DNA of 64,000 nucleotides from a virus: positions 96,001 to 160,000 of IMG/VR virus record IMGVR_UViG_3300043427_001127; one strand, given 5' to 3'. The notes below the pieces were generated by a model. The model saw only the letters and a program-made list of their open reading frames with translations, was not told the DNA's origin and did not search any database. Of the stretch, positions 1 through 64,000 are shown one piece after another (within the stretch, counting starts at the first letter, position 1; every line of letters begins with the position of its first letter). Both the position numbers and the translations under genes were made by a program.

Positions 1-732
1 GCAAAGCGAGCTAAGATTGGTGTAGTTTTTCACACTCGCTATGTTGGTTCCAGCATTGCAACTTCTAACGCTACGTTTGGAGTTGACATCAGTAAGTTTA
101 ATAAGACTGATGATGTGTTTGTAATCAGTGCTGAGGTTGATACTCTGGGTAGTAACATGATTCTTAATGCTACAGAAAAAAGAAATCTCAATAACATGAA
201 AAGAACTGCACCTACTTTTCTTCGCAATGCAGGATCTTTCTTGGATGAGATTTCTGAACAGATTAACTCTAAGGATAACTTAAGCGTTGGCACTCGCCTT
301 AAAACTTACTTCAATACTTATGTGAGGGAAGGTAAACGTATTAGTAATGTCAATCGTTTTATTAGTGATTTCAAAAATGCTTATCATGAAACGATGATGA
401 AGGAAGTTAACAAAGTGAAACAGGAAAAGACTAAGGCTGCAAAACTGAAGAAACTCTATGATGGTATTGAGTTCGTGGATTCCAACATCGCTGGATTCAA
501 GGCAACGATCACTCTCTATGTTATTCTTCAGAATGCTAAGAACATGTTTGTGAAGAAACTAGAATCTGCTGATAGCACTCGCACGTTCCTTCGTACTGAT
601 GATGGATTCCGTGTTACTGCTCCTGAAGGATTTGTTGCTATTAAAGATGGAAATGCTACCAAGCTTGTTGATCGTTTAGAGTTTAGTTTGGCAAACTTCA
701 CTCTCGCAAAGAACTGGGTAAAGGGAAACTAA
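1..732 (+). CDS. conserved cyanophage hypothetical protein (5'-truncated, frame open from base 1)
   Basis: Frame 1 is open from position 1 (AKRAKIGVVFHTRY...). Ends PEGFVAI...KLVDRLEFS..NF..K.W, typical of the gene preceding the cytidyltransferase in T4-like cyanophages. Confidence 0.75.
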   Translation, partial: AKRAKIGVVFHTRYVGSSIATSNATFGVDISKFNKTDDVFVISAEVDTLGSNMILNATEKRNLNNMKRTAPTFLRNAGSFLDEISEQINSKDNLSVGTRLKTYFNTYVREGKRISNVNRFISDFKNAYHETMMKEVNKVKQEKTKAAKLKKLYDGIEFVDSNIAGFKATITLYVILQNAKNMFVKKLESADSTRTFLRTDDGFRVTAPEGFVAIKDGNATKLVDRLEFSLANFTLAKNWVKGN

Positions 733-744
733 ATACTAATAAAA

Positions 745-1299
745 ATGTTTAAGAGAGTAGTCATTACTTTCGGTCGCTTTAATCCTCCCACTATTGGTCA
801 TGAAAAACTTATTGATGCTGTGGCGAGGATTGCAGGAACCGATGACTATAAAATCTATACCAGTCATACCAAAGACAAGAAGAAGAATCCTCTATCTTCC
901 GAACAAAAAGTAGGATACATGAAAAAGATGTTTCCGAAACATAAAAATAATATTATGCTTGATACTGATTTGAAGACTATCATTAAAGTTCTTCAGAGTT
1001 TGCAAGGTGAATATTCGGATCTGACTCTTGTTGTTGGTAGTGATCGTGTACAGGAAATGGACACTTTGATCCAGCGTTATAATGGAACGGAGTATACATT
1101 TAGAACTCTTGAAACAAAATCTGCTGGTGAAAGAGATCCTGATGCTGATGGAGCAACTGGAATGTCTGCTAGTAAAATGAGAGAAGCAGCAACGAATGCA
1201 AACGTTGCTGAGTTTCGTAAAGGTATACCATCTACTTTAGACGATAAAGAAATGATGAAACTAATGAAAGAAGTTAGAGAAGGGTTGGGTATTAAATGA
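745..1299 (+). CDS. cytidyltransferase-like nucleotidyltransferase
   Basis: TFGRFNPPTIGHEKL (HIGH-like), VVGSDR and MSASKMR motifs. Confidence 0.9.
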   Translation: MFKRVVITFGRFNPPTIGHEKLIDAVARIAGTDDYKIYTSHTKDKKKNPLSSEQKVGYMKKMFPKHKNNIMLDTDLKTIIKVLQSLQGEYSDLTLVVGSDRVQEMDTLIQRYNGTEYTFRTLETKSAGERDPDADGATGMSASKMREAATNANVAEFRKGIPSTLDDKEMMKLMKEVREGLGIK

Positions 1300-1583
1300 A
1301 ATCACTTAAAGAACTGTTAGCGCAATCAAAACAGAAGTCTTTTAGACTTGGGAATGTATTTGCGGAGGGGGATTGGATTCAAAATATTGATGGCGAAGTG
1401 GGAAAGATTCATCGTCGTGGCGTTAACTATGTTATTGCTGTAACTGAAGAAGGTAAAATGTTTCGTGCTTGGGTGAAAGACATTAAAGAACATTGTGGGT
1501 GTGATCATCAAGAAGTATCTGCTAAAGAGAAAGTGAAGTCGTTTATAAATAAAAATAAACGACAAAAGAACAATGACGATTGA
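1296..1583 (+). CDS. hypothetical protein (SH3/KOW-like)
   Basis: ATGA-coupled to upstream gene; GKIHRRGVNYVI..FRAWVKDI. Confidence 0.7.
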   Translation: MKSLKELLAQSKQKSFRLGNVFAEGDWIQNIDGEVGKIHRRGVNYVIAVTEEGKMFRAWVKDIKEHCGCDHQEVSAKEKVKSFINKNKRQKNNDD

Positions 1584-2334
1584 CGAGTTCTCAAAACAAC
1601 TGATTGAGAAAGCACTTATTCAGCTAGATGAAAAGGGTAAGTGTAATCACAGCGGTGCTGGATCATCATGTCCTCTACATGGTGATGCTGATTGCAACTC
1701 ATCGAAGCAGAATCGTGCTGAAGAGTTTACTGCTGAAGGCAAGAACAAAGAAGGTAAGGAACAAGGTGCTGACGGCAAAGCTTGTTGGAAAGGTTATAAG
1801 TATGCTGGCACTGAGAACGGAAAAGACAAGTGTGTGAAGGCAGGATACGAAATGGAAGGTGGTGAAGAACTATCCGAAAGGAAAGATATGCCTGGTAACC
1901 AGGAGAAAATTGATGCTAATAAGAATGGTAAAGTGGATGCTCATGATTTTGCTCTTCTTCGCGCTAGAAAATCTAAGAAATCAGTAAAAGAAATGTGGCA
2001 ACAAGCTGCTGATATCGTAGAAGCAAAAAACAAAACAAAGATTGAAGTGATGCCAACTATCAACGACAATCCTACAGAGCAAGGCGAAAAGGAAAGCAGT
2101 GAGATTTCTTCGGATGCCAAGAACTCAAAGTATGACGAAAAGAAAAAGAAGATGAAAGAAGAGGTAGAACCTCTTGAAGAGAAAAAACTATCTGCTAAAG
2201 AAAAGGCAAAGAAAGAAAAGTTTGTTAAGGGAATGAAAAAGAAGTTTGGTTCTTTTAAATCTAAGTATGGTGAGAAAGCAAAAGATGTAATGTATGGAAC
2301 TGCGACTGCCATGGCAAAGAAATCTGCTAAATAG
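1573..2334 (+). CDS. hypothetical Lys/Glu-rich late protein
   Basis: ORF preceded by TATAAATA at 1544-1551; contains CWKGY motif and EF-hand-like DANKNGKVDAHD. Confidence 0.75.
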   Translation: MTIDEFSKQLIEKALIQLDEKGKCNHSGAGSSCPLHGDADCNSSKQNRAEEFTAEGKNKEGKEQGADGKACWKGYKYAGTENGKDKCVKAGYEMEGGEELSERKDMPGNQEKIDANKNGKVDAHDFALLRARKSKKSVKEMWQQAADIVEAKNKTKIEVMPTINDNPTEQGEKESSEISSDAKNSKYDEKKKKMKEEVEPLEEKKLSAKEKAKKEKFVKGMKKKFGSFKSKYGEKAKDVMYGTATAMAKKSAK

Positions 2335-2361
2335 CTTTAAACTCTCTTAGAGGATACTATC

Positions 2362-2532
2362 ATGGGCGCACTTGTAGAACTAGTAAAACCAATCATCTTC
2401 GCAGCACTCAACAGCTGCCACACCAAGAGACTCGTATGTGATCTACTTGACAGATATGTTGAGAAAACTGACAACGATGTTGACAATGTAATCGCATCAA
2501 CAGTAAGAGTTGCCCTAATGAAGGGTTGCTGA
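2362..2532 (+). CDS. small hypothetical protein (56 aa, MGALVELVKPII...)
   Basis: GAGGA Shine-Dalgarno; ORF read manually; followed by terminator. Confidence 0.7.
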   Translation: MGALVELVKPIIFAALNSCHTKRLVCDLLDRYVEKTDNDVDNVIASTVRVALMKGC

Positions 2533-2552
2533 TAAAAAATAATAAGTGTCTT

Positions 2553-2578
2553 AGGGATGCTTAGGCATCCCTTTTTTT
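2553..2578 (+). terminator. intrinsic terminator, abutting T4 late promoter TATAAATA (2578-2585)
   Basis: AGGGATGC-ttag-GCATCCCT followed by a T-run. Confidence 0.85.
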
Positions 2579-2620
2579 ATAAATACTTTTTAGAATACGA
2601 ATATTTTATAGAGGAAACCG

Positions 2621-3742
2621 ATGGCAATTTTCGGAACAATCGACGCGAAGGCGTTGGCAAATAATGTTAGTGTTGCAAATGGTAGCACGACGGTAACAAC
2701 AACTGGTGATTTTACTGACAGAACTTCCGCTAACTTTGTTCAGAATGGAGATGTTCTTTCCCTTGGTGGTGTGCAATATACGGTTGAGTCAGTAGTTTCG
2801 GCAACATCACTTAAACTCAGAACAGCATATGCAGGTTCAACTGGAACCGTTCTTGCTGCTAATGCTATTCGCAGAACTCCTCCAAAAGAAGTTGCTACTC
2901 TTCTTCTTGACGAGAATGGTCAACTAGCACACTTCCCAACAGGAACAAATCTTATCTTCATCGATGACACTGAAGCTGCTCTAGATGAGAATAAGATTCG
3001 TGGTCTTAAGTGGCCAGGTTGGTGGGCATATAGAACCTATACTGATGGCGATGGCAATACTCGTCATAAGGCAGAATGTCTAGCATTCGCTAATGCAACT
3101 GCTGGAGCATCTGTTGGTGACTATGGTACTGCCCAAGGTGGAACTGAAGATAATCCTGCTGCTGATGTAGCATCCGCTATTAGCATTTCAGCACAACCTT
3201 CCAACCAGTCAACACAAGCACCAGCTGGTGGTATTCTAACGGTTGACACTATTGGCGCTGCTGATGCACTCAGAACTGCTGGCACATACACCATCACTGC
3301 TTCTGATTACACAACAGACGCTGCTGGAACTGGCGCTACATTCAGTGTAGTTGTTAATGGTTCTGGTGCTGCTACTGTAACAGTAACTGGTGCTGGTTCT
3401 GGTTTCGTTGTTGACGAGACAATCACTATCCTTGATGCTGAACTAGGTGGTGGCGGCGCTGCTGCTCTAACCTTTGATGTTGCTACTGTTGCAACCGCTG
3501 CTGCTACATTCTCAGTTACTGCTTCCGCTACAACTGGTTCTCTAACCTATCAGTGGCAAGTTCAAACTGCTGCGTCTACAACGAAGTGGACCAACATCTC
3601 TGGTGCTACTTCCGCTTCGCTTGCTCTTACTGGTCTCTCAACTTCAGATACTGGTAAGAAGTATAGAGTTAAGGTTGGTGGTTCTGCAGGTGGTGAGGAA
3701 GTTATTTCCAACACCGCAACTCTTACTGTAACTGCTGCTTGA
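2621..3742 (+). CDS. virion structural protein with C-terminal Ig-like domain
   Basis: Late promoter upstream; Ala/Thr/Gly-rich; ISAQPSNQ...LTYQWQ...WTNISGAT...YRV...ATLTV Ig signature. Confidence 0.75.
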   Translation: MAIFGTIDAKALANNVSVANGSTTVTTTGDFTDRTSANFVQNGDVLSLGGVQYTVESVVSATSLKLRTAYAGSTGTVLAANAIRRTPPKEVATLLLDENGQLAHFPTGTNLIFIDDTEAALDENKIRGLKWPGWWAYRTYTDGDGNTRHKAECLAFANATAGASVGDYGTAQGGTEDNPAADVASAISISAQPSNQSTQAPAGGILTVDTIGAADALRTAGTYTITASDYTTDAAGTGATFSVVVNGSGAATVTVTGAGSGFVVDETITILDAELGGGGAAALTFDVATVATAAATFSVTASATTGSLTYQWQVQTAASTTKWTNISGATSASLALTGLSTSDTGKKYRVKVGGSAGGEEVISNTATLTVTAA

Positions 3743-3748
3743 TGATAT

Positions 3749-4108
3749 ATGATTTTTCATGAGTTGACTCCAGATAACTGGTTGATGTTCGCAATCAAAA
3801 ACTACAACAACCCGTTATCTGTTACATATGATGACTTTGAAGAAGACCTTCAAAAGTTTAAATATATAAAGAGATTACTTCGACGCTATGATACTACTGG
3901 TGAGTTGAAACATCATTTGATTCTTAATCATATGATTACTCTATATAATGTTTTTAATGATGCAGCAACGCTGCTTCTATTCTATAAAATAGAATCACAA
4001 TACTGGTCGATTTTGAAAGCATTTATGATATTTTTGAATAGATTGCCAGAAGAAGTAGACAAATCAGATATGGATGAGCAATGTCTAAAAATGTTAATGC
4101 TAATATGA
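3749..4108 (+). CDS. conserved T4-like hypothetical protein
   Basis: FAIKNYNNP..DF.EDL.KFKYIKRL...LILNH motif. Confidence 0.8.
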   Translation: MIFHELTPDNWLMFAIKNYNNPLSVTYDDFEEDLQKFKYIKRLLRRYDTTGELKHHLILNHMITLYNVFNDAATLLLFYKIESQYWSILKAFMIFLNRLPEEVDKSDMDEQCLKMLMLI

Positions 4109-4827
4109 ATGAAATGATGGCAGGTGATGGATCGTCACTAGCACTTCCTCCTGCCTTTGTCTTTGTTAACACAGCAAAGAAAAAGAAAAACTTGAAAAAG
4201 ACCAAAGATGAAAAGATTGATGGTCGCAAGAAAAGTGCTAGAAAACTAATCCAACGTGTAATGTCTAGGAGAACAACTAAAATGTCCGAAGAGAATATGG
4301 AAAATATTTCGGAAGCAACATCCGAAACCGAAAAGGCACAGAAGCAAATCAAAGCTTCTAAGCAGATGAGAGCAAAGAGAGAACTTCAATCAAAGCGCAC
4401 TGCTGCTAAGCAACAAGCACAAGACAAGTCAGATGAAATGAATACTCTGCTTCGTGCTCGTATGTCTGATTTCAAAAAGAAATCTGCCCAGAAGCAACAG
4501 AGAGCATCAAAACAAATCATGAAGAAAGAGGAAGTTGAAATGATTTCTCAACCTAGAACTGGTTCTGCTGGCGGCGTAGATGTATTCACTACAGCAATGA
4601 AAGTTGCTGAAGAGGGTAGCAGCTGGGGTAGAGATCCAGAGACATCATTTGCAAATCTTGTGTTCCAAGATGGCACTGGCGGCAGAATCGGTGTCTTCGA
4701 TGCCAAGAGAATCCTAGCAACTTATGAAGGTTTATCACCAGAGAACAGAGATAAGTTTCGCGTCATGCTAAACATGAGTGCTTCATCTTATCAAAAGGCT
4801 CTTGACTTTGCCGTTCGTAACGTTTGA
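4105..4827 (+). CDS. hypothetical coiled-coil protein
   Basis: ATGA-like coupling; GLALPPAF-like and DGRKK motifs. Confidence 0.7.
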   Translation: MNEMMAGDGSSLALPPAFVFVNTAKKKKNLKKTKDEKIDGRKKSARKLIQRVMSRRTTKMSEENMENISEATSETEKAQKQIKASKQMRAKRELQSKRTAAKQQAQDKSDEMNTLLRARMSDFKKKSAQKQQRASKQIMKKEEVEMISQPRTGSAGGVDVFTTAMKVAEEGSSWGRDPETSFANLVFQDGTGGRIGVFDAKRILATYEGLSPENRDKFRVMLNMSASSYQKALDFAVRNV

Positions 4828-4840
4828 TGCAGAGGAAGAG

Positions 4841-5260
4841 ATGTTTAACGGAAACTCAAAACTAGATGTATTGGAATCTAAATTAAACATCTACGAATCA
4901 CTCTCAAGGGAGATGCTAGACAAGTTGGAAACAGCAGTAGATAAAATCTCTGATGCAAATCAGCGTATTGCTAACATTCTGACAAAACATGATGAACGTA
5001 TTGAACAAAGTATAAAGACAGACGAACTCATTATCAAAATGATTGAGGATGTCAAGCACCAAAACTCAGTAGAACATTCTGCAGTCATCAAAAGACTGGA
5101 GACAGTTGAAAACAACGTTAACGAGTTATCAAAGTTCAAATGGCAGGCAGCGGCTCTTGTGGGCGCTGCCGTTTTGCTTGTGGGGTTGGTCGTTCCCTTT
5201 GTTGACAACATGCTCGGATCGCACTATAATGGGGGTAACCAGCAGACCATCGTTAGATAA
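4841..5260 (+). CDS. coiled-coil protein with C-terminal transmembrane helix
   Basis: GAGG SD; heptad-rich; WQAAALVGAAVLLVGLVVPF. Confidence 0.7.
   Translation: MFNGNSKLDVLESKLNIYESLSREMLDKLETAVDKISDANQRIANILTKHDERIEQSIKTDELIIKMIEDVKHQNSVEHSAVIKRLETVENNVNELSKFKWQAAALVGAAVLLVGLVVPFVDNMLGSHYNGGNQQTIVR
5202..5230 (+). promoter_or_regulatory. sigma70-type promoter for primase
   Basis: TTGACA-17-TATAAT. Confidence 0.8.
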
Positions 5261-6246
5261 TGAACTACATTGACACCAAATATATTGGTTTGGTCTCTTC
5301 GCAACTCCTTAAGTTTACCGAGAAAAAGAAAGGAACATACAACTTCCGCTGTCCCTACTGTGGTGACTCCGAGAAGAAGCAGAATAAAGCACGAGGCTAT
5401 CTCTTCACCATGAGGGATAGTTTTGTTTTCAAGTGCCATAACTGTGGCGTCACTCGTAACTTCTCACAGTTTCTGAAGGATCAGAACACCATGCTCCATG
5501 ATGAGTATGTACTGGAGCGTTATAAGGAAGGCATGACAGGCAAGAACTATCAGGTCAAGACTCCTGATTTCAAACCGTTTGTTTCCAAACCAGTATTTAA
5601 AAAAAATATTTTTAGTGACCTCTCAACCATCGAATCACTAAATAGTACACACCCAGCAAAGCAATATCTGCTCGCACGAAAGATACCAGAGAAATACTTC
5701 TCAAACTTCTATTACGCAGAAGACTTCAACGCTTGGGAGAATAATAAAAATACAATTAAAGAAGCACGAATTATACTCCCACTAATCTCGGAAGATGGAA
5801 ATGTATTTGGATATCAAGCAAGGTCTCTTAATAAGAATGCAAGCCTTCGCTATATCACTACCATCTTGGATAAGAAATACCCTAAACTATTTGGACTTGA
5901 TCGTATAAACAAAAATGAAAACATCTACGTCACAGAGGGTCCGTTTGACTCTCTTTTCTTGTCTAATGGATTGGCGATGTGTGGCGCTGATGTTGTACTT
6001 GACAGGGTATCTTACCCTCATCGCACATTTGTTTACGACAACGAACCCAGAAACAAACAAATCGTTGAACGATACGAGAGGTGTATTGATAAAGGAGAAA
6101 GCATTGTAATCTGGCCTGAATCAGTCAAAGAAAAAGATATCAATGACATGGTTCTAGCTGGACATGATGTACAATCCATGGTAGAATGTAACACCTATAA
6201 TGGTTTAGAAGCAAAAGTAAAACTTAGTCTTTGGAAGAAAATATGA
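5260..6246 (+). CDS. gp61: DNA primase (T4 gp61)
   Basis: NFRCPYCGDS..CHNCG Zn ribbon; TOPRIM EGPFDSLF, YDNEPRN, KDINDM. Confidence 0.95.
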   Translation: MNYIDTKYIGLVSSQLLKFTEKKKGTYNFRCPYCGDSEKKQNKARGYLFTMRDSFVFKCHNCGVTRNFSQFLKDQNTMLHDEYVLERYKEGMTGKNYQVKTPDFKPFVSKPVFKKNIFSDLSTIESLNSTHPAKQYLLARKIPEKYFSNFYYAEDFNAWENNKNTIKEARIILPLISEDGNVFGYQARSLNKNASLRYITTILDKKYPKLFGLDRINKNENIYVTEGPFDSLFLSNGLAMCGADVVLDRVSYPHRTFVYDNEPRNKQIVERYERCIDKGESIVIWPESVKEKDINDMVLAGHDVQSMVECNTYNGLEAKVKLSLWKKI

Positions 6247-8558
6247 GCAACGGAATCAAAGTTAAAAAGCGTGACGGTTCTACAGAATCCCTTAACCTTG
6301 ATAAGATTCACAGTATGGTAGAATGTGCTTGTGGCGGACTCGCTGGAGTGTCCCCATCACAAGTAGAAATCAACTCTGGTATTCAGTTTTATGATGGCAT
6401 TAGCACTAATGAAATCCAAGAAATCCTTGTTAGGTCAGCTAGTGACCTTATTGACCTTGACACTCCAAACTATCAGTTTGTTGCTGCTCGTCTTCTCCTG
6501 TTCGGTCTATATAAGCAAGTCTTTGGAAATGATTGGAAGCACGGTTTCCCCACAGTAGGAGAGCATCTTACCAAAGGCATTCTAAAAGGTATCTACGACA
6601 AGCAACTGGCTGCTAAGTATACCGATGAGGAGTGGGATAAGATTAATAGTTTCATTGACCATGATCGTGACTATCTCTTCACATATGCTGGTCTTCGCCA
6701 GGTTGTAGATAAATATCTGGTGCAGGATAGAAGCAGCGGAAGTGTCTTTGAGACACCACAATACGCTTATATGTTGGTTTCAGCAACCATCTTCGCAGAG
6801 TATCCTCAGGTAAATCGTCTATCTTATGTCAAGCGATACTATGACGCAATCAGCAAGCACAAAATCAACGTGCCAACTCCCATCCTTGCAGGAGTTAGGA
6901 CGCCTCTGCGACAGTTCGCTAGTTGTGTGCTGGTTGATTCTGATGACACCCTTGATAGCATCTTCAGTAGCGACATGGCTATTGGTCGCTATGTTGCTCA
7001 AAGGGCGGGCATCGGTATCAACGCAGGCAGAATCCGCGCTCTCAACTCTAAAATTCGAGGTGGCGAAGTCAGCCACACTGGTGTTATACCGTTTCTCAAA
7101 AAGTTTGAAAGCACTGTCCGTTGCTGTACGCAAAATGGTATACGAGGAGGAAGCGCGACAGTCCACTTCCCAATCTGGCACAGGGAAATAGAAGATATCC
7201 TAGTATTAAAAAATAACAAAGGAACTGAGGATAACCGCGTTCGTAAGTTAGACTACAGTATTCAAATCAGCAAACTGTTCTATGAGCGATTCATCCGTAA
7301 CGAAGACATCTCTCTCTTCTCACCACATGACGTGCCTGGTCTTTCAGATGCTTTTGGGCTTGCTGGTTTTGACGAGTTGTATGGCGTTTACGAACGAGAT
7401 GCTTCTATTCCAAGAAAAACTATTGGCGCTCAAGAACTATTTCTTTCACTCCTAAAAGAAAGAGCAGAGACTGGTCGTATCTACATCATGAATATCGACC
7501 ACTGTAACGAGCATTCTTCTTTCAAAGATAAAGTTTGGATGAGTAACCTCTGCCAAGAGATTACCCTGCCAACTAATCCTCTGCAGCACATTGATGATAT
7601 TAATGGTGAGATTGCCCTGTGCATTCTGTCTGCTGTTAACGTAGGTAAGATTAAGCACCTAGACGACCTAGAAGAACTCTGTGACCTCTCTGTGAGGGCG
7701 CTGGACGAGTTGATTGATTACCAAGAGTATCCTGTGGTTGCTGCTGAAGCATCCACCCGTAACCGCCGCTCACTGGGCATTGGTTACATCGGACTGGCAC
7801 ACTGGTTAGCTCGTCATCAGGTTAAGTATTCTGATGGTGCTGCTGCTCATCTTGTGCATGGTCTGACTGAAGCATTCCAGTATTATCTGCTGAAGGCTTC
7901 TAATCAACTTGCTATTGAGAAGGGCAAGTGTGGTTACTTTGATCGTACTAAATATGCCGATGGGATTCTTCCCATTGACACCTACAAGAAAGATGTAGAC
8001 GAAATCGTACCTAATGTCCTCCATTATGATTGGGATAAGCTCAGGGAATCTATTAAACAGCACGGTCTTAGGAACTCAACACTGTCCGCACAGATGCCTT
8101 CGGAGAGCAGTTCCGTTGTGTCAAACGAGACAAACGGAATCGAACCTCCCCGTGCCTTCCTGTCCGTTAAGAAGTCCAAGAAAGGGGTTCTTAAGCAGAT
8201 TGTCCCCCAGTATCAAACTCTTAAGAATGCTTATACGCTTCTTTGGGATATGCCTGACAATACTGGTTATATCAATATTGTTGCTGTTATGCAGAAGTTC
8301 TTTGATCAGGCAATCTCGGGTAACTGGTCGTATAATCCAGAGCATTATGCCGATAATGAAGTACCTGTGTCGGTAATGGCACAAGACCTACTTAACACAT
8401 ACAAATATGGATGGAAGACATCTTATTATCAGAACACATATGATATTAAGAAAGATGATGTTGAGGATGATGAAAAGAAAAAATCGTTAGAAAATCTACT
8501 TAATTCAATCTTAGAAGGAGCACAAGAGGAGGAAGACTGTGACAGTTGCAAAATTTAA
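6243..8558 (+). CDS. nrdA: ribonucleotide reductase class Ia alpha subunit
   Basis: ATP cone, QFASCVL, SNLCQEI, MPSESSS, C-terminal CDSC. Confidence 0.98.
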   Translation: MSNGIKVKKRDGSTESLNLDKIHSMVECACGGLAGVSPSQVEINSGIQFYDGISTNEIQEILVRSASDLIDLDTPNYQFVAARLLLFGLYKQVFGNDWKHGFPTVGEHLTKGILKGIYDKQLAAKYTDEEWDKINSFIDHDRDYLFTYAGLRQVVDKYLVQDRSSGSVFETPQYAYMLVSATIFAEYPQVNRLSYVKRYYDAISKHKINVPTPILAGVRTPLRQFASCVLVDSDDTLDSIFSSDMAIGRYVAQRAGIGINAGRIRALNSKIRGGEVSHTGVIPFLKKFESTVRCCTQNGIRGGSATVHFPIWHREIEDILVLKNNKGTEDNRVRKLDYSIQISKLFYERFIRNEDISLFSPHDVPGLSDAFGLAGFDELYGVYERDASIPRKTIGAQELFLSLLKERAETGRIYIMNIDHCNEHSSFKDKVWMSNLCQEITLPTNPLQHIDDINGEIALCILSAVNVGKIKHLDDLEELCDLSVRALDELIDYQEYPVVAAEASTRNRRSLGIGYIGLAHWLARHQVKYSDGAAAHLVHGLTEAFQYYLLKASNQLAIEKGKCGYFDRTKYADGILPIDTYKKDVDEIVPNVLHYDWDKLRESIKQHGLRNSTLSAQMPSESSSVVSNETNGIEPPRAFLSVKKSKKGVLKQIVPQYQTLKNAYTLLWDMPDNTGYINIVAVMQKFFDQAISGNWSYNPEHYADNEVPVSVMAQDLLNTYKYGWKTSYYQNTYDIKKDDVEDDEKKKSLENLLNSILEGAQEEEDCDSCKI

Positions 8559-9720
8559 ACTAACCGAGACCACCCCAACTGTAGAAGGGATGACTGTTTT
8601 TAATACAAAACGTGTAGATGTAAAGAAGCAACCGATGTTCTTCGGTGCTCCACTGGGAGTTCAGAGGTATGATACGTTTAAGTATCCTATCTTTGACAAG
8701 CTAACTCAACAACAACTTGGATACTTCTGGAGACCTGAAGAGGTCTCCCTCCAGAAGGATCGTGCTGACTATGCCACCCTTCGCCCAGAGCAGAAGCATA
8801 TCTATACTGCTAATCTAAAGTATCAGATTATGCTTGACTCTGTTCAGGGTCGTGGTCCTGGTATGGCATTCATTCCCTACTGTTCTCTCCCAGAACTAGA
8901 GTCAGCGATGACTATCTGGGAGACGATGGAGATGATTCACAGTCGCTCGTATACATACATTATTAAAAATATCTATTCTGACCCATCGGAAGTATTTGAT
9001 ACTATCCTTGATGATCAGAATATCCTTGATAGAGCGAAAAGCGTAACAGAAGCATACGATGATTTCATTCGTGCTGCCCAAGAGTATTCTTCGGGCAATC
9101 AATGGCAGCATCAACTAGAAGGAGTTCCTGCTGCACAACAGACTCTCTATGATTTGAAGCGTAAACTCTATCGTGCAGTGATTAATGTAAACATTTTAGA
9201 GGGGATTAGATTCTATGTTTCGTTCGCATGTTCGTTCGCTTTTGGCGAACTTAAGCTTATGGAGGGATCCGCTAAGATTATCTCTCTCATCGCCAGAGAC
9301 GAAAGCCAACATCTTGTCCTTACGCAAAACATTATCAAAAACTGGCTTAATGGAGATGACCCAGACATTCTTCAAATCGCTAAAGAAGAAGAAGCATGGA
9401 CAGTAGAGCAGTTTAAAAAGACTGTTGATGAAGAGAAAGCATGGGCGCAGTATCTATTCAAAGATGGTAGCATCATTGGATTGAATGATAAGTTGCTCAA
9501 CTCTTATGTTGAGTATATTGCCAACCGTCGTATGCGAGCGATTGGTTTGAAGCCTGTGTTTGATACTCCTATGTCAAATAATCCACTGCCTTGGACTCAG
9601 CACTGGTTGTCATCTAAGGGTCTGCAAGTTGCACCACAGGAGACTGAGGTAGAGTCCTATGTCATTGGAGGTATTAAACAGGATGTTAAGAAAGATACTT
9701 TCGCTGGTTTTAAACTGTGA
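8539..9720 (+). CDS. nrdB: ribonucleotide reductase class Ia beta subunit
   Basis: FWRPEEV, EMIHSRSY, LEGIRFYVSF, RDESQH, APQETEVESY. Confidence 0.98.
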   Translation: MTVAKFKLTETTPTVEGMTVFNTKRVDVKKQPMFFGAPLGVQRYDTFKYPIFDKLTQQQLGYFWRPEEVSLQKDRADYATLRPEQKHIYTANLKYQIMLDSVQGRGPGMAFIPYCSLPELESAMTIWETMEMIHSRSYTYIIKNIYSDPSEVFDTILDDQNILDRAKSVTEAYDDFIRAAQEYSSGNQWQHQLEGVPAAQQTLYDLKRKLYRAVINVNILEGIRFYVSFACSFAFGELKLMEGSAKIISLIARDESQHLVLTQNIIKNWLNGDDPDILQIAKEEEAWTVEQFKKTVDEEKAWAQYLFKDGSIIGLNDKLLNSYVEYIANRRMRAIGLKPVFDTPMSNNPLPWTQHWLSSKGLQVAPQETEVESYVIGGIKQDVKKDTFAGFKL

Positions 9721-9854
9721 AAAAGAAAAAGCTTCAAAAGATTCAAAAGAAACTGGAGGAGCAGCAACAAAATATAGAGAATCTAAACCATCAGCAACGG
9801 TGGATGCTAAAGATTCTAATGGAAAAATACCAGATCCCTGGTTCAACTGAATAG
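9717..9854 (+). CDS. small hypothetical protein (45 aa; competing frame 9683-9850)
   Basis: GTGA overlap with the nrdB stop; MKKKKLQKIQKKLEEQQQ... Confidence 0.4.
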   Translation: MKKKKLQKIQKKLEEQQQNIENLNHQQRWMLKILMEKYQIPGSTE

Positions 9855-9860
9855 ATAAAT

Positions 9861-9882
9861 ACCTCCATCATGGAGGTTTTTT
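9861..9882 (+). terminator. hairpin/terminator after late promoter-like GATAAATA
   Basis: ACCTCCA-tca-TGGAGGT-TTTTT; the stem also hides the SD of the next gene. Confidence 0.65.
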
Positions 9883-9885
9883 ATT

Positions 9886-10233
9886 ATGAATCCAAGTTCA
9901 GCGAAAGCGAAGGGTCGCCGTCTGCAACAGTGGGTGAGAGATAAACTCATTGAGATGCTTGAGGTTCACCCAGAAGATATTGAATCTCGTAGCATGGGTG
10001 CTGGTGGCGAAGACCTTATCATGGCTCGTGCTGCTCGCCAGAAGTTTCCACATAGTATTGAATGTAAGAATGTAGAGAAACTAAATATCTGGGAAGCCTA
10101 TGAGCAGGCAACTGCCAATCGTGGTGACTATGAGCCTATTGTTGTTATCAAAAAGAATGGCAAGAAACCACTGGTAGTCGTAGACGCAGAGTATTATATT
10201 CAACTATTCGGAGACAAAGATGGCAAAGATTGA
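9886..10233 (+). CDS. PD-(D/E)XK nuclease / Holliday-junction-resolvase-like protein
   Basis: SAKAKGRRLQ, GEDL, SIECKN motifs. Confidence 0.75.
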   Translation: MNPSSAKAKGRRLQQWVRDKLIEMLEVHPEDIESRSMGAGGEDLIMARAARQKFPHSIECKNVEKLNIWEAYEQATANRGDYEPIVVIKKNGKKPLVVVDAEYYIQLFGDKDGKD

Positions 10234-10915
10234 TTTACACAACTTCTTCAAACACTTTGACGAGAAGAATCCAAAGCACGTTGCTGCTGTAGAGCAACTT
10301 GAGGTTGACCTCAAGGATTCTCCACTCATGGAAGACTCAGCAAACTGGGTTAAAATCTATAGAACTCAACCAGAGAAACCAAAATCATCAATCCTTGATG
10401 TGCCCTATTTTCCACAGACAGATAACTATAGAGATGCTAACCGCACCTGTAACTCATCTGCCTGTGCTATGGTGTTAGAATACTTCAAACCAGGCACACT
10501 CAAAGGAGCGAAAGGCGATGATGCTTACGTTCAAAAAGTATTTGCAATCGGTGACTCAACTGACCATGTGGTTCAGACCCGTGTGTTGGCGTCTTATGGC
10601 ATTAAGTCACACTTTAGTTATGGTCTTTCTTTTGCTGACCTTGACCGTGAGCTTGCTGCTGGGAGACCCGTTGTTATTGGCATCCTCCATCGTGGTCCTC
10701 TATCTAATCCTATTGGTGGGCACATGGTTGTAGTCATCGGCAAGACCCCCGCAGGCGATTACGTCGTCAACGACCCCTACGGCAGTCTCAACGATGGTTA
10801 CACAGGCGCTGTGAGCAACGGTAAGGGCGCAGTCTACAAGCGTTCAGAACTCGCTCGTAGGTGGTGTCCTGCAGGCAACGATGGATGGGGCAGAATCTTT
10901 GATGCAAAAAAGTGA
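10220..10915 (+). CDS. C39-like cysteine peptidase
   Basis: VPYFPQTDN..CNSSACAM (catalytic Cys), GGHMVV (His), VNDPYG (Asp). Confidence 0.85.
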   Translation: MAKIDLHNFFKHFDEKNPKHVAAVEQLEVDLKDSPLMEDSANWVKIYRTQPEKPKSSILDVPYFPQTDNYRDANRTCNSSACAMVLEYFKPGTLKGAKGDDAYVQKVFAIGDSTDHVVQTRVLASYGIKSHFSYGLSFADLDRELAAGRPVVIGILHRGPLSNPIGGHMVVVIGKTPAGDYVVNDPYGSLNDGYTGAVSNGKGAVYKRSELARRWCPAGNDGWGRIFDAKK

Positions 10916-11400
10916 CACCCCTCATCTCTATAGATGATGGTCTGCCAGCGGGGGGTATCAGACTTATCAAAGAGTTTGAAGGATGCCATTTGTATGCATA
11001 CAATGACCCTCTCACTGGTGGATTACCTATTACTATAGGATGGGGAAGTACTAGAGATTTTAACGGTAAACCATTCAAACTAGGTGCTACTATTACTCAG
11101 TTTCAGGCAGATCAACTTCTGTATGAGCAACTGAAGAAAGAGTTTCTACCTAAACTATCTAAGATTCCTTATTGGAGCGAGATGAATGACAATCAAAGAG
11201 GGGCTTTACTTAGCTTTGGGTATAATCTTGGTGGAGATTTCTATGGTAGTAGCGACTTCTATACTATTACACGCATCCTAAGAGAGCGTAAATGGAATGA
11301 AGTGCCTAAGGTGCTGGAAATGTATCGTAATCCTGGCAGCAATGTAGAGGCAGGACTACTGAGACGTAGAAAAGCAGAGGGTAAACTCTGGTCAACATGA
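10912..11400 (+). CDS. lysozyme/endolysin (GH24)
   Basis: LIKEFEG..AYNDP..TIGWGST, ALLSFGYNLG, GLLRRRKAE. Confidence 0.92.
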   Translation: MTPLISIDDGLPAGGIRLIKEFEGCHLYAYNDPLTGGLPITIGWGSTRDFNGKPFKLGATITQFQADQLLYEQLKKEFLPKLSKIPYWSEMNDNQRGALLSFGYNLGGDFYGSSDFYTITRILRERKWNEVPKVLEMYRNPGSNVEAGLLRRRKAEGKLWST

Positions 11401-11733
11401 ATAAGGTTCGGCAATACCTTCATTCATCATCCATTCATTGATTGTGACTGAATCACCTGCAAGATAAAGAGTGCCAAGTATTCTTCCATACTTGTCCTCT
11501 TTTGTGGTTTCAATGATCCACTTACCTTCACGGGATAGTTGTTCTTCTAACCATACCTTTGCTGCTAGACCTCTTTCCTTCTCTGCTAAATCTTTAGTTC
11601 TAGTTTCAGCAGTATTAATACCTTTAAGACGGACTCTTTGTGATATCGTAATACCAAATCCTAAATCAATATCCAAATCAACTGTGTCTCCATCAACGAC
11701 TCGGTTGATTTTTTTTACTTTGTAAGTATACAT
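11392..11733 (-). CDS. thermonuclease (SNase-like) family protein
   Basis: VVDGDTVD, RVRLKGINTAE, DKYGRILG. Confidence 0.9.
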   Translation of the reverse strand: MYTYKVKKINRVVDGDTVDLDIDLGFGITISQRVRLKGINTAETRTKDLAEKERGLAAKVWLEEQLSREGKWIIETTKEDKYGRILGTLYLAGDSVTINEWMMNEGIAEPYSC

Positions 11734-11737
11734 TTTC

Positions 11738-12034
11738 TTAAAGCTTAGTTTTAAGTGCGATTAATGTAGCGAGCAACCCAACCAATGTCTCTATAGACTT
11801 GGAGTTTGTATCGTCACATTTGCTAGGAGGAGTTTTATTTTTACTCAACCCATTGACAGTATAAAGATACTGAAGGTTCAATGGATGTTTGATGTTACAC
11901 ACAGCATAGTTGAAGAATACCATTGAGATGATTGCTGTTACAACTGCACCTAGCAACCAACTAATCACCGCATCTAGGTGAGACTTTTTTTCTTTCTTTT
12001 CTTCTACTGCTAACTCTTCTGGTGTTTCATTCAT
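11738..12034 (-). CDS. hypothetical membrane protein
   Basis: Two hydrophobic segments. Confidence 0.65.
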   Translation of the reverse strand: MNETPEELAVEEKKEKKSHLDAVISWLLGAVVTAIISMVFFNYAVCNIKHPLNLQYLYTVNGLSKNKTPPSKCDDTNSKSIETLVGLLATLIALKTKL

Positions 12035-12222
12035 CGTCCTTCCTCCTTATGAATCCATGTTTTTAACTCGTGTAGATATTGTCTAAGTTCGTCTGCTTTT
12101 TGTAGATGCCACGTATTACCACTCTTGAAATACTCTTGAGTGTGGTTGTCTATTGCTTTGAGAATATTATGTATAGGTGCGTTCCAAGGCTCACGTTTGG
12201 GAGTGTTCCATTCTCTTGGCAT
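12031..12222 (-). CDS. hypothetical protein
   Basis: MPREWNTPKREPWN; coupled to neighbours. Confidence 0.7.
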   Translation of the reverse strand: MPREWNTPKREPWNAPIHNILKAIDNHTQEYFKSGNTWHLQKADELRQYLHELKTWIHKEEGR

Positions 12223-12225
12223 ACT

Positions 12226-12330
12226 TCACTTTTTCTTACCCCCGTTCTTTGCCTTCTTCGCAGTCGCATTCCCTTGATTTTGCTTAGGTTTTTTGACAGC
12301 TTTGCTGCCCTTGTTCTTTGCCTTAGACAT
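12226..12330 (-). CDS. small basic protein (34 aa, MSKAKNKGSKAVKKPKQNQGNATAKKAKNGGKKK)
   Basis: Read manually; late promoter-like CTAAATA upstream on the minus strand. Confidence 0.6.
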   Translation of the reverse strand: MSKAKNKGSKAVKKPKQNQGNATAKKAKNGGKKK

Positions 12331-12367
12331 GATTCGGTATACCGATACACTATATTTAGGAGGGGGC

Positions 12368-12396
12368 TTGACAGAAAGCTAAATACGTGTTATATT
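12368..12396 (+). promoter_or_regulatory. sigma70-type promoter
   Basis: GGGGGC-TTGACA-17-TATATT. Confidence 0.7.
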
Positions 12397-12449
12397 ATGT
12401 TTTCTTCACATTTGTGGAGAGTCTCATTATTATAACGTGAGTGACAATC

Positions 12450-12516
12450 AGAGCCCAGGAAGATGCCCCCAGAGATGGTTGCGGTGTACCCCTCTTCTAT
12501 TGGGATGTAGAGTTCT
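12450..12516 (+). ncRNA. structured 5' leader RNA upstream of the RlpA-like gene (family not established)
   Basis: Nested pairings AGAGC/GTTCT, CCCAG/TTGGG, GAAGA/TCTTC and CCA-GAGA-TGG tetraloop; GC-rich island in AT-rich intergenic DNA. Confidence 0.55.
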
Positions 12517-12526
12517 ATTTAACTAA

Positions 12527-12889
12527 ATGCTTCTTAAAACACTTTCTATTCTCGCCATTGCCGCTGCAGGACTAGCACCCCTTCAAGCAAAGGCAGCGAG
12601 CGGATGTTCCCTCGCATCACATTATGGAGTTGGTGACGGATATCATGGGCAGACGACTGCAAACGGCGAAAGATACAATGCTTATGGCAACACAACAGCA
12701 CACAGATGGCTTCCTTTCGGAACTAGATTGAAGGTTACAAATCAGCGAAATGGTAGGTCAGTCATCGTGCGAGTAAATGATCGCGGTCCTTTCGTAGGTG
12801 GAAGGAGCCTTGATTTGTCTTATGGTGCATTCTCTTCTATTGCTTCCCCAGGTCAAGGCGTCGCAAGCGTCTGCTACACAAGGGTTTGA
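12527..12889 (+). CDS. RlpA-like double-psi beta-barrel lytic transglycosylase with signal peptide
   Basis: ASHYG..TANGE..TAHRWLPFGT..VRVNDRGPF..LDLS. Confidence 0.92.
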   Translation: MLLKTLSILAIAAAGLAPLQAKAASGCSLASHYGVGDGYHGQTTANGERYNAYGNTTAHRWLPFGTRLKVTNQRNGRSVIVRVNDRGPFVGGRSLDLSYGAFSSIASPGQGVASVCYTRV

Positions 12890-12931
12890 ATAACTGAATA
12901 AATATTGGGGAGTGCTGCAGAACTCCCCTTT

Positions 12932-13333
12932 ATGTTTAACTTTCACATTGGCAAGCCCTCTAATAAAACTATTATAACAACCAGTATCGTATTATCTTCT
13001 ATCATTGCAGCACTCTCCCAATGCACTGGAATACATGAAAACAACCTTTGGGATTTACTTGACGAAGTTCAAAGAAAGTTTTTCCCGCAGACTACTATTA
13101 ACAGGGTTATTGTTAAAGACCCTGACAAAGTAAAACGTAGAGTAGAACGAGATGTCACCAATGCCATCGATGATTATTGGAGACAATCTGGTTTATCAAA
13201 AGCAGAAGTATACAAACCTCGCTATATAGAAGAAGCAAATGACGAAACATTATGCTACAGTGATGAGTGCAAAGCACTCGCTCCACCAATGAGACTCTGT
13301 GCTCCATGGCTTGACAACTGCCCTAAGCAGTAG
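12932..13333 (+). CDS. hypothetical protein
   Basis: ORF after late promoter-like AATAAATA; C-terminal CYSDECKAL..MRLCAPW..C. Confidence 0.7.
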   Translation: MFNFHIGKPSNKTIITTSIVLSSIIAALSQCTGIHENNLWDLLDEVQRKFFPQTTINRVIVKDPDKVKRRVERDVTNAIDDYWRQSGLSKAEVYKPRYIEEANDETLCYSDECKALAPPMRLCAPWLDNCPKQ

Positions 13334-13339
13334 TATAAT
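13311..13339 (+). promoter_or_regulatory. sigma70-type promoter for tRNA-Arg/Val
   Basis: TTGACA-17-TATAAT. Confidence 0.8.
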
Positions 13340-13347
13340 ACTCTCAT

Positions 13348-13424
13348 GTCTCGGTAGCTCAGTTGGATAGAGCATCTGCCTTCTAAGCAGTTGGTCACAG
13401 GTTCAAGTCCTGTCCGAGACGCCA
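13348..13424 (+). tRNA. tRNA-Arg(TCT)
   Basis: Cloverleaf, anticodon loop CTTCTAA, encoded CCA. Confidence 0.95.
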
Positions 13425-13496
13425 GGGCGATTAACTCAGCGGTAGAGTGGCCTCCTTACAAGTGGTAAGTCACTGGTTCGATTCCAGTATCGCCCA
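13425..13496 (+). tRNA. tRNA-Val(TAC)
   Basis: Cloverleaf, loop CTTACAA. Confidence 0.93.
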
Positions 13497-13504
13497 TATA
13501 AACT

Positions 13505-13735
13505 ATGAATACATACTATATTTCTTTAATACTAATCTGTGCTCTGGTGTATATCATCTGGCAGGATCCAAATGTACCAGAGTACATTAACCTAAGGATA
13601 AAGTTAATGCATATCAACTTTATTCGGTGGAACATGGCAAGAAATATGAAGCGACAACTTGATAGAGAATCTAAAAAAATGCAAAAAGAAATGGCAGAGT
13701 GGTTAAAAGAAAAAAATGGCAAAGATCAGATGTAA
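13505..13735 (+). CDS. hypothetical membrane protein
   Basis: N-terminal TM helix, basic tail. Confidence 0.7.
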   Translation: MNTYYISLILICALVYIIWQDPNVPEYINLRIKLMHINFIRWNMARNMKRQLDRESKKMQKEMAEWLKEKNGKDQM

Positions 13736-13973
13736 CGCATGTGGCGTAGAGTTAGAAGTATATCAACCAAACAAAAGCAAGTCATGTGGCTGCGATAATC
13801 ATACCCTTCTGAGGTTAGATAGAAGTGGTATGCCTATTATCAGTGGCAATGACTTGTCGCACATTACTGCTGTTGATGGAGTCGGAAAACCGAAAGAGAA
13901 AAAGGTTGACAATCCTCCCGTAGCAGGTTATACTAAGAGAATACCCAGAAAACTGGACTTTGAAATCCGCTAG
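13716..13973 (+). CDS. small Zn-ribbon-like protein
   Basis: IRCNACG...SCGCDN. Confidence 0.7.
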   Translation: MAKIRCNACGVELEVYQPNKSKSCGCDNHTLLRLDRSGMPIISGNDLSHITAVDGVGKPKEKKVDNPPVAGYTKRIPRKLDFEIR

Positions 13974-14061
13974 GAAGTGTGGCAGAGCGGCTTAATGCAG
14001 CGGTTTGCTAAACCGCCGATGTCTTTATGGGCATCCGTTGGTTCAAATCCAACCACTTCCG
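13973..14061 (+). tRNA. tRNA-Ser(GCT)
   Basis: Cloverleaf with long variable arm, G73; promoter TTGACA-17-TATACT at 13906-13934. Confidence 0.93.
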
Positions 14062-14106
14062 TTGCCCTATGGGCATGACATGTCGTTTAAATCTTAAGAA
14101 ACTATT

Positions 14107-14961
14107 ATGATTCGTTCATTTATTGCTGCTGGCGTCGCTGCTGCTTCTATTGCTGCTCCCGCCATGGCACAAGTCACCAGTGTGACTCAACTGAAAGATG
14201 TGCAACCTACTGATTGGTCGTATCAGGCTATCTCTAACCTGATCTCTCGCTACGGTTGTGTTGCTGGTTACCCCAATGGCACTTTCCAGCCTGGTCAACC
14301 TGCTTCCCGTGCTGAGCTCGCCGCTCTCACCAACGCTTGCCTTGACCGCATCAGCGAGTATCAGAGCGCCGCTGACGCTGCTCTGGCTGCCGCTCTACGC
14401 GCTCAGTTCTCCAAAGAGATTGCTGCTACTAACACCCGCGTGAGCGCCCTTGAGGTCGCTGCTGCTCGCAAGGCACAAGGCGTTGGTAACTACGTTGGTC
14501 TTGGCGTTCTGCTGAATAAGCAAGGCGTTGACGGTGGTGGTAAGACTGCCAACAGCACCATCTCTGGTGGTACTCTCCAAGCTCGCTATGCTGTGAAGAC
14601 TTTCGGCAACCAGAATGCTGTATCGGTTCGCCCTTACATTAATGCTGTTGCTGGACCTGATAGCAACATCGGTGCCGCTGGTGGTGCTATGCTCTCTTAT
14701 GACTGGAGCATCGCCCGCAAGGCAGGTGTAAGCGCCGCTAACATCTATGCCGCTGCTGGTTACCAAGTTCCTTTTGTCAATGGTGTTGAAGCAAACTCTC
14801 AGTCTGCTGTAGGCACTGGTACTGCTGTGCTTGCTCTTGGTTTGGAAGGTCGCATCACTAACTCTCTGATTGGTTTTGCTGATCTGAAGTTCCCTACTGA
14901 GAAAGTTGGTACGGGTTCTTACTCTCCTGTGTTCACTACGGGTCTTGGATTCAAGTTCTGA
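14107..14961 (+). CDS. SLH-domain outer-membrane protein (cyanobacterial porin-like N-terminus plus short beta-barrel)
   Basis: Signal peptide; VTSVTQLKDVQPTDWSYQAI..RYGCVAGYPNGTF..RAELAA..NACLD; C-terminal GLGFKF. Confidence 0.88.
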   Translation: MIRSFIAAGVAAASIAAPAMAQVTSVTQLKDVQPTDWSYQAISNLISRYGCVAGYPNGTFQPGQPASRAELAALTNACLDRISEYQSAADAALAAALRAQFSKEIAATNTRVSALEVAAARKAQGVGNYVGLGVLLNKQGVDGGGKTANSTISGGTLQARYAVKTFGNQNAVSVRPYINAVAGPDSNIGAAGGAMLSYDWSIARKAGVSAANIYAAAGYQVPFVNGVEANSQSAVGTGTAVLALGLEGRITNSLIGFADLKFPTEKVGTGSYSPVFTTGLGFKF

Positions 14962-14967
14962 TAAGTG

Positions 14968-15342
14968 ATGAAAAAACTCTTCAAGCGTTGGAAAAATAGA
15001 CCAAGAACTCGCCAAGGGTGGATTGATTTATATGTTTCATATTTGAAGAGGATACCAGAGAGGCAATACTTTCCAATCTTTGTATTGCTCTCTCTGTATT
15101 TCGTGGTTCCGTATAGTGAGTTTGTAGTCACTGCACTCATACCACTATACTTTCTCTTCGAGAAACAAGTTCGTTGGTTCTTTAGTAAGATTCCAATGCC
15201 AGACTATCTGAGAATAGGTGGCTCAGTTATATTCTTTTTGGTTATGATTGATGACTACCTGTTCTACTTTGCTATCATGGCATTCGCTGCTTGGAGCGCC
15301 AAGCAACTGAAGAAAACAAAAGAGTCCGACGAGGGGGCTTGA
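14968..15342 (+). CDS. hypothetical membrane protein
   Basis: Multiple hydrophobic helices. Confidence 0.7.
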   Translation: MKKLFKRWKNRPRTRQGWIDLYVSYLKRIPERQYFPIFVLLSLYFVVPYSEFVVTALIPLYFLFEKQVRWFFSKIPMPDYLRIGGSVIFFLVMIDDYLFYFAIMAFAAWSAKQLKKTKESDEGA

Positions 15343-15367
15343 CATGCTCCCGACCCTCCTATATAAT
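15339..15367 (+). promoter_or_regulatory. sigma70-type promoter for tRNA-Ser
   Basis: TTGACA-17-TATAAT. Confidence 0.85.
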
Positions 15368-15383
15368 ATGAGGGTCAACAAAT

Positions 15384-15468
15384 GGAAGTGTGGCCGAGTG
15401 GTTTAAGGCACTTGTCTTGAAAACAAGCATGGTGAAAGCCATCGTGGGTTCAAATCCTACCACTTCCG
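15384..15468 (+). tRNA. tRNA-Ser(TGA)
   Basis: Cloverleaf, loop CTTGAAA, long variable arm. Confidence 0.95.
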
Positions 15469-15469
15469 C

Positions 15470-15600
15470 TTGGTACTCGTTAGGCAGATAGCCTAGAAGG
15501 AGACCAACTTATCACAAGCGCCTGGAGATAAACTTGTCTGCTGTGATACGACAGAGGGTAAGTCCCTGTTATATCCTTGAGGTATATCACACTTACTCCA
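15470..15600 (+). ncRNA. unidentified structured RNA between tRNA-Ser and tRNA-Pro
   Basis: Hairpin 15470-15507, plus multi-stem element 15523-15600 closed by TGGAG/CTCCA. Confidence 0.5.
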
Positions 15601-15603
15601 TCA

Positions 15604-15677
15604 CGGGATGTAGCTCAGTTTGGTAGAGCACTCGCTTTGGGAGCGAGGGGCCGTAGGTTCAAATCCTATCATCCCGA
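15604..15677 (+). tRNA. tRNA-Pro(TGG)
   Basis: Cloverleaf, loop TTTGGGA. Confidence 0.95.
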
Positions 15678-15692
15678 TTCTTCTTAGAGGAG

Positions 15693-15971
15693 ATGTTAAT
15701 GATTTCGCAACTGGTTATTTACACACGAGATAACTGTGAATATTGTCGTAAACTCAAGGTCATCCTTGATAGTTTTACTGTCAAATACACACAGTACAAA
15801 CTGGATGTTGACTTTGATAGGGAAACATTCTATAATGAGTTTGGTGAAGGTTCTACATTTCCTCAGGTGACCCTTGATGGTCACTCTGTTGGGGGTTGTA
15901 CTGAAACCATTGAATACCTAACCAGCATTGGTTGCCTACAAGAAGAAAAAGACATGGAGTGTATGGTATGA
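15693..15971 (+). CDS. glutaredoxin
   Basis: CEYC, TFPQV, VGGC. Confidence 0.9.
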   Translation: MLMISQLVIYTRDNCEYCRKLKVILDSFTVKYTQYKLDVDFDRETFYNEFGEGSTFPQVTLDGHSVGGCTETIEYLTSIGCLQEEKDMECMV

Positions 15972-16129
15972 AAACGATCACAGAAGAAACTTTTTGTCAC
16001 GACTTTGATGAGATTATGGACAACGTGATGCTTAACAAAGAAAGTTTTATCATTACCACATCAGATGGTAGTGATGTTCTTCTGATGCCATACGAAAACT
16101 ATGAGCGAATACAAGGGGAGTTAGCTTAG
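15968..16129 (+). CDS. Phd/YefM antitoxin-like small protein
   Basis: MKTI..F..DF..IMD.V....E..IIT.....VLLMPYE.YE pattern. Confidence 0.65.
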   Translation: MKTITEETFCHDFDEIMDNVMLNKESFIITTSDGSDVLLMPYENYERIQGELA

Positions 16130-16187
16130 TTGGTAGAGCGCCTGCTTTGCAAGCAGGAGGTCAGGGGTTCAAATCCCCTACTCTCCA
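16115..16187 (+). tRNA. tRNA-Ala(TGC)
   Basis: Cloverleaf, G3:U70, loop TTTGCAA. Confidence 0.93.
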
Positions 16188-16190
16188 TAA

Positions 16191-16283
16191 GGGGGTGTAG
16201 CTCAATTGGCAGAGCGAGAAGCTTATACCTTCTGTATGCACCAGATTAGTGCGCGGTTGGGGGTTCGACTCCCTCCACCCCTA
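16191..16283 (+). tRNA. tRNA with TAT anticodon (nominally Ile) and long variable arm
   Basis: Acceptor GGGGGTG/CACCCCT, anticodon arm AGAAG-CTTATAC-CTTCT, extra arm GCAC-CAGATTA-GTGC. Confidence 0.85.
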
Positions 16284-16299
16284 TTAGGATAGATAAAAA

Positions 16300-16920
16300 A
16301 TGAAACTGATTAAACATACAAATTACGTATACGAATATCAAAACTTTGTAAGTGATGATGTGTGTGATCACGTAACATCAATCATGCAATCTTCAAATAT
16401 TTCTTCCGAAATATGGAATGCTGGCAGAAATGATATTAGAAATAATAATGTTATTAACTTAACAACTTATAAAACTATACAGGGTTGGACAGATCAAAAT
16501 ACTTTACAAAACCTACATAGTGTAGATAGTATTTCTCACGAAGTTTTTTCAAAAGTATACCGTGAGTATCTAAAAGATTGCCCTAGGTTATCTTTTACTA
16601 TGATAAGACAAAAAATCTTAAACTTTGGTAGTGCGTATTACTATCGAACTTATGATGAAAAAGATTATTATGATTGGCATATAGATCATGATCTTCAAGA
16701 AGAAAATCTTCTTTCATTTTTATGGTACTTGAATGAAGATTATTCTGGTGGAAAACTTATGTTCTTAAATGATAAGATTTCTATTCAACCAAAGAAAGGA
16801 AGTCTAATATGTTTTCCTGTTGGTCATTGGTGGGTACACAAATCATCACCAATAAAATCTGGGAATAAAAAAGTGATTTGGACTTGCTTTTTTAAAGATA
16901 GGGAGAAAAAAAATGTATGA
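16300..16920 (+). CDS. 2OG-Fe(II) oxygenase (prolyl-hydroxylase-like)
   Basis: WHID, WYLNEDYSGGKL, FP..W..H, K. Confidence 0.9.
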   Translation: MKLIKHTNYVYEYQNFVSDDVCDHVTSIMQSSNISSEIWNAGRNDIRNNNVINLTTYKTIQGWTDQNTLQNLHSVDSISHEVFSKVYREYLKDCPRLSFTMIRQKILNFGSAYYYRTYDEKDYYDWHIDHDLQEENLLSFLWYLNEDYSGGKLMFLNDKISIQPKKGSLICFPVGHWWVHKSSPIKSGNKKVIWTCFFKDREKKNV

Positions 16921-17125
16921 AAATCAAACAGATTTTGAATGGCACCTTTTTGAGTTTGGTAAAAAAGTAGAATACATTCTTGCTGCAGAGCTTGCAGGCA
17001 AAGAAGATGCTAACGAAGCATACAAAAAGATTAAACATTTGTTTGAAGACCTCAAAAAGTTTCGCAAACAAGAAAAGAAACAAGATCATCCATTAGATTA
17101 CGACCAAATCCCTGATAGGTATTGA
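16913..17125 (+). CDS. hypothetical protein
   Basis: FGKKVEYI.AAELAGK....EAYKKIK.L. Confidence 0.7.
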   Translation: MYENQTDFEWHLFEFGKKVEYILAAELAGKEDANEAYKKIKHLFEDLKKFRKQEKKQDHPLDYDQIPDRY

Positions 17126-17703
17126 TTATGTTGTCACAAGGATTAGTTGAAACTGAACACGAAGAGCCTGGATTTGTGATTACTCATCTGTCTTTCAGGA
17201 AACGTGAATCTTCACAACTCTATGGTGGTCCTGTAGATTACTACATCGGCAACATTGTATTTCGTTTGACTAACGAAGATGCGAAAGGTCGCATGGAATA
17301 CATTATGAGAGAGAATGAAAGAGTTCGTGTAGCACCAGACGAGGAGTTACATAACAAGTATTACGATGGTCTTCACTTCAAGTTTGACAGAGAAAAGGAA
17401 GAAGTAAATGAAGATGGTGAAAAGTTTTATAAGCTTGACATCATCAACAAAGAAGGTATCAAAGATGAAGATGTATTCATCTGGGGATACCGTCGCAACA
17501 TGGATCCACTACATGACTTCATTGAATACAATGAGAAGTTCGATTGTTACCGAATGCACGAATACTTTCAAGACACACCAGTAGTTCGTGGTATAATACA
17601 GTATCTCCAAGACATGAAAGATGGTAAACCTAATCCAAGCCGCACGGTCTATCATGAGCAGTTCCTCTCAACGCTCACAAACCTCTGTTGGTGGTGGGAC
17701 TAG
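17122..17703 (+). CDS. hypothetical protein
   Basis: Long coupled ORF ending LCWWWD. Confidence 0.75.
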   Translation: MIMLSQGLVETEHEEPGFVITHLSFRKRESSQLYGGPVDYYIGNIVFRLTNEDAKGRMEYIMRENERVRVAPDEELHNKYYDGLHFKFDREKEEVNEDGEKFYKLDIINKEGIKDEDVFIWGYRRNMDPLHDFIEYNEKFDCYRMHEYFQDTPVVRGIIQYLQDMKDGKPNPSRTVYHEQFLSTLTNLCWWWD

Positions 17704-17819
17704 AACCTGTTCCAAGTGCCACACCGAGCAACCCCTTGACAAGGACCACTACCAAGTGGTAAAATACTTTCGTACAGGATTCTCCTACTACTGCAATGAC
17801 TGCAACAAACCAAAGCCGC

Positions 17820-18065
17820 GTGAAGACAATCCTTGATCGTTTTCCATATAGATACGTACAGGCAGGTATCTTAGAGATCAACGGCAAACCTGATTATCGT
17901 ATTCAAAAAATGTGTTCTTACACCAGTCGTTATCGTGATATGTATCTCTGCGACAATGAAATGCAGTTTATGACAGCGATCGAAGATTTTGAGTATACCA
18001 AGTGGCTTGACCCAGACACAGTTCCATGCTATATTAAAGGAGACGACAACGATGAAGATGAGTGA
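17820..18065 (+). CDS. conserved cyanophage hypothetical protein
   Basis: RFPYRYV..G...NGKPDYRIQK...DMYLCDN..KWLDP. Confidence 0.75.
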   Translation: MKTILDRFPYRYVQAGILEINGKPDYRIQKMCSYTSRYRDMYLCDNEMQFMTAIEDFEYTKWLDPDTVPCYIKGDDNDEDE

Positions 18066-18330
18066 TCAAGTTAAATATCAACTAGAGCGAGCGGAAGATG
18101 CTTTGCGTTCTGCTCTTATGATGTTGGATAGTAAAGAGAGTGTTTATGTAATCTCTGCTATTTCTAAGGCATTGATTGAGATTGATAATAGTTTGTTTGC
18201 TGAACGTGCTGCTGAAGGTTCAATCTCTATTACCAAAGAGGAGCAACCTGATGGAAATGTTAAATACGAAATGAACAATACTCCTTTTAAATGGGATAAT
18301 CAAACATCGTTTGTATCCGCAAATAAATAA
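18052..18330 (+). CDS. hypothetical protein
   Basis: ORF, start uncertain. Confidence 0.6.
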   Translation: MKMSDQVKYQLERAEDALRSALMMLDSKESVYVISAISKALIEIDNSLFAERAAEGSISITKEEQPDGNVKYEMNNTPFKWDNQTSFVSANK

Positions 18331-18383
18331 GACACGGATGGTCTATAACAGAACTGGTGGAGTCAAGTTACCCTTTGAATGCT

Positions 18384-18563
18384 ATGAACTTTCGTATTGT
18401 TGAGCAACTAGATAATAATGATGAAGTCATTACTTACTTTCAAGTTCATGAACTTGACAATGGTTATCATTGGGAGTATGATGGTGAGCAACATGGTCCT
18501 TTTGGGAACATGCAAGATGCAGTAGATTCTGCATATGACAACTTAATACCTGTCTCGGAATGA
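18384..18563 (+). CDS. small hypothetical protein between two RNA-motif copies
   Basis: MNFRIVEQL...GYHWEY.GEQHGPF. Confidence 0.6.
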   Translation: MNFRIVEQLDNNDEVITYFQVHELDNGYHWEYDGEQHGPFGNMQDAVDSAYDNLIPVSE

Positions 18564-18596
18564 CACTAAACTTGCCCTGGTCGGGTGAACCCCCTT

Positions 18597-18692
18597 CTGG
18601 TTTCTTGTTTTCCCATTAAAAAACAAGTGGTGCGGATGGGACTCTCTCCCGCCCAGTTTCCTGCCTCTGGTCAAAGGGCAGGTGGCGAGCCG
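18597..18692 (+). ncRNA. wcaG-like RNA motif (tandem H-type pseudoknots)
   Basis: Two units: TGG/CCA with CTTGTTT/AAACAAG, and CCAG/CTGG with CCTGCCT/GGGCAGG; each followed by TGGYG. Family name from memory, needs a cmscan check. Confidence 0.6.
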
Positions 18693-18704
18693 AGCAACGG
18701 GGGG

Positions 18705-18733
18705 TTGACATCCCCCACCCTCTCGGATATAAT
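18705..18733 (+). promoter_or_regulatory. sigma70-type promoter for tRNA-Met operon
   Basis: TTGACA-17-TATAAT. Confidence 0.85.
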
Positions 18734-18744
18734 ATGAGGGTCAA

Positions 18745-18821
18745 CGCGGGATGGAACAGTCTGGTAGTTCAGCGGTCTCATAAGCCGCAGGTCGCAGGTT
18801 CAAATCCTGCTCCCGCCCCCA
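18745..18821 (+). tRNA. tRNA-Met(CAT), initiator-like
   Basis: C1 mismatch, loop CTCATAA, encoded CCA. Confidence 0.88.
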
Positions 18822-18822
18822 C

Positions 18823-18904
18823 GTCGCTGTGGCGGAATTGGTAGACGCGCTGGGTTTAGGTTCCAGTGAGGTAACTCGTGAAGGTTCAAGTCCTTTCAGC
18901 GACA
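18823..18904 (+). tRNA. tRNA-Leu(TAG)
   Basis: Cloverleaf, loop TTTAGGT, long variable arm. Confidence 0.93.
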
Positions 18905-18948
18905 TTGAGAAAGTGATCCTGCGGGTTCGCCCAAGAGCTCTCCTTTCT

Positions 18949-19152
18949 CAACTATCTGGCCAGGTAGTATAAAGTTAGCCTAGTCCGAGATTGGCACGGT
19001 CGTTATGATATGCTCAAACAGATTGCCTTTCGCAATCAAGCCTCTATCATCCCGTAACTTTAACCTGATTGGTTGAGTTGCAATCTCTCTTTAGGGGGAG
19101 AATGCTCAAAACTACATAGTATCGTAGCAGATATATAGTGTAGTAGCGAGCA
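18949..19152 (+). ncRNA. manA-like large structured RNA
   Basis: Pairings CAGGT/ACCTG, AAAGTTA/TAACTTT, TGATA/TATCA, GATTGC/GCAATC and possible GCTCA/TGAGT pseudoknot; lies between tRNAs. Family name from memory; boundaries approximate. Confidence 0.55.
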
Positions 19153-19155
19153 CCT

Positions 19156-19227
19156 GCGGAGTTAGTTCAGCGGTAGAACGCTATCCTTCCAAGTTAGATG
19201 TCGTCGGTTCGATTCCGATACTCCGCT
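19156..19227 (+). tRNA. tRNA-Gly(TCC)
   Basis: Cloverleaf, loop CTTCCAA, U73. Confidence 0.93.
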
Positions 19228-19249
19228 CTTATCCCTGAGGATAAATAAC

Positions 19250-19420
19250 ATGTCACTTATTTCACAGAGAGACAGACAAGTTGCCATCAGAGCACTTGAA
19301 ATGTATGCTGCTGAGGCAGAAACTGCAGAGTATTATCTGGGGTCTTCGCATCACTCAGCATCTGAAATCAACGCATTACTTAACTGGATTAGATTAGAGT
19401 ATTACAAACATGAAGATTAA
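19250..19420 (+). CDS. small hypothetical protein
   Basis: GAGGA SD; MSLISQRDRQVAI...LLNWIRLE. Confidence 0.65.
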   Translation: MSLISQRDRQVAIRALEMYAAEAETAEYYLGSSHHSASEINALLNWIRLEYYKHED

Positions 19421-19574
19421 TCTGTGGTATTGCGAAACAATGAAACAATGGCGATGGACTCTCGTAGATGACCATCGACCCATTGTTAAAATGGAATCTG
19501 GTCAACGCCCAGATCTACGCGACGCCATGAATGACGTTGCAAATACTGTAGAATATATGTTATCTCAACAGTGA
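19410..19574 (+). CDS. small hypothetical protein
   Basis: MKINLWYCETMKQWRWTL...MESGQRPDLRDAMNDVANTVEY. Confidence 0.65.
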   Translation: MKINLWYCETMKQWRWTLVDDHRPIVKMESGQRPDLRDAMNDVANTVEYMLSQQ

Positions 19575-19580
19575 TTTTAT

Positions 19581-19652
19581 TGGAGTGTAGCTCAGCGGTA
19601 GAGCGGTCGGCTGTTAACCGATTGGTCGCAGGTTCGATCCCTGCCACTCCAG
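19581..19652 (+). tRNA. tRNA-Asn(GTT)
   Basis: Cloverleaf, loop CTGTTAA. Confidence 0.95.
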
Positions 19653-19655
19653 TTC

Positions 19656-19737
19656 GGGTAGGTGTCCGAGTGGTTAATGGAAACGGACTGTAAATCCGTC
19701 GGCTCCGCCTTCGGGGGTTCAAATCCCTCCCTGCCCA
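19656..19737 (+). tRNA. tRNA-Tyr(GTA)
   Basis: Cloverleaf, loop CTGTAAA, long variable arm. Confidence 0.95.
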
Positions 19738-19825
19738 CCTTGGGATTATCTTGTAAAACAGCTCCAATGTTTCCTCTTTGAGGTTTAGATTTTTTCCTTG
19801 ACCGCTGTGGGGAAACGGTCAACTT

Positions 19826-19897
19826 GGAATCGTAGCTCAGTGGTAGAGCACTCGGCTGATAACCGAGCGGTCACAAGTTCAAATCTTGTCGGTTCCA
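19826..19897 (+). tRNA. tRNA-Ile(GAT)
   Basis: Cloverleaf, loop CTGATAA. Confidence 0.95.
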
Positions 19898-19939
19898 TAT
19901 TGTATAATAGACTACAGTTGTAGATAAATATATACAATA

Positions 19940-20151
19940 CGTTCATCCCTTTGGGACGGAAGTAAGCCGACTCGGAACGGATCGTTCATCTATGGAAGCA
20001 CTCATTCTAACCTGCTTGCAGGCACAACTGATTGCCACCCGAGTTGCTGCGGCAGACATGCCTAAGCAAACTCGCAACGATCTCATATGGGAGGTCAAAC
20101 AGATCTCTCCTAAGGAGTGCAAGATAGACGCAAAAGCCGACTGAAGGAACG
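19940..20151 (+). ncRNA. tandem glutamine riboswitch-like element (glnA / Downstream-peptide type)
   Basis: Unit 1: CGTTCA-TCCC-ttt-GGGA-CGGAAGTAAGCCGACTC-GGAACG. Unit 2: CGTTCA-TCTAT...ATAGA-CGCAAAAGCCGACTGAAGGAACG. Confidence 0.75.
19992..20144 (+). CDS. small protein encoded within riboswitch unit 2 (50 aa)
   Basis: MEALILTCLQAQLIA...KECKIDAKAD, read manually. Confidence 0.6.
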   Translation: MEALILTCLQAQLIATRVAAADMPKQTRNDLIWEVKQISPKECKIDAKAD

Positions 20152-20183
20152 CTCTTTAACCTAAAAAACTAAGGAGAAACCTA

Positions 20184-20342
20184 ATGTCACAAGCAACCTA
20201 CAGAGGTTGTCAGTACAACACTGACGTACCTAAGCAAGAATATCAGCGTTGGTATTCACAAACTCATGCACCAGCACATCCACAGAATACATATCGTGGT
20301 GTTGCCTACCGTCCTTGTAAGAACTCGGAGGTAGCACAATGA
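20184..20342 (+). CDS. DUF4278-like small protein
   Basis: AAGGAG SD; two YRGxxY motifs, as typically found downstream of Downstream-peptide RNAs. Confidence 0.75.
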   Translation: MSQATYRGCQYNTDVPKQEYQRWYSQTHAPAHPQNTYRGVAYRPCKNSEVAQ

Positions 20343-20425
20343 ACTGGTTGAATCTAATCCGTAGACAGATTGAAAAACAAAAGAGACTAGAGATTGCCCA
20401 ATATCATATGGCAACTCTCGGATAA
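20339..20425 (+). CDS. 28-aa peptide MNWLNLIRRQIEKQKRLEIAQYHMATLG
   Basis: GGAGG SD, ATGA overlap. Confidence 0.6.
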   Translation: MNWLNLIRRQIEKQKRLEIAQYHMATLG

Positions 20426-20427
20426 AG

Positions 20428-20453
20428 CAAAGGGGGCATATGCCCCCTTTTTT
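20428..20453. terminator. bidirectional intrinsic terminator
   Basis: AAAGGGGGCA-ta-TGCCCCCTTTTT between convergent genes. Confidence 0.85.
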
Positions 20454-20619
20454 ATTTCCTTAGTGTATGTAAGTATTGAATCATTGCTTCCCTGATATAC
20501 ATTAGCTCGTGGTAGCATTTCTGATTGTGAGCACACTGCCTCAGTTCGTTGTCTGGTTTGTGTACGCTCTCAATAAACAAATCTAATCCTCTGTTCCATT
20601 TGTCGTTGTCTTCAGTCAC
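20452..20619 (-). CDS. hypothetical protein
   Basis: KWNRGLDLFIESVHKPDNELRQCAHNQKCY. Confidence 0.7.
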   Translation of the reverse strand: MTEDNDKWNRGLDLFIESVHKPDNELRQCAHNQKCYHELMYIREAMIQYLHTLRK

Positions 20620-20938
20620 GTTGCCTCCAGTCTTCGGGTTTGTCTCTACCTTCAGTAAACCAATCAACCATATCATCTACACTATCAAAACCACGCTTGC
20701 CGAAACGTTCGTGTCCAAGACCACCGATGTCAAGTTGATTTAAAAAATCATCCATATCTCCTTCTTGCATGTCTGGGTTCTCTGCTTTACGTCTTGCTTG
20801 GCGTAGTATTGTTGCAGCAGAACGATTTGCTTTGGCCAGTTTCTCTGCCCAAATCATATCTTCTAAACCTACCGATTCATGCTTGGCAATCTTGCTGCAG
20901 ATACCTTCCAAGCGTAGGCGATATTGTGTAGAGAGCAT
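20612..20938 (-). CDS. conserved cyanophage hypothetical protein
   Basis: MLSTQYRLRLEGIC...DWRQRD. Confidence 0.8.
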   Translation of the reverse strand: MLSTQYRLRLEGICSKIAKHESVGLEDMIWAEKLAKANRSAATILRQARRKAENPDMQEGDMDDFLNQLDIGGLGHERFGKRGFDSVDDMVDWFTEGRDKPEDWRQRD

Positions 20939-20957
20939 GTGCAATCTCCATATAGGG

Positions 20958-21158
20958 TTATTTAGCATTAATCATTGCTTCTAAATCGTTGATTTTACTG
21001 AACTCTTGGTATGCTTTCTCAGAGCGTTCAGATAGAATGTCTAAAATATCTTCAACGATTACTTCGTTGTCAATGTATTCATCCAAATACTTGTCCAACG
21101 CTTCCTTTAGATAGCGTTTGCGATGCCACTCAGCTGAGTATGGTTTGTAGTGCGTCAT
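20958..21158 (-). CDS. hypothetical protein
   Basis: YKPYSAEWHRKRYLKEALD; own promoter TTGACA-17-TATAAT at 21210-21182 on the minus strand. Confidence 0.75.
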   Translation of the reverse strand: MTHYKPYSAEWHRKRYLKEALDKYLDEYIDNEVIVEDILDILSERSEKAYQEFSKINDLEAMINAK

Positions 21159-21206
21159 AACAAAACAGATATATGTGGCTGATTATAAGATATATATGTG
21201 ATTTTG

Positions 21207-22271
21207 TCAACTGGGATATGCGTGAGTCAACCCCCAGTAAATAAACAATCCTATCGCTCCAAACAAACAGATACTAGTGAGAGCTAGGTGGTTCATCTTT
21301 CATTTCCTCGTATGCTAGTTTTAAGATGTAATAGATGACATAGGCAGTACCTGCTAATCCTACTCCTAGAATAGCAAACACTCCCCAAGGTAAGTTACTC
21401 ATGTTCATCCTCGTAGGTAGATGGTTCTTCAAATAACTCGTCCATCTTTTGTTGGAAAACTATTTCTTGTAGTTCTTGTAAGTCTTCTTCGGTAAGAGTT
21501 ATCATTTGTCCTTAAGTATTTCTTCTATTCTTTTACGCATGTTTGTGCTATCTTGTTTCATGTAATCTCTACATGAATAACCACGCTGCCCTTTGATGAT
21601 ACATGTTCCTTGATAAAACATGGTGGCAGCAAACACTAGCAGGAAAACTATTCCTATTATTTCAGGGTAATGCTGAGCCATGGTAGCAGAGGTGGTATTA
21701 CTCCAATGAGTCTAAGAAGACCCTCAGCAAAAAGTGCAAGAACAACCCAACCAATACACATTGAAGTAATCGCAGCATTACGATTGTGTCTTCGTATTGC
21801 ATCATCAATCATCTCCTTCACTTCTTCTTTCGTTACTTGTGTCATGGATTTTAGCGATTCCTATAATGGGAAACATTACAAGGGCAAAGCAAAGGATGCC
21901 CAAACTGACGGGATTATTTAAGATTTCAACTATCAGATGAGTCATCTTTCTTTACATTGATGTAACATTCAAGTGGCTTCTGAGTCTCTGCATCAAAGTT
22001 CTGGTCTAGGTAGACACAAAGTTTATTGATGATTTTGATATACTCGTCGTGCATCCAATCACTACCAGTTTCGTGGTAGGCATAGTGCTTACATGCTGTG
22101 ATGATTCTATTAACGTCTCTACTTGATAGGTTATACATTTGATTATCCTTCGTAATACATTATAATGTCGCCGTGTTTTCTGTGAAAATCAAGGTGCTTT
22201 TTGCCCCATGGTATAGTCCTCCATTCAGTTTTTCCATTCCAAAGTAATAGGCAAATGTGAATGTATCTCAT
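21207..22271 (-). other. chain of eight overlapping small ORFs, mostly single-TM (21207-21296, 21274-21402, 21395-21505, 21502-21681, 21657-21845, 21805-21945, 21926-22138, 22143-22271)
   Basis: Read manually; head-to-tail overlaps on the minus strand. Confidence 0.6.
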
Positions 22272-22340
22272 ACACCTGTAGTATAACGAGCTATTTAGAT
22301 GGGTCAATATACCTATCAGAGTTTCCTAACAAAAGGGGGC

Positions 22341-22369
22341 TTGACAGGGGCGCTGAGATGCTATATACT
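22341..22369 (+). promoter_or_regulatory. sigma70-type promoter for hli-petF-hli
   Basis: GGGGGC-TTGACA-17-TATACT. Confidence 0.8.
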
Positions 22370-22394
22370 ATGTAAAGATTTATGACAAACGTAA

Positions 22395-22598
22395 ATGACT
22401 GTTACGACAAATGAGTATGGCCAGCAAAACATGTGGGCCAAAGAACCTGAAATGGTTTACCAAGAATACAATCGCAAGGGTCTTATGACTCCTATGCAAA
22501 CTACGGAGATGTACAATGGACGCTGGGCTATGGTCGGTATTATTGCTGGGTTCATTTCTTATGTTGGCACTGGCAAACTCTTCTTCGGCATCTTCTGA
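22395..22598 (+). CDS. hli: high-light inducible protein
   Basis: NMWAKEP, EMYNGRWAMVG, TGKLFFGIF. Confidence 0.92.
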   Translation: MTVTTNEYGQQNMWAKEPEMVYQEYNRKGLMTPMQTTEMYNGRWAMVGIIAGFISYVGTGKLFFGIF

Positions 22599-22612
22599 CT
22601 GAGGGCTTGACA

Positions 22613-22699
22613 ATGACTTCGCTTTTGTTTACAATGACTTCGGTTGCCTTCTTCGTATTGCTGGCAATCTCCGTAGAAAAACTTTGTGAGACTTATTGA
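22613..22699 (+). CDS. 28-aa single-TM peptide
   Basis: [28 protein letters not shown]; stop overlaps the petF start. Confidence 0.5.
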
Positions 22700-22992
22700 T
22701 GGCTACCTATTCCATTACTCTTCAATCCCCCGATGGCACTGAGCAAACTATTCAGTGCCCTGACGACCAATATATTCTTGATGCTGCTGAGTTTGCAGGT
22801 ATCGACCTACCTTCCAGTTGCCGTGCGGGTGCTTGTAGTGCCTGTGCTGGTAAACTAATCAGCGGCACTGTTGATAACGAGGAGCAATCCTTCCTTGATG
22901 ATGAACAAATGGCAGATGGTTGTGTTCTAACTTGTGTAGCATATCCCACCAGCGACTGTGTTATTCTGACTGAACAAGAAGAAAATCTTTAA
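22699..22992 (+). CDS. petF: plant-type [2Fe-2S] ferredoxin
   Basis: CRAGACSAC...LTCVAYP. Confidence 0.97.
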
Positions 22993-23007
22993 TCTAGGAG
23001 AACTACT

Positions 23008-23127
23008 ATGAAATTCGGATTCACCCCTGAGGCAGAGATCCTCAATGCTCGCCTGGCAATGCTCGGTTTTGTCATTGCTGTTGGCACTTATCTCACTACA
23101 GGTCAGATTATTCCTGGAGTGCTCTGA
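23008..23127 (+). CDS. hli: high-light inducible protein (39 aa)
   Basis: AGGAG SD; AEILNARLAMLGF...TGQIIPG. Confidence 0.92.
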   Translation: MKFGFTPEAEILNARLAMLGFVIAVGTYLTTGQIIPGVL

Positions 23128-23133
23128 TACTTT

Positions 23134-23160
23134 AAAGGGGGTCGTAAGACCCCCTTTTTT
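23134..23160. terminator. bidirectional intrinsic terminator
   Basis: AAAGGGGGTC-gtaa-GACCCCCTTTTT. Confidence 0.88.
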
Positions 23161-25795
23161 AATCTTCTAGTTTTAAAATAGTTAATGTAGTCGTAATCGC
23201 AGTATTTGAACCAGATTTATTTACAATGGTTGCAAATATAGTAGTATCTTCATCACTAAATCCTACAAGAGATGGGGTTATTGGGAGAACTTGATTGGAT
23301 ATCGTTGTTACATCACAGACAACACCAGCATTTTCAGGAATCGGATCTCCATAGTTTCTTCCAGAATCATTGTCTCTAGCAGTCGAGCTTGTATACAAAC
23401 GAACCCACGCAGAGTTATTTGTTTGTACTTTTAATAGTGCATAAGATTTGAATCCTGTTATGGTTATGTTTGCAGATTCGTCTTGTGCTAGTAATGGTGT
23501 TGTTCCTACAGAAGTTGTTCTTGATTGTAGTTGTTTTTGTGGTTGTGGTTCGTATACAGTTCTCCAAATAGTACTAATATTTACGTTTGGATTTGTGCTA
23601 TAAACTCTTAATTTTGCATTATGTGGAATGTTTGTGGTAACTGGAGTGTTTAAGTTGAACCACCCAACATTATTACCTGTTTGTGGATCAAATCTACTGG
23701 AAACAAAAGCACCTGATGGTATGCCAGGTCCAACAATAAACTGGTTATCTGTGGGAATGTAAATCAGTGGGATTCTGTCACAGAAAAATCTACTATCTCC
23801 TAAGTCTACTGCTTGAAAATAATCTACAGTAGCATCTGGAGTTGGATATAAACTTTCATCGAATATTTTTAAAACTCCTGTGGTATTGTTATACCATAGA
23901 TCTCCATCTTTTGCCCATGCTGGAGCAGAAGTTCCTACATGTACTGCTGGGGGTGGTGTGATAGTTAGTCCACCTATTGATGCAGATTGCTGAGAACCTG
24001 TTACGCTATCTGTATCTACTTTAAGACCACCCACGCCAGAAACTATAGCGTATGTAGTACCACCTGTGTTTGATCCTAGTAAACCTATTTTTCCTTCGTA
24101 AAAACGAGTATCAGTTTCAGAAACATCCATCGTATAAGTTTTGTTGGTGCTATCTACAATGATAGTGCCATTTAAGTTGGGTAGTGTTAGGGTTCTATTT
24201 GCAGTTGGATTTGCTACTTGAACTGTAGTTTTAAAAGTATCTACTGTAGACCCTTCAAACACCAATGAAGATGCAGTGGCAGTTAATCCTGAAGGCAATC
24301 CACTTACCGTTGATGCAATATTAATAGTATTTTCATTAGTTCTGCTGACAGTGATACCAGTTCCAGAAACTAAAACTAAATCATCATCTGTTAAGCTATT
24401 GTTTTCTCTAAGTCTGATCTTAGCTCCAGATGCATCTGTTTCTGCTGATATAATGTATTCTCTATTTGGTGGAATAGTTGGCAATCCTAATAGATCACTG
24501 TACTCACCTGTGGTTGCAACTAGTTTTAAATCTGGAAGACTTAGTAAATCGCTATAGCTTCCTGACGTTGCTACATCTGCTAAAGCGGGAGCATTTAATA
24601 AGTCACTATAATCTCCAGAGAAGAAACGATTCGTTGTGTCAGTTAAATCCGATGCATCGATAACTAATACGGGTAAATCATCTAGGTCGTTGTATGATCC
24701 AGATGTTGCTACTGGTTGTAAGTCAGGGAGATTTAATAGATCACTATAACTTCCGCTGGTTGCTACAGTCGCTAAAGCAGGAGCATTGGTGAGATCTGTA
24801 TAACTTACAAAACCGTTTATCCAAGAACCATTTAAATATTTTAATGAGTGATTATTAACAGGATCTGTGATTGTAACATCACCTAAGTCGTTGATGTCGA
24901 TAGTTGAAACGTTAACAGAAAACTCGATATCATTATTGTCAACTGTTAATACAACTCCAGGACCAGCGGTAAGAGTAACATCAACAGAAGTATTATCTGA
25001 ACCAGCTAGTGAGATAGTTTTTACTGTAGTTGAAGTGCTTGATACATTAAGACCATATGTAGTGTTTGGAGCGTTAACAGTAATAGTAGAACCACTTTGA
25101 GTTATTGAGGCAGCACCACCACCCGCTAACGTAATGTCGCCAGTTGTAAATGTTCCACCAGCCCCACTTGCTTTTAGTCTTGTTACAGTGTCTGTACTTG
25201 AAATGTTTACTGTATTTCCTGCTTGAGTTGCAGATGAAGCACCAGAAGCAGTAATAGTTACGTCACCTGTGACAAAACTTCCAGCACTACCACCTTTGAT
25301 TCTTGTGATAGTGTTGGTATCAGAAGCACCAATGGTAATGTTATTTCCTACTTGAGATATAAAAACAGAACCAGTTGGCAACAAAGAAACTTCGCCAGTA
25401 ACAAAAGAACCAGCAACACCACCTTTAATACTTGTGATAGTATCTGTATCTACATATGTTGCGTTTATGGTTATTTCATCTCCACTCCTTGTGAGTGAAA
25501 TATTTGTTCCAGGTGCTAGAGTTACGTCATCAGTGACGAAGTTTACATCAGTTAAACGGATTATTTTTTTGCCACTGCCACCATCTTCTGCGCTAATAGA
25601 ATAAGTAGTATCGATTTCTGCAGGAACATTTGCCCATTCGATTCCTTCCCCAGTTGAATATAGGATTTGACCAGGATTACCTATACCTGTTCCGTCATAA
25701 ATCCCACTCTCTGAAAGATTTAGATTGTCCGTTGCTGCTAGTTCTTCTAGACGTTTAGTTACAGAGTTACCTATTAACGGAAAGCGATTTGCCAT
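23159..25795 (-). CDS. tail fiber-like virion protein
   Basis: TATAAATA late promoter at 25838-25831; MANRFPL start; DT.T..I.G repeats; VATSGSYSDL repeats; GDLWYN motif. Confidence 0.8.
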   Translation of the reverse strand: MANRFPLIGNSVTKRLEELAATDNLNLSESGIYDGTGIGNPGQILYSTGEGIEWANVPAEIDTTYSISAEDGGSGKKIIRLTDVNFVTDDVTLAPGTNISLTRSGDEITINATYVDTDTITSIKGGVAGSFVTGEVSLLPTGSVFISQVGNNITIGASDTNTITRIKGGSAGSFVTGDVTITASGASSATQAGNTVNISSTDTVTRLKASGAGGTFTTGDITLAGGGAASITQSGSTITVNAPNTTYGLNVSSTSTTVKTISLAGSDNTSVDVTLTAGPGVVLTVDNNDIEFSVNVSTIDINDLGDVTITDPVNNHSLKYLNGSWINGFVSYTDLTNAPALATVATSGSYSDLLNLPDLQPVATSGSYNDLDDLPVLVIDASDLTDTTNRFFSGDYSDLLNAPALADVATSGSYSDLLSLPDLKLVATTGEYSDLLGLPTIPPNREYIISAETDASGAKIRLRENNSLTDDDLVLVSGTGITVSRTNENTINIASTVSGLPSGLTATASSLVFEGSTVDTFKTTVQVANPTANRTLTLPNLNGTIIVDSTNKTYTMDVSETDTRFYEGKIGLLGSNTGGTTYAIVSGVGGLKVDTDSVTGSQQSASIGGLTITPPPAVHVGTSAPAWAKDGDLWYNNTTGVLKIFDESLYPTPDATVDYFQAVDLGDSRFFCDRIPLIYIPTDNQFIVGPGIPSGAFVSSRFDPQTGNNVGWFNLNTPVTTNIPHNAKLRVYSTNPNVNISTIWRTVYEPQPQKQLQSRTTSVGTTPLLAQDESANITITGFKSYALLKVQTNNSAWVRLYTSSTARDNDSGRNYGDPIPENAGVVCDVTTISNQVLPITPSLVGFSDEDTTIFATIVNKSGSNTAITTTLTILKLED

Positions 25796-25856
25796 TACAC
25801 GACGCTCGTAAAAATGAGTTCTATTTATGTTATTTATAAATGGTTCTGGCGGGGGC

Positions 25857-25890
25857 TTGACAGGTGCGGGAAACCGTGCTACTATAAATA
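25857..25890 (+). promoter_or_regulatory. overlapping sigma70 (early) and T4 late promoters for psbA
   Basis: TTGACA-17-TACTAT with TATAAATA at 25883-25890. Confidence 0.8.
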
Positions 25891-25951
25891 AGTGTTAAGG
25901 AATGGAAACATTTCTTCACAATACATACCTCAACTACTCGGAGTATTTTCA

Positions 25952-27034
25952 ATGACTGCAACTATCGCACAACGTCGCGGTGTTGGCAGTGGATGGGAAA
26001 GCTTCTGCGAGTGGGTTACCTCTACCAACAATCGTCTTTATGTTGGGTGGTTCGGAACTCTTATGATTCCTACCCTTCTTGCAGCAACCATCTGCTTCAT
26101 CATCGCATTCATCGCCGCTCCCCCCGTGGACATCGACGGCATCCGTGAACCTGTTGCTGGTTCGCTTATGTATGGAAACAACATCATCTCTGGTGCTGTC
26201 GTTCCTTCTAGCAACGCAATCGGTCTTCACTTCTATCCTATCTGGGAAGCCAACTCACTTGACGAATGGCTATATAATGGTGGACCTTTCCAACTGGTCG
26301 TCTTCCACTTTCTGATTGGTATCTATGCCTACATGGGTCGTGAATGGGAACTATCTTACCGATTGGGTATGCGTCCTTGGATTTGTGTTGCCTACAGCGC
26401 ACCCGTTGCTGCTGCTTCTGCAGTTTTCCTCGTCTATCCCTTTGGACAAGGTTCATTCTCTGACGCCATGCCGCTTGGCATTAGTGGAACATTTAACTAC
26501 ATGCTTGTTTTTCAGGCGGAGCATAATATCCTCATGCACCCCTTCCATATGCTTGGGGTGGCTGGTGTATTTGGCGGTTCTCTTTTCTCTGCTATGCATG
26601 GATCTCTGGTCACTAGCTCACTCGTTCGTGAAACAACTGAAACCGAATCACAAAACTATGGATACAAGTTCGGACAAGAAGAAGAGACCTACAACATCGT
26701 CGCCGCTCACGGATACTTCGGACGCCTCATCTTCCAATACGCTTCCTTTAACAACTCTCGTAGCCTACACTTCTTTTTGGCTGCTTGGCCTGTCGTTGGT
26801 ATTTGGTTTACTGCTCTCGGAGTTAGCACGATGGCATTCAACTTGAATGGTTTCAACTTTAACCAGTCCATTGTTGACAGTCAGAACCGTGTGATCCCTA
26901 CCTGGGCAGACATCCTCAATCGTGGTGGTCTGGGCATGGAGGTGATGCACGAGCGCAACGCTCACAACTTCCCGCTTGACCTTGCTGCTGCTGAGATGAC
27001 TCCTGTTGCTCTCACCGCACCTGCAATCGGTTGA
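25952..27034 (+). CDS. psbA: photosystem II D1 protein
   Basis: [16 protein letters not shown]...[13 protein letters not shown]; uninterrupted, 360 aa. Confidence 0.99.
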
Positions 27035-27060
27035 TACTTCAGTTAAAATCTGATATACTA

Positions 27061-27082
27061 GGAGGGGCAACCCTCCTTTTTT
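27061..27082 (+). terminator. intrinsic terminator
   Basis: GGAGGG-gcaa-CCCTCC-TTTTT. Confidence 0.85.
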
Positions 27083-27120
27083 ATTGCCATAAATATTCAA
27101 ACGATATTGGAGAAACATTG

Positions 27121-27471
27121 ATGGTAGATGAAGTGCTTGGTGTGCATCACATTGCTGAGTTATGCGAGTGCAATGCAGACCTTTTAAATGACTCAGCATT
27201 CATCAGCACTTCCCTTAGGCAAGCAGTAGAACATGCTAACGCAACACTGATTGAAGAAGTTAAATACGAGTTCACGCCACAGGGAATCACTGCTGTTTGC
27301 TTGCTATCAGAAAGTCATATCAGTATTCATACATGGCCAGAGAAAAGATATGCTGCCGTAGATATCTTTACCTGTGGCGACCACACCATGCCAGATAAGG
27401 CTTGCGAATACATGGTGGAGGTGTTAGAATGTATGCAACCAAACATTAAAGTATATTTTAGAGGAATATAA
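27121..27471 (+). CDS. speD: S-adenosylmethionine decarboxylase proenzyme
   Basis: LLSESHISIHTWPE..AAVDIFTCG. Confidence 0.95.
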   Translation: MVDEVLGVHHIAELCECNADLLNDSAFISTSLRQAVEHANATLIEEVKYEFTPQGITAVCLLSESHISIHTWPEKRYAAVDIFTCGDHTMPDKACEYMVEVLECMQPNIKVYFRGI

Positions 27472-27472
27472 A

Positions 27473-27727
27473 ATGAACATCATAGCGTATACACTTCCAG
27501 GTTGTCCATCTTGTAGTCATTTAAGAGAACTTTTTAGGAGAGCAGAAGTAGAATATAAAGAAGTGACAGTTAAAAACGATATGACTATTTCTGAGTTTAA
27601 CTCTTTACATCCAAATGTTTCTTCTTTTCCGTTTGTTGTTATAGACGGCGAACGTGTTGGTGGACTGGTTGAAGTAGTCAGAATGTTTGTTAAGAATGGA
27701 TTAGTAAGTAGTTCAAAGAAGGCATAA
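27473..27727 (+). CDS. glutaredoxin
   Basis: CPSC, FPFVVIDG..VGG. Confidence 0.88.
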   Translation: MNIIAYTLPGCPSCSHLRELFRRAEVEYKEVTVKNDMTISEFNSLHPNVSSFPFVVIDGERVGGLVEVVRMFVKNGLVSSSKKA

Positions 27728-27728
27728 C

Positions 27729-28112
27729 ATGGTTTTCCTTGAAGACATATATGATATTATTAATAATGCTATAGAACTGGCATTTTTTAATGAAAAATAT
27801 CAGTTGGATTTTTATGCGTATTTAAAATCTCAAAATTTTAAGAGGGAAACTATAACAGAGTTTCTAGGATCTAACTTATGTAAAGCTCTTCAGGATCAAA
27901 TACAAGAGATTGATATGTATTTAGATGGAGGAGACTCTGCTGCTCTGCTCAAAGAAGCATATAGTTGGATGGGAAAATCTAGAGCAAGAAAAGTTAAAGA
28001 TTATTTGAATACTATAGTTGAAGATGCTAAAAAATATGAACAATCAAAAAGGAGAGGAAGAAAACCAGGAAGCAAAAACAAAAAGAAAGGCACAGCAACT
28101 ACGAATAAATAA
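27729..28112 (+). CDS. conserved T4-like hypothetical protein
   Basis: LKEAY....K..ARK; basic RRGRKPGSK tail. Confidence 0.75.
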   Translation: MVFLEDIYDIINNAIELAFFNEKYQLDFYAYLKSQNFKRETITEFLGSNLCKALQDQIQEIDMYLDGGDSAALLKEAYSWMGKSRARKVKDYLNTIVEDAKKYEQSKRRGRKPGSKNKKKGTATTNK

Positions 28113-28125
28113 GGGTATAGAATTC

Positions 28126-28260
28126 ATGTTGCGTAGGAGGGTTGATAAAGTCAAACCTAAACATGGATTAAAACTGAGTAAAACATTCAACCTCCTACGC
28201 AGAACATTTCATTTTAATATGGAGTTCTCTTGGGAGGTTGACAAACCAACAAGGGAGTAG
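28126..28260 (+). CDS. small basic protein
   Basis: MLRRRVDK...; late promoter-like AATAAATA upstream. Confidence 0.5.
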   Translation: MLRRRVDKVKPKHGLKLSKTFNLLRRTFHFNMEFSWEVDKPTRE

Positions 28261-28264
28261 TAAG

Positions 28265-28507
28265 ATGGAGTCAGCAACACCATACATCCTGTTCTTCAGC
28301 GGGATAGGTATCATCGGTTCATTCGCTATTGGGTTCATCGCTGGGTGGTTCGGAAACGATATCATCTATGCATTTCTAAACAAGAACAGGATTGCTCCCA
28401 TGCATCCTGAAATGTTTGATGAAAACGGTCAACTGATTCCTGATGAAATCGTAGCGGTTCGCTTTGAAAATTCTGAAGATTTTGAGGAGTACGACGACGA
28501 GGATTAA
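28265..28507 (+). CDS. hypothetical membrane protein
   Basis: TM helix, HPEMFDENG...AVRFE; promoter TTGACA-17-TAAGAT at 28238-28266. Confidence 0.75.
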   Translation: MESATPYILFFSGIGIIGSFAIGFIAGWFGNDIIYAFLNKNRIAPMHPEMFDENGQLIPDEIVAVRFENSEDFEEYDDED

Positions 28508-29398
28508 ATGATTCTTATTGATATGAATCAGATTATGATTAGTAATCTGATGATGCAACTGAAGGGCGATGCTTTAAATGAAAATCTTGTTCGTCATATG
28601 GTGCTTACTGCCCTTCGCGCATTTGAAAGACAATACTCTCCTAAGTATGGTGAGATTGTTCTAGCTTATGACAGTAAGCACTACTGGCGGAAAGAAGCAT
28701 TTCCCTATTACAAACAGAATAGAAAGAAAGACCGAGAAGCATCTGACTTAGATTGGAATGCTATCTTTGAAGTCTTGAATAAAATACGCGATGAGATCAA
28801 AACGTTCTTTCCTTATAAGGTAGTAGAAGTATATGGTGCTGAGGCTGATGATGTTATTAGCACTCTTACTACCTATCAATCTTATCGCAATATTAAACTG
28901 CAGAAAGAAGGTAAAGATGCTGAGGAAGTATTGATTCTCTCGGGAGATAAAGACTTCATTCAGTTACAGAAGTATCCATTTGTGAAGCAATACAATCCGA
29001 TTCTTAAGAAAGAGATTAAACATGCAGACCCTAAAGCATACGCCAGAGAGCATATCATTAAGGGAGATAAGTCAGATGGCATACCTAACTTCTTATCTGA
29101 TGCTGATACATTTGTGGTAGGCAAGAGACAGAAACCTATAAGTAAGAAAAACTTAGAAAAGTGGGTCAATCTAGATCCATCTGTATTCTGTTTAGATCAA
29201 CAAGCCAGAGAAAACTATGAACGTAATCGAAAACTGATCGATCTTTCTTGTATACCTGAACATCTTGCCACTGAGATTGTATCTTATTACAAATCACTAA
29301 ATAGCAACGAAAGGAAAGTTCCATTAGAATACTTTCAGCAACATCAACTTACGAAGTTGATGGAAGATTTTGTATTTCGTAACACACAACCATTTTGA
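28508..29398 (+). CDS. rnh: T4-type RNase H (5'-3' exonuclease)
   Basis: ILIDMNQ, YWRK..FPYYK, EADD, SGDKDFIQL, GDKSDGIPN. Confidence 0.95.
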   Translation: MILIDMNQIMISNLMMQLKGDALNENLVRHMVLTALRAFERQYSPKYGEIVLAYDSKHYWRKEAFPYYKQNRKKDREASDLDWNAIFEVLNKIRDEIKTFFPYKVVEVYGAEADDVISTLTTYQSYRNIKLQKEGKDAEEVLILSGDKDFIQLQKYPFVKQYNPILKKEIKHADPKAYAREHIIKGDKSDGIPNFLSDADTFVVGKRQKPISKKNLEKWVNLDPSVFCLDQQARENYERNRKLIDLSCIPEHLATEIVSYYKSLNSNERKVPLEYFQQHQLTKLMEDFVFRNTQPF

Positions 29399-29404
29399 AC
29401 TGAC

Positions 29405-29854
29405 ATGGCAACTAAAACATACCGCCCTCTAATCTCAGAGGTGCTTCGTAAAGCTAACAACGCAAAGACTAAAGAAGAAAAGAAAAAGATTCTGCTTGAG
29501 AACAACACTCAGGTTCTTCGTTCACTGTTTATCTGGAACTTCGATGAGACTGTAGTTTCTATGCTGCCAGAAGGAGAAGTTCCTTATACTCCAAATCCAG
29601 CACCAGAAGGTACGGATCATCTTCTTTTGGAGAATGAGGGAAAGAAAATGTTTCACTTCGTAAAAGGTGGATCTGGTATTACTCAGAGTAAGCGTGAGCA
29701 AATCTTTTTGGGGATGATTGAAAATCTACATCCAGATGAAGCAGAAGTTCTTTGCTTGGTGAAAGATAAAAAACTACAGAAAAAATATACTCGTATTTCA
29801 AAAGCACTCATCGAAGAAACATTTCCTCAGATTCAATGGGGAGGTCGTAGCTGA
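29405..29854 (+). CDS. conserved T4-like hypothetical protein
   Basis: LPEGEVPY, KREQIF...LHPDEAE. Confidence 0.8.
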   Translation: MATKTYRPLISEVLRKANNAKTKEEKKKILLENNTQVLRSLFIWNFDETVVSMLPEGEVPYTPNPAPEGTDHLLLENEGKKMFHFVKGGSGITQSKREQIFLGMIENLHPDEAEVLCLVKDKKLQKKYTRISKALIEETFPQIQWGGRS

Positions 29855-30105
29855 TGAAGATTCTCCATCAAAACTGTGACCCCGAACTGGCAAACGATAG
29901 AGGTCTGCCATACACTGCTTACTTAGTTACCTATGAGATTGATGGAGCACTTGCTTACGATATAGTTATCCCAGATAAACAAATGGAAATCTTTGATTAT
30001 TATTGGGATAGATATAGAGAAGGTCTAAAAGGTTGGAAACAATCTGAAGGAAGAGTAAACCCCAAACTTTGGGGAAATAAACCACCAAAAGAAAAGAGGA
30101 AATAG
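29854..30105 (+). CDS. conserved cyanophage hypothetical protein
   Basis: LPYTAYLV.Y, IFDYYWD, GRVNPKLW. Confidence 0.8.
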   Translation: MKILHQNCDPELANDRGLPYTAYLVTYEIDGALAYDIVIPDKQMEIFDYYWDRYREGLKGWKQSEGRVNPKLWGNKPPKEKRK

Positions 30106-30108
30106 TAA

Positions 30109-30504
30109 ATGACTTTACAAGTTACTAATGGAGCTAAAAGTTTAGCACTTGCTTACTTGGTAGCAAATGATACTACGGTTGAAAATTTAAAACTTCGACT
30201 GTACAATAATGATTATACCCCCGACCAGGAAAGTATATCTTCAGATTTTATTCAAGTAACTTCTGGAAACGGATATGAAGAAAAAAGTTTAGTGGGATCT
30301 TCATGGTTAGTTAATGGAACTACCGCGTCATATCCTGTGCAAACGTGGGATTTTACTGGATCAGTTGGTAATATCTATGGGTATTATGTTATAACTGCAA
30401 CAAATAATACTGTTCTATTCGCAGAAAGATTTCCAAGTGCTCCCTATAATGTTGCTAATAATGGGGATAAGATTTCTGTAACATTAAACCTGACATCAAA
30501 CTGA
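30109..30504 (+). CDS. hypothetical beta-rich protein (structural-like)
   Basis: LKLRLYNND..P, IYGYYV, AERF..AP. Confidence 0.7.
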   Translation: MTLQVTNGAKSLALAYLVANDTTVENLKLRLYNNDYTPDQESISSDFIQVTSGNGYEEKSLVGSSWLVNGTTASYPVQTWDFTGSVGNIYGYYVITATNNTVLFAERFPSAPYNVANNGDKISVTLNLTSN

Positions 30505-30505
30505 T

Positions 30506-31150
30506 ATGACAATTCATTCGCAAGTTAAACTCATTTCCGTAACGCCAGATGCAGAAAAGACAATGGCATATGTTGCTAGAGTGTCTAACCCTAGTAACCA
30601 AGATAACGAGAACTATGCGGGGTTACTTCGTTATTGCATTAAGCATAATCATTGGTCTGTGTTTGAACAATCTCATATGACACTTGAGATTGAAACGAAT
30701 CGTGGTATCGCAGCTCAGATCCTGCGCCACCGTTCGTTTACATTTCAGGAATTTTCACAACGCTATGCTGATACCAATCTAATCACAGAACATATTCCTA
30801 TTCCTGATCTTCGCAGGCAGGATACTAAGAATCGTCAGAACTCTACTGATGATCTCGGTGAGTATGTCAAACTCAAGTTCCAGTCCGAGATTGCTGAGCA
30901 CTTTGCCGCTGCCAACAACCTCTACAAGCGCCTCCTAGACGCGGGAGTTGCCAAGGAGTGTGCCCGCTTCGTGCTGCCCCTGGCAACGCCCACAAGGATC
31001 TACATGACAGGCTCGTGCAGGTCATGGTTGCATTACATTGACCTTCGCTCTGCCCACGGCACCCAGAAGGAACACATGGTCATCGCTGAGCAGTGTAGAG
31101 AAATCTTTAAGGAGCAGTTTCCAGCGGTTGCGGAAGCAATGGAATGGTGA
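30506..31150 (+). CDS. thyX: flavin-dependent thymidylate synthase
   Basis: HWSVFE, QILRHRSFTFQEFSQRY, ARFVLP. Confidence 0.97.
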   Translation: MTIHSQVKLISVTPDAEKTMAYVARVSNPSNQDNENYAGLLRYCIKHNHWSVFEQSHMTLEIETNRGIAAQILRHRSFTFQEFSQRYADTNLITEHIPIPDLRRQDTKNRQNSTDDLGEYVKLKFQSEIAEHFAAANNLYKRLLDAGVAKECARFVLPLATPTRIYMTGSCRSWLHYIDLRSAHGTQKEHMVIAEQCREIFKEQFPAVAEAMEW

Positions 31151-31177
31151 TATAATAGGGTCAACCACGTAGACCCA

Positions 31178-31741
31178 ATGAATATTTTCTATCTCAGCTA
31201 CGATCCCCGAACGTGTGCCGCCGAGCATTGCGATAAGCATGTGGTTAAAATGATTGTTGAGTACGCTCAGCTTCTCTCCACTGCTCATCGTGTGCTTGAC
31301 GGCATTCCTTATACTGCCAAGACTGCTAACAATCGTAATATCAAACGCTGGCGACTTGACAAACCACGCGAAGATATTCTTTATAAAGCATCGCATATCA
31401 ATCACCCGTCTGCTGTGTGGGCAAGACAGTCACGGTCACACTACCGTTGGTTGTTTGATTTGTTTCAACACTGTTGTGTAGAATATACACGACGCTATGG
31501 TAAGTATCACAGCACAGAAAGTTTGGTTAGTTACCTTTGGGTTGCTCCTTTTAATATTAAAGATGCTGGGTGGACAGATCCTCCTCCCGCAATGCCTGAT
31601 AAATACAAGGTAACTGGAGATTCAATCCAGTCATACCGCAACTATTACGTCGGAGACAAAGTTGCTTTTGCTACTTGGAAGTCTCCATCTACACCCCCAT
31701 TATGGTTTATTGAAGATGCCAACTTACAAGTTCAAGGATAA
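31178..31741 (+). CDS. pyrimidine-dimer DNA glycosylase (DenV-family)-like protein
   Basis: MNIFYL...HCDKHVVKM.VE.AQLLST, H.NHPS..W, EYT.RYGK.H. Confidence 0.75.
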   Translation: MNIFYLSYDPRTCAAEHCDKHVVKMIVEYAQLLSTAHRVLDGIPYTAKTANNRNIKRWRLDKPREDILYKASHINHPSAVWARQSRSHYRWLFDLFQHCCVEYTRRYGKYHSTESLVSYLWVAPFNIKDAGWTDPPPAMPDKYKVTGDSIQSYRNYYVGDKVAFATWKSPSTPPLWFIEDANLQVQG

Positions 31742-31946
31742 TAATACTGGTGAAGAGTTTGAGAAATGGATGTATATGGCAGAGAGAGAACCATATCTTG
31801 AAGCCAATCCTCATATCACTCAGATGCCTACTATTCTCCATGCTGTTTCCGAGGTAGGAAACTGGCAGAACAAAACTGATAGCGATTGGAAACACGTTAT
31901 CAATCGTGCCGCAGATACACCTGGATCTAACATTAATCGTCTCTAA
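31716..31946 (+). CDS. FmdB-like small protein
   Basis: MPTYKF....TGE.FE. Confidence 0.65.
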   Translation: MPTYKFKDNNTGEEFEKWMYMAEREPYLEANPHITQMPTILHAVSEVGNWQNKTDSDWKHVINRAADTPGSNINRL

Positions 31947-31947
31947 T

Positions 31948-32706
31948 ATGCCTGTAAGAACTCGTAAAACAAAGCAAGCTGTTCCATCGGGAATGAGCGT
32001 CAAGCAAATGAAGCGCAAGAAGCCATTAAACATGGAGTATTTCGCTAAGGATATCGAACCTCTTACCGATTCACAACGTAAGATGTTTGAGGAGTGGGGA
32101 AATGATAAGCATCTATTTGCTTATGGTGCCGCAGGAACTGGTAAAACATTCGTTGCACTTTACCTCGCTCTTAAAGATGTTCTCAATGAGAATACTCCAT
32201 ACGAAAAAGTTTATATTGTTCGCTCACTCGTAGCAACCCGTGAGATTGGTTTCCTTCCTGGTGACCATGAAGATAAGTCATCGCTCTACCAGATTCCTTA
32301 TAAGAATATGGTGAAGTATATGTTTGAACTTCCTACTGATGAAGAGTTTGAACTACTCTATGGCAATCTAAAGAACCAGGGAACCATTAGCTTCTGGTCC
32401 ACTTCATTCCTTCGTGGAACTACAATGGACAACTGCATCATCATCGTAGATGAAATGCAGAACTTGAACTTTCATGAACTCGATTCTATCATCACTCGTG
32501 TGGGTCAAGATTGTAAGATTATTTTCTCTGGTGACGTTCAGCAAACTGACCTCGTTCGTACCAACGAACGTAACGGTATCCTTGACTTCCAGAAGATCAT
32601 TGGTACAATGGAAGAGTTTTCTTCTGTTGAGTTTGGCGTTCAGGATATCGTTCGTTCTGGTCTTGTTCGTTCTTATTTGATTAGTAAAATTAATTTGGGA
32701 TTCTAA
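31948..32706 (+). CDS. phoH: PhoH-like ATPase
   Basis: GAAGTGKT, EIGFLPG, FLRGTT, DEMQN, GD..QTDL. Confidence 0.96.
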   Translation: MPVRTRKTKQAVPSGMSVKQMKRKKPLNMEYFAKDIEPLTDSQRKMFEEWGNDKHLFAYGAAGTGKTFVALYLALKDVLNENTPYEKVYIVRSLVATREIGFLPGDHEDKSSLYQIPYKNMVKYMFELPTDEEFELLYGNLKNQGTISFWSTSFLRGTTMDNCIIIVDEMQNLNFHELDSIITRVGQDCKIIFSGDVQQTDLVRTNERNGILDFQKIIGTMEEFSSVEFGVQDIVRSGLVRSYLISKINLGF

Positions 32707-33381
32707 ATGTTTATTCATTCTTCGTTATTCACTCCTATTGAACTGGAACCTATCATGGTAGATGGTCGTAGGCTCTATCCAACACCTTCGGGTGGCAAGT
32801 ATCCTTCAATCACCACAGTTCTAGGTGTGTGCCCGAAGAAGAAAAAGAAACTCAATGAGTGGAAGCAGCGTGTCGGTCATGATAAGGCACAAGCAATCTC
32901 AACTCGTGCTGCCACACGCGGCACAAACTTTCACAAGATGGTTGAAGATTTGCTCAATAACTGCTATAATGAGAACAACTTCAAAGGGCAACCCCTCCCC
33001 CTTATGATGTTTAAAAATGCTGTTCCAACTCTTAATAGAATCACTCAGGTCTATTTACAAGAAGCAGCATTATATTCTGACCACCTGGAAGTAGCTGGGC
33101 GAGTTGATTGTATCGGTGAGTTTGATGGTATTCCATCCATCATTGACTTCAAAACCTCAAAGGAAGAGAAGAAAGAAGAATGGATGGAAGACTATTACAT
33201 TCAAGAGACTGCTTATGGGTGTATGTTTTATGAACTATATAATACACGCATTAAACAACTTGTTACTATCGTTGCCTGTGAGGATGGCAACACTCAAGTT
33301 GTGATTAAGCAACCTAAAAAAGAATATCTCGACAGATTAATCGAACTACGCTCTCTCTACCAGGAAATCTATGGAGGATAA
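32707..33381 (+). CDS. exonuclease (PD-(D/E)XK, Cas4-like)
   Basis: YPSITTVL, RGT.FH, AGRVDC, IIDFKTS, Q..AY. Confidence 0.9.
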   Translation: MFIHSSLFTPIELEPIMVDGRRLYPTPSGGKYPSITTVLGVCPKKKKKLNEWKQRVGHDKAQAISTRAATRGTNFHKMVEDLLNNCYNENNFKGQPLPLMMFKNAVPTLNRITQVYLQEAALYSDHLEVAGRVDCIGEFDGIPSIIDFKTSKEEKKEEWMEDYYIQETAYGCMFYELYNTRIKQLVTIVACEDGNTQVVIKQPKKEYLDRLIELRSLYQEIYGG

Positions 33382-33625
33382 AGATAAAATATTTGAGGAT
33401 AGATTTATGACCGTTGCGAAGTTTTCTGCAGAAGTAGAAACTCTTGTAAATAATGATGACATGAGTTACATTGATGCTATTATTCATTACTGTGACAGTA
33501 ATGAGATTGAACTGGAAACAGTTCCCAAGTTAATATCAAAACCATTAAAAGAAAAACTAAAACATGAAGCTCAGCAACTGAACTTCATCAAAAAAACATC
33601 CCGTGCAAAACTAATGTTAGTATGA
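33371..33625 (+). CDS. gp33: late transcription coactivator (T4 gp33)
   Basis: YIDAI..YC...IE.E....LISKPLKEKL..EA..LN. Confidence 0.9.
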   Translation: MEDKDKIFEDRFMTVAKFSAEVETLVNNDDMSYIDAIIHYCDSNEIELETVPKLISKPLKEKLKHEAQQLNFIKKTSRAKLMLV

Positions 33626-33966
33626 GCGACTTCTTTGATTCTGATATCGTCCGTAATGAGGCGAAAGAAATGGAGTTCCTGCAAATGAAAGCAATGGAAC
33701 TTACTCTTGCTGCTCCCATGAAGGGTAGCAAAGAGGATCAACTAGAATACATCAAAACTGTACGAGAACTGGTTGAAAAACAACAAGTGTTTTACATGCG
33801 TTTGAAACTTTCAGATGATCCTCGTGCAGTAGAAATGTGTGAGCAGATTGAAGAAGGTGCTAAGATGTTGTATGGGTGGTGGGAAACTGAAAACGTTCAG
33901 ACTCTCATGCGTAACATGCTAGACAAGCTCGATGAGTTTGAGCAGGAGATCGAGGCAGAGGGTTGA
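33622..33966 (+). CDS. DUF1825-like conserved protein
   Basis: FFDSDIVR, L.EKQ..FY.RL.LSDDP.A. Confidence 0.8.
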   Translation: MSDFFDSDIVRNEAKEMEFLQMKAMELTLAAPMKGSKEDQLEYIKTVRELVEKQQVFYMRLKLSDDPRAVEMCEQIEEGAKMLYGWWETENVQTLMRNMLDKLDEFEQEIEAEG

Positions 33967-33991
33967 CGCCGCCCCCTGCCCGTGGTATGAT
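33963..33991 (+). promoter_or_regulatory. sigma70-type promoter for gp32
   Basis: TTGACG-17-TATGAT. Confidence 0.7.
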
Positions 33992-34046
33992 GACTGGGTG
34001 ATGAGGCGTCACACAAACCAAATCCAAAACAATCCGAGGTAATCCT

Positions 34047-34967
34047 ATGTCTTTCGCTGATCTTAAGCGTAAATCTCAAAACTCCTTTGCTTCTCTGACT
34101 AAGGAACTTGAGAAAGCAAACTCTACTTCCACTGGCGATGATCGCTTCTGGAAACCTAGCGTTGACGCCGCTGGTAACGGGTTCGCTGTTATTCGTTTCC
34201 TCCCTGCACCTGATGGTGAGGAAATCCCTTTTGTGAAACTCTATTCCCACGCCTTCCAAGGTGATGGTGGTTGGTATATCGAGAACTCTCTCACCACCCT
34301 AGGTCAGAAAGATCCTGTGGGTGAAGTGAATCGCCGCCTGTGGAATAGTGGTCGTGATGCTGATAAAGAAACTGCCCGTAAGCAGAAGCGCAAGCTAACT
34401 TACTACGCCAACATCTATGTGGTGAGCGACAAAGCAAACCCCGAGAATGAAGGCAAAGTGTTCCTGTATAAGTTCGGTAAGAAAATCTTTGACAAGATTA
34501 CTGCCGCTATGCAACCTGAGTTTGAAGATGAAACTCCCGTGAATCCTTTCGATCTGTGGGAAGGTGCCAACTTCAAACTGAAAATCACCAACGTTGCTGG
34601 TTACTGGAACTACGACAAGTCTGAGTTCGCTGCTCCCTCTGCTCTCGCCGCCGATGATTCCAAACTGGAAAATATCTGGCGTCAGGCACACTCTCTCCAA
34701 GCATTCGTGTCTCCTGATAACTTCAAGAGCTATGAAGAACTGGAAGAGCGTCTGAATCTGGTGCTGGGTATCACTCAGACCCCTGCCTCTGCTCGTGCTG
34801 CTCAAGCAACCCGTGTGATGGATGAGGAAGAGGATGAAGAGTTCTCTGCTCCCGCTCCCGTTGCTCGCCGTGAACCTGCCCTGCCTAAGGTTGCAGTCGC
34901 TGCTGGTGTAGATGAGGATGAGGATGATGCTCTCAGTTACTTCGCTCGCCTCGCTGAGGAAGACTGA
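34047..34967 (+). CDS. gp32: single-stranded DNA-binding protein (T4 gp32)
   Basis: DDRFWKP, VIRFLP, WYIENSLTT, GKKIFDKI, acidic tail LSYFARLAEED. Confidence 0.97.
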   Translation: MSFADLKRKSQNSFASLTKELEKANSTSTGDDRFWKPSVDAAGNGFAVIRFLPAPDGEEIPFVKLYSHAFQGDGGWYIENSLTTLGQKDPVGEVNRRLWNSGRDADKETARKQKRKLTYYANIYVVSDKANPENEGKVFLYKFGKKIFDKITAAMQPEFEDETPVNPFDLWEGANFKLKITNVAGYWNYDKSEFAAPSALAADDSKLENIWRQAHSLQAFVSPDNFKSYEELEERLNLVLGITQTPASARAAQATRVMDEEEDEEFSAPAPVARREPALPKVAVAAGVDEDEDDALSYFARLAEED

Positions 34968-34994
34968 AATCAAAATCCATAGTTAAAAACCTTT

Positions 34995-35024
34995 TGGGCG
35001 GAAAAAAAATCCGCCCATTTTTTT
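34995..35024. terminator. terminator-like hairpin between convergent gp32 and gp53
   Basis: TGGGCGGA-A-rich loop-TCCGCCCA-TTTTTTT. Confidence 0.75.
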
Positions 35025-35036
35025 GTGTAAAAAAGT

Positions 35037-35723
35037 TTAGACTCCAGATTTCTTGGTGAATCTGTCTATGTATGATGTTGACTTAGAGTACTCTAGTTTC
35101 TCATCATATTGATCAATAAAATCTTGAACAAACTCTGGGCGAAGAAGATAGATATTTCTCTTTGCGTCGTTCAAAGTTTTTTCGTGCTCGTAGTTAGTTA
35201 CGATTCTACAGACTTGATTGCCGACTTTACTAGTCACTGTACCATTATCATTGTAGTAGAATGGTGTGGTATAAAAAGATCTCTCTACCTTTAATCCTTC
35301 TTTTAAAACTACAACTCCAGAAGAGTTTTTGATTTCGTATGTTTCATAGTGGTGTGTTCTGTCAGCTGGTAAAGTATTTTCTTCTCCAGATTCAAATGGA
35401 GCATAACGATATGCTGCATCCACCATATCATACAGATCAACTTCTTTTACTGGCCAATCAAAATAACTATTGATTATATTGTTGGTTATTAAAATAACCC
35501 AATCTAAATCTGATTTGTCATATGTTTTATACGCGAGAAAGTCAACGCGATCTTCATCAGTTAAAACATATTCATTAAAAAAGTTAGAAAAGTTATACGA
35601 CGAGTCTGTTAACTTGTGTCTTCTGAAAAAGTTTTTTGCTAAGACATATTCTCTTTCCGAGTATGGAAAGATCAGTGGTTTTTTGTCGTACTCTATATTT
35701 GGTATGCGATTAAAGTATGGCAT
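35037..35723 (-). CDS. gp53: baseplate wedge protein (T4 gp53)
   Basis: MPYF..IPN..Y, KNFFRR, DWVILITNNI....DWP, HHYET, N..KR.I.LL. Confidence 0.88.
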   Translation of the reverse strand: MPYFNRIPNIEYDKKPLIFPYSEREYVLAKNFFRRHKLTDSSYNFSNFFNEYVLTDEDRVDFLAYKTYDKSDLDWVILITNNIINSYFDWPVKEVDLYDMVDAAYRYAPFESGEENTLPADRTHHYETYEIKNSSGVVVLKEGLKVERSFYTTPFYYNDNGTVTSKVGNQVCRIVTNYEHEKTLNDAKRNIYLLRPEFVQDFIDQYDEKLEYSKSTSYIDRFTKKSGV

Positions 35724-35724
35724 T

Positions 35725-36594
35725 TTATCTTACCGTTCCATCTGTAAACTCTTCACTGAAGCATAGTTTCAGTTCAGTTAAGGAAACTGTTAAAGTTATT
35801 CCTAAAGGATGTCCATCAGTATATGAAACATATTGACCATCTGTAATATAACCAACGGAAACTGACGTAATGCCAGATGGTTTATATTTTGGTAGATGTG
35901 GATTTTCTGATCCGCCACTATAGAATCTTACCTCACATATATCTGGGATTCCAATAAAGTTTCTGGTTGCTCCCCCAAACACACTGTTTTTACTTTTGGG
36001 AGCACAAGATGCTTTAAATATTTTTGCAATATTCATTAATGTTTTTGCTTCTGTGTCATCTTGAGCGATTAGTTTGAAAGTATATCCATGTGTTCTTAAT
36101 CCTGTTCCGCCATATAACAACTCTGTATTTGGATTGATAATATTTCCTGTCGTTAGTTGTAATATATCATTTGTTTGTAAGTTTGCTCCCATACCTGGAG
36201 CTTCTGAAAACTTAGTTGATATTGCTGTTAACGCATCAGCAGCTAGTCCTCCAGCTGCTGCTTTTATTGTGTCTACCTTAAACGCATTTGCGATTGCTGT
36301 TGATGTCCCTTTTACGTCACCTGTTATCGCCTGACCGATTACTGCTCCTGCTGTTTGGAGAGCTACTTGTGCCAATCCTGTGACATCTTTTCCTCCCCAG
36401 TTTCCTCCAACATTACTCCCTATATCATTAGGCATAGGCAACCAAACACTATTCTCTTCAGTAAATGTTACTCCAGGATTGTAACCAGCTCCACCAGGAT
36501 CTGATTGAATGTAAGCTCCTTCGTATTTGCCAAAACTAAATCGAATATAATCACGAGCTGATGATACTTGTGATGGATACTTATATGTTGCCAT
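35725..36594 (-). CDS. gp48: baseplate tail-tube cap (T4 gp48)
   Basis: LPMP, NPNTELLY.G..LRTH..F, L..TE; synteny. Confidence 0.82.
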   Translation of the reverse strand: MATYKYPSQVSSARDYIRFSFGKYEGAYIQSDPGGAGYNPGVTFTEENSVWLPMPNDIGSNVGGNWGGKDVTGLAQVALQTAGAVIGQAITGDVKGTSTAIANAFKVDTIKAAAGGLAADALTAISTKFSEAPGMGANLQTNDILQLTTGNIINPNTELLYGGTGLRTHGYTFKLIAQDDTEAKTLMNIAKIFKASCAPKSKNSVFGGATRNFIGIPDICEVRFYSGGSENPHLPKYKPSGITSVSVGYITDGQYVSYTDGHPLGITLTVSLTELKLCFSEEFTDGTVR

Positions 36595-37274
36595 TAGTTT
36601 CTTACTACCTCGATGTCTTCTGGATTACCATAACCTTTAATGATTCTTTTTGCTTTAATCCTATCATTATAGTTTTCGTTTGTTTCTTTCCATACATCAG
36701 ATGATTTATACGGAACTAAAACATTACCACGTTCTTTAACAAAGTGCTCCACAGGCAATGTGATAGCAGTATCCCACTCGTCAATAGCAAGATCTAATAA
36801 GAATCCATCTACATGGTCTAAAATATATTTATGAAGACATGAGCGAGGTAAATCTATTCTATCTTGCTTTAGTTTTTCTATTGCAATCACTCTTTTTCTT
36901 GGTTCTAAGTAGTGTAGATTAAACCCAACAAAATGATCTGCATTTGCTTTGATCACATATACTAAAGGAAAGGTGTCGTAGTAAGGTAGATACTTCATCT
37001 TTGCTTTGTATTCAAACAGAAATAATCTACCTTGTCTGGCATATCTTCTTAGTTGATTTTCGTCTTTTTTATCTTCATCATCCGTCCTATCTCTACGCTC
37101 ATCACGTATTGTTTTTTCTGGATTTTGTTTATATTCTAATGCCATGGTGCGAACAGTCTTTCTGTACCACTGCCAAGTCTGTTCTTCGCCACCTGTCTTT
37201 TCTTTTACTCTTTCAAACAGAGTGTTGTAACCTTTTTTTGTTTTTTTCTCTTCTTTTTTGAATCCTTTTGCCAT
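36594..37274 (-). CDS. gp2: DNA end protector (T4 gp2)
   Basis: LPYYDTFPL, G.NLHYL, HKY, LPVE.F. Confidence 0.88.
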   Translation of the reverse strand: MAKGFKKEEKKTKKGYNTLFERVKEKTGGEEQTWQWYRKTVRTMALEYKQNPEKTIRDERRDRTDDEDKKDENQLRRYARQGRLFLFEYKAKMKYLPYYDTFPLVYVIKANADHFVGFNLHYLEPRKRVIAIEKLKQDRIDLPRSCLHKYILDHVDGFLLDLAIDEWDTAITLPVEHFVKERGNVLVPYKSSDVWKETNENYNDRIKAKRIIKGYGNPEDIEVVRN

Positions 37275-37277
37275 AGA

Positions 37278-37712
37278 TTATATCCCCAAGTGATCTTCGG
37301 TGAGAATAAGGAACTGCATCTGTCTATCCTCACACCAGTCACTTGCGGCTTCCCATTTCGCTTGGTTCTTTAGAAACGTCAGGACTTTATCTTTGTATAC
37401 TTTAGTTTGTTTCTTTGATGGGGGTGGAGGAGTTGTTTGATTCTTTGGTTTGATTTCAATGAGATATTTTTTGATTTCATTTGTTTTAGTACGAACTTTA
37501 ATATAGAAGTCAACATAATAACGATGCACCCTACCATCCAGAGGAGACCGATAAGGTATCACAACTTCTTCACTGCCCCACTCAATGACATTCTGATTTC
37601 TGTCACAGAACATCATAAACTTTCTTTCCCATAACGAGCGGTAGATGATATTTGATGGGTTGCCTCTGTATTTTTTAGGATTAGTTGGTTTAAAGAATCC
37701 AGAGTATGCCAT
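37278..37712 (-). CDS. gp4: head completion nuclease (T4 gp4)
   Basis: NPKKY.G, YRSLWERKFM, WGSEE, HRYYVDF, EIKP, NQAKW. Confidence 0.93.
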   Translation of the reverse strand: MAYSGFFKPTNPKKYRGNPSNIIYRSLWERKFMMFCDRNQNVIEWGSEEVVIPYRSPLDGRVHRYYVDFYIKVRTKTNEIKKYLIEIKPKNQTTPPPPSKKQTKVYKDKVLTFLKNQAKWEAASDWCEDRQMQFLILTEDHLGI

Positions 37713-37745
37713 AAATATAAATACATCTTCCCCAAGTATTTATAG

Positions 37746-38375
37746 ATGGCAACAACAGGAATCAACTCATTACTTGCCATGATTTCAGATGGCAAAGGTA
37801 TGGCTACTAGCAATAACTTTGCTGTTACTATAGATTTTTCTGGTGCTTCTGTTAGTTCTGTGGTTGGGTCAAAATGGTCTTATGATGGTACTGCTTCTGC
37901 GGATGAAACGAGAATGATGATTTTTTGTGATGAAGTAGCTCTTCCTGGATATCAACTTGCCACAGGATCTGTAACAAGATATAGTGGTGACGCTCCTGTT
38001 TATTATCCTACTGCTCCAATCTACAATGATATCCAGTTGTCGTTCATGTGTGATGCTAAAATGACACCAATGCATAAGTTACATCAGTGGATGGAATATA
38101 TTTTTGAAGACAATGGAACTAATGGAAATGAAACTGGAAGGAGAGTTAGATATCCAAAAGATTATCAGGCAAAAATAATCATAAAAAAGACTGAGAGATC
38201 TAGAGATAGTGATAACGGTGCTATATCTTCTGTATTTACTTTATATAATGCGTGGCCTTACACCATAGATGCTGTTCCTTTGTCCTATGGGTCATCGCAG
38301 TTAGTAAAAGTGAATGCAAACTTTTACTATAAAAAGTTTAAAAGAGAAACTGATACTCTTAAAAACAGAGGATAA
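37746..38375 (+). CDS. tail tube / baseplate-tail tube initiator (gp19/gp54-like)
   Basis: C....LPG, F..W, Y..DY, L.NAWP, LSYG....K..F.Y; synteny. Confidence 0.75.
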   Translation: MATTGINSLLAMISDGKGMATSNNFAVTIDFSGASVSSVVGSKWSYDGTASADETRMMIFCDEVALPGYQLATGSVTRYSGDAPVYYPTAPIYNDIQLSFMCDAKMTPMHKLHQWMEYIFEDNGTNGNETGRRVRYPKDYQAKIIIKKTERSRDSDNGAISSVFTLYNAWPYTIDAVPLSYGSSQLVKVNANFYYKKFKRETDTLKNRG

Positions 38376-38410
38376 ATATTTTTGCGACATTATAAATTTT
38401 TGGAGTAATC

Positions 38411-39127
38411 ATGGCTTTACCAAAACCCCCAGTGCCTACCTATGAGTTGGAACTACCATCAACAGGTAAGACTATTAAGTATAGACCATTCCTTGTAAAA
38501 GAAGAAAAGATTCTTCTTATGGCAATGGAATCGCAAGAGGAAAAACAAATCACAGATGCTGTAGTTAATATTGTAAAGGACTGTGTTCTTACTAGAGGAA
38601 TCAAAGTAACTGAACTTGCTTCTTTTGATATTGAATATTTGTTCTTAAACATTCGTGCCAAATCTGTTGGCGAAACAGTTAAGATGAAAATCACATGTGA
38701 AGATGATGGTCAGACACAAGTAGATTATGAGTTGGATATTAATGAGGTAAAAGTTATCAAAGATTCTAAACATAATAATAAGATTATGCTTTCGGATGAT
38801 TCTGGATTGATTATGAAGTATCCTGGTATGGAACAGTTTATTCAGACTCAGATTATGATGAAGAGTTTGAATGCCGAAGAAGTATTTGATATTATTATTG
38901 ATTCAGTAGATCAGATTTTTGTTGGTGATGATGTTTATGAAGCAAAGACAACTTCCAAAAAAGAAATCGAAGAGTGGGTTGGTGGTATGACATCAAAACA
39001 GTTTGAGAAAGTTAAAGATTTCTTTGCAACAATGCCAAAACTATCTCACACTTTTAAAATAGTTAATCCAAACACAGAAGTTGAATCTGAATATACTATT
39101 GAGGGTCTGGTAAATTTTTTCGGGTAA
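38411..39127 (+). CDS. gp26: baseplate hub assembly protein (T4 gp26)
   Basis: PTYELELPSTG..IKYRPFLVKEEK, FDIEYLFLNIRAKSVGE, FF.TMPKL. Confidence 0.93.
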   Translation: MALPKPPVPTYELELPSTGKTIKYRPFLVKEEKILLMAMESQEEKQITDAVVNIVKDCVLTRGIKVTELASFDIEYLFLNIRAKSVGETVKMKITCEDDGQTQVDYELDINEVKVIKDSKHNNKIMLSDDSGLIMKYPGMEQFIQTQIMMKSLNAEEVFDIIIDSVDQIFVGDDVYEAKTTSKKEIEEWVGGMTSKQFEKVKDFFATMPKLSHTFKIVNPNTEVESEYTIEGLVNFFG

Positions 39128-39129
39128 GC

Positions 39130-39309
39130 ATGTTCCATGAAACTCTGGTGAACCATTACCAGTCTAACTTTAACTTGATGTATCATCATAAGTTTTCATT
39201 AACTGAGTTAGAGAACATGCTTCCGTGGGAAAGAATCGTTTATGTTACTATGCTTAATGCATATATCGAAGAACAAAACGAAAAAGCAAGACAGAAAGCA
39301 ATGCGATGA
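39130..39309 (+). CDS. gp51: baseplate hub assembly catalyst (T4 gp51-like)
   Basis: NF.LM.HHKFSLTELENMLPWER..Y; read manually. Confidence 0.85.
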   Translation: MFHETLVNHYQSNFNLMYHHKFSLTELENMLPWERIVYVTMLNAYIEEQNEKARQKAMR

Positions 39310-41987
39310 ATCCCGAAGACTTAGATTTAGATTTGCCACAACCACCCGAGGGAGTACTAGATCCTAGTAATCCTTGGTATAGTGCTAAGGTTGGCGAAAG
39401 GACATGGATGCTTCTTAAAGCCAAGTTAACTGGCAGGAAGATGAATGATGGCACACAGTATTCATCCACTGTTAATTTAACTGAAGCAGATGCTGATAAG
39501 TTAATAGAAAATCTAAAGAAAGATCCTAGAGGATATCCTCAGTTTAATGATGGGGGTGGTGGACTTAAGTTTTATGAAAACTATGAGGCATATCAAGGGT
39601 GGTTGGTAGAAGAGTATCTTGAGAAACCATTTCGCAAACAGGTTGACGCGAAGATAGAAGAAGCTGAGATACAAAGAGTAATAAATCAAAGAAAAGAATC
39701 AAAAGTTCAACCAATGACTCTTTTGATTCCTTCAAAAAAGGAAGAAGACCTTTTAAAAGTACCAGAAATAAAAGAAGAACCTGTTGAGGAACCTGAAGAA
39801 TCACCTCAAGAAACTATAACGGAACAACAAATACCAGAACCTGTTGCTGAACCACAAACAGAACCTGTGTCAGCATCGATACCTCTTCCTGCCACATCGC
39901 CACCAACATTTGATCCAACTAAGGTATTAAACATACCCGAAACTATTCCAGAAAAAGTTCCGAATGGATTAACACAAAACATAACAAAGTTATCCGAGAC
40001 TTTAGATAATATCAATGCAGAACTATCGGCACAGATTGTTCTGATAAGAAAAAGAACATCTATCTTAAAAAAAGATAATGCTGGATTAGAACTTGCCAAG
40101 TTTTTAGTTGGTCAACAAATAGAAAACTATAGTGAGTTCTTGAATGATTTGGAGTCGCAATCTAGAGAGATAGATTTAGAGGATGGATATGATATTCCTT
40201 CTGATGCCGAATCTAAACCTCCAGTAGACAATCAAGTAGAACCAGAAGGACCACCACCAACACCCGAAAAACCACCAGAAAAACAATGGTGGGAGTTCTG
40301 GAAAGAAGATCCAAATAAATCTCCAAGAAAAGCTTCTTCTGGATTGATGTCAACTGCGATGCCAGCAATGGCAGAAGGTGGTATATCAGCTGGAACTGGA
40401 CTGAATAACATCATTAAACCAGGAATATATGATAATCCTACGGTAGGTAATCTAGCACCAGGAACCGCTATCATACCATTGAATAGAAACTATGGTAAAG
40501 ATATGTTTGGTAACTATGATGAGATTGAATACATGAATGCTTTTGGGGAAGTAATGGCTTCGTCAAGAAAAGCATTACTTGGTTCTGTTCTGACAGTTTA
40601 TGGAGATATTCTCAGTAGTTTTGGACCACTAGCAGGATTTTTTAATAAATCTTTGCCTGGTATACTTCAAGGTGCTGCAAATATTTTGGGAGCACCATTA
40701 AATCTTGTTCTTGATATGCTTGGTGGACCAGCATATGCTGGTACTGTGCCAAATGAGTTGGAAGAAAGAAAGTTTTATAAATCTTGGAAGATTTATTTTG
40801 AAGGCAATCGTCTAATATTTGAAGGTGGTGTGCAAGAAGGAAGTTCTGAAGAAAACCCAACAGGAACTGCTGAGTTTGCAAAAGATATTTTAACTATTGG
40901 TCCTGGTGGCGAGGGTCTCGGTGGCATGGGTGGTACTAATGTGTCTAAACCACCAGCATGGATTCCATATGCTAAATCAGATTCTGGAAAACTCCATTAT
41001 ATTTCTGGATTTGGTTGGCGTTGGGGTAGAATGCACACTGGTATTGACTTGGCACCAGCTGGATATGCGCCATTAAAACTAATCTCTCCTTTTGACGGTA
41101 AAGTTTCTGATGTGAACAGAAACTGGCCTAAAGACGGCGGTGGTGGATATGGAAACTATGTTGAAGTAGAGCATAAAAATCCAAATGTTCATTTATTTTA
41201 TGGTCACATGAAAGAAGTTTCTGATAGTATAAACCAAGGATCTGATGTAAAAGCTGGGCAAGTTTTGGGAACTACAGGAACAACAGGTCGTTCTGAAGGA
41301 GTTCACGTACACTGGGAAGTTAGAAAAGGTAGTTGGGGGCAGCAGGTAGATCCAGTTGAATGGACTCATCAAAATAAACCAAGCTTTGCTAAAGGTGGAA
41401 GTTGGCAACTGCCATCGTTACCCAGTTTACTTCCATCACCTATTGATTTACTGAAAGGATTATTAAAGTCTAAACAATCTAAAAGAAACTATGGTGCTGA
41501 TTACAAAAGGCAAGAGTTGATACTTTCGGCAAAGGCTTCTGGTGGGAGTGGACTTGCAGATATTAGAGGCAATCAAAGACCAAGACTCCAACAGTCTGGT
41601 AGCATCAGTAGACCTAAAGGTTCTGTAGTAGTAAAACAAACAGAACCAGAAGTTCCAAAGTTAGATCCAAATCTAACAGCAATACAAAACTGGACTAAAC
41701 TATTTCCACAACTTGCTAGAAAAGTTAAACCAGGGCAGTCTGGATACGATGAGATTCAAAAAGTTTTATCACCACAAACTTCAACTATGCCATCAGCAAC
41801 TCCAACTACAACAGCAGTTGCTACAGAATCTAAAGTTCCACCAAAACAAATGACTATGCAGATGCCATCTGCACCTTCTACCCCCACTGTTACACCATCA
41901 TCTAGTGCATCTTCCGTTTCTTTTGTTCAACTTGATATGAATACTAATGATGTGAAAGAACTAGTAAAACTTCGTAGAATACAGTGA
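39306..41987 (+). CDS. tape-measure-like baseplate protein with M23 peptidase domain
   Basis: SGFGWRWGRMHTGIDL, GYGNYV, YGHM, TG.S.GVHVHWEV. Confidence 0.82.
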   Translation: MNPEDLDLDLPQPPEGVLDPSNPWYSAKVGERTWMLLKAKLTGRKMNDGTQYSSTVNLTEADADKLIENLKKDPRGYPQFNDGGGGLKFYENYEAYQGWLVEEYLEKPFRKQVDAKIEEAEIQRVINQRKESKVQPMTLLIPSKKEEDLLKVPEIKEEPVEEPEESPQETITEQQIPEPVAEPQTEPVSASIPLPATSPPTFDPTKVLNIPETIPEKVPNGLTQNITKLSETLDNINAELSAQIVLIRKRTSILKKDNAGLELAKFLVGQQIENYSEFLNDLESQSREIDLEDGYDIPSDAESKPPVDNQVEPEGPPPTPEKPPEKQWWEFWKEDPNKSPRKASSGLMSTAMPAMAEGGISAGTGLNNIIKPGIYDNPTVGNLAPGTAIIPLNRNYGKDMFGNYDEIEYMNAFGEVMASSRKALLGSVLTVYGDILSSFGPLAGFFNKSLPGILQGAANILGAPLNLVLDMLGGPAYAGTVPNELEERKFYKSWKIYFEGNRLIFEGGVQEGSSEENPTGTAEFAKDILTIGPGGEGLGGMGGTNVSKPPAWIPYAKSDSGKLHYISGFGWRWGRMHTGIDLAPAGYAPLKLISPFDGKVSDVNRNWPKDGGGGYGNYVEVEHKNPNVHLFYGHMKEVSDSINQGSDVKAGQVLGTTGTTGRSEGVHVHWEVRKGSWGQQVDPVEWTHQNKPSFAKGGSWQLPSLPSLLPSPIDLLKGLLKSKQSKRNYGADYKRQELILSAKASGGSGLADIRGNQRPRLQQSGSISRPKGSVVVKQTEPEVPKLDPNLTAIQNWTKLFPQLARKVKPGQSGYDEIQKVLSPQTSTMPSATPTTTAVATESKVPPKQMTMQMPSAPSTPTVTPSSSASSVSFVQLDMNTNDVKELVKLRRIQ

Positions 41988-42088
41988 TTTCAAAAATGAC
42001 CCCTAAAAACCAAATTGGTCCAAAAAAAATCTCGGCAAATTTTTGCCAAAAAAGGTTTTTCTAAATATTTCAGCTAAGTAGGTCGATT

Positions 42089-44716
42089 ATGGCAAGAACA
42101 CTAACAGACTATATTTTAGAAAAAGCATCACAAAAGCGAGATGATGCGAAAAAGTCTGATAGCAAAAAATCTAAAAAAGACAAAAAATCTCAATCTGGTA
42201 CTTTGGTTGAGTTTTTGCTCGACCGAAAAAATACATCAAAATCTTCAAAAACAGGTAAATCTAACAAAAAAGGGGAAACTTTAACTGAGTATATTGTATC
42301 GAAGATTACTGATAAAAAAAAGAAGGAAGAAACGAAAAAACAGCAATCTCAAACGTCTTTTGTAGAAAGTTTAAATCAATCTTTTAGAATGTTGTCTAGA
42401 AAGACCGAAGAGATGAAGTCTCTAGTAAGTCAGCAAAGAAAACTTCTAGAACAACAATCAGAAGAAGAAAACTTATTAGCAGTAAATGTTTCTATTTTAG
42501 AAGATCTTTTTGCACATAGAGCAAAGTTAGAAAAACAAGTATTTCTCTCTGTAGCACATAGATTTTCGGATTTTCCTGAAGATATACCAGAACCATCAAA
42601 TAATGAAAATGACGATGAACCAGAAGAATCAGATGATAGTTCAAATGATAATGATAGTTCTTCGTCTGCTCCAGATAAACCAGACTCCCCACCGCCCAGC
42701 ACGCCATCCGCTCCACCCACATCACCAGATAAAAAAGCAGAAGGTGGTATAACTCCAGCGCAACCAACACAAAAACAATCCAAGAAATCTAAAACACAGT
42801 CTTTGGTTCCTTATGCTGATGTCATGCAGTTAGGAATGCAGGCATCGGGAATGGCAGCTATCAACACAGTTGCTGAGTTGATGAAAAAATCTGGTGCATT
42901 AGGTGGATTTTTTGTTCCCTACATTAAATCTTTAGTCACTCCATTTGGTGTGGCAATGGGTATTGGTGAGAGTGTAATAAGCAGTTTATTGGGTGGATCC
43001 GCTAGGGCAGCAACTTTAGAAATGAATGCAGCTCAAAAAGATTTTGGTAAAACTTGGCGTTCTTTCCTAGGCGATGAAAACTTTATTGCTAAGTTTATTG
43101 ATAGAACAACTACAGGAGTAATGGATCAACTTGATAATGTAGTTCCTCAAGAACTTACTGGAGACTTAGCGCAGAAGTCTTTACAGTTTGCAAAATACTT
43201 GATGTCCAAGCATGGACTTAAAGATTTCCAAGCTGCTGCTATTGTTGGTGTTATGCTTCGTGAAGGATTTGGTAGTGGAAAACCTGATGTGCGAGAAGGA
43301 GGACAACGTGGAGCTCCTACTTACGATGGCACTAGTCAAATGGGTTATGGTTGGATTCAGTGGACAAATACTCAAGGTGGTGGACCAAATGATAGACTGA
43401 ACAGAGTTCTGATACATCTTGGTATGGGACCACCACCAAAGAAAACAAGACCATGGACTGATATGGATAATATCAAGGCTATGGAATATGAATGGCAAAA
43501 TCACTACACTAAAACTATTCCTGCTGTAAAAGGAACTAGTAATATAACCGATGCTGTTTATGAATTTGTTGGAAACTATACTGCAGGCAGTCACGCAAAC
43601 ATTTCTACTTATCAAAATAGAGAAGATAAATCTGGCGGTGGGTTTATTGGAAGAAGAAACTCATCTGCTGCTGGAGTGCTAAAACTATTTCAGAGTGGTG
43701 ATACAAAAAATGCAAAATTATTTGAAAGGGGTGGACTTGAAGGAAACAAATCTTCTTTATTAAACTCTTACATTGTAGATGGTCCTGAAAGTGGATTTTC
43801 TGCCAATATTCAAGGATTGCCAGTTACTCTACACGGTAAAGAGATCGTTCGCGTGTTTGATGGTGGATTTGAAGTTTATCCTCTAGAAAACAGAGAATAT
43901 AGCATAAAAGAGGATCCGATGGGAGTGATGCAAAGATGGTCAGAAATCGCATCTGGATTGGATGCAAAGATTTCTTCATATTTTGCTGCTGGTGGAGTTT
44001 CTGAAGGAGTTAAAGCAATCAAACATGACGAGGCATTATCTTCGCTTTCTAGAGGAAGAAATGACTATATCGTAAATCGCGGACCTAGTGTTATTTCATC
44101 TGTACCATGGTCAAAAGTATCTGCATCTACTCCTTTGTATGCTTATGAAACTGGAGTTTCTGGAGATAGAACTACGATTGGATGGGGTATGACATATTAT
44201 GATTCTATTACTGCAGGTAGAAAAGCAGTTAAACCAGGGGATGTTATAACAAAGGCAAAAGCAGATTCTTTATTAATGGGATTAGTTAATAACTATGTGA
44301 ATACATTGAAGGGGCAAAAATGGTATCAAAAATATTGGAATAAGATGTCTGCTAAACAGCAAGGTGGATTACTTGCTTATGGTTATAATCAACCAGCACA
44401 TTTACTTGGAACTGGTGCTCCCAAGATGTATGCTGCTTTGAATAGGGGAGATATGAATGCTGTGGCAGCAAATATTGATAGAGGACTCCCAGCGAGAGAA
44501 AAAAATGAAAAAGCGTTGGTTCTTTCTGGTCCGAGAAATCTAAATACGGCAACATCATCTAAACCAGATAGACAAGTAGTTGTAAATCGTGTTGGTGGTG
44601 GAACTTCTCAACCTAGAGTATCCACATCTTCTCGTAGAGCAAATACATCTTCTCCTTCATTCTCTTTTGATCCTCTTAGATTTATAAGAGAGTTAACTAT
44701 GCAACGCACTCGATAA
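42089..44716 (+). CDS. tape-measure-like protein with phage tail lysozyme and GH24-like domains
   Basis: QAAAIVG.M.RE...GYGWIQWT; IKHDE...TIGWGMT...LLAYGYN. Confidence 0.75.
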   Translation: MARTLTDYILEKASQKRDDAKKSDSKKSKKDKKSQSGTLVEFLLDRKNTSKSSKTGKSNKKGETLTEYIVSKITDKKKKEETKKQQSQTSFVESLNQSFRMLSRKTEEMKSLVSQQRKLLEQQSEEENLLAVNVSILEDLFAHRAKLEKQVFLSVAHRFSDFPEDIPEPSNNENDDEPEESDDSSNDNDSSSSAPDKPDSPPPSTPSAPPTSPDKKAEGGITPAQPTQKQSKKSKTQSLVPYADVMQLGMQASGMAAINTVAELMKKSGALGGFFVPYIKSLVTPFGVAMGIGESVISSLLGGSARAATLEMNAAQKDFGKTWRSFLGDENFIAKFIDRTTTGVMDQLDNVVPQELTGDLAQKSLQFAKYLMSKHGLKDFQAAAIVGVMLREGFGSGKPDVREGGQRGAPTYDGTSQMGYGWIQWTNTQGGGPNDRLNRVLIHLGMGPPPKKTRPWTDMDNIKAMEYEWQNHYTKTIPAVKGTSNITDAVYEFVGNYTAGSHANISTYQNREDKSGGGFIGRRNSSAAGVLKLFQSGDTKNAKLFERGGLEGNKSSLLNSYIVDGPESGFSANIQGLPVTLHGKEIVRVFDGGFEVYPLENREYSIKEDPMGVMQRWSEIASGLDAKISSYFAAGGVSEGVKAIKHDEALSSLSRGRNDYIVNRGPSVISSVPWSKVSASTPLYAYETGVSGDRTTIGWGMTYYDSITAGRKAVKPGDVITKAKADSLLMGLVNNYVNTLKGQKWYQKYWNKMSAKQQGGLLAYGYNQPAHLLGTGAPKMYAALNRGDMNAVAANIDRGLPAREKNEKALVLSGPRNLNTATSSKPDRQVVVNRVGGGTSQPRVSTSSRRANTSSPSFSFDPLRFIRELTMQRTR

Positions 44717-44742
44717 ATATCAATATAAAGTAGGGTCGATAA

Positions 44743-47595
44743 ATGTCTTTTGGCATAGAGCAATCACAAAAAACAGGTGGTCAAACATTGGGAGGATTCA
44801 TAGCTGGCAAAGCTATGCAATCTAGAGATGATGCAAAAAAAGAAAAAGAAAAGCAACAAAAGATAGAAGAAAAGGGCGGCGAAGTAAACGAAGAAGACAA
44901 AAAGGGATTATTTAAAAAAGCTCTCGCTCATAACTTTGGTGGTGGATTTTTATCTGGTAAAAAATCTTTTGGCGAAAACTTTAACTATAAAATGCCACCC
45001 AAACCAGAATCATCTGGATCATCTTCTTCCGCGTCAGGTGCTGGTGGTGGATCTGGTGGTGCTGGAAAAGGACTAGCGAAGATTCTTACTGGAGGATTTG
45101 GTTCTCTGGTAGCAGATACTACGGCTATTCAGGGGGGTTTGTCTGCGATTACGCAACTATTAAACTCTCAGTTGCAGTCTAGTAGTTTCACTTCTAACGG
45201 TATATCTGGTATTCAGGCGATTTTAGCAGATCAACTTGAATCTCAAGGTCAGATGATAGAGTTGATGGGAGGCGAAAGACCATCTTCAAGTGCTGCTGCT
45301 GGCGCTTCTGGTATGTTTGGCATGTCCCAATCATCTAAAACTGGTGGCGAAACTTTAACTGGATTTATAGCAGAAAAATGGCAACAGATTCAGGGAGTTA
45401 TTAGTTTTGTTTCTGGATTGATGTCTGGTGGTGGTATAACTGGACTGATTGCAAGAATGCTTCCTGGTCCTGTTGCAAACATATTGGGTCTTGGTGGAGC
45501 GCAAGGAGCAGCTGCGGCAGGAGGTGGCGCTGCAGCGGGTGGTGGAGTTACTGCAGGAGCAGTTGCGACTGGTGCCGCTGCTACTGCCGCTGTTGCTGGT
45601 ACGGGACTTGCTGCTAGTGCTGTAGGCGAAGCAACAAGAGGTCTTGGAGATCAATGGAGAAACCTAGACAATAAAAAGAAAAAGGAAATTTTAAAGAATC
45701 CATTTTTGAATACATTTTTAATGATGCCGCCACTTACGCCAGTAGGTATTGCAGCACAGACTGGTATGATACCAGATCAGTTATTGGACATGACTGAAGA
45801 CCCTATTGCTCGCGTTTTGGATGGAAACTCTGCAATAGCAGAAACTATTGGAGCTCCATTTAGGGCAATATTTGAACTTATTATGGCTGGTGGTGATGTG
45901 AGTAAATCAAATGCCAAGATGGCAGAGATTGACGCAAACCTTCGTGAAAACTTCCGTCAAGCTTTTGATCCAAATGGAAAGAAAGGATCCTGGGGATCTG
46001 CATGGGGTAATGAATATGGCACTGCTGAGTCTAGAATAACAAAGAATGCATCTGGATCTGTGATGCTTGGGGAAGCGGGTAAAGAAGCAGTTGTAGATTT
46101 GCATAGTGCGGATGCTGCTGGCATGGAAGGCACTCAAGACCCTGGCATGAAGGCGTCTGGAGCATCTATGCTTGCTGTGGTTGACCAGTTTGTGAAAGGA
46201 ATGGGACCACTTGGAGCACCAGTTGCACAAGCATTGGGACCAGATGTTCAGAATCTTGCAAGACAGTTTGGTATGTCACAAACTCTACCAAACTTAAAAA
46301 TAGGTGGTGGTAAGTTCAAAGAGGATGGAAAATCAAGAAGAGAAAAAAACAAGTTTTTAGAGAATCTTATTTCTGGATCTTTAGAAGCATTAGGTGCTAA
46401 AAAGAAAGAGGATAAGCAGACAACGCCAGGTGGAGCTCCAGCTCCAACAGGAGACGCAAATCAACAAAGATCGCAAGAAAGACAAGAAGATACAAGACAA
46501 ACACTTGAAAGTATTCCTGGTGCTGGTGCTGCAATGGAAAGACCTGATCCAGAAGGCATTAAAAAAGCGGAAGGCGAACAAGCAATGATGACTACTGGTA
46601 AGGTGAAAGGAACTCAAGTTAAACTAGGTACTGGTGATAAATTAACTGTTCCTAGCGCAGATTTGAATCCTGTTGAAGGCAGTAACGGTAAGTATTGGTA
46701 TGATAACAAAGGACAGATATATAAATGGCGACCAGGGGAGCAAGTTGTACAACTATACTTAGACGAAATACAGAAGCAAGGAAAAGCTGATAGTTTTGAT
46801 TTGGTGAGGAATACAACAACTGGTGTTGTAAGAAGAGTCAGTACCCAAAGAGATTGGAATCCATTTAATAATGCCAGCATTATTAAAAATGGCGAATACA
46901 GTTATAGAGCAAATGATAAGTTGATTGATAATAGAAATGGAACACCAGTTTGGTCTAGACAAACTGAGAAACAAGATTTAGGTGGATTGCATGGACCAGA
47001 AATAGCAATACCAAAACAAAGTAGTTTAACTTCTTTTGAAGATGGTGGATGGTTCCAACGTCTCACAAGATGGTTGACAACTCCAATGGGTCAAGGCGCT
47101 TCTGATAAGGCAGTTTCTTCCCTGCAAAGATCTGCTAGTGCTGGAAATATGGGAAGCACTGCACAAGGTCTCAGTAATAGGAGAGCAGCAACTGATGCTG
47201 CCATTAGAGAAATGCTGGGTCATGAAAAGGGTGGTTCTATGTTTGGTGTTACTCAACATAACAAAATCACCATTGAACAAAGGATGGATGATATTGAGAA
47301 GATGACAAAAATGTTGGCTTCCATGGTTGGATCAACTACTAGTGCTGCTGGACCATCTTCTACTTCATCTGCTCCTAAGGTTTCTGCTCCAGCATCTCCA
47401 GTAACAGCAACAGATCAAGTTGCTGATGAGATGTCTGAAATGGCAGTTATTAATGTTATCCAATCTGGCGGTTCTTCTCCTACTATTCCAGTTGAGCAAG
47501 AATCACCTCAAAATAGTACAGATTATATTGCAGATCCCTCTTCTAGTGGTCTAGCTTCAGTTCTTTGTATGTCTTCACCTTGGGGGGCGATGTAA
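44743..47595 (+). CDS. tape-measure-like Gly/Ala-rich protein
   Basis: Low-complexity helical sequence; GEAGKEAVV motif; paralogous to the two upstream genes. Confidence 0.65.
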   Translation: MSFGIEQSQKTGGQTLGGFIAGKAMQSRDDAKKEKEKQQKIEEKGGEVNEEDKKGLFKKALAHNFGGGFLSGKKSFGENFNYKMPPKPESSGSSSSASGAGGGSGGAGKGLAKILTGGFGSLVADTTAIQGGLSAITQLLNSQLQSSSFTSNGISGIQAILADQLESQGQMIELMGGERPSSSAAAGASGMFGMSQSSKTGGETLTGFIAEKWQQIQGVISFVSGLMSGGGITGLIARMLPGPVANILGLGGAQGAAAAGGGAAAGGGVTAGAVATGAAATAAVAGTGLAASAVGEATRGLGDQWRNLDNKKKKEILKNPFLNTFLMMPPLTPVGIAAQTGMIPDQLLDMTEDPIARVLDGNSAIAETIGAPFRAIFELIMAGGDVSKSNAKMAEIDANLRENFRQAFDPNGKKGSWGSAWGNEYGTAESRITKNASGSVMLGEAGKEAVVDLHSADAAGMEGTQDPGMKASGASMLAVVDQFVKGMGPLGAPVAQALGPDVQNLARQFGMSQTLPNLKIGGGKFKEDGKSRREKNKFLENLISGSLEALGAKKKEDKQTTPGGAPAPTGDANQQRSQERQEDTRQTLESIPGAGAAMERPDPEGIKKAEGEQAMMTTGKVKGTQVKLGTGDKLTVPSADLNPVEGSNGKYWYDNKGQIYKWRPGEQVVQLYLDEIQKQGKADSFDLVRNTTTGVVRRVSTQRDWNPFNNASIIKNGEYSYRANDKLIDNRNGTPVWSRQTEKQDLGGLHGPEIAIPKQSSLTSFEDGGWFQRLTRWLTTPMGQGASDKAVSSLQRSASAGNMGSTAQGLSNRRAATDAAIREMLGHEKGGSMFGVTQHNKITIEQRMDDIEKMTKMLASMVGSTTSAAGPSSTSSAPKVSAPASPVTATDQVADEMSEMAVINVIQSGGSSPTIPVEQESPQNSTDYIADPSSSGLASVLCMSSPWGAM

Positions 47596-49001
47596 TGTCT
47601 TTAGACTTAAATGCAGTAGTTAAATCTGTTACTATAACTGACACAAAAGGTGTATCACATCCGCTTACTGGAAATAATCCAGAAGCTCAGATAGTTGGGT
47701 TGAAGATTTTTGAGAGTATAGAAAGTTATACAATGATGGCAGAACTTATGATTTTTGATACTGCCATAAACTTGGTGGGAACTGCACCAATCGTGGGAAC
47801 TGAAACCGTAGAAATAGAACTAGAAGCACCAAATATTTCAGAGACTACTTATAAATGGAAGTTTGTTGTGTATGGCATCAGAAACAGAGTTGTGTCAAAA
47901 AATCAACAACTATATGTTTTAGATTTATTTTCTGAAGAAGCTTTACGAAATGAGACTTTGAGAATAGGAAAAGTTCTTAAAGAAACTGGAGATAAAATAG
48001 TCGAAGATATTGTAAAAAATTATTTAAAATCAGAAAAACAAATAGTGGATAGAGAAGTTGCTAAGTATAAGATGAAACTAATCCCTGCATTGAAAAGACC
48101 CTTTGATGTGATTACTTCTATTTTACCAGAATGTGTTTCAAGTACTGCTAATCCTAGCGTACCAAACTCAGCAACATCACTTTCTGGAAGTGGTGGTGCA
48201 GCATCAAACCAAAATGGTGTTACTAACTCAGTCACAGCAACATCGGCACCTGTTATTTCTGGGAGTGCTGGATACATGTTTTTTGAGAGATATGATGGTT
48301 ATGTTTTTAAGTCAATAGACAGCATGATTATTGCCGATTCAAAGCATAAAGAATATGTCTATGCGTATGCTCAATCAGATCAAGACACAGCGGAAAAAAA
48401 CTCATATAAAATCCTCAACTATTCTTTTTCAAGTCAAGAAAATATTTTAAGAAAAATGAGATATGGTGTTTATTCTTCAATGATCTCATTTTTCAATCCT
48501 TCTTCGTGTGAATATGAAGAATATTTTTTTGATTTGAGTAAAGAATATCCACAGATGTATCATTTGGGTAAAGACGAAGCTTTGCCAGAAACTATAAAAA
48601 CTTTATCTCAGTTTCCGACTCGCATTATGTTACAATGCTTTGATCATGAAATCTTCCATAATACTGATGGTATTGCTGCTCCTGACCAAGGAGGAACTGC
48701 AGAGTTCCCAGACTTCAAAAAACAGTGGTTAGCTCAATCAGTCAGTAGAGGAATGATATTGAATAATCAGGTGCTAAATATCACTATACCTATTAATTTT
48801 GACTTAAGAGCTGGAGATAAACTCAAAGTTCAACTACCAAATCAATCAGTGCAATCTAAACGTGAAGATGAAAAATATGATAAAGCAAATAGTGGATTTT
48901 ATTTAATCAAAAAAATATCTTATGAAGTTATGAGAGATAATAACAAAGGATTGATAGCAGTTTGTAACTTAGAGTTAATCCGAGACAACCTAGGGAGTTA
49001 A
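47595..49001 (+). CDS. baseplate hub protein (gp27-like)
   Basis: IFESI, YMFFE..DGY.FKSID, L.AGD, SG.YLI; precedes gp5. Confidence 0.7.
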   Translation: MSLDLNAVVKSVTITDTKGVSHPLTGNNPEAQIVGLKIFESIESYTMMAELMIFDTAINLVGTAPIVGTETVEIELEAPNISETTYKWKFVVYGIRNRVVSKNQQLYVLDLFSEEALRNETLRIGKVLKETGDKIVEDIVKNYLKSEKQIVDREVAKYKMKLIPALKRPFDVITSILPECVSSTANPSVPNSATSLSGSGGAASNQNGVTNSVTATSAPVISGSAGYMFFERYDGYVFKSIDSMIIADSKHKEYVYAYAQSDQDTAEKNSYKILNYSFSSQENILRKMRYGVYSSMISFFNPSSCEYEEYFFDLSKEYPQMYHLGKDEALPETIKTLSQFPTRIMLQCFDHEIFHNTDGIAAPDQGGTAEFPDFKKQWLAQSVSRGMILNNQVLNITIPINFDLRAGDKLKVQLPNQSVQSKREDEKYDKANSGFYLIKKISYEVMRDNNKGLIAVCNLELIRDNLGS

Positions 49002-49006
49002 AAAAT

Positions 49007-49225
49007 ATGACAGATAAATCTATAAGCGATCATATTGAGCGCGATAAAAAAATATTAGACGATCCTCTGGTATCTTCGCAGTCAAGAAGACACGCAGAAG
49101 AAGAACTTGAACAACTAGAAAGATATCAACAAAATCATCCAAACGATGACCACGATCCAAGTCCTTTGGAGTTATATTGTAATGATAACCCAGAGGCATT
49201 AGAATGTAGAGTATATGAAGTCTGA
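49007..49225 (+). CDS. cp12: CP12 Calvin-cycle inhibitor
   Basis: LELYCNDNPEALECRVYE C-terminus. Confidence 0.9.
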   Translation: MTDKSISDHIERDKKILDDPLVSSQSRRHAEEELEQLERYQQNHPNDDHDPSPLELYCNDNPEALECRVYEV

Positions 49226-51897
49226 TGTTACCTGAACTTAACTTACCTGTTAATTTTGCTGGAAAAGATGGTTTCTACTGGTGGATAGGGCAAGTAGAGA
49301 CGGAAGATGGTGTAAAAAATTCTAACAGGTATAAAGTTCGCATTGTTGGGCAGCATGTCAAGAGTTGCACTGCTGTTCCCGTTGAAGATTTACCATGGGC
49401 AGTGGTAATGCTCCCAGTGACAGCACCATCAAGCGAAGGAAATAGTAACTACTCTCCTGCTAAGTTGCAGAAGGGAGATTGGGTTATTGGTTTCTTTATG
49501 GATGGTGCTGTTGGGCAGCAACCCATTATTATGGGTAGTCTACAAAAAGTTACCAACTCAACAAAAAATAATAAACTTGATGGTGAAAATCCAACAACAG
49601 AATGCCTAGCATTCACTAGATACGTTCCGCCAACAAACCCATATATTGCACAACCTGTAGGTGCTATTGATAAATCTGATGCCAGACCTGGAAATACAGG
49701 TGATGTAAAAGGAAAGGGAACAAATAATCCTGGTCCACCTCCCGCTGTTGCTAGATCTGCATCTGAATACAGTCCAACCGCAACATCAACTAGATTTTCT
49801 TGTGCAAATGTTGCTGATGTAGCGTGTAAAGATACGAATAAGACAAACAGTTGGATGGAAAATACTCTAACTGAGTTATTTGGTTCTATATCAAGTAGTG
49901 GAGGACAGATAGGAACTCAGTTATTGAGTAGTGCTACAGGAACATTAGTTGATTATGCAAGTGCAGCAAAAGGATATATTAACAGAGCATTTGGTGTAGC
50001 AAAAGCTTATTTGGAAAGAGCAAAAGCACAAATGTTAGCACTAATAAAACAAGGTGTTGGTGCTATTGTTAAGTTTACTATGGGTGTTCCCGCACCAACT
50101 ATTGATCCAGTAACAGGAGAAGCAGTAAAGACTAAAAAAACTGGAGTTCTCGGAACTATTATTCAGTGGTTAAACGATCAACTTGGGTTAGTAAACTGCG
50201 CGATTGCTGATTTAGAACAAAAACTTTTAGATTTTCTTACCAAGTTAATAACAGATCTATTGACCAGTGTTGTAAATGGAGCAACTTGTATTGTAGAAGC
50301 GGTAATATCTGAGATTTTATCGGAAATAGAATCATATTTGACAGGATTGATTGACGCTATATTGGGACCACTGCAAGCATTGTTAGGAATCATTGCTAGT
50401 CCTTTGAATATTTTAGGTGCGGCTTTAGAATATATTTTTCAACTATTGGGAATATCATGTAGTGGTAATGGCAACAAATGTAGAGACGAGGAACAGTTAA
50501 AAAACTGTACTGGACCAGAGAAAAAACCTGGCGAAGATGATTTCGCGGCATTGGATAAGTTAATCGCGGATATTCAAGATGATATTGCTCCATCTCCACT
50601 CCAAACCAGTTGCGCTGCTTCTGAAGCTATTCCTTGTGCTCCACTGACAGAAGCAGATGTTGCTGGCGGAGAACCAAACCCAGAAGAGTTTACGGGTGAA
50701 CCAGAAGGAACTTTAGATCCACCTTCAGATCCATTTGGAGAAGATTATTTTGATGATTTTCCAAATCCATACGAACCAGATGAAGATGATTTGCCAGATG
50801 GAGAAGACGATACTGGAGATACCACAACAACTTTACCATTGATAGCTGGCGTGGTTAGTAATGGATTCTTTAGTGTATTAGGTACTACAGAGATAGTATC
50901 TGACATAAACACAGTATTAAATGCCAATCTGGTAACAACTGGGCATTTTTCAATATATCCTACTGGAACTGAAGAAGATGGTGTGAGTTTTACAGATGCT
51001 ACTGAGGGGCAAACACCTTCTGTTTTTGTTTCGTATTCTCTCACTTCTAACAAGAATACAGTTTCTGCGGGAGAAAGCATAACCTTTACATTAACCGATT
51101 TGTCTGAAACTATTGCTGATGGAACTGTGTTTGATTATGTATTATTTGGAGTGGTGCAAACTGGAGATTTTGTGGGTAATAGTATTCTTGGGCAAATGAC
51201 CATGAATAATAGTGTTTCTACAAAAACTATTCAAATTTCAAGTAATCTTAGTTTTGTTGGATCTAGGCAAGTAACTTTTAATGTTGCAGCTAGATCTAAA
51301 CTTTTTACAATAAACAATCTCGTTCCAGATTCTACCACACCTACAACAACACCGCAACCTACTTTTAAACCTCCTGTGTTAGGAACTCCAGAAGTAGATG
51401 ATGAAGGAAAAATCATTGACATACCAATAGAAGATCCTGGAGATCCTTACATTTTCCCACCATTCATAAAAATATATGGAACTGGAGTGGGAGCTTCTGC
51501 AAAAGCGGTTCTGGATAATAGTGGAAGACTATCAAAAGTTTTAGTACAACGTCCTGGTAGAGGATATACGCCTAATAAAACTCCAGCAAAATCATGTGTT
51601 ATTGATGGATTTGTAGTCATTCGACCAGGAGTGGGATACACAAAAACTCCAACAATATATGTTGATGGAGATCCAGCAGTTGCTAGAGCGATTATAAATG
51701 ACAAAGGAAATATTGTAGACATAGAAGTTTTGAATAAATTAAAACCTTTTGAGGGATATCCTGAGATTATTATACAAGGCAACGGTGCTGGAGCAAAAGC
51801 GATACCTTCTTTCTCTTGCCTAGATAATAAGAGATTCAATCTACTTGTTGGTGAGATTGCTCCTTCTGGTGTTGATGAAGTTGTTGATTGTCCATAA
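49225..51897 (+). CDS. gp5: baseplate central spike (gp5-like N-terminal OB fold plus extensions)
   Basis: GKDGFYWWIGQVE, RYKVRIVG.H, LPWA, V.GFF.DG...QQP.IMG; PG.GY repeats. Confidence 0.85.
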   Translation: MLPELNLPVNFAGKDGFYWWIGQVETEDGVKNSNRYKVRIVGQHVKSCTAVPVEDLPWAVVMLPVTAPSSEGNSNYSPAKLQKGDWVIGFFMDGAVGQQPIIMGSLQKVTNSTKNNKLDGENPTTECLAFTRYVPPTNPYIAQPVGAIDKSDARPGNTGDVKGKGTNNPGPPPAVARSASEYSPTATSTRFSCANVADVACKDTNKTNSWMENTLTELFGSISSSGGQIGTQLLSSATGTLVDYASAAKGYINRAFGVAKAYLERAKAQMLALIKQGVGAIVKFTMGVPAPTIDPVTGEAVKTKKTGVLGTIIQWLNDQLGLVNCAIADLEQKLLDFLTKLITDLLTSVVNGATCIVEAVISEILSEIESYLTGLIDAILGPLQALLGIIASPLNILGAALEYIFQLLGISCSGNGNKCRDEEQLKNCTGPEKKPGEDDFAALDKLIADIQDDIAPSPLQTSCAASEAIPCAPLTEADVAGGEPNPEEFTGEPEGTLDPPSDPFGEDYFDDFPNPYEPDEDDLPDGEDDTGDTTTTLPLIAGVVSNGFFSVLGTTEIVSDINTVLNANLVTTGHFSIYPTGTEEDGVSFTDATEGQTPSVFVSYSLTSNKNTVSAGESITFTLTDLSETIADGTVFDYVLFGVVQTGDFVGNSILGQMTMNNSVSTKTIQISSNLSFVGSRQVTFNVAARSKLFTINNLVPDSTTPTTTPQPTFKPPVLGTPEVDDEGKIIDIPIEDPGDPYIFPPFIKIYGTGVGASAKAVLDNSGRLSKVLVQRPGRGYTPNKTPAKSCVIDGFVVIRPGVGYTKTPTIYVDGDPAVARAIINDKGNIVDIEVLNKLKPFEGYPEIIIQGNGAGAKAIPSFSCLDNKRFNLLVGEIAPSGVDEVVDCP

Positions 51898-51908
51898 CGT
51901 AAACTATC

Positions 51909-53456
51909 ATGGCAAAAAGTTGGTTAGAACTACAAGAAGAATTAAAATCTGGTGCATCTACCTTAGCGGTTCCAGTACAAGATGAGGGGTGTGGAAGTAC
52001 AACCACGACTACATCTTCAAATGTTATTGATCTAGGAGATCCTGCAGATTTAACTGCTGGTATTAGCGATACTTTATCAGAAGTTCAATCTAGTATTGAT
52101 GCTTTTGGTTCTGAAGTGATGGGAGTGCTTCAAGATATCGGAGCATGGATTCCTTCTGAGTTGCAAGGATCTGCGGTTGCAGGTGGGACAGAAGCATCAG
52201 CACAAGAAAACTTTCAGGCGGGGAATGCTTTTGCTGCAGTAGATAAGGTAAAATCAGAAGTTAGTCAAGGTGGAAACATCATAAAAACCGAAGGTCATGA
52301 TAGTCAGACTGGGGATAGTTTTTACCAGATATTAACCAGTTCTGGAGCTGGTTTTACTATTGATACAGATGGGAGTTTTTACATAAGAGGAACAAAAAAT
52401 CCTTCGGAAGACCCAAAAACAGGTGGTGTTCATGTATTAGCAGACGGAGGAAGTCAGATTAAGTTGGGTGAATATTTGGTGATTGAAGTTGGCAACAACA
52501 ATAAAGTTCTTTCTGGTAAATCGGGATCTTCGGGAACAGAAGGACCAGCATTCTCATTATACATCAATGGTAACGCAGATATCAAGTGTGCTAACGGCGA
52601 TTTGAGACTAGGTGGAAATAATATTTTGATTGATGCTGCAGATTCTTTAGAGTTAAAAGGAACTGATATTAAGATTCACGCTGGTGTTGGAGCTGGTGAA
52701 CAACAATCAGAAGGTCAAGCACCACCAGATGAACAGGGTGGAACTATTGAAATGAAGTCTGGCGTTTTCAAGCAAACTTATGTTAGCAAGCAAGGAATAG
52801 AATCTGCCAACTATGCAAAATGCGATGGTGAACAGATTATTGCAATGAATGAACCTCAAGGAAACTTCGCTATTGAATCGGCGGGAACAATGAGTATTAA
52901 AGTTGAAGGTGATATGCTAGAGGAGATTGGCGGAAGAAAGATGACAGAGGTTATGAGACAGTTCGCACCTCTTCCACCTCCACTTGGACCATCACCAATA
53001 ATAAACGGCGTAAGTGCAGGATATTATATCGTAAACAAGAATCTCATTAAACCAGCTTTAGGAGCAAAGAGTGTAGAAAAAACGCCCCCTGTAGTTTATA
53101 TACACAGTCCAGAAACAGCAGTTGGTGGCGGACTTAAGGTTAGAGCAACTACTGGAAATATTGACTTAACTACAAACTTGGGAAATGTCATAATGGCATC
53201 CCAACAAGATATGTTTGCTTCTGTGTTTGATACTGCTTCCATGAAAGCAGACTTGTCTACTCCTGCTTTGGTCAAAGGTTTAACTAAACCAGGAGTATAT
53301 GTTGGATCTGTGTTGTCAAAAACAACACTGTTTAGTGGCACTGGTGTTTTGATGGGCATTACACCAACACCAATCGTTCCACCAGTTGATAAGTTTATAG
53401 ATATTGCTTTGACAAGAACAACAATCAAAAATATGACTGGCATCTTCTTGAACTGA
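51909..53456 (+). CDS. gp5 C-terminal-like beta-helical spike protein
   Basis: Short beta repeats (I.V.GD, INGNADI); position after the gp5 N-terminal gene. Confidence 0.6.
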   Translation: MAKSWLELQEELKSGASTLAVPVQDEGCGSTTTTTSSNVIDLGDPADLTAGISDTLSEVQSSIDAFGSEVMGVLQDIGAWIPSELQGSAVAGGTEASAQENFQAGNAFAAVDKVKSEVSQGGNIIKTEGHDSQTGDSFYQILTSSGAGFTIDTDGSFYIRGTKNPSEDPKTGGVHVLADGGSQIKLGEYLVIEVGNNNKVLSGKSGSSGTEGPAFSLYINGNADIKCANGDLRLGGNNILIDAADSLELKGTDIKIHAGVGAGEQQSEGQAPPDEQGGTIEMKSGVFKQTYVSKQGIESANYAKCDGEQIIAMNEPQGNFAIESAGTMSIKVEGDMLEEIGGRKMTEVMRQFAPLPPPLGPSPIINGVSAGYYIVNKNLIKPALGAKSVEKTPPVVYIHSPETAVGGGLKVRATTGNIDLTTNLGNVIMASQQDMFASVFDTASMKADLSTPALVKGLTKPGVYVGSVLSKTTLFSGTGVLMGITPTPIVPPVDKFIDIALTRTTIKNMTGIFLN

Positions 53457-53459
53457 CAC

Positions 53460-53488
53460 TTGACAACCCTGCCAAAACCCAGTACAAT
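53460..53488 (+). promoter_or_regulatory. sigma70-type promoter
   Basis: TTGACA-17-TACAAT; further ones at 53555-53583 and 53788-53816. Confidence 0.75.
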
Positions 53489-53511
53489 AGCAATGTAGTC
53501 GCTTCAAGGTC

Positions 53512-53712
53512 ATGGAGTCTCATATGAATCTCAAAAATCCACAGGAACAGGCTCTTGACATCATCACGGTTGACCTGTATAATAAGAAGATCGTCATACG
53601 GGGTGAGGATGCCACTACCATCACATTTAAATGCTCTACTATCAATGAGTTGGTTGAGTTAAAGGACGAATGTTCTCGATTACTTAAGTCCAAAAACTTT
53701 GCTTATCGCTAA
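53512..53712 (+). CDS. hypothetical protein
   Basis: ORF after promoter. Confidence 0.65.
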   Translation: MESHMNLKNPQEQALDIITVDLYNKKIVIRGEDATTITFKCSTINELVELKDECSRLLKSKNFAYR

Positions 53713-53713
53713 T

Positions 53714-53786
53714 GCTGGTTTAGCTATCTGGTGAAAGCACCCGACTCATAATCGGATACAGGCGAGTTCGATCCTCGCAACCAGCA
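53714..53786 (+). tRNA. tRNA with CAT anticodon (elongator Met or Ile2)
   Basis: Cloverleaf, loop CTCATAA. Confidence 0.9.
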
Positions 53787-53829
53787 CTTGACAATCCGAG
53801 CAAACTCTGCTATGATTGTCTCATCACCT

Positions 53830-53913
53830 GGGGCGGTGGTGGAATCGGTAGACACACCAGACTTAAAATCTGTTGGGAGCAATCCCGTGAGAGTTCAAGT
53901 CTCTCTCGCCCTA
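53830..53913 (+). tRNA. tRNA-Leu(TAA), intronless
   Basis: Cloverleaf, loop CTTAAAA, long variable arm. Confidence 0.95.
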
Positions 53914-53945
53914 TCCCCACTAAATAATGTGTAGTGGGAAATGTT

Positions 53946-54212
53946 ATGAAATACACATTATCTCAAGCATATGTCTTTTATATGGGTGAGGTTGTGCGTA
54001 TGTATTTCATACAAGGTCTTCCTTATACATTTGATGAACTTCCTCAAATAGTACAAGACCATCCTTCAGTTCAATCAGAAGCTCTTTCTCATCGTGACTA
54101 CGATGACGAAGATATGTTTAACTGGTGCAACTATCTTGTTATGGAAGAAATGCACCCTTTAATGTTTGACATAGAAGTGGAAAACCCAGATTTACTCCCA
54201 AAAGACGAATAA
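53946..54212 (+). CDS. conserved hypothetical protein
   Basis: VRMYFIQGLPYTFDEL...YL..EE.HPL. Confidence 0.75.
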   Translation: MKYTLSQAYVFYMGEVVRMYFIQGLPYTFDELPQIVQDHPSVQSEALSHRDYDDEDMFNWCNYLVMEEMHPLMFDIEVENPDLLPKDE

Positions 54213-54213
54213 T

Positions 54214-54287
54214 GCCCTGATAGCTCAGCTGGATAGAGCAACGGTTTTGTAAACCGTAGGTCGTCGGTTCAAGTCCGACTCGGGGCT
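54214..54287 (+). tRNA. tRNA-Thr(TGT)
   Basis: Cloverleaf, loop TTTGTAA. Confidence 0.95.
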
Positions 54288-54311
54288 CTCCGTGTGAAGG
54301 AAGTCAAATCC

Positions 54312-54346
54312 AACCTGAGGTCTCCTCAGGTTTTTTTGTATAAATA
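54312..54346 (+). terminator. intrinsic terminator followed by T4 late promoter
   Basis: AACCTGAGG-tct-CCTCAGGTT-TTTTT, then TATAAATA at 54339-54346. Confidence 0.85.
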
Positions 54347-54384
54347 ACTCAGAAGAAATCCACCATAGTTAGGGTAACTGAGTA

Positions 54385-57300
54385 ATGCCATTAACGAGAT
54401 TAGATAATCTTATTTCAAGTAAAACTGGTAAATATCTTTATGTTTCACCTGATGATTATAATGCATCAGATGCGCTAGATAACAGAGGAAATACACCTTT
54501 AAGACCATTCGTAAGTATTCAACGTGCCTTCTTAGAAGTAGCTCGTTTTTCGTATCTACCTAATGTAGATAATGATAGATTTGACCAGTTTACCATTATG
54601 TTGGCACCTGGCAATCACTATATTGATAACCGTCCTGGTGTTGCAAATGTAGAAGATATTCCAACATTCCAATATAATGAGGCATTACAGCAGTGGGAAG
54701 CAAATGAAGATGTAAGTTTTGATCTTTCCGATCCAGATAATATTCTTTATCGTTTCAATGGTCGTGATGGTGGTGCTACGATTCCTAGAGGTACATCTCT
54801 TGTAGGTACAGACCTTCGTAGAACTCAGCTACGTGCTCTGTATGTTCCCGATCCTGCTGATAAAGATGTTCCTCGTTGTGCGCTGTTCAACGTAACAGGT
54901 GGTTGCTATTTCTGGCAGTTCACTATTCTTGATGGCGACCTTTCTTCAAACTCTCCTCTATACGACGGTACGGTAGGTCGCGTCTACACACAACCTAACG
55001 ATACTACAAACCGCCCAGTACCTGAGTTTTCACACCACAAGATTACAAACTTTGTTTTTGCTGATAGAGAAGATTTAGGTCTACTTTACAGAAAGATTGC
55101 AAAAGCTTTTGGTGACTATCAAGATACTATTGATGATGTATATGTAGAAGGTTCATCTACACCAGTAAGTAGTCAGTGGTCTGAAGATGTTACCTATAAC
55201 GTTGGTGATAGGATTATCTACAATGGAAACGCTTTTGTTGCTAATGCAGTTGTAACAGGCATCGACCCAGAATCGGATGATACTAAATGGACCAGACTTG
55301 TAATCCGTGGTAGAGAGTTTGACTACAGAGTACAGGAAAACAGAATCGTTGGTCCTCTATCTGATGCCGTGTTTATTGATAGCATCAAACTTATTGATGG
55401 TGTTGGAACTGATGTTGGTATTCTAACTCTTGAAGTTAGAACTAAGATTAATCATGGTTTCTTCCCTGGTCAATATGTTGCGGTAACAAATAACAATCTT
55501 AATAATGCTTTAAACGGTGTATTTGCTGTATACAATATCAGCACTAATGATCCTAAAGTCTTCTACTATCGTGTTCCGTTTACTGCACAAGGTCTAAACC
55601 TAACTTCGGGTGAGACATATACAGCTACTTCTACCATTCCTCTCAACCAGACTGCTACAGTTCAGGCAGAAGTTGACTCGGTAGAATCAGCATCACCATA
55701 CGTCTTCAACTGTTCGATTCGTTCTACATGGGGTATCTGTGGTATCTGGGCAGATGGTCGCAAGGCGACTGGTTTCAAGTCGATGGTTATCGCTCAGTAC
55801 ACTGGTGTTTCGCTACAGAGAGACGACCGTGCATTTATTCGTTATGATGAGTTTAGCAACACTTGGAACCAGGCACCTCTAACTGATGCATTTGCAACAA
55901 CTCCTTACCACATCAAGGGTGATGCATACTGGAAAGATGATTGGAGAAACTTCCACGTTCGTGCTTCGGATGACTCCTTCATTCAGAACGTTTCGATCTT
56001 CGCTGTAGGTTTCGCAGATCACTTCCTGCTTGAGTCTGGTGGTGACATGTCGATCACCAACTCCAACTCAAACTTCGGTAACACATCGATGCACTCGGTT
56101 GGTTACAAAGGATTCTCCTTTAACCAAGATAAGGGTGGATATATTACTGACATTATTCCTCCACAGGAACTTAAGACTTCCGACAAGTCTAAGCAGCAAT
56201 ATTATCCTATTCAGATTAACCTAACAAATGATGCCACAAACACAAGCAGAGTTTATCTTGCTGGTGATGCTGTAAAGGATCCTGAGAATCGCCCTGCTGC
56301 CTCTGTAAGTGGGTATAGAATCGGTGCCAGGGTAAATGAACAGATTAAGGTAAAACTTAATGCGGGTACTGGAGAATCTGGTCCTACGGAAAAGAGTGCG
56401 GTATTAAATCCTTCTGGATTTAAGAGATGGGCTACATCACTTACAACTCTAAATCCTGCTGGTGCTTCATTTACTACTGAATATAATCTACAACAAGATG
56501 CAGCAAATCTAATCGAAGCAAACCAAACGTTTATTCAATCTGAAGCATTTGGATATATCCTTGAGAAATATCCATATCTACAAAATATTTCGTATGTAAA
56601 CCCAAATATTACTTCCGAAACTGGTAGATATAGAGACGCTTCAAACCTGATCAAAGCAAATAGACAGGAAATCATTGATACAGCTTATAATGAAATGGTT
56701 ACTGCATTCCCTGGATTTGTGAATCCAGATGTAGTAAAATGTAAGAGAGATTTAGGATACATTATTGACGCTATTGCAAACGATCTTTATGATGGTGGAA
56801 ATGCTCATATTGTTGAAGCAACTCAATCATATTTTGGCAGTAACGGGCAAATCTTAAGCAACGGTTTGAGTGGAGAACAAACTCAATCTGTATTTGCTTT
56901 TAATCGCGTTAGGGATCTTTGTAAGTTAGCTATTGCTAACATGCTTTCATCTACAAGTTCTTTACAAGTTTCTTCTATCACTTCTAGTGGAACTACTGTA
57001 ACTGTAACTTGTTCTTCTCCGCATAACTTAACAGTTAACACAAAAATCAGTGTTATTGGTTTAAATCAATCTGCTTATAATGGTGATTTTACTGTTCTTT
57101 CTACTGGATTAACCGCAACACAGTTCCAGTATACTGCTCTATCTGCTCCTTCTGCCTCTCCTGCTACTGGAGTTTCATACATTTCCACGGTAACTATTGA
57201 TCAGGCAAACAGAACTACTCTTGCGGGTAAGTTAAAAAATGCAAGTGATCTAATCTTTGCTAACAAGCAGCAAATCGTAGATGCTGCTTATGTAAGTTCC

Positions 57301-60300
57301 ATTCCTTCAGATACGAATGGTACTAAGTGTAAGCGCGATATCGGTTATGTTGTTTCTGCAGTTGCGAACGATCTAAACTTTGGTGGTAACGAATACACTA
57401 TTGCTGCTATTAAAGAATATTTTAATGGCAATAGTTTACTATCAAATGGCGTACAGGGTGAAGTAACTCAAACTGTCGCAGCATTCAACAATGCTAGAGA
57501 GCAGTGTAAACTTGCAATCAACAACCAGTTGAATGTAAAAGATTTAACTATCAAACCAGATCCTGCAACAGGTTCTAACACTAGCGTAAACTCTTGTGCT
57601 GATGTTAAGAGTACAATCGATAACTTATTTGGATTGGTTACTACAACTCTCCAAGCTGGAAATCTAGATAATCTTGCAACAGTAAATAACGGTTTGTATG
57701 ACTGTGCTAATGTTAGAAGCACGATTGATACATTAAGTGCTATTCTGACAACTGCTATTTCTTCTGCTAGCCTCACTTCTGTTCCTGCTCCAAATCCAGG
57801 ATTATGGTCAAGAGTTTCTGAGAATAGCAAGTGTAAGAGAGATATTGGTTATATTGTGGAAGCAATCGTTGCTGACTTGAGACTTGGTGGAAATGTCAAT
57901 ACTGTTAATGCAGCAAAAGCTTACTATATTGGTGTAACACAAGATACTGATGGAGTGAATGATGGGTTTACTCTGGACTATATTGAAAATGAACTGAATG
58001 AAACTCTAGATGCATATAACTATGTGAGAGATTTGTGTATTTCTTCCATGAGAAATCACAACACTTACATGACAGTTAATACTGCAAACTCTTCATTAGT
58101 TACAGTTCCATCTACAGTGGGACTTGCAGTTGGAATGAAGGTTGTTGGTGTTAACAACATTCCTTCTACGACTGGTACTAGTGCTCTAACTAACTATAAT
58201 GATCAATATGAAGAGTTAGTTGATGGAAAAGTTGTACCCAAATCTTCAAACATTAGCACTGCGTACATTCCAGCAGATACCTACATCAAGAGAATCGTAA
58301 ACTCAACACAGATTGAACTTGGTGTTAGAGGTAGTAAACTAAACTATGGTACTACAAAGACTGCTGTTGCTGGAACAGGAGTAAAGGTATTCTTCCAACT
58401 TGAGGAAGGAATCTGGACATCATCTATTGGTCCTTCAGTAGATAATACAGTTATTCAAGATTATGTTTATAGTGGAAATGGCGAATGCTCTTCTGTTTAT
58501 ACCACTATTGGTAACTACTTTGGTATTATTTCTACCATTTTACAGAATGGTGTTAATGCTGTTACTGCAACCACTCCAACTGCTGATACTGCACTTCTTT
58601 CCCAAAGAGCTACTGCATTTACTCTTCAGGAGATTCAAGGCGAAAATCTTCTTGCTAACCCACATAATCTAGAGACGGGTACTCCAGTAAGACTTGTTCC
58701 TAGAGCAAAACCAGGATCTAATGTAGACAAGCGTTTAGTGCGTCTTCCAAAAGGATTCAGTACAAATACTAAGTATTATGTAATCGCTCCTGGTAGAAGA
58801 ACACAACCTTTCAACTATGCTACTGGCGATTTTGCCGCTGCCGATCAACAAAAGATTCTTCTTGCGACCAGTGAAGAGAATGCAGCAGCTGGTATCTATA
58901 TCTACTCTCCTGAAACGGAAAACATTAACGAAAATGTAATCATTGATGTTTATCAATACGTTCTTGATAATAGTTACGATCTACATCAGTATAAGACTAC
59001 TCTCTTCGATTCTACTACTTTCTTGACAGAATCTCCACATATTTTTGACATTCCTGTTAATGATGTTGGGGTAACACTTCAGAAAGTGTTCTTTAGAACA
59101 GGCAGCGATTTAGGTGCAAACTCTACGCTTCCAAATCCAGCTAATACTTATATCGGTTTGTTTAATGACACCACTGAGTATTATGTTAGATATTTTGATG
59201 ACGCCAGCGGTTCTTCGATTGCCAAGAAGTTCAAGATTTATTTGACGGCTCAAAATGCTATTAACAATGAAAACCCTGTAGAATTTTTTGAAAATAGTGG
59301 AACTACTTTTTACACATTTGCTAATAAAAAACGTGTTTCATTAAAGTTTGATCCGACAGTTGATATTGCTGATCTTCCAAAAGGAAGATGGTATTTAAAT
59401 ACAGTTGCTGATTCTTCTTCTGGAAATATTATCACTAGATTGAAGCAATCTGATTATAGTGATGATTCTGTTGGGAATAATGCAAAAACTTCTGATTCTT
59501 TCTTTGAAAGAGTAAATGATTTAAGAGACAAGCAAGATAGAGTTTATAGATTTAGATTTGTCATCCCTGCATACAGAGGTACTACAGTTAGAGATCCTCT
59601 AAATGGATTTGTATTTAAGATTAGAACTGACTCTAAGAGAAAACTATTACCACAGAAAATTCTTTTAAGACCAACTGGAAATGCAAGTGCATTTGCAACA
59701 TTTTATGCTTTAAACTCTGCTGGACAGCAAGTTAATGAAAAACTTGGTTGGACATATTCACAACTGAATGCCGCTGGATTTGATGATACTGTTTATGATC
59801 CATATCTAAATCCAGTTAAGATTCAAACTAACTCTAAGATTACTGCCAGCATTCAATCTGCCAGACAAAGAAGCATTAATGGAGTAAACTATCTTGAACT
59901 TACTGTCTTTGACCATGATGTTGACGCAGCATACAAAACAACAATCTTCACTACTGTAAAGATTACTGCACCTCAGGGTGGTAATGGAGCGTTTGAAGCA
60001 AGTTTAACTGACTTAGATTCTGATAACTTTATTGAGTGGGAAGGAGCTTGTTCTGGATCTGGATATGTACACGCATTCTTAAACTATGGAACAGAATATC
60101 ATCTGATTCTGAAGGGAATAACTGGTAACTCAACACTAGATTTTGACCCATTTGTGACAACTACCTTTAAGCAAGGATCAGTTTCTGCTGTCATGATGGA
60201 CGAACCTGACGGTGGTAGAACAGATAAAGAAAAAAATCTATATGCAGTTGAGGGTGCTAACGTTTATACATTAACACCAGGAGATATTGTAAAAGATTCT

Positions 60301-63300
60301 ACAAACGTAAGTTATACGATTGCGGAAGTAACTGATATTGAAGATTTAGAAGGAACTTATTATATCTTCTCTGTTGATACTATTCGCAGAAGAATTCCTA
60401 ACCAACAAGATGGTGTTTACTATCTAACTTGTGTGCGTGGTGATATTAGACCATTCCCTGTTGGATCTGGTGTTGGTGAAAACTTCAGAAACTTTAGATT
60501 CTCACAACCCATTTCTAAACTCTACCCTGAGTTCTATAAGAACGATCCTGAGTGGTATAGAGCACTTGATGATACTTTAAAAGATCCCCCAGAAACTATT
60601 TCTGCTGCGGATAACTATATTCATGGATTGGTTACAGTTAACGATTCCAAGAACTCTTTGACAAAAGAAACAGTCCTTGATTTCGTACAAGATTCTGGTT
60701 CTGGTGTATATTCGTTTACTGGAGATAATGTCATTCAGGCGCAGTCTGGACCTGCTTCTGCTGGATCTGAGACTAGAAGGATTCCTATTTCTGGTGATTC
60801 TGTATATCCTACAGAAAAGAGAGTTTATGTAGAACTTCGCAGACCTTCGATTGCAAGATCTGGCAACCACACGTTTGAATATCTTGGTTTTGGTCCTGGT
60901 AACTACTCCACAGGTTTCCCTGCGCGTCAGGAGATCGTTCTGACTGATGTTCAGGACTTCTATGCCCAAGCTAAGCGTGAAGACGCTGGTATCGTCTTCT
61001 ACACGGGTCTGAACTCCAATGGCGACCTTTATATTGGTAACAGAAAGATCAACGCTATTACTGGCGAAGAGACTTTCTTAGAATCTGCTGAACTTGTAGA
61101 ATCTGAGGATGAAGATGAAAGCCCAGCAACACTGGTAACTACTTTTGAAGTTCCAGTAACCTTCAAGGATATTATTACTGTTGAAGGATTTGACGGAACC
61201 AAGCAAAGTGTATTTACTTCTCCTGTATACTTCAACGTAAGAGTTCTTGATGATTTTGGTGGTCCTGTTGATCCAGCTATCACTGTTAAGACTAATATTG
61301 ATCCAACTAACGATGATAGTTATTTAAATATCACATCTTTGGGTCAAAAGACTGGCGATATTAAGATTGAGAAGAATAGTATCGCTTTGGGAATGTTGAG
61401 GATATATGCTCGTGGTGAGCAAGGATATACAATCAGAGCACATATTTCAAACAAAACTCCTGATCAGGCATCTCCTTTTGGCGGTGATATTACACAACCA
61501 TCTACTCAGATTATCAAGTTTGGTTCAAGAAATCCTGTTTCTGGTGATGTTCTTTTCAAGGGATCTCAAACAGATGTAACTGGCGCTGCTGGTTGGATTT
61601 TTGCAAATACCTACGCTGTTCTGTCTAAGACAGGCGACAGTGGTATTACAAATCCTCAGATTGCAAATATTCAAGGATTTGGTAGTGGTAATGTTATTCG
61701 TCTGAACTGGAACACTACTGGTTCTCCAGCTTGGACAAATAGTTTACTTGGCATCACTGAATCAACTCAGATTAAGATTGTCGGTGCTCAATCTCCAATC
61801 TCTCAGATCAATGGTATCTGGAGAGTAGTTAACACAGTTGCAAATCCATTCAGTTCTACTGCAAACTATCTTGATGTATCGCCATCTGAAGGCAATCAAA
61901 TCACGGTTGAGTCCAATCTTTACACTATAAGCACAGTTACTCAACCAAATATATCCATTTCTAAGAGTTCTACTTCTTGGAGAGAATGGGGAATCATTGG
62001 TTCTGAAGCTCTCAGAACAGAAACAGATTCTATTGGCAACTATAAACTAGGTGTTAATACTGTATCTCGTGCTCCACATAGCGCATATAACAATGCATTT
62101 ATTTCATTAGAAACAACTCCTAGAGCAAACTTAGATGTTGTTGGAACTGCATTCTTCAGTGGAAAAACTTTATCTACATCACCAAACAACTTCTTAGCAA
62201 ACTCTAACCCAACAAACAGAACATTTAGTGGTGTATCTAATGCGTTCTTGATTGGTGGTGATAGTGCTAATCCAGATAACGAGGCAACATTTAGATTATC
62301 TACTTCTACCAACAGAGTTGGTATTAATGTAACTAATGCTGAACTTGATAGAAGTTTAGTTATTGATGGTGATGGTAGAGTTACTGGAAACTTCAGATTC
62401 CAAGCGGATATTGAAGTCAATGGTGGAGACATTACAACAACTGTAACCACTGGATCATTTAACTTTGTTGAAGATAGCACTTTCACTGGTACTCTTAATA
62501 TTGGTAGCTATCCAGCAACCGTTAACTTTGCTGCTAGAGCAACCACACTTAATATTGCTAACACAACGACATCAACTCAAACGATTAATGTTGGTAATGC
62601 TGCAGCAAACCAGACCATAAACGTTGGCAATACTGGAACTGGTACACATGATGTAAATATTGCTACTGCTGCTACAGGAGCAACTACTTTAGATGTATTC
62701 AACTCTTCTGCCAATGTAAGAGTAGATATTGGCAATCCTTCTGCTTCTGCTACATCATCCAAGATTACTCTTGGTGGTGCTTATAATGCCAACGAATCTA
62801 ACAGTTACTTAGAAGTTAAAACTAAGTCTGCTAAGTTCTTTGGTGATATGCAGATTGGAACGAATAAGACTGTTTCTGATACTGTAACGCTCGGAACTGA
62901 TGCAGGAACCGTAAACTTCTTCTCTACATCTGGATCTGCCTCTACCATTTCATTTGGATTAAATGCTTCTGTATTGAATATTGGCGGTCAGGGTGGAACA
63001 ACCACAGTAAGAAACAGTTTGACTGTGGACGCTTCGCTGCTTGTCAAGAACAATATCACTCTTGATGGTGGTACTGCTACATTCTCATTCAATGGAAACA
63101 GAGCATCTCTTGGATCTACCATTGCTTCTCACACTGGTTTTCCAACAACCGTCCCAGTTGATAAGAATGTTGACCTAGTTACTATTGTCAGTGGTTTTGA
63201 TAACGTTGTTGATACAGCTGGTGCTGGTGATTGGGGTGGAACTTTCTTCCAACAAGCGATTCCAACATATACAGGAAATGACGGAACTGCTCTAGGTGCT

Positions 63301-64000
63301 CTATCTGGAAACCAATACTACTTACCACTTGAAAATTCACCAACTTACTTGGAAGGTTATGATATTTTAATCGATACCGTTGTTGGTGGTACGAGACATC
63401 CTGAGATTGTTAGAGTTGCATCTGGTGGATTAAGAAGAACCACAACTGCTCCATACTATATTATTGTTGAGAGACAACCATATGGTACTTTCTTGCCAAT
63501 AAAAACAAATCACACTGATGGAACTGCCACAAAACGAGTTAATGTTGCATTAGATTCCACATGGTTGACTGCTAACGTTGACGGTAGTGGCACCTCAGAT
63601 GTCTTCAGTCTTTCTGAGTTTGGTGGAACTCTAGCATCAGGTGATTATATTTTTGTTGATAGAAATAGCACTGGAACTTCTGGTGAAGCAGTAAAGATTA
63701 CTTCTTCTACAGGATCAGTTGCACAAAAACTAATCGTTACTGATGGTGCTGGATCTACTACTTTTGAAGTTGATTCAACAGATGGTCATACAGTTGTAAG
63801 TAACTCAACTGCTCTCGGTGGACTAGATGTATATGGTCCATTCAACCTCATCAGTTCTTGTTCTGCAACCTCTGCTAACAGACTATTCTCGCTTAAGAAT
63901 AGTTCTTCAAATACCACATGGTCGGTTGACATGTGTAATGGAGAGACTACTATTACACAGGGAACATTAACTACTGATGTAAATGTTCTTGATGCCACTG
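54385..64000 (+). CDS. giant virion structural / tail-fiber-like protein (>3200 aa, runs off the window)
   Basis: Starts MPLTRLDNLISSKTGKYLYVSPDD..RPF.SIQRAFLE. The frame-1 stretches I translated have no stop, and its absence from the ORF track fits no stop before the window end. Beta-helix-like region, CBM-like motif, phycobiliprotein-like repeats. Confidence 0.9.
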   Translation, partial: MPLTRLDNLISSKTGKYLYVSPDDYNASDALDNRGNTPLRPFVSIQRAFLEVARFSYLPNVDNDRFDQFTIMLAPGNHYIDNRPGVANVEDIPTFQYNEALQQWEANEDVSFDLSDPDNILYRFNGRDGGATIPRGTSLVGTDLRRTQLRALYVPDPADKDVPRCALFNVTGGCYFWQFTILDGDLSSNSPLYDGTVGRVYTQPNDTTNRPVPEFSHHKITNFVFADREDLGLLYRKIAKAFGDYQDTIDDVYVEGSSTPVSSQWSEDVTYNVGDRIIYNGNAFVANAVVTGIDPESDDTKWTRLVIRGREFDYRVQENRIVGPLSDAVFIDSIKLIDGVGTDVGILTLEVRTKINHGFFPGQYVAVTNNNLNNALNGVFAVYNISTNDPKVFYYRVPFTAQGLNLTSGETYTATSTIPLNQTATVQAEVDSVESASPYVFNCSIRSTWGICGIWADGRKATGFKSMVIAQYTGVSLQRDDRAFIRYDEFSNTWNQAPLTDAFATTPYHIKGDAYWKDDWRNFHVRASDDSFIQNVSIFAVGFADHFLLESGGDMSITNSNSNFGNTSMHSVGYKGFSFNQDKGGYITDIIPPQELKTSDKSKQQYYPIQINLTNDATNTSRVYLAGDAVKDPENRPAASVSGYRIGARVNEQIKVKLNAGTGESGPTEKSAVLNPSGFKRWATSLTTLNPAGASFTTEYNLQQDAANLIEANQTFIQSEAFGYILEKYPYLQNISYVNPNITSETGRYRDASNLIKANRQEIIDTAYNEMVTAFPGFVNPDVVKCKRDLGYIIDAIANDLYDGGNAHIVEATQSYFGSNGQILSNGLSGEQTQSVFAFNRVRDLCKLAIANMLSSTSSLQVSSITSSGTTVTVTCSSPHNLTVNTKISVIGLNQSAYNGDFTVLSTGLTATQFQYTALSAPSASPATGVSYISTVTIDQANRTTLAGKLKNASDLIFANKQQIVDAAYVSSIPSDTNGTKCKRDIGYVVSAVANDLNFGGNEYTIAAIKEYFNGNSLLSNGVQGEVTQTVAAFNNAREQCKLAINNQLNVKDLTIKPDPATGSNTSVNSCADVKSTIDNLFGLVTTTLQAGNLDNLATVNNGLYDCANVRSTIDTLSAILTTAISSASLTSVPAPNPGLWSRVSENSKCKRDIGYIVEAIVADLRLGGNVNTVNAAKAYYIGVTQDTDGVNDGFTLDYIENELNETLDAYNYVRDLCISSMRNHNTYMTVNTANSSLVTVPSTVGLAVGMKVVGVNNIPSTTGTSALTNYNDQYEELVDGKVVPKSSNISTAYIPADTYIKRIVNSTQIELGVRGSKLNYGTTKTAVAGTGVKVFFQLEEGIWTSSIGPSVDNTVIQDYVYSGNGECSSVYTTIGNYFGIISTILQNGVNAVTATTPTADTALLSQRATAFTLQEIQGENLLANPHNLETGTPVRLVPRAKPGSNVDKRLVRLPKGFSTNTKYYVIAPGRRTQPFNYATGDFAAADQQKILLATSEENAAAGIYIYSPETENINENVIIDVYQYVLDNSYDLHQYKTTLFDSTTFLTESPHIFDIPVNDVGVTLQKVFFRTGSDLGANSTLPNPANTYIGLFNDTTEYYVRYFDDASGSSIAKKFKIYLTAQNAINNENPVEFFENSGTTFYTFANKKRVSLKFDPTVDIADLPKGRWYLNTVADSSSGNIITRLKQSDYSDDSVGNNAKTSDSFFERVNDLRDKQDRVYRFRFVIPAYRGTTVRDPLNGFVFKIRTDSKRKLLPQKILLRPTGNASAFATFYALNSAGQQVNEKLGWTYSQLNAAGFDDTVYDPYLNPVKIQTNSKITASIQSARQRSINGVNYLELTVFDHDVDAAYKTTIFTTVKITAPQGGNGAFEASLTDLDSDNFIEWEGACSGSGYVHAFLNYGTEYHLILKGITGNSTLDFDPFVTTTFKQGSVSAVMMDEPDGGRTDKEKNLYAVEGANVYTLTPGDIVKDSTNVSYTIAEVTDIEDLEGTYYIFSVDTIRRRIPNQQDGVYYLTCVRGDIRPFPVGSGVGENFRNFRFSQPISKLYPEFYKNDPEWYRALDDTLKDPPETISAADNYIHGLVTVNDSKNSLTKETVLDFVQDSGSGVYSFTGDNVIQAQSGPASAGSETRRIPISGDSVYPTEKRVYVELRRPSIARSGNHTFEYLGFGPGNYSTGFPARQEIVLTDVQDFYAQAKREDAGIVFYTGLNSNGDLYIGNRKINAITGEETFLESAELVESEDEDESPATLVTTFEVPVTFKDIITVEGFDGTKQSVFTSPVYFNVRVLDDFGGPVDPAITVKTNIDPTNDDSYLNITSLGQKTGDIKIEKNSIALGMLRIYARGEQGYTIRAHISNKTPDQASPFGGDITQPSTQIIKFGSRNPVSGDVLFKGSQTDVTGAAGWIFANTYAVLSKTGDSGITNPQIANIQGFGSGNVIRLNWNTTGSPAWTNSLLGITESTQIKIVGAQSPISQINGIWRVVNTVANPFSSTANYLDVSPSEGNQITVESNLYTISTVTQPNISISKSSTSWREWGIIGSEALRTETDSIGNYKLGVNTVSRAPHSAYNNAFISLETTPRANLDVVGTAFFSGKTLSTSPNNFLANSNPTNRTFSGVSNAFLIGGDSANPDNEATFRLSTSTNRVGINVTNAELDRSLVIDGDGRVTGNFRFQADIEVNGGDITTTVTTGSFNFVEDSTFTGTLNIGSYPATVNFAARATTLNIANTTTSTQTINVGNAAANQTINVGNTGTGTHDVNIATAATGATTLDVFNSSANVRVDIGNPSASATSSKITLGGAYNANESNSYLEVKTKSAKFFGDMQIGTNKTVSDTVTLGTDAGTVNFFSTSGSASTISFGLNASVLNIGGQGGTTTVRNSLTVDASLLVKNNITLDGGTATFSFNGNRASLGSTIASHTGFPTTVPVDKNVDLVTIVSGFDNVVDTAGAGDWGGTFFQQAIPTYTGNDGTALGALSGNQYYLPLENSPTYLEGYDILIDTVVGGTRHPEIVRVASGGLRRTTTAPYYIIVERQPYGTFLPIKTNHTDGTATKRVNVALDSTWLTANVDGSGTSDVFSLSEFGGTLASGDYIFVDRNSTGTSGEAVKITSSTGSVAQKLIVTDGAGSTTFEVDSTDGHTVVSNSTALGGLDVYGPFNLISSCSATSANRLFSLKNSSSNTTWSVDMCNGETTITQGTLTTDVNVLDAT

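Follow-up and report, generated by a model that had tools for sequence, protein, structure and literature searches.

The leader described here poses the question of whether two adjoining copies of a glutamine riboswitch core, one of them interrupted by a gene, make two sensors or one, and of what follows when a ribosome reads that gene. It lies in a window of 64,000 nucleotides (positions 96,001 to 160,000 of IMG/VR virus record IMGVR_UViG_3300043427_001127), and the source record is that of a T4-like cyanomyovirus with 171,625 bases. A 13-tRNA cluster ends at 19898 of the window, which also holds a wcaG RNA. The riboswitch region follows directly after tRNA-Ile with a spacing of 41 nt, and no sigma-70 promoter was found in the 41 nt separating the two. 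A palindrome upstream of the switch may be a site for NtcA:

19902 to 19915, + strand: GTA-N8-TAC palindrome, a candidate NtcA box read from the sequence

Of 80 distinct relatives, 62 have the same palindrome at most 75 nt upstream, usually 58 to 59 nt 5' of CGTTCA, where about 0.02 per sequence would be expected by chance.

The first-pass annotation had proposed two tandem glutamine-riboswitch-like units with a 50-codon ORF looped out of the second, and the elements it named are all present. Unit 1 reads CGTTCA-TCCC-ttt-GGGA-CGGAAGTA..GGAACG at 19940 to 19979. A second CGTTCA at 19983 to 19988 is followed by TCTAT (19989 to 19993), which overlaps the ATG at 19992, and by the distant ATAGA (20124 to 20128); the ORF at 19992 to 20144 is thus looped out of P2, its start lying in the P2 5' strand and its TGA (20142 to 20144) within GACTGAAGGAACG. 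With Rfam, a match just under the cut-off is seen for one of the two units. Unit 1 (19938 to 19983) matches the Glutamine family RF01739 with 34.3 bits (E 1.2e-5), 0.7 bits under the gathering score of 35, and it appears in E-value mode only, there being no match at the locus at the gathering threshold. Unit 2 goes unreported because the insert of about 130 nt interrupts its P2 and breaks the model. For one relative, L109, the best Rfam match (46 bits) is a chimera of the 5' part of unit 1 and the 3' part of unit 2.

In this riboswitch class, the junction forms a loop E that is broken by one pseudoknot pair, G23-C60, which covaries (PMC11702757, PMC11477058, PMC6212724). The Rfam alignment, the pairing rules and the comparison with relatives predict the following parts for the leader:

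19940 to 19944, + strand: 5' strand of the outer P1, CGUUC, pairing with 20147 to 20151 and invariant in all relatives
19946 to 19956, + strand: P2a, the compact hairpin UCCC-uuu-GGGA of the outer junction (Rfam alignment)
19957 to 19964, + strand: J2/3, CGGAAGUA, with G19959 as linchpin base and AGUA (19961 to 19964) as one half of loop E (Rfam alignment)
19965 to 19972, + strand: 5' strand of P3, AGCCGACU, pairing with 20135 to 20142
19975 to 19987, + strand: inner P1 hairpin GAACG-GAU-CGUUC, invariant, whose first loop base G19980 is the partner of C20131
19989 to 19993, + strand: 5' strand of P2b, UCUAU, holding the A and U of the start codon and pairing with 20124 to 20128
19992 to 20144, + strand: 50-codon gene in the P2b loop (from the ORF list), encoding a small two-Cys protein of phrog_504 (E 0.0022)
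20124 to 20128, + strand: 3' strand of P2b, AUAGA, within codons 45 to 46 of the nested gene
20129 to 20134, + strand: inner J2/3, CGCAAA, shortened and without AGUA, with C20131 as inner linchpin base
20135 to 20142, + strand: 3' strand of P3, AGCCGACU, with U20142 as the first stop-codon base
20143 to 20151, + strand: GAAG followed by the 3' strand of the outer P1, GAACG (20147 to 20151), GAA at 20143 to 20145 being the other half of loop E

Relatives were collected from IMG/VR by two motif-seeded scans and one scan seeded with a single protein, which together gave several hundred loci. The first unit is common to 146 phage records, six of which were examined closely. Five of the six have the layout of the window; the sixth, S-CREM1, has a compact hairpin where the window has the ORF, and its element was annotated as a glnA riboswitch by its authors (PMC9964418). 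P2 loops were surveyed in 121 cyanophage loci, pairings in 130 distinct doublets found with the linker as seed, and covariation in a set of 31 compact doublets. Among the matches listed (at least 120) of a linker-pattern scan of genome contigs, none has the unit 1 features. RF01739 is found in 22 of 151 sampled cyanobacterial genomes, and adjacent copies are found in none of the 151.

The tandem description implies two independent aptamers, a pseudo-cooperative doublet whose second member tolerates an ORF in its P2 loop. The compact units of relatives each score near or above the Rfam cut-off (33 to 38 bits against RF01739), glutamine doublets are listed as independent units in the literature (PMC9481103), and the two P1 pairings are identical in sequence, which makes either fold possible. 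The sequence pattern of a CGUUC/GAACG P1 and a P2 closed by U-A and C-G right after CGUUCA is present twice in the window. Neither unit, however, has a complete loop E, which is assembled only across units from AGUA in unit 1 (19961 to 19964) and GAA in unit 2 (20143 to 20145): in unit 1, C alone replaces GAA, and in unit 2, CAAA replaces AGUA, although GAAGGAACG is present there.

The pairing survey points the same way. The outer linchpin G19959-C20152, formed across units, is canonical in all 130 doublets (C-G in 73, G-C in 57), whereas a linchpin within units is canonical in 73 and would give G·G and C·C in the window's own units; this covariation has two states only and may reflect one or few events. 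In P3, cross-unit pair 8-1' is canonical in 130 of 130 (U-A 102, G-C 20, A-U 6, U-G 2), pair 1-8' in 129 (A-U 125, G-C 2, C-G 1, G-U 1, mismatch 1) and pair 5-4' in 129 (G-C 115, G-U 9, A-U 5, mismatch 1). The within-unit alternative for pair 1-8 is canonical in 103 of 130, so that a hairpin fails in 27 of 130 in each unit, and as the short hairpin of the canonical class P3 could form only 2 bp. The comparison identifies P3 instead as an 8-nt duplex of the two AGCCGACU segments (19965 to 19972 with 20135 to 20142), with A·C mismatches at two of its eight positions. At its far end the conserved segments delineate an inner junction, circularly permuted and without loop E, that is composed of the GAACG-GAU-CGUUC hairpin, P2b and CGCAAA. 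The inner linchpin C20131-G19980 is C-G in 126 of 130 doublets, and CGCAAA is essentially invariant in the linker-seeded sample, in which the seed did not lie on this segment.

For the 31 compact doublets, covariation scores 0.121 under the nested structure and 0.032 after shuffling (0 of 500 shuffles as high, 32 doubly changed cells), and the structure with independent units scores 0.004, no better than shuffles (243 of 500 as high). The nearest-neighbour energy is likewise better for the nested fold (-10.4 kcal/mol) than for the tandem (-6.4 kcal/mol), and in a compact relative both the inner P1 hairpin and the outer P1 are part of the minimum-free-energy fold. Both P1 helices are invariant and show no covariation, and the partners of the outer P1 were therefore assigned from junction geometry, P3 and the linchpin. 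The nested topology is preferred because it alone reproduces the canonical junction, in which one A joins the P1 5' strand to P2 and GAAG joins the P1 3' strand. The linker between the units measures 3 to 4 nt at almost every locus, too little for each aptamer to have an expression platform of its own. Given the cross-unit P3, linchpin and loop E and the covariation scores, the leader is very probably a single riboswitch of the glutamine-I type folded as a nested double three-way junction, and two independent aptamers, the view of the first-pass annotation, are improbable.

The long-range stem P2b had been suggested from TCTAT and ATAGA, and it holds up well in relatives. P2b pairs were counted by anchoring on CGTTCA and CGCAAA, since a MAFFT alignment of whole ORF-bearing units aligned on the ATG and put the P2 5' strand out of register. 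Pairs 1 to 5 are 99.4% canonical in 63 distinct strand combinations, compared with 76% after partner shuffling, and pairs 3 to 5 are 98.9% canonical compared with 60%, a level that none of 5000 shuffles reached. When the partner is slid by 1 to 3 nt, the canonical share drops to 31 to 49%. Position 3 is found as U-A, C-G and U-G, position 4 as A-U, U-A, C-G and U-G, and position 5 as U-A, A-U, U-G and C-G, and some phages extend the stem to 14 bp. This covariation establishes P2b as a real stem across about 130 nt. A comparable ORF-bearing long-range stem replaces the compact P2a in 31 relatives of the 121 loci.

Long P2 loops (at least 138 nt) number 111 in the 121 loci, and each of the 111 holds an ORF, with an ATG 9 to 11 nt past the start of CGTTCA and within the P2 5' strand in every case. 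ORFs in unit 2 loops stop at the TGA of GACTGAAGG in 76 of 80, and those in unit 1 loops stop at the TAA of CGCAAGTAAG or just ahead of the P2 3' strand. With stops in or at the core, it is aptamer core sequence that specifies the C-terminal residues (…DAKAD, …GRK); in the window, the UGA begins at the final P3 base and runs on for two bases into loop E. The loop proteins are distinct in 107 of 111 cases, and two Cys (C8 and C43 in the window protein) are their only invariant columns (102 to 107 sequences).

A P2 loop that is a non-coding structured insert, its open frame being accidental, would account for the absence of a Shine-Dalgarno sequence and for nothing else. In 25 distinct 50-codon relatives, codon positions 1, 2 and 3 carry 32%, 22% and 46% of the differences, and pN/pS is 0.47 in frame compared with 0.84 and 1.63 in the other frames. 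The third-position bias with its frame controls, the 111 of 111 open frames, the invariant Cys pair, the PHROG families and the confident AlphaFold2 model (a two-helix hairpin, pLDDT 84) make an accidental frame scarcely credible and mark the nested ORFs as coding. A profile search with the nested protein finds 929 homologous clusters, and fold searches gave no match to a solved structure (best E 3.7), the only matches being uncharacterised cyanophage proteins.

The other loop ORFs belong to phrog_6471 or phrog_13397 or have no family assigned. Profile-profile comparison gives 55% between the phrog_504 and phrog_6471 types, with Cys aligned to Cys, and less than 10% for the signal-peptide type, weakly suggesting a common ancestry of the loop-ORF families. 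Because this support is weak, we speak of families with a shared two-Cys layout and not of one family.

Coding loops might still be mere passengers that share the promoter, being translated during transcription, with the riboswitch folding later and no cross-talk between the two. Their variety fits such a reading, as there are several ORF sequence families (phrog_504, phrog_6471, phrog_13397 and one unassigned) and ORFs occur in either loop or in both. They can also move between loops, one ORF being shared at 84% identity by two phages, the first of which carries it in P2a (unit 1) and the second in P2b (unit 2). L109 has a non-coding AT-rich insert in place of the gene. In the search seeded with a unit 1-type protein alone, 68 of 71 evaluable copies are flanked by aptamer halves, and in the remaining three the 5' strand has decayed and a terminator is present, the ORF being retained in spite of the decayed aptamer. 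On the other hand, the AUG is never found outside the P2 5' strand and the stop is placed within or next to the conserved core. The inspected leaders have no Shine-Dalgarno, where a free-standing insert would bring its own ribosome binding site (RBS) and spacers, and the physical overlap makes some interference unavoidable. We therefore regard a pure passenger as unlikely.

The overlap bears directly on the claim that translation of the ORF and folding of unit 2 exclude each other. Since the AUG overlaps P2b and the stop overlaps P3 and loop E, translation and folding are bound to compete, as had been anticipated from where the start and stop codons lie. Ribosomes reading the nested gene, and most of all those that terminate at the UGA, would unwind P2b and P3 together with loop E and the outer P1, and no sensor would then exist while the gene is being read. 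Conversely, the glutamine-bound fold would bury the nested AUG, which is without a Shine-Dalgarno.

The output of the switch would be set downstream of the outer P1, where the expression platform is followed by the DUF4278-like gene with its YRG motif and by the conserved gene for a 28-aa peptide, both as first described:

20152 to 20176, + strand: expression platform, in which C20152, the linchpin partner of G19959, starts the helix CUCUUUA (20152 to 20158)/UAAGGAG (20170 to 20176)
20184 to 20342, + strand: DUF4278-like (IF17-like) gene, 52 aa, phrog_5049 (E 2.9e-9)
20339 to 20425, + strand: 28-aa peptide gene, whose start overlaps the preceding stop (ATGA), phrog_545 (E 6.2e-6)
20429 to 20457, + strand: predicted intrinsic terminator at the cassette end, a 9-bp stem (20429 to 20450) followed by a T run (terminator scan)

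The 7-bp helix covers the Shine-Dalgarno of the 52-aa gene in both the minimum-free-energy and the centroid fold. It is present in 50 of 56 relatives with C after GGAACG and shows no covariation in relatives; those with G after GGAACG have a different platform, and their logic may differ. The 52-aa protein scores 21.4 bits (E 3.3e-4) against Pfam PF14105, whose gathering score is 25.3, with homologues at 20.3 to 23.3 bits and the P-SSM7 homologue at 30.3 bits. Short marine IF17-like proteins are without the C-terminal region that contacts GS (Klähn et al., PMC6212724), and the phage DUF4278-like proteins are likewise short. The two-stage circuit and the action of the peptides on host nitrogen assimilation, for instance on glutamine synthetase, that the first-pass annotation raised are conjectures. 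S-CREM1 has the 28-aa peptide and the YRG gene joined as one continuous reading frame.

In the model of the gifB leader, glutamine captures the corresponding C, and the helix masking the RBS melts as a result (Klähn et al. 2018, PMC6212724). In the same manner, glutamine binding in the phage leader would pull C20152 from CUCUUUA/UAAGGAG and free the RBS of the DUF4278-like gene, and the 28-aa gene would be expressed by coupling to it. Low glutamine would then yield the two-Cys protein, and high glutamine the IF17-like peptide together with the 28-aa peptide. Such reciprocal control, with glutamine shutting the inner gene and turning on the DUF4278-like gene, is a real possibility that in our judgement falls slightly short of probable. 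One feature speaks against it: the nested AUG is transcribed about 130 nt ahead of its pairing partner, and ribosomes could therefore load during transcription at any glutamine level.

A ribosome that terminates 9 nt before the anti-Shine-Dalgarno helix might open this helix, which would result in positive and not reciprocal coupling. In a leader-peptide type of control built on this, ribosomes ending at the UGA at 20142 would open the helix at 20152 and activate the DUF4278-like gene, and glutamine would act mainly through entry to the nested ORF. The stop is indeed close enough to the anti-Shine-Dalgarno strand to bring it within reach of the terminating ribosome, and B12 riboswitches coupled to an upstream ORF (uORF) are known in M. 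tuberculosis. Compact doublets without an ORF, however, carry the same platform, which must thus work without a uORF, and some loop ORFs stop before the P2 3' strand, far from the platform, making positive coupling highly improbable. Taken as a whole, the nested architecture together with reciprocal logic offers the best explanation, one that we hold to be moderately probable. A reciprocal toggle with two outputs, in which host nitrogen chooses the output during infection and the feedback between translation and folding sharpens the choice, may be drawn from it tentatively.

The closest known relative is the family RF01739 with the Synechocystis gifB (IF17) leader, which shares the core CGUUCA, a P2 closed by U-A and C-G, CGGAAGUA and GAAGGAACG-C, as well as loop E, the one-pair linchpin and an RBS-hiding helix that starts from the linchpin C (PMC6212724). 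The gene downstream is also DUF4278/IF17-like, and NtcA control is possible upstream. In contrast to the gifB leader, the phage P3 is a duplex between units, a second, permuted junction without loop E lies inside the first, the P2 stem closes around a probably translated gene, and the element belongs to a phage.

The glutamine doublets of Sherlock et al. 2022 resemble the phage elements in having two head-to-tail aptamer-like units 3 to 4 nt apart; 157 doublets and 4 triplets were filed there as pseudo-cooperative independent riboswitches, with no mention of an ORF in P2 (PMC9481103). They are probably the same objects as the phage doublets, since none of the 151 sampled cyanobacterial genomes has adjacent copies. 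In contrast to the view of Sherlock et al., the covariation in phages speaks for a single interlocked fold served by one expression platform. The tandem glycine riboswitch also has two homologous aptamer domains that fold together and share a platform. Its domains, however, keep separate secondary structures joined by tertiary contacts, whereas the phage units exchange strands in P1, P3, loop E and the linchpin, and the glycine switch holds no coding sequence.

Genes within RNA structures are familiar from group I and group II introns, where homing endonuclease and maturase genes sit in peripheral loops. As in these introns, the phage gene is looped out of a functional RNA helix, is mobile between loops and has the RNA folding around it. 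Unlike the introns, which are ribozymes, the phage RNA would be a metabolite sensor with start and stop codons in its pairing and binding core, putting the two in direct competition. The atypical B12 riboswitches of M. tuberculosis (Kipkorir et al. 2024) are similar in tying riboswitch output to the translation of a short upstream ORF. They differ in that their uORF reportedly lies 3' of the aptamer, within the expression platform, whereas the phage ORF is looped out of an aptamer helix.

Glutamine riboswitches, their occurrence in cyanophages and the doublets are already known (PMC2864571, PMC9964418, PMC9481103). A literature search, with Ren et al. 2015 and Ames & Breaker 2011 outside its scope, found no paper on a gene inside P2 or on the strand-exchanged fold.

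Judged by comparative sequence analysis, the leader of this T4-like cyanophage is a predicted glutamine-sensing RNA with two interlocked cores, in a layout common to hundreds of related phages. Aptamers are usually seen as compact non-coding sensors and their tandem copies as independent modules, and the phage element, though of a validated riboswitch class, departs from both views, offering a naturally occurring RNA whose nucleotides are subject to ribosome traffic and ligand sensing alike. With its nested and ORF-interrupted layout, standard covariance-model scans miss or under-score these cyanophage elements, about three quarters of the sampled doublets carrying at least one nested gene. 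The small phage proteins, which fall into at least four sequence families, would have their production tied to host glutamine, which matters for understanding how the abundant cyanophages of marine and fresh waters read the nitrogen metabolism of their hosts and perhaps steer it.

In relatives of the window, the unit 2 P2 loop does not always hold an ORF. In L109 (positions 3763-3884 of that relative locus), the ORF is replaced by a 43-nt AT-rich insert containing a direct repeat (ATTAGGATTCTTAATA, present twice), indicating that this loop also tolerates non-coding inserts. In L003 (positions 619-642), L025, and other relative loci, the compact unit 1 hairpin (P2a TCCCTATGGGACGGAAGTAA) contains a four-codon mini-ORF, ATG GGA CGG AAG TAA (MGRK*), which corresponds to the start codon plus the three codons that end the ORFs of the unit 1 loop (…GRK*). 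From the sequence, it looks as though the unit 1 loop had lost the gene by deletion or had not yet received it.

In the protein P0001 (106 aa), a unit 1 loop ORF and a unit 2 loop ORF are naturally fused in frame, where the joining peptide LGTDRSS is the translated inner P1 region and the unit 1 core has been lost by deletion. In many contigs, the reading frame of the unit 2 ORF also stays open backwards across unit 1, so that gene callers over-extend the ORF (P0008, P0012, and P0018). The loci L353, L363, and L393 (match at about 501-701) keep a loop ORF of the signal-peptide type, but the 5' strand has decayed (CAGTTCA), the 3' aptamer half is absent, and a terminator comes immediately after the ORF. 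Judged by these features, they look like riboswitch remnants in which the gene alone was retained.

The expression platforms of the relatives vary as well. Phages in which the last GGAACG is followed by G, most of them marine phages of Prochlorococcus and Synechococcus, do not have the CUCUUUA/UAAGGAG helix, which in the window hides the Shine-Dalgarno sequence of the DUF4278-like gene. Instead, a short hairpin begins at that G, with the variants GGG/UCC, GGGU/ACCC, and GGAU/AUCU, and the switching logic of these platforms may differ from that of the window's type.

The features upstream of the switch in the window are the following.

13348-19898: 13-gene tRNA cluster (Arg, Val, Ser x2, Pro, Ala, Ile x2, Met, Leu, Gly, Asn, Tyr), directly upstream of the switch
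18596-18696: wcaG RNA (Rfam RF01761; 92.9 bits), within the tRNA cluster region
19902-19915: candidate NtcA-box-type palindrome, GTA-N8-TAC, recognized from its sequence
19923-19930: late-promoter-like GATAAATA, its 3' end 9 nt before CGTTCA, where the outer P1 begins

Whereas the window cassette follows the tRNA cluster, those of the relatives DSL-LC03, DSL-LC02, P-SSM7, and P-RSM6 are located after nrdB. The promoter scan of the window found no fitting sigma-70-type promoter in the 41 nt after tRNA-Ile, and GATAAATA is similar to the T4-type late promoter motif TATAAATA; the switch transcript may therefore start at GATAAATA or originate in the tRNA cluster.

An NtcA-box-type GTA-N8-TAC precedes the switch in 62 of the 80 distinct relatives (upstream regions of L001-L126). 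In most of them it lies 58-59 nt from CGTTCA and adjoins a -35-like TTGAC/TTGC, versus a distance of only 38 nt in the window. This candidate box suggests that nitrogen control of the cassette has a second layer, at the level of transcription.

Follow-up and report, generated by a model that had tools for sequence, protein, structure and literature searches.

We found that a giant tail-fibre-like protein encoded in the window (the whole stretch of 64,000 nucleotides analysed here, positions 96,001 to 160,000 of the virus record IMGVR_UViG_3300043427_001127) carries three units that are, with near certainty, diverged members of the phycobiliprotein (PBP) superfamily, homologous to the light-harvesting PBPs of the host. 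These beta-subunit-like modules of globin fold serve to build up a giant tail-fibre protein that is expressed late. The open reading frame (ORF; plus strand, frame 1, 54385..63999) starts at 54385 and continues past the window end, so that 3205 of the 3497 aa encoded in the genome fall within the window. In PHROGs, its residues 1-659 matched phrog_529 (tail fiber, E 7e-290) and residues 1391-3101 matched phrog_4527 (short tail fiber, E 0), making it a member of the giant tail-fibre/baseplate proteins of T4-like cyanophages (PHROG 4527, 529, 5342 and 701); its homologues in S-H9-1, S-CAM4, S-PM2, S-RSM4 and further phages carry a tail fibre or structural protein annotation. None of these fibre protein annotations mentions a PBP-like module, and representative module proteins are unnamed or just called 'hypothetical protein'. 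A T4-type late promoter, TATAAATA, lies at 54339..54346 on the plus strand, 39 nt 5' of the ORF's ATG, and a hairpin followed by a T-run (about 54314-54337) stands just 5' of the promoter. Because this octamer occurs 7 times in the window versus 3.9 times expected, it is weak evidence by itself, and it is the position that counts. The genes upstream of the giant ORF encode the tail tube, the baseplate hub and a gp5-like hub/lysozyme. Annotated-family homology, late signal and baseplate/tail neighbourhood together place it among the tail-fibre or giant structural proteins, in agreement with the late-promoter structural protein proposed by a sequence-only reading of this DNA.

That reading had also suggested that the units are phycobiliprotein-like, which was borne out by sequence profiles, profile-profile comparison and template-free folding; on these three grounds we assign the units as PBP-fold domains. 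The Pfam profile PF00502 matched unit 1 at 20.9-22.0 bits (E 2e-4), just below the curated gathering cut-off of 22.2 bits, in an alignment that spans profile positions 33-84 only and stops exactly at the Cys. Outside this ORF, the genome has another fibre gene, which scored 20.4 bits against the same part of PF00502. The reverse tests were positive. When a profile of 46 phage units was compared with all PDB sequences, the best match (E 3.2e-5) was a PBP, and all 60 among the matches listed, out of 118 at E<=10, were PBPs; hhalign against 220 cyanobacterial PBPs gave a probability of 95.6% (P 1.3e-8). Since the PF00502 score is sub-threshold and the reverse tests are positive, the module is, judged by its sequence, a distant PBP relative outside the curated family boundary.

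The template-free AlphaFold (AF2) model of unit 2, the uninterrupted unit for which the sequence-only reading had proposed a fold comparison, was predicted with a pLDDT of 88.3 and a pTM of 0.86 and contains helices A, B, E, F', G and H of the globin-like PBP fold. VIA superposed model residues 8-153 on residues 32-177 of PBP beta chains with Z 17.0 and an rmsd of 2.1 A over 131 residues. Foldseek returned PBPs or PBP-derived proteins throughout the matches listed, to rank 50, at E-values of only 1e-3 to 2e-2. In an unfiltered VIA search of 48,161 chains, PBP-family proteins took ranks 1-8 (Z 15.4-12.4), led by the bilin-binding domain of ApcE (PDB 4xxi, Z 15.4), and the next fold scored Z 11.0. 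Globin sensor domains, either cofactor-free or haem-containing (RsbR N-domain, globin-coupled sensors), use the same superfold as a sensing module (Z 8-11), but their scores are clearly lower than those of PBPs, they do not have the Cys-Arg-Asp triad, and they were absent from the matches listed for the 46-unit profile in the PDB. A chance or convergent likeness of helical repeats, with no common ancestry, would fit the identity of only 12-24% between phage units and PBPs, the Pfam score under the cut-off and the modest Foldseek E-values. We consider it scarcely credible, given four independent lines that lead only to PBPs (hhalign, the profile run against the PDB, the Z 17 match of the template-free fold, and the VIA search without a filter) and given the shared register of both attachment cysteines, the helix-A/B Asn and a Tyr ahead of helix G.

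The phage unit also departs from PBPs. The N-terminal X-Y hairpin, through which PBP beta subunits form alpha-beta heterodimers and rings, is absent from unit 2: in the VIA superposition nothing in the unit corresponds to PBP residues 1-23, the best-fitting alignments (rmsd about 2 A) beginning at PBP residue 32 and looser ones reaching residue 24. An extra helix-A/B-like hairpin (plus strand, 56494..56595, residues 704-737), after which the Cys core is absent, might take its place; S-PM2, Syn1 and S-RSM4 contain comparable partial matches, to profile positions 2-48. Assembly into (alpha-beta)3 discs or phycobilisomes is unlikely for a module that has no X-Y hairpin and is embedded in a fibre protein, and so is the phycobilisome mimicry that had been suggested from the sequence. 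In addition, the B-E loop is ~10 residues shorter than in PBPs; the loss of this stretch, which in beta subunits contains the propionate-binding residues Asn72 and Arg77/78, counts against bilin binding.

The ORF contains exactly three C-K-R-D motifs, at Cys786 (56740), Cys982 (57328) and Cys1150 (57832), and three closing helices capped by Cys1071 (57595), Cys1107 (57703) and Cys1368 (58486), all at the positions first reported for them; the helix-A motifs claimed alongside are likewise present. All of the following features are on the plus strand. The core of unit 1 (helices A to G, 56617..56958) carries Cys786, the beta-Cys82 equivalent, followed by Lys-Arg-Asp. After its helix G, an AF2 model of residues 738-1135 places an inserted beta-strand domain (56968..57186; strands at model residues 125-197, pLDDT 73-95) that has no match in Pfam. 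Unit 2 (57196..57672) alone is contiguous and complete, with Cys982 as its beta-Cys82 equivalent and Cys1071 capping helix H as the beta-Cys153/158 equivalent. The next helix (57703..57765), capped by Cys1107, fits the helix-H consensus and, from its sequence, may be the closing helix of unit 1, so that unit 2 would be nested inside unit 1. The profile can also align this helix with helix A, as the start of unit 3, and with an AF2 pLDDT of just 54-70 there its assignment to unit 1 is tentative. The core of unit 3 (57700..58074) has Cys1150 as its beta-Cys82 equivalent, again followed by Lys-Arg-Asp, and is separated by an insert of ~135 residues between helices G and H (58075..58479, no match in Pfam) from its closing helix (58480..58548), where Cys1368 lies in a G-E-C-S motif similar to the G-D-C-S of beta subunits. 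Each unit has one more Cys, in helix G (56920, 57505 and 58036), which is not conserved: it occurs in 34% of close relatives and about 5% of the wider family. To the original two-Cys description these results add the third Cys, the extra hairpin and the inserted domains that break up units 1 and 3.

Both cysteines occupy the registers of bilin-attachment sites, as had been claimed, in profile-profile and structural comparisons alike. In the hhalign alignment with beta subunits, the first Cys falls on beta-Cys82 and the second on G-D-C153-S, and the helix-A/B Asn and the Tyr before helix G are further conserved positions in register. In the VIA alignment, the second Cys stands 19 residues before the last aligned residue, the same distance that PC-beta (153 of 172) and PE-beta (158 of 177) show. 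This second attachment Cys before helix H (153/155/158 equivalent) is present in all three units, with Cys1107 counted for unit 1, and the Arg-Asp after the first Cys, singled out earlier as contacting the bilin, is kept as C-K-R-D in 3/3. The closest known proteins are the PBP beta subunits (CpcB, CpeB/MpeB and cryptophyte beta chains; PF00502), with which the modules have about 15-20% identity and share the globin-like fold of helices A-H (rmsd about 2 A, Z 15-17), a helix E that opens with Cys-x-Arg-Asp and a second, helix-H-capping Cys in a G-(D/E)-C-S-like motif. Beta subunits are free proteins of 17-20 kDa that bear bilin, whereas the phage modules are embedded, repeated and insert-interrupted in giant virion proteins and are known here from sequence and predicted fold.

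We examined conservation in 150 representative proteins, from which copies were picked without a motif criterion. In the 1463 copies spanning the site, the Cys was kept in 97.9%, Arg+2 in 94.8% and Asp+3 in 99.2%, as the idea of a bilin site had called for. When the Cys is missing (29 of 1421 copies in the representatives), Arg drops to 52% and Asp to 66%, and the structural Asp+14 and Asn+20 are unchanged. The second Cys is all-or-none by protein, being found in every copy of 38 proteins and in zero copies of 50. It also co-varies with the equivalent of beta-Asp39, which is Asp in 96% of copies when the second Cys is present versus 11% when it is absent (n=236; raw counts, kinship ignored); most two-Cys copies thus keep this beta-subunit residue. 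In the window only unit 1 has the Asp, units 2 and 3 carrying Asn and Ser, respectively, which counts against a bound bilin. Taken together, the chromophore-site residues are under very strong, coupled constraint across the module family.

Such invariant cysteines could also form structural disulfides that cross-link the extracellular fibre, within a unit or between units or chains. Virions are exposed to oxidising seawater, the cysteines come two by two in the window units, and disulfide networks are known from phage tails (PMC10811340). We nevertheless judge this explanation improbable. In the one-Cys subfamily, 699 copies from 50 proteins, the first Cys is conserved at 98% and the domain has no other conserved Cys, so an intradomain disulfide cannot explain the conservation, and the coupled Arg and Asp are left unexplained. 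Moreover, the superposition puts the two cysteines at separate chromophore sites of the PBP-beta scaffold, where the beta-Cys82 and beta-Cys153/158 sites are presumably far apart.

The module is found in cyanophages: 354 of 355 records among the named tblastn matches are Synechococcus or Prochlorococcus phages, and one is named only 'Marine'. Giant module proteins, where named, are cyanomyovirus fibre or structural proteins, and those on environmental contigs carry up to about 35 repeats each. Among 17 reference cyanomyoviruses, cpeT was present in 12/14 module-bearing versus 0/3 module-less genomes (2x2 counts 12, 2, 0 and 3; one-sided Fisher p 0.015, kinship ignored); a single lineage may account for all three module-less genomes. 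In S-PM2, Syn1 and S-RSM4, cpeT lies directly upstream of a module-bearing giant gene. Support for the proposal that the modules are substrates of a phage T-type lyase is mixed. In its favour, cpeT never occurs without the module in the 17 genomes and adjoins a giant gene in three phages. Against it, the genome studied here, S-ShM2 and P-SSM7 have two-Cys modules without cpeT, and P-SSM4 encodes a CpeT-family protein, and also a bilin reductase, although neither Cys is left in its modules; the fold must therefore also have a bilin-independent structural role. The lack of cpeT, pcyA, pebS and ho1 noted for the window extends to the rest of the genome (CheckV estimate 90% complete), where genes for CpeT, CpeS, bilin reductase and haem oxygenase are all missing, which counts against bilin binding.

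The modules might instead act inside the cell as a sink or decoy, taking up bilins or engaging host lyases or phycobilisome partners in late infection, with any virion pigment incidental. Bilins and lyases abound in the cytoplasm where the protein is produced, and phage bilin genes are usually taken as host-metabolism genes (PMC2984593; PMC10452541). This reading is very improbable in our estimation, as the modules are embedded in fibre/baseplate-type structural proteins behind a late promoter, alpha-beta pairing is impossible without the X-Y helices, and bilin-reductase genes do not track the module, being present without it in P-SSM2 and S-SSM7.

Whether the modules still bind bilin is, in our view, evenly poised, attachment being predicted from the conserved sites. 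The main competing explanation is that a PBP fold captured long ago now serves the fibre only as a rigid spacer or bead of helices, without bilin, and that Cys-x-Arg-Asp serves folding or stability, another small ligand or host-surface contact. We lean against this explanation while granting it real plausibility. The fold survives Cys loss (P-SSM4, some P-RSM4 copies and the 29 representative copies above), the module lacks the X-Y hairpin and part of the B-E loop, the genome has no bilin genes, and cofactor-free globin-fold sensor domains exist (RsbR type, Z 11.0 versus the unit 2 model). Our literature search turned up no account of cyanophage particles that are coloured or autofluorescent, and we know of none. 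Hard to explain without a ligand, on the other hand, are the 98-99% conservation of the exact PBP chromophore triad over copies at <50% identity, the joint relaxation of the triad upon Cys loss and the all-or-none second Cys coupled to the beta-Asp39 equivalent; to our knowledge, known PBP-family members that keep the first Cys bind bilin.

The fibre is made late in an infected cyanobacterium, amid free bilins and S/T-type lyases. If the modules do bind bilin, one would become thioether-linked to Cys786, Cys982 and Cys1150, with Arg+2 holding its propionate and Asp+3 its pyrrole nitrogens. A second bilin could be attached to the Cys153 equivalents Cys1071, Cys1107 and Cys1368, for up to six per fibre chain. 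Attachment might rely on a lyase of the host, or on the T-type enzyme of the phage where it encodes one, or be autocatalytic as in ApcE. ApcE attaches its own bilin without a lyase and is therefore a precedent for chromophorylation in a genome without lyase genes. Like the phage fibre, it holds a PBP domain, interrupted by a loop insertion, inside a large multidomain protein; it differs in being a host phycobilisome protein with a single PBP domain followed by linker repeats and with its Cys at another position. Because alpha-beta rings cannot form without X-Y helices, the modules would be monomeric pigmented beads along the fibre.

Light absorbed by such bilins could then change the conformation of the fibre and gate adsorption. 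alpha-Phycoerythrocyanin is a photochromic PBP whose bilin photoisomerises and alters the protein, and a light-sensing use of the phage module, though speculative, would by analogy resemble this and other bilin photoreceptors. P-HM1 and P-HM2 have 5 modules each with every cysteine kept, and no module was found in P-SSM2 or P-SSP7. This agrees in the four phages with light-dependent adsorption, since adsorption in the dark is absent for P-HM1 and P-HM2 and present for P-SSM2 and P-SSP7 (PMC6628666). That the modules of the free virion carry covalent bilin, act as a photoreceptor and light-gate adsorption nonetheless seems to us rather unlikely. Our literature search found no paper on PBP-like modules in a cyanophage fibre. 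With true PBP relatives that hold pigment-attachment residues now located in the fibre, virion pigment and light sensing have become testable. If light gating is true, the cyanomyovirus particle would itself control adsorption by light, and phage cpeT, pebS, pcyA and ho1 would gain a role in building the virion beside their assumed role in host metabolism.

The module lies in a giant tail-fibre-like ORF that begins at 54385 in frame 1 and runs past the end of the window, with 3205 aa inside the window and 3497 aa in the genome, a 171,625-base IMG/VR virus contig (window, bases 96001-160000) with a CheckV completeness estimate of 90%. The sequence-only reading had taken its product for a structural protein under a late promoter, and this description was borne out: a T4-type late promoter (TATAAATA, 54339-54346) stands 5' of the ORF, and PHROGs assigned residues 1-659 to a tail-fibre family and residues 1391-3101 to one named 'short tail fiber'. 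Genes for the tail tube, the baseplate hub and a gp5-like hub/lysozyme stand upstream. A hairpin with a T-run (about 54314-54337) lies between the late promoter and a Thr-TGT tRNA, which belongs to a trio (Met-CAT, Leu-TAA, Thr-TGT; 53714-54288) just 5' of the fibre gene. Megablast of the flagged region found no match among 50,697 phage records and therefore marks a distinct lineage; for the same reason, relatives were reached by tblastn, which matched 355 phage records, all the named ones being Synechococcus or Prochlorococcus phages, in genes annotated as tail fibre, tail protein or structural protein. We also observed a weak, sub-cut-off match (21 bits) to the carbohydrate-binding module CBM_5_12 in the N-terminal part of the fibre protein (55174-55239, residues 264-285). 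In the tail gene block, an 893-aa ORF (39306-41987) carries a central M23-type metallopeptidase/endolysin-like domain (residues about 560-690) and may be a tail-associated cell-wall hydrolase, and a 950-aa ORF between tail genes (44743-47595) had no PHROG match at E<=1e-5.

Phycobiliproteins (PBPs) are the antenna proteins of cyanobacteria, red algae and cryptophytes. Three stretches of the fibre ORF had been likened to them by eye, both bilin-attachment cysteines included, and this likeness was supported by profile searches, profile-profile alignment and structure prediction. The Pfam family PF00502 matched unit 1 at 20.9-22.0 bits, just below the 22.2 cut-off, in a match that stops at the Cys, and the same portion of the model matched the unit in a second fibre gene at 20.4 bits. 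We gathered 80 related IMG/VR loci, extracted the units by HMM and aligned 46 contiguous ones (alignment A2). Searched against all 177,635 distinct PDB sequences, the A2 profile matched 118 at E<=10; all 60 of those listed were phycobiliproteins (best E 3.2e-5), and the alignment paired the phage Cys with alpha-Cys84/beta-Cys82. Comparison by hhalign with PBP alignments made from 120 cyanobacterial PBP loci gave 95.6% probability (P 1.3e-8) over helices A to E, and against beta subunits alone it extended over 127 columns, bringing the two phage cysteines into register with beta-Cys82 and the G-D-C153-S motif. A global-mode comparison with mixed alpha and beta PBPs was dropped, its C-terminal half being misaligned; the beta-only profile aligned cleanly at full length.

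A template-free AlphaFold2 (AF2) model made with phage sequences only (pLDDT 88.3, pTM 0.86) adopted the PBP fold. Structural alignment with VIA-align superposed model residues 8-153 onto residues 32-177 of the beta chain (Z 17.0, rmsd 2.1 A, 131/159 residues). Foldseek against the PDB returned PBPs or PBP-derived proteins throughout the listed matches to rank 50 with marginal E-values (1e-3 to 2e-2), and for this reason we base the fold assignment on the VIA Z-scores and on the uniform identity of those listed matches. When 48,161 chains were searched independently of Foldseek, the PBP family occupied ranks 1-8 (ApcE 15.4, phycoerythrin 15.1), and the best non-PBP fold was an RsbR-type globin with a score of 11.0. 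The second Cys stands 19 residues ahead of the last aligned residue of the VIA-align model, a spacing identical to that in phycocyanin beta (172 residues, Cys153) and phycoerythrin beta (177 residues, Cys158). Compared with PBPs, the phage unit lacks the N-terminal X-Y hairpin and has a B-E loop about 10 residues shorter. Together, these results make it almost certain that the module is homologous to phycobiliproteins, with both attachment-site registers kept. No earlier publication on the module was found in a literature search, most subscription journals lying beyond its coverage.

All three C-K-R-D copies seen beforehand are present in the giant ORF, at Cys786, Cys982 and Cys1150 (nt 56740, 57328 and 57832), and the three closing-helix cysteines were confirmed as helix caps at nt 57595, 57703 and 58486. 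Unit 2 (57196-57672) is the sole contiguous unit of the three; a beta-strand insert comes after unit 1, and about 135 inserted residues separate the closing helix of unit 3 from its core. From the order along the ORF (core 1, core 2, helix H, helix H, core 3, helix H), the G-H loop of unit 1 may house unit 2, in which case the helix capped by Cys1107 would close unit 1. An AF2 model of residues 738-1135 had a pLDDT of 79 overall but only 54-70 for this Cys1107 helix, and unit 2 dominated the matches when this model was used in a fold search. A fourth two-Cys unit, which is contiguous, lies outside the window in a 1696-aa tail-fibre-like ORF (phrog_5342; contig about 26849-31939); its beta-Asp39 equivalent is Asp, its closing motif is G-D-C-S, and it is without the helix-G Cys. 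In the units of the window, this helix-G Cys is a third one; it was considered as a disulfide partner and was ruled out by its lack of conservation.

The A2 profile detected 1348 representative proteins (50%-identity clusters) at E<=1e-3, and most of those listed run to thousands of residues, a single protein containing as many as 35 matched stretches. The representatives that we looked up are nameless or bear only 'hypothetical protein', and their cluster names give no function; the BFVD matches to the module are cyanophage fibre or structural proteins. In two environmental proteins, P0010 (6382 aa) and P0011 (5984 aa), 34-35 matched module stretches fill most of the chain. Because the 80 IMG/VR loci were motif-seeded, site conservation was counted on the 150 best of the 1348 representatives, chosen without the motif. 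The first Cys was found in 97.9% of their 1463 site-covering copies, conserved as the bilin-site proposal had called for, together with Arg at +2 (94.8%) and Asp at +3 (99.2%). In the 29 Cys-less copies, Arg dropped to 52% and Asp to 66%, with the invariant Asp at +14 and Asn at +20 unchanged; judged by this joint relaxation, the Cys-Arg-Asp triad therefore behaves as a single functional unit.

The second Cys is all-or-none: in the 94 proteins for which three or more copies extend to helix H, it is present in every copy of 38 and in no copy of 50. This split between two-Cys and one-Cys types recalls that between beta and alpha/allophycocyanin subunits. Since the one-Cys type has no further conserved Cys (mean 1.18 Cys per copy), an intradomain disulfide cannot be what keeps the first Cys conserved. 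Contigs carrying the one-Cys type reach 183 kb. In beta subunits, Asp39 holds the bilin at Cys153/155; its equivalent by hhalign is Asp in 96% of 85 copies with the second Cys versus 11% of 151 without it, counts that ignore relatedness and may largely reflect two clades. Here this residue is Asp in unit 1 and in the second-gene unit, Asn in unit 2 and Ser in unit 3.

Because the constraint on the site is coupled, it is reasonable to suppose that the modules bind bilin, a reading that we hold to be evenly balanced. Its main rival, which we consider somewhat improbable, is a structural module that carries no pigment and uses the conserved triad for something else; as the Cys-less copies show, the fold remains usable when the site is lost. 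Two-Cys copies occur in all examined module-bearing marine reference phages (n=14) but P-SSM4. In the P-SSM4 modules (NC_006884, about 70560-75689), which are natural 'apo' variants, both cysteines and most Arg-Asp pairs are gone, and those of P-RSM4 show partial loss of cysteines/Arg-Asp.

No genes for CpeT (T-type bilin lyase), CpeS (S-type), a ferredoxin-dependent bilin reductase or haem oxygenase were found in the genome (CheckV 90% complete), so that the absence reported earlier for the window extends to the whole available genome. Given such a gene content, bilin and lyase would have to be supplied by the host, or attachment would be autocatalytic. We searched 17 complete reference cyanomyoviruses for the module, a CpeT-family ORF and a bilin reductase. 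Module and CpeT-family ORF occurred together in 12, the module without cpeT in two (S-ShM2, P-SSM7), neither in three (P-SSM2, S-SM2 and S-SSM7, module-negative even at E<=1 and with PF00502) and cpeT without the module in none (one-sided Fisher p 0.015, although the three negatives may be related). In phages of three different genera, full-length cpeT lies directly 5' of the giant module gene on the same strand (S-PM2, 163961-164470; Syn1, 19950-20462; S-RSM4, 176535-177038); other phages have a shorter CpeT-family ORF distant from the giant gene. Bilin reductase genes do not track the module in these 17 genomes. The proposal that the module is the substrate of the phage lyase met with mixed results. 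It is favoured by cpeT never occurring without the module and by its position in the three phages; against a simple lyase-substrate link, P-SSM4 has a CpeT-family ORF, yet its modules are Cys-less, and the prediction that cpeT-less genomes would be without the second Cys failed, as those genomes have two-Cys modules. In the biochemical work of Gasper et al. 2017 on the phage lyase, PEB was reportedly not handed straight from the lyase complex to the beta subunit of the host, a point that we leave out of this weighing.

It has been reported (PMC6628666) that dark adsorption is absent in P-HM1 and P-HM2 and present in P-SSM2 and the podovirus P-SSP7; the same source puts the light requirement of several cyanomyoviruses down to unknown changes affecting either the receptor or the tail fibres. 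Five modules, none missing a cysteine, were counted in each of P-HM1 and P-HM2, and no module was found in P-SSM2 or P-SSP7. This pattern fits the prediction of a photoreceptor, four phages amounting to an anecdote. That a bilin renders the fibre light-sensitive is speculative, and we regard it as unlikely.

A large unannotated branch of the PBP superfamily in virus particles, with 1348 representative proteins and up to about 35 copies per protein, is unexpected. The module opens three questions to testing: why several cyanomyoviruses need light to adsorb, what the true target of the phage T-type lyase is, and why bilin-synthesis genes occur in phages of Prochlorococcus, which has no phycobilisomes. 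To our knowledge, no pigmented, possibly light-sensing virion has been known before; if bilin is bound, the module would provide the first, and would yield a family of bilin-binding scaffolds that are small and monomeric. Should the module carry no bilin, it would still be a clear recruitment of a host photosynthesis fold as a structural brick of a virus.
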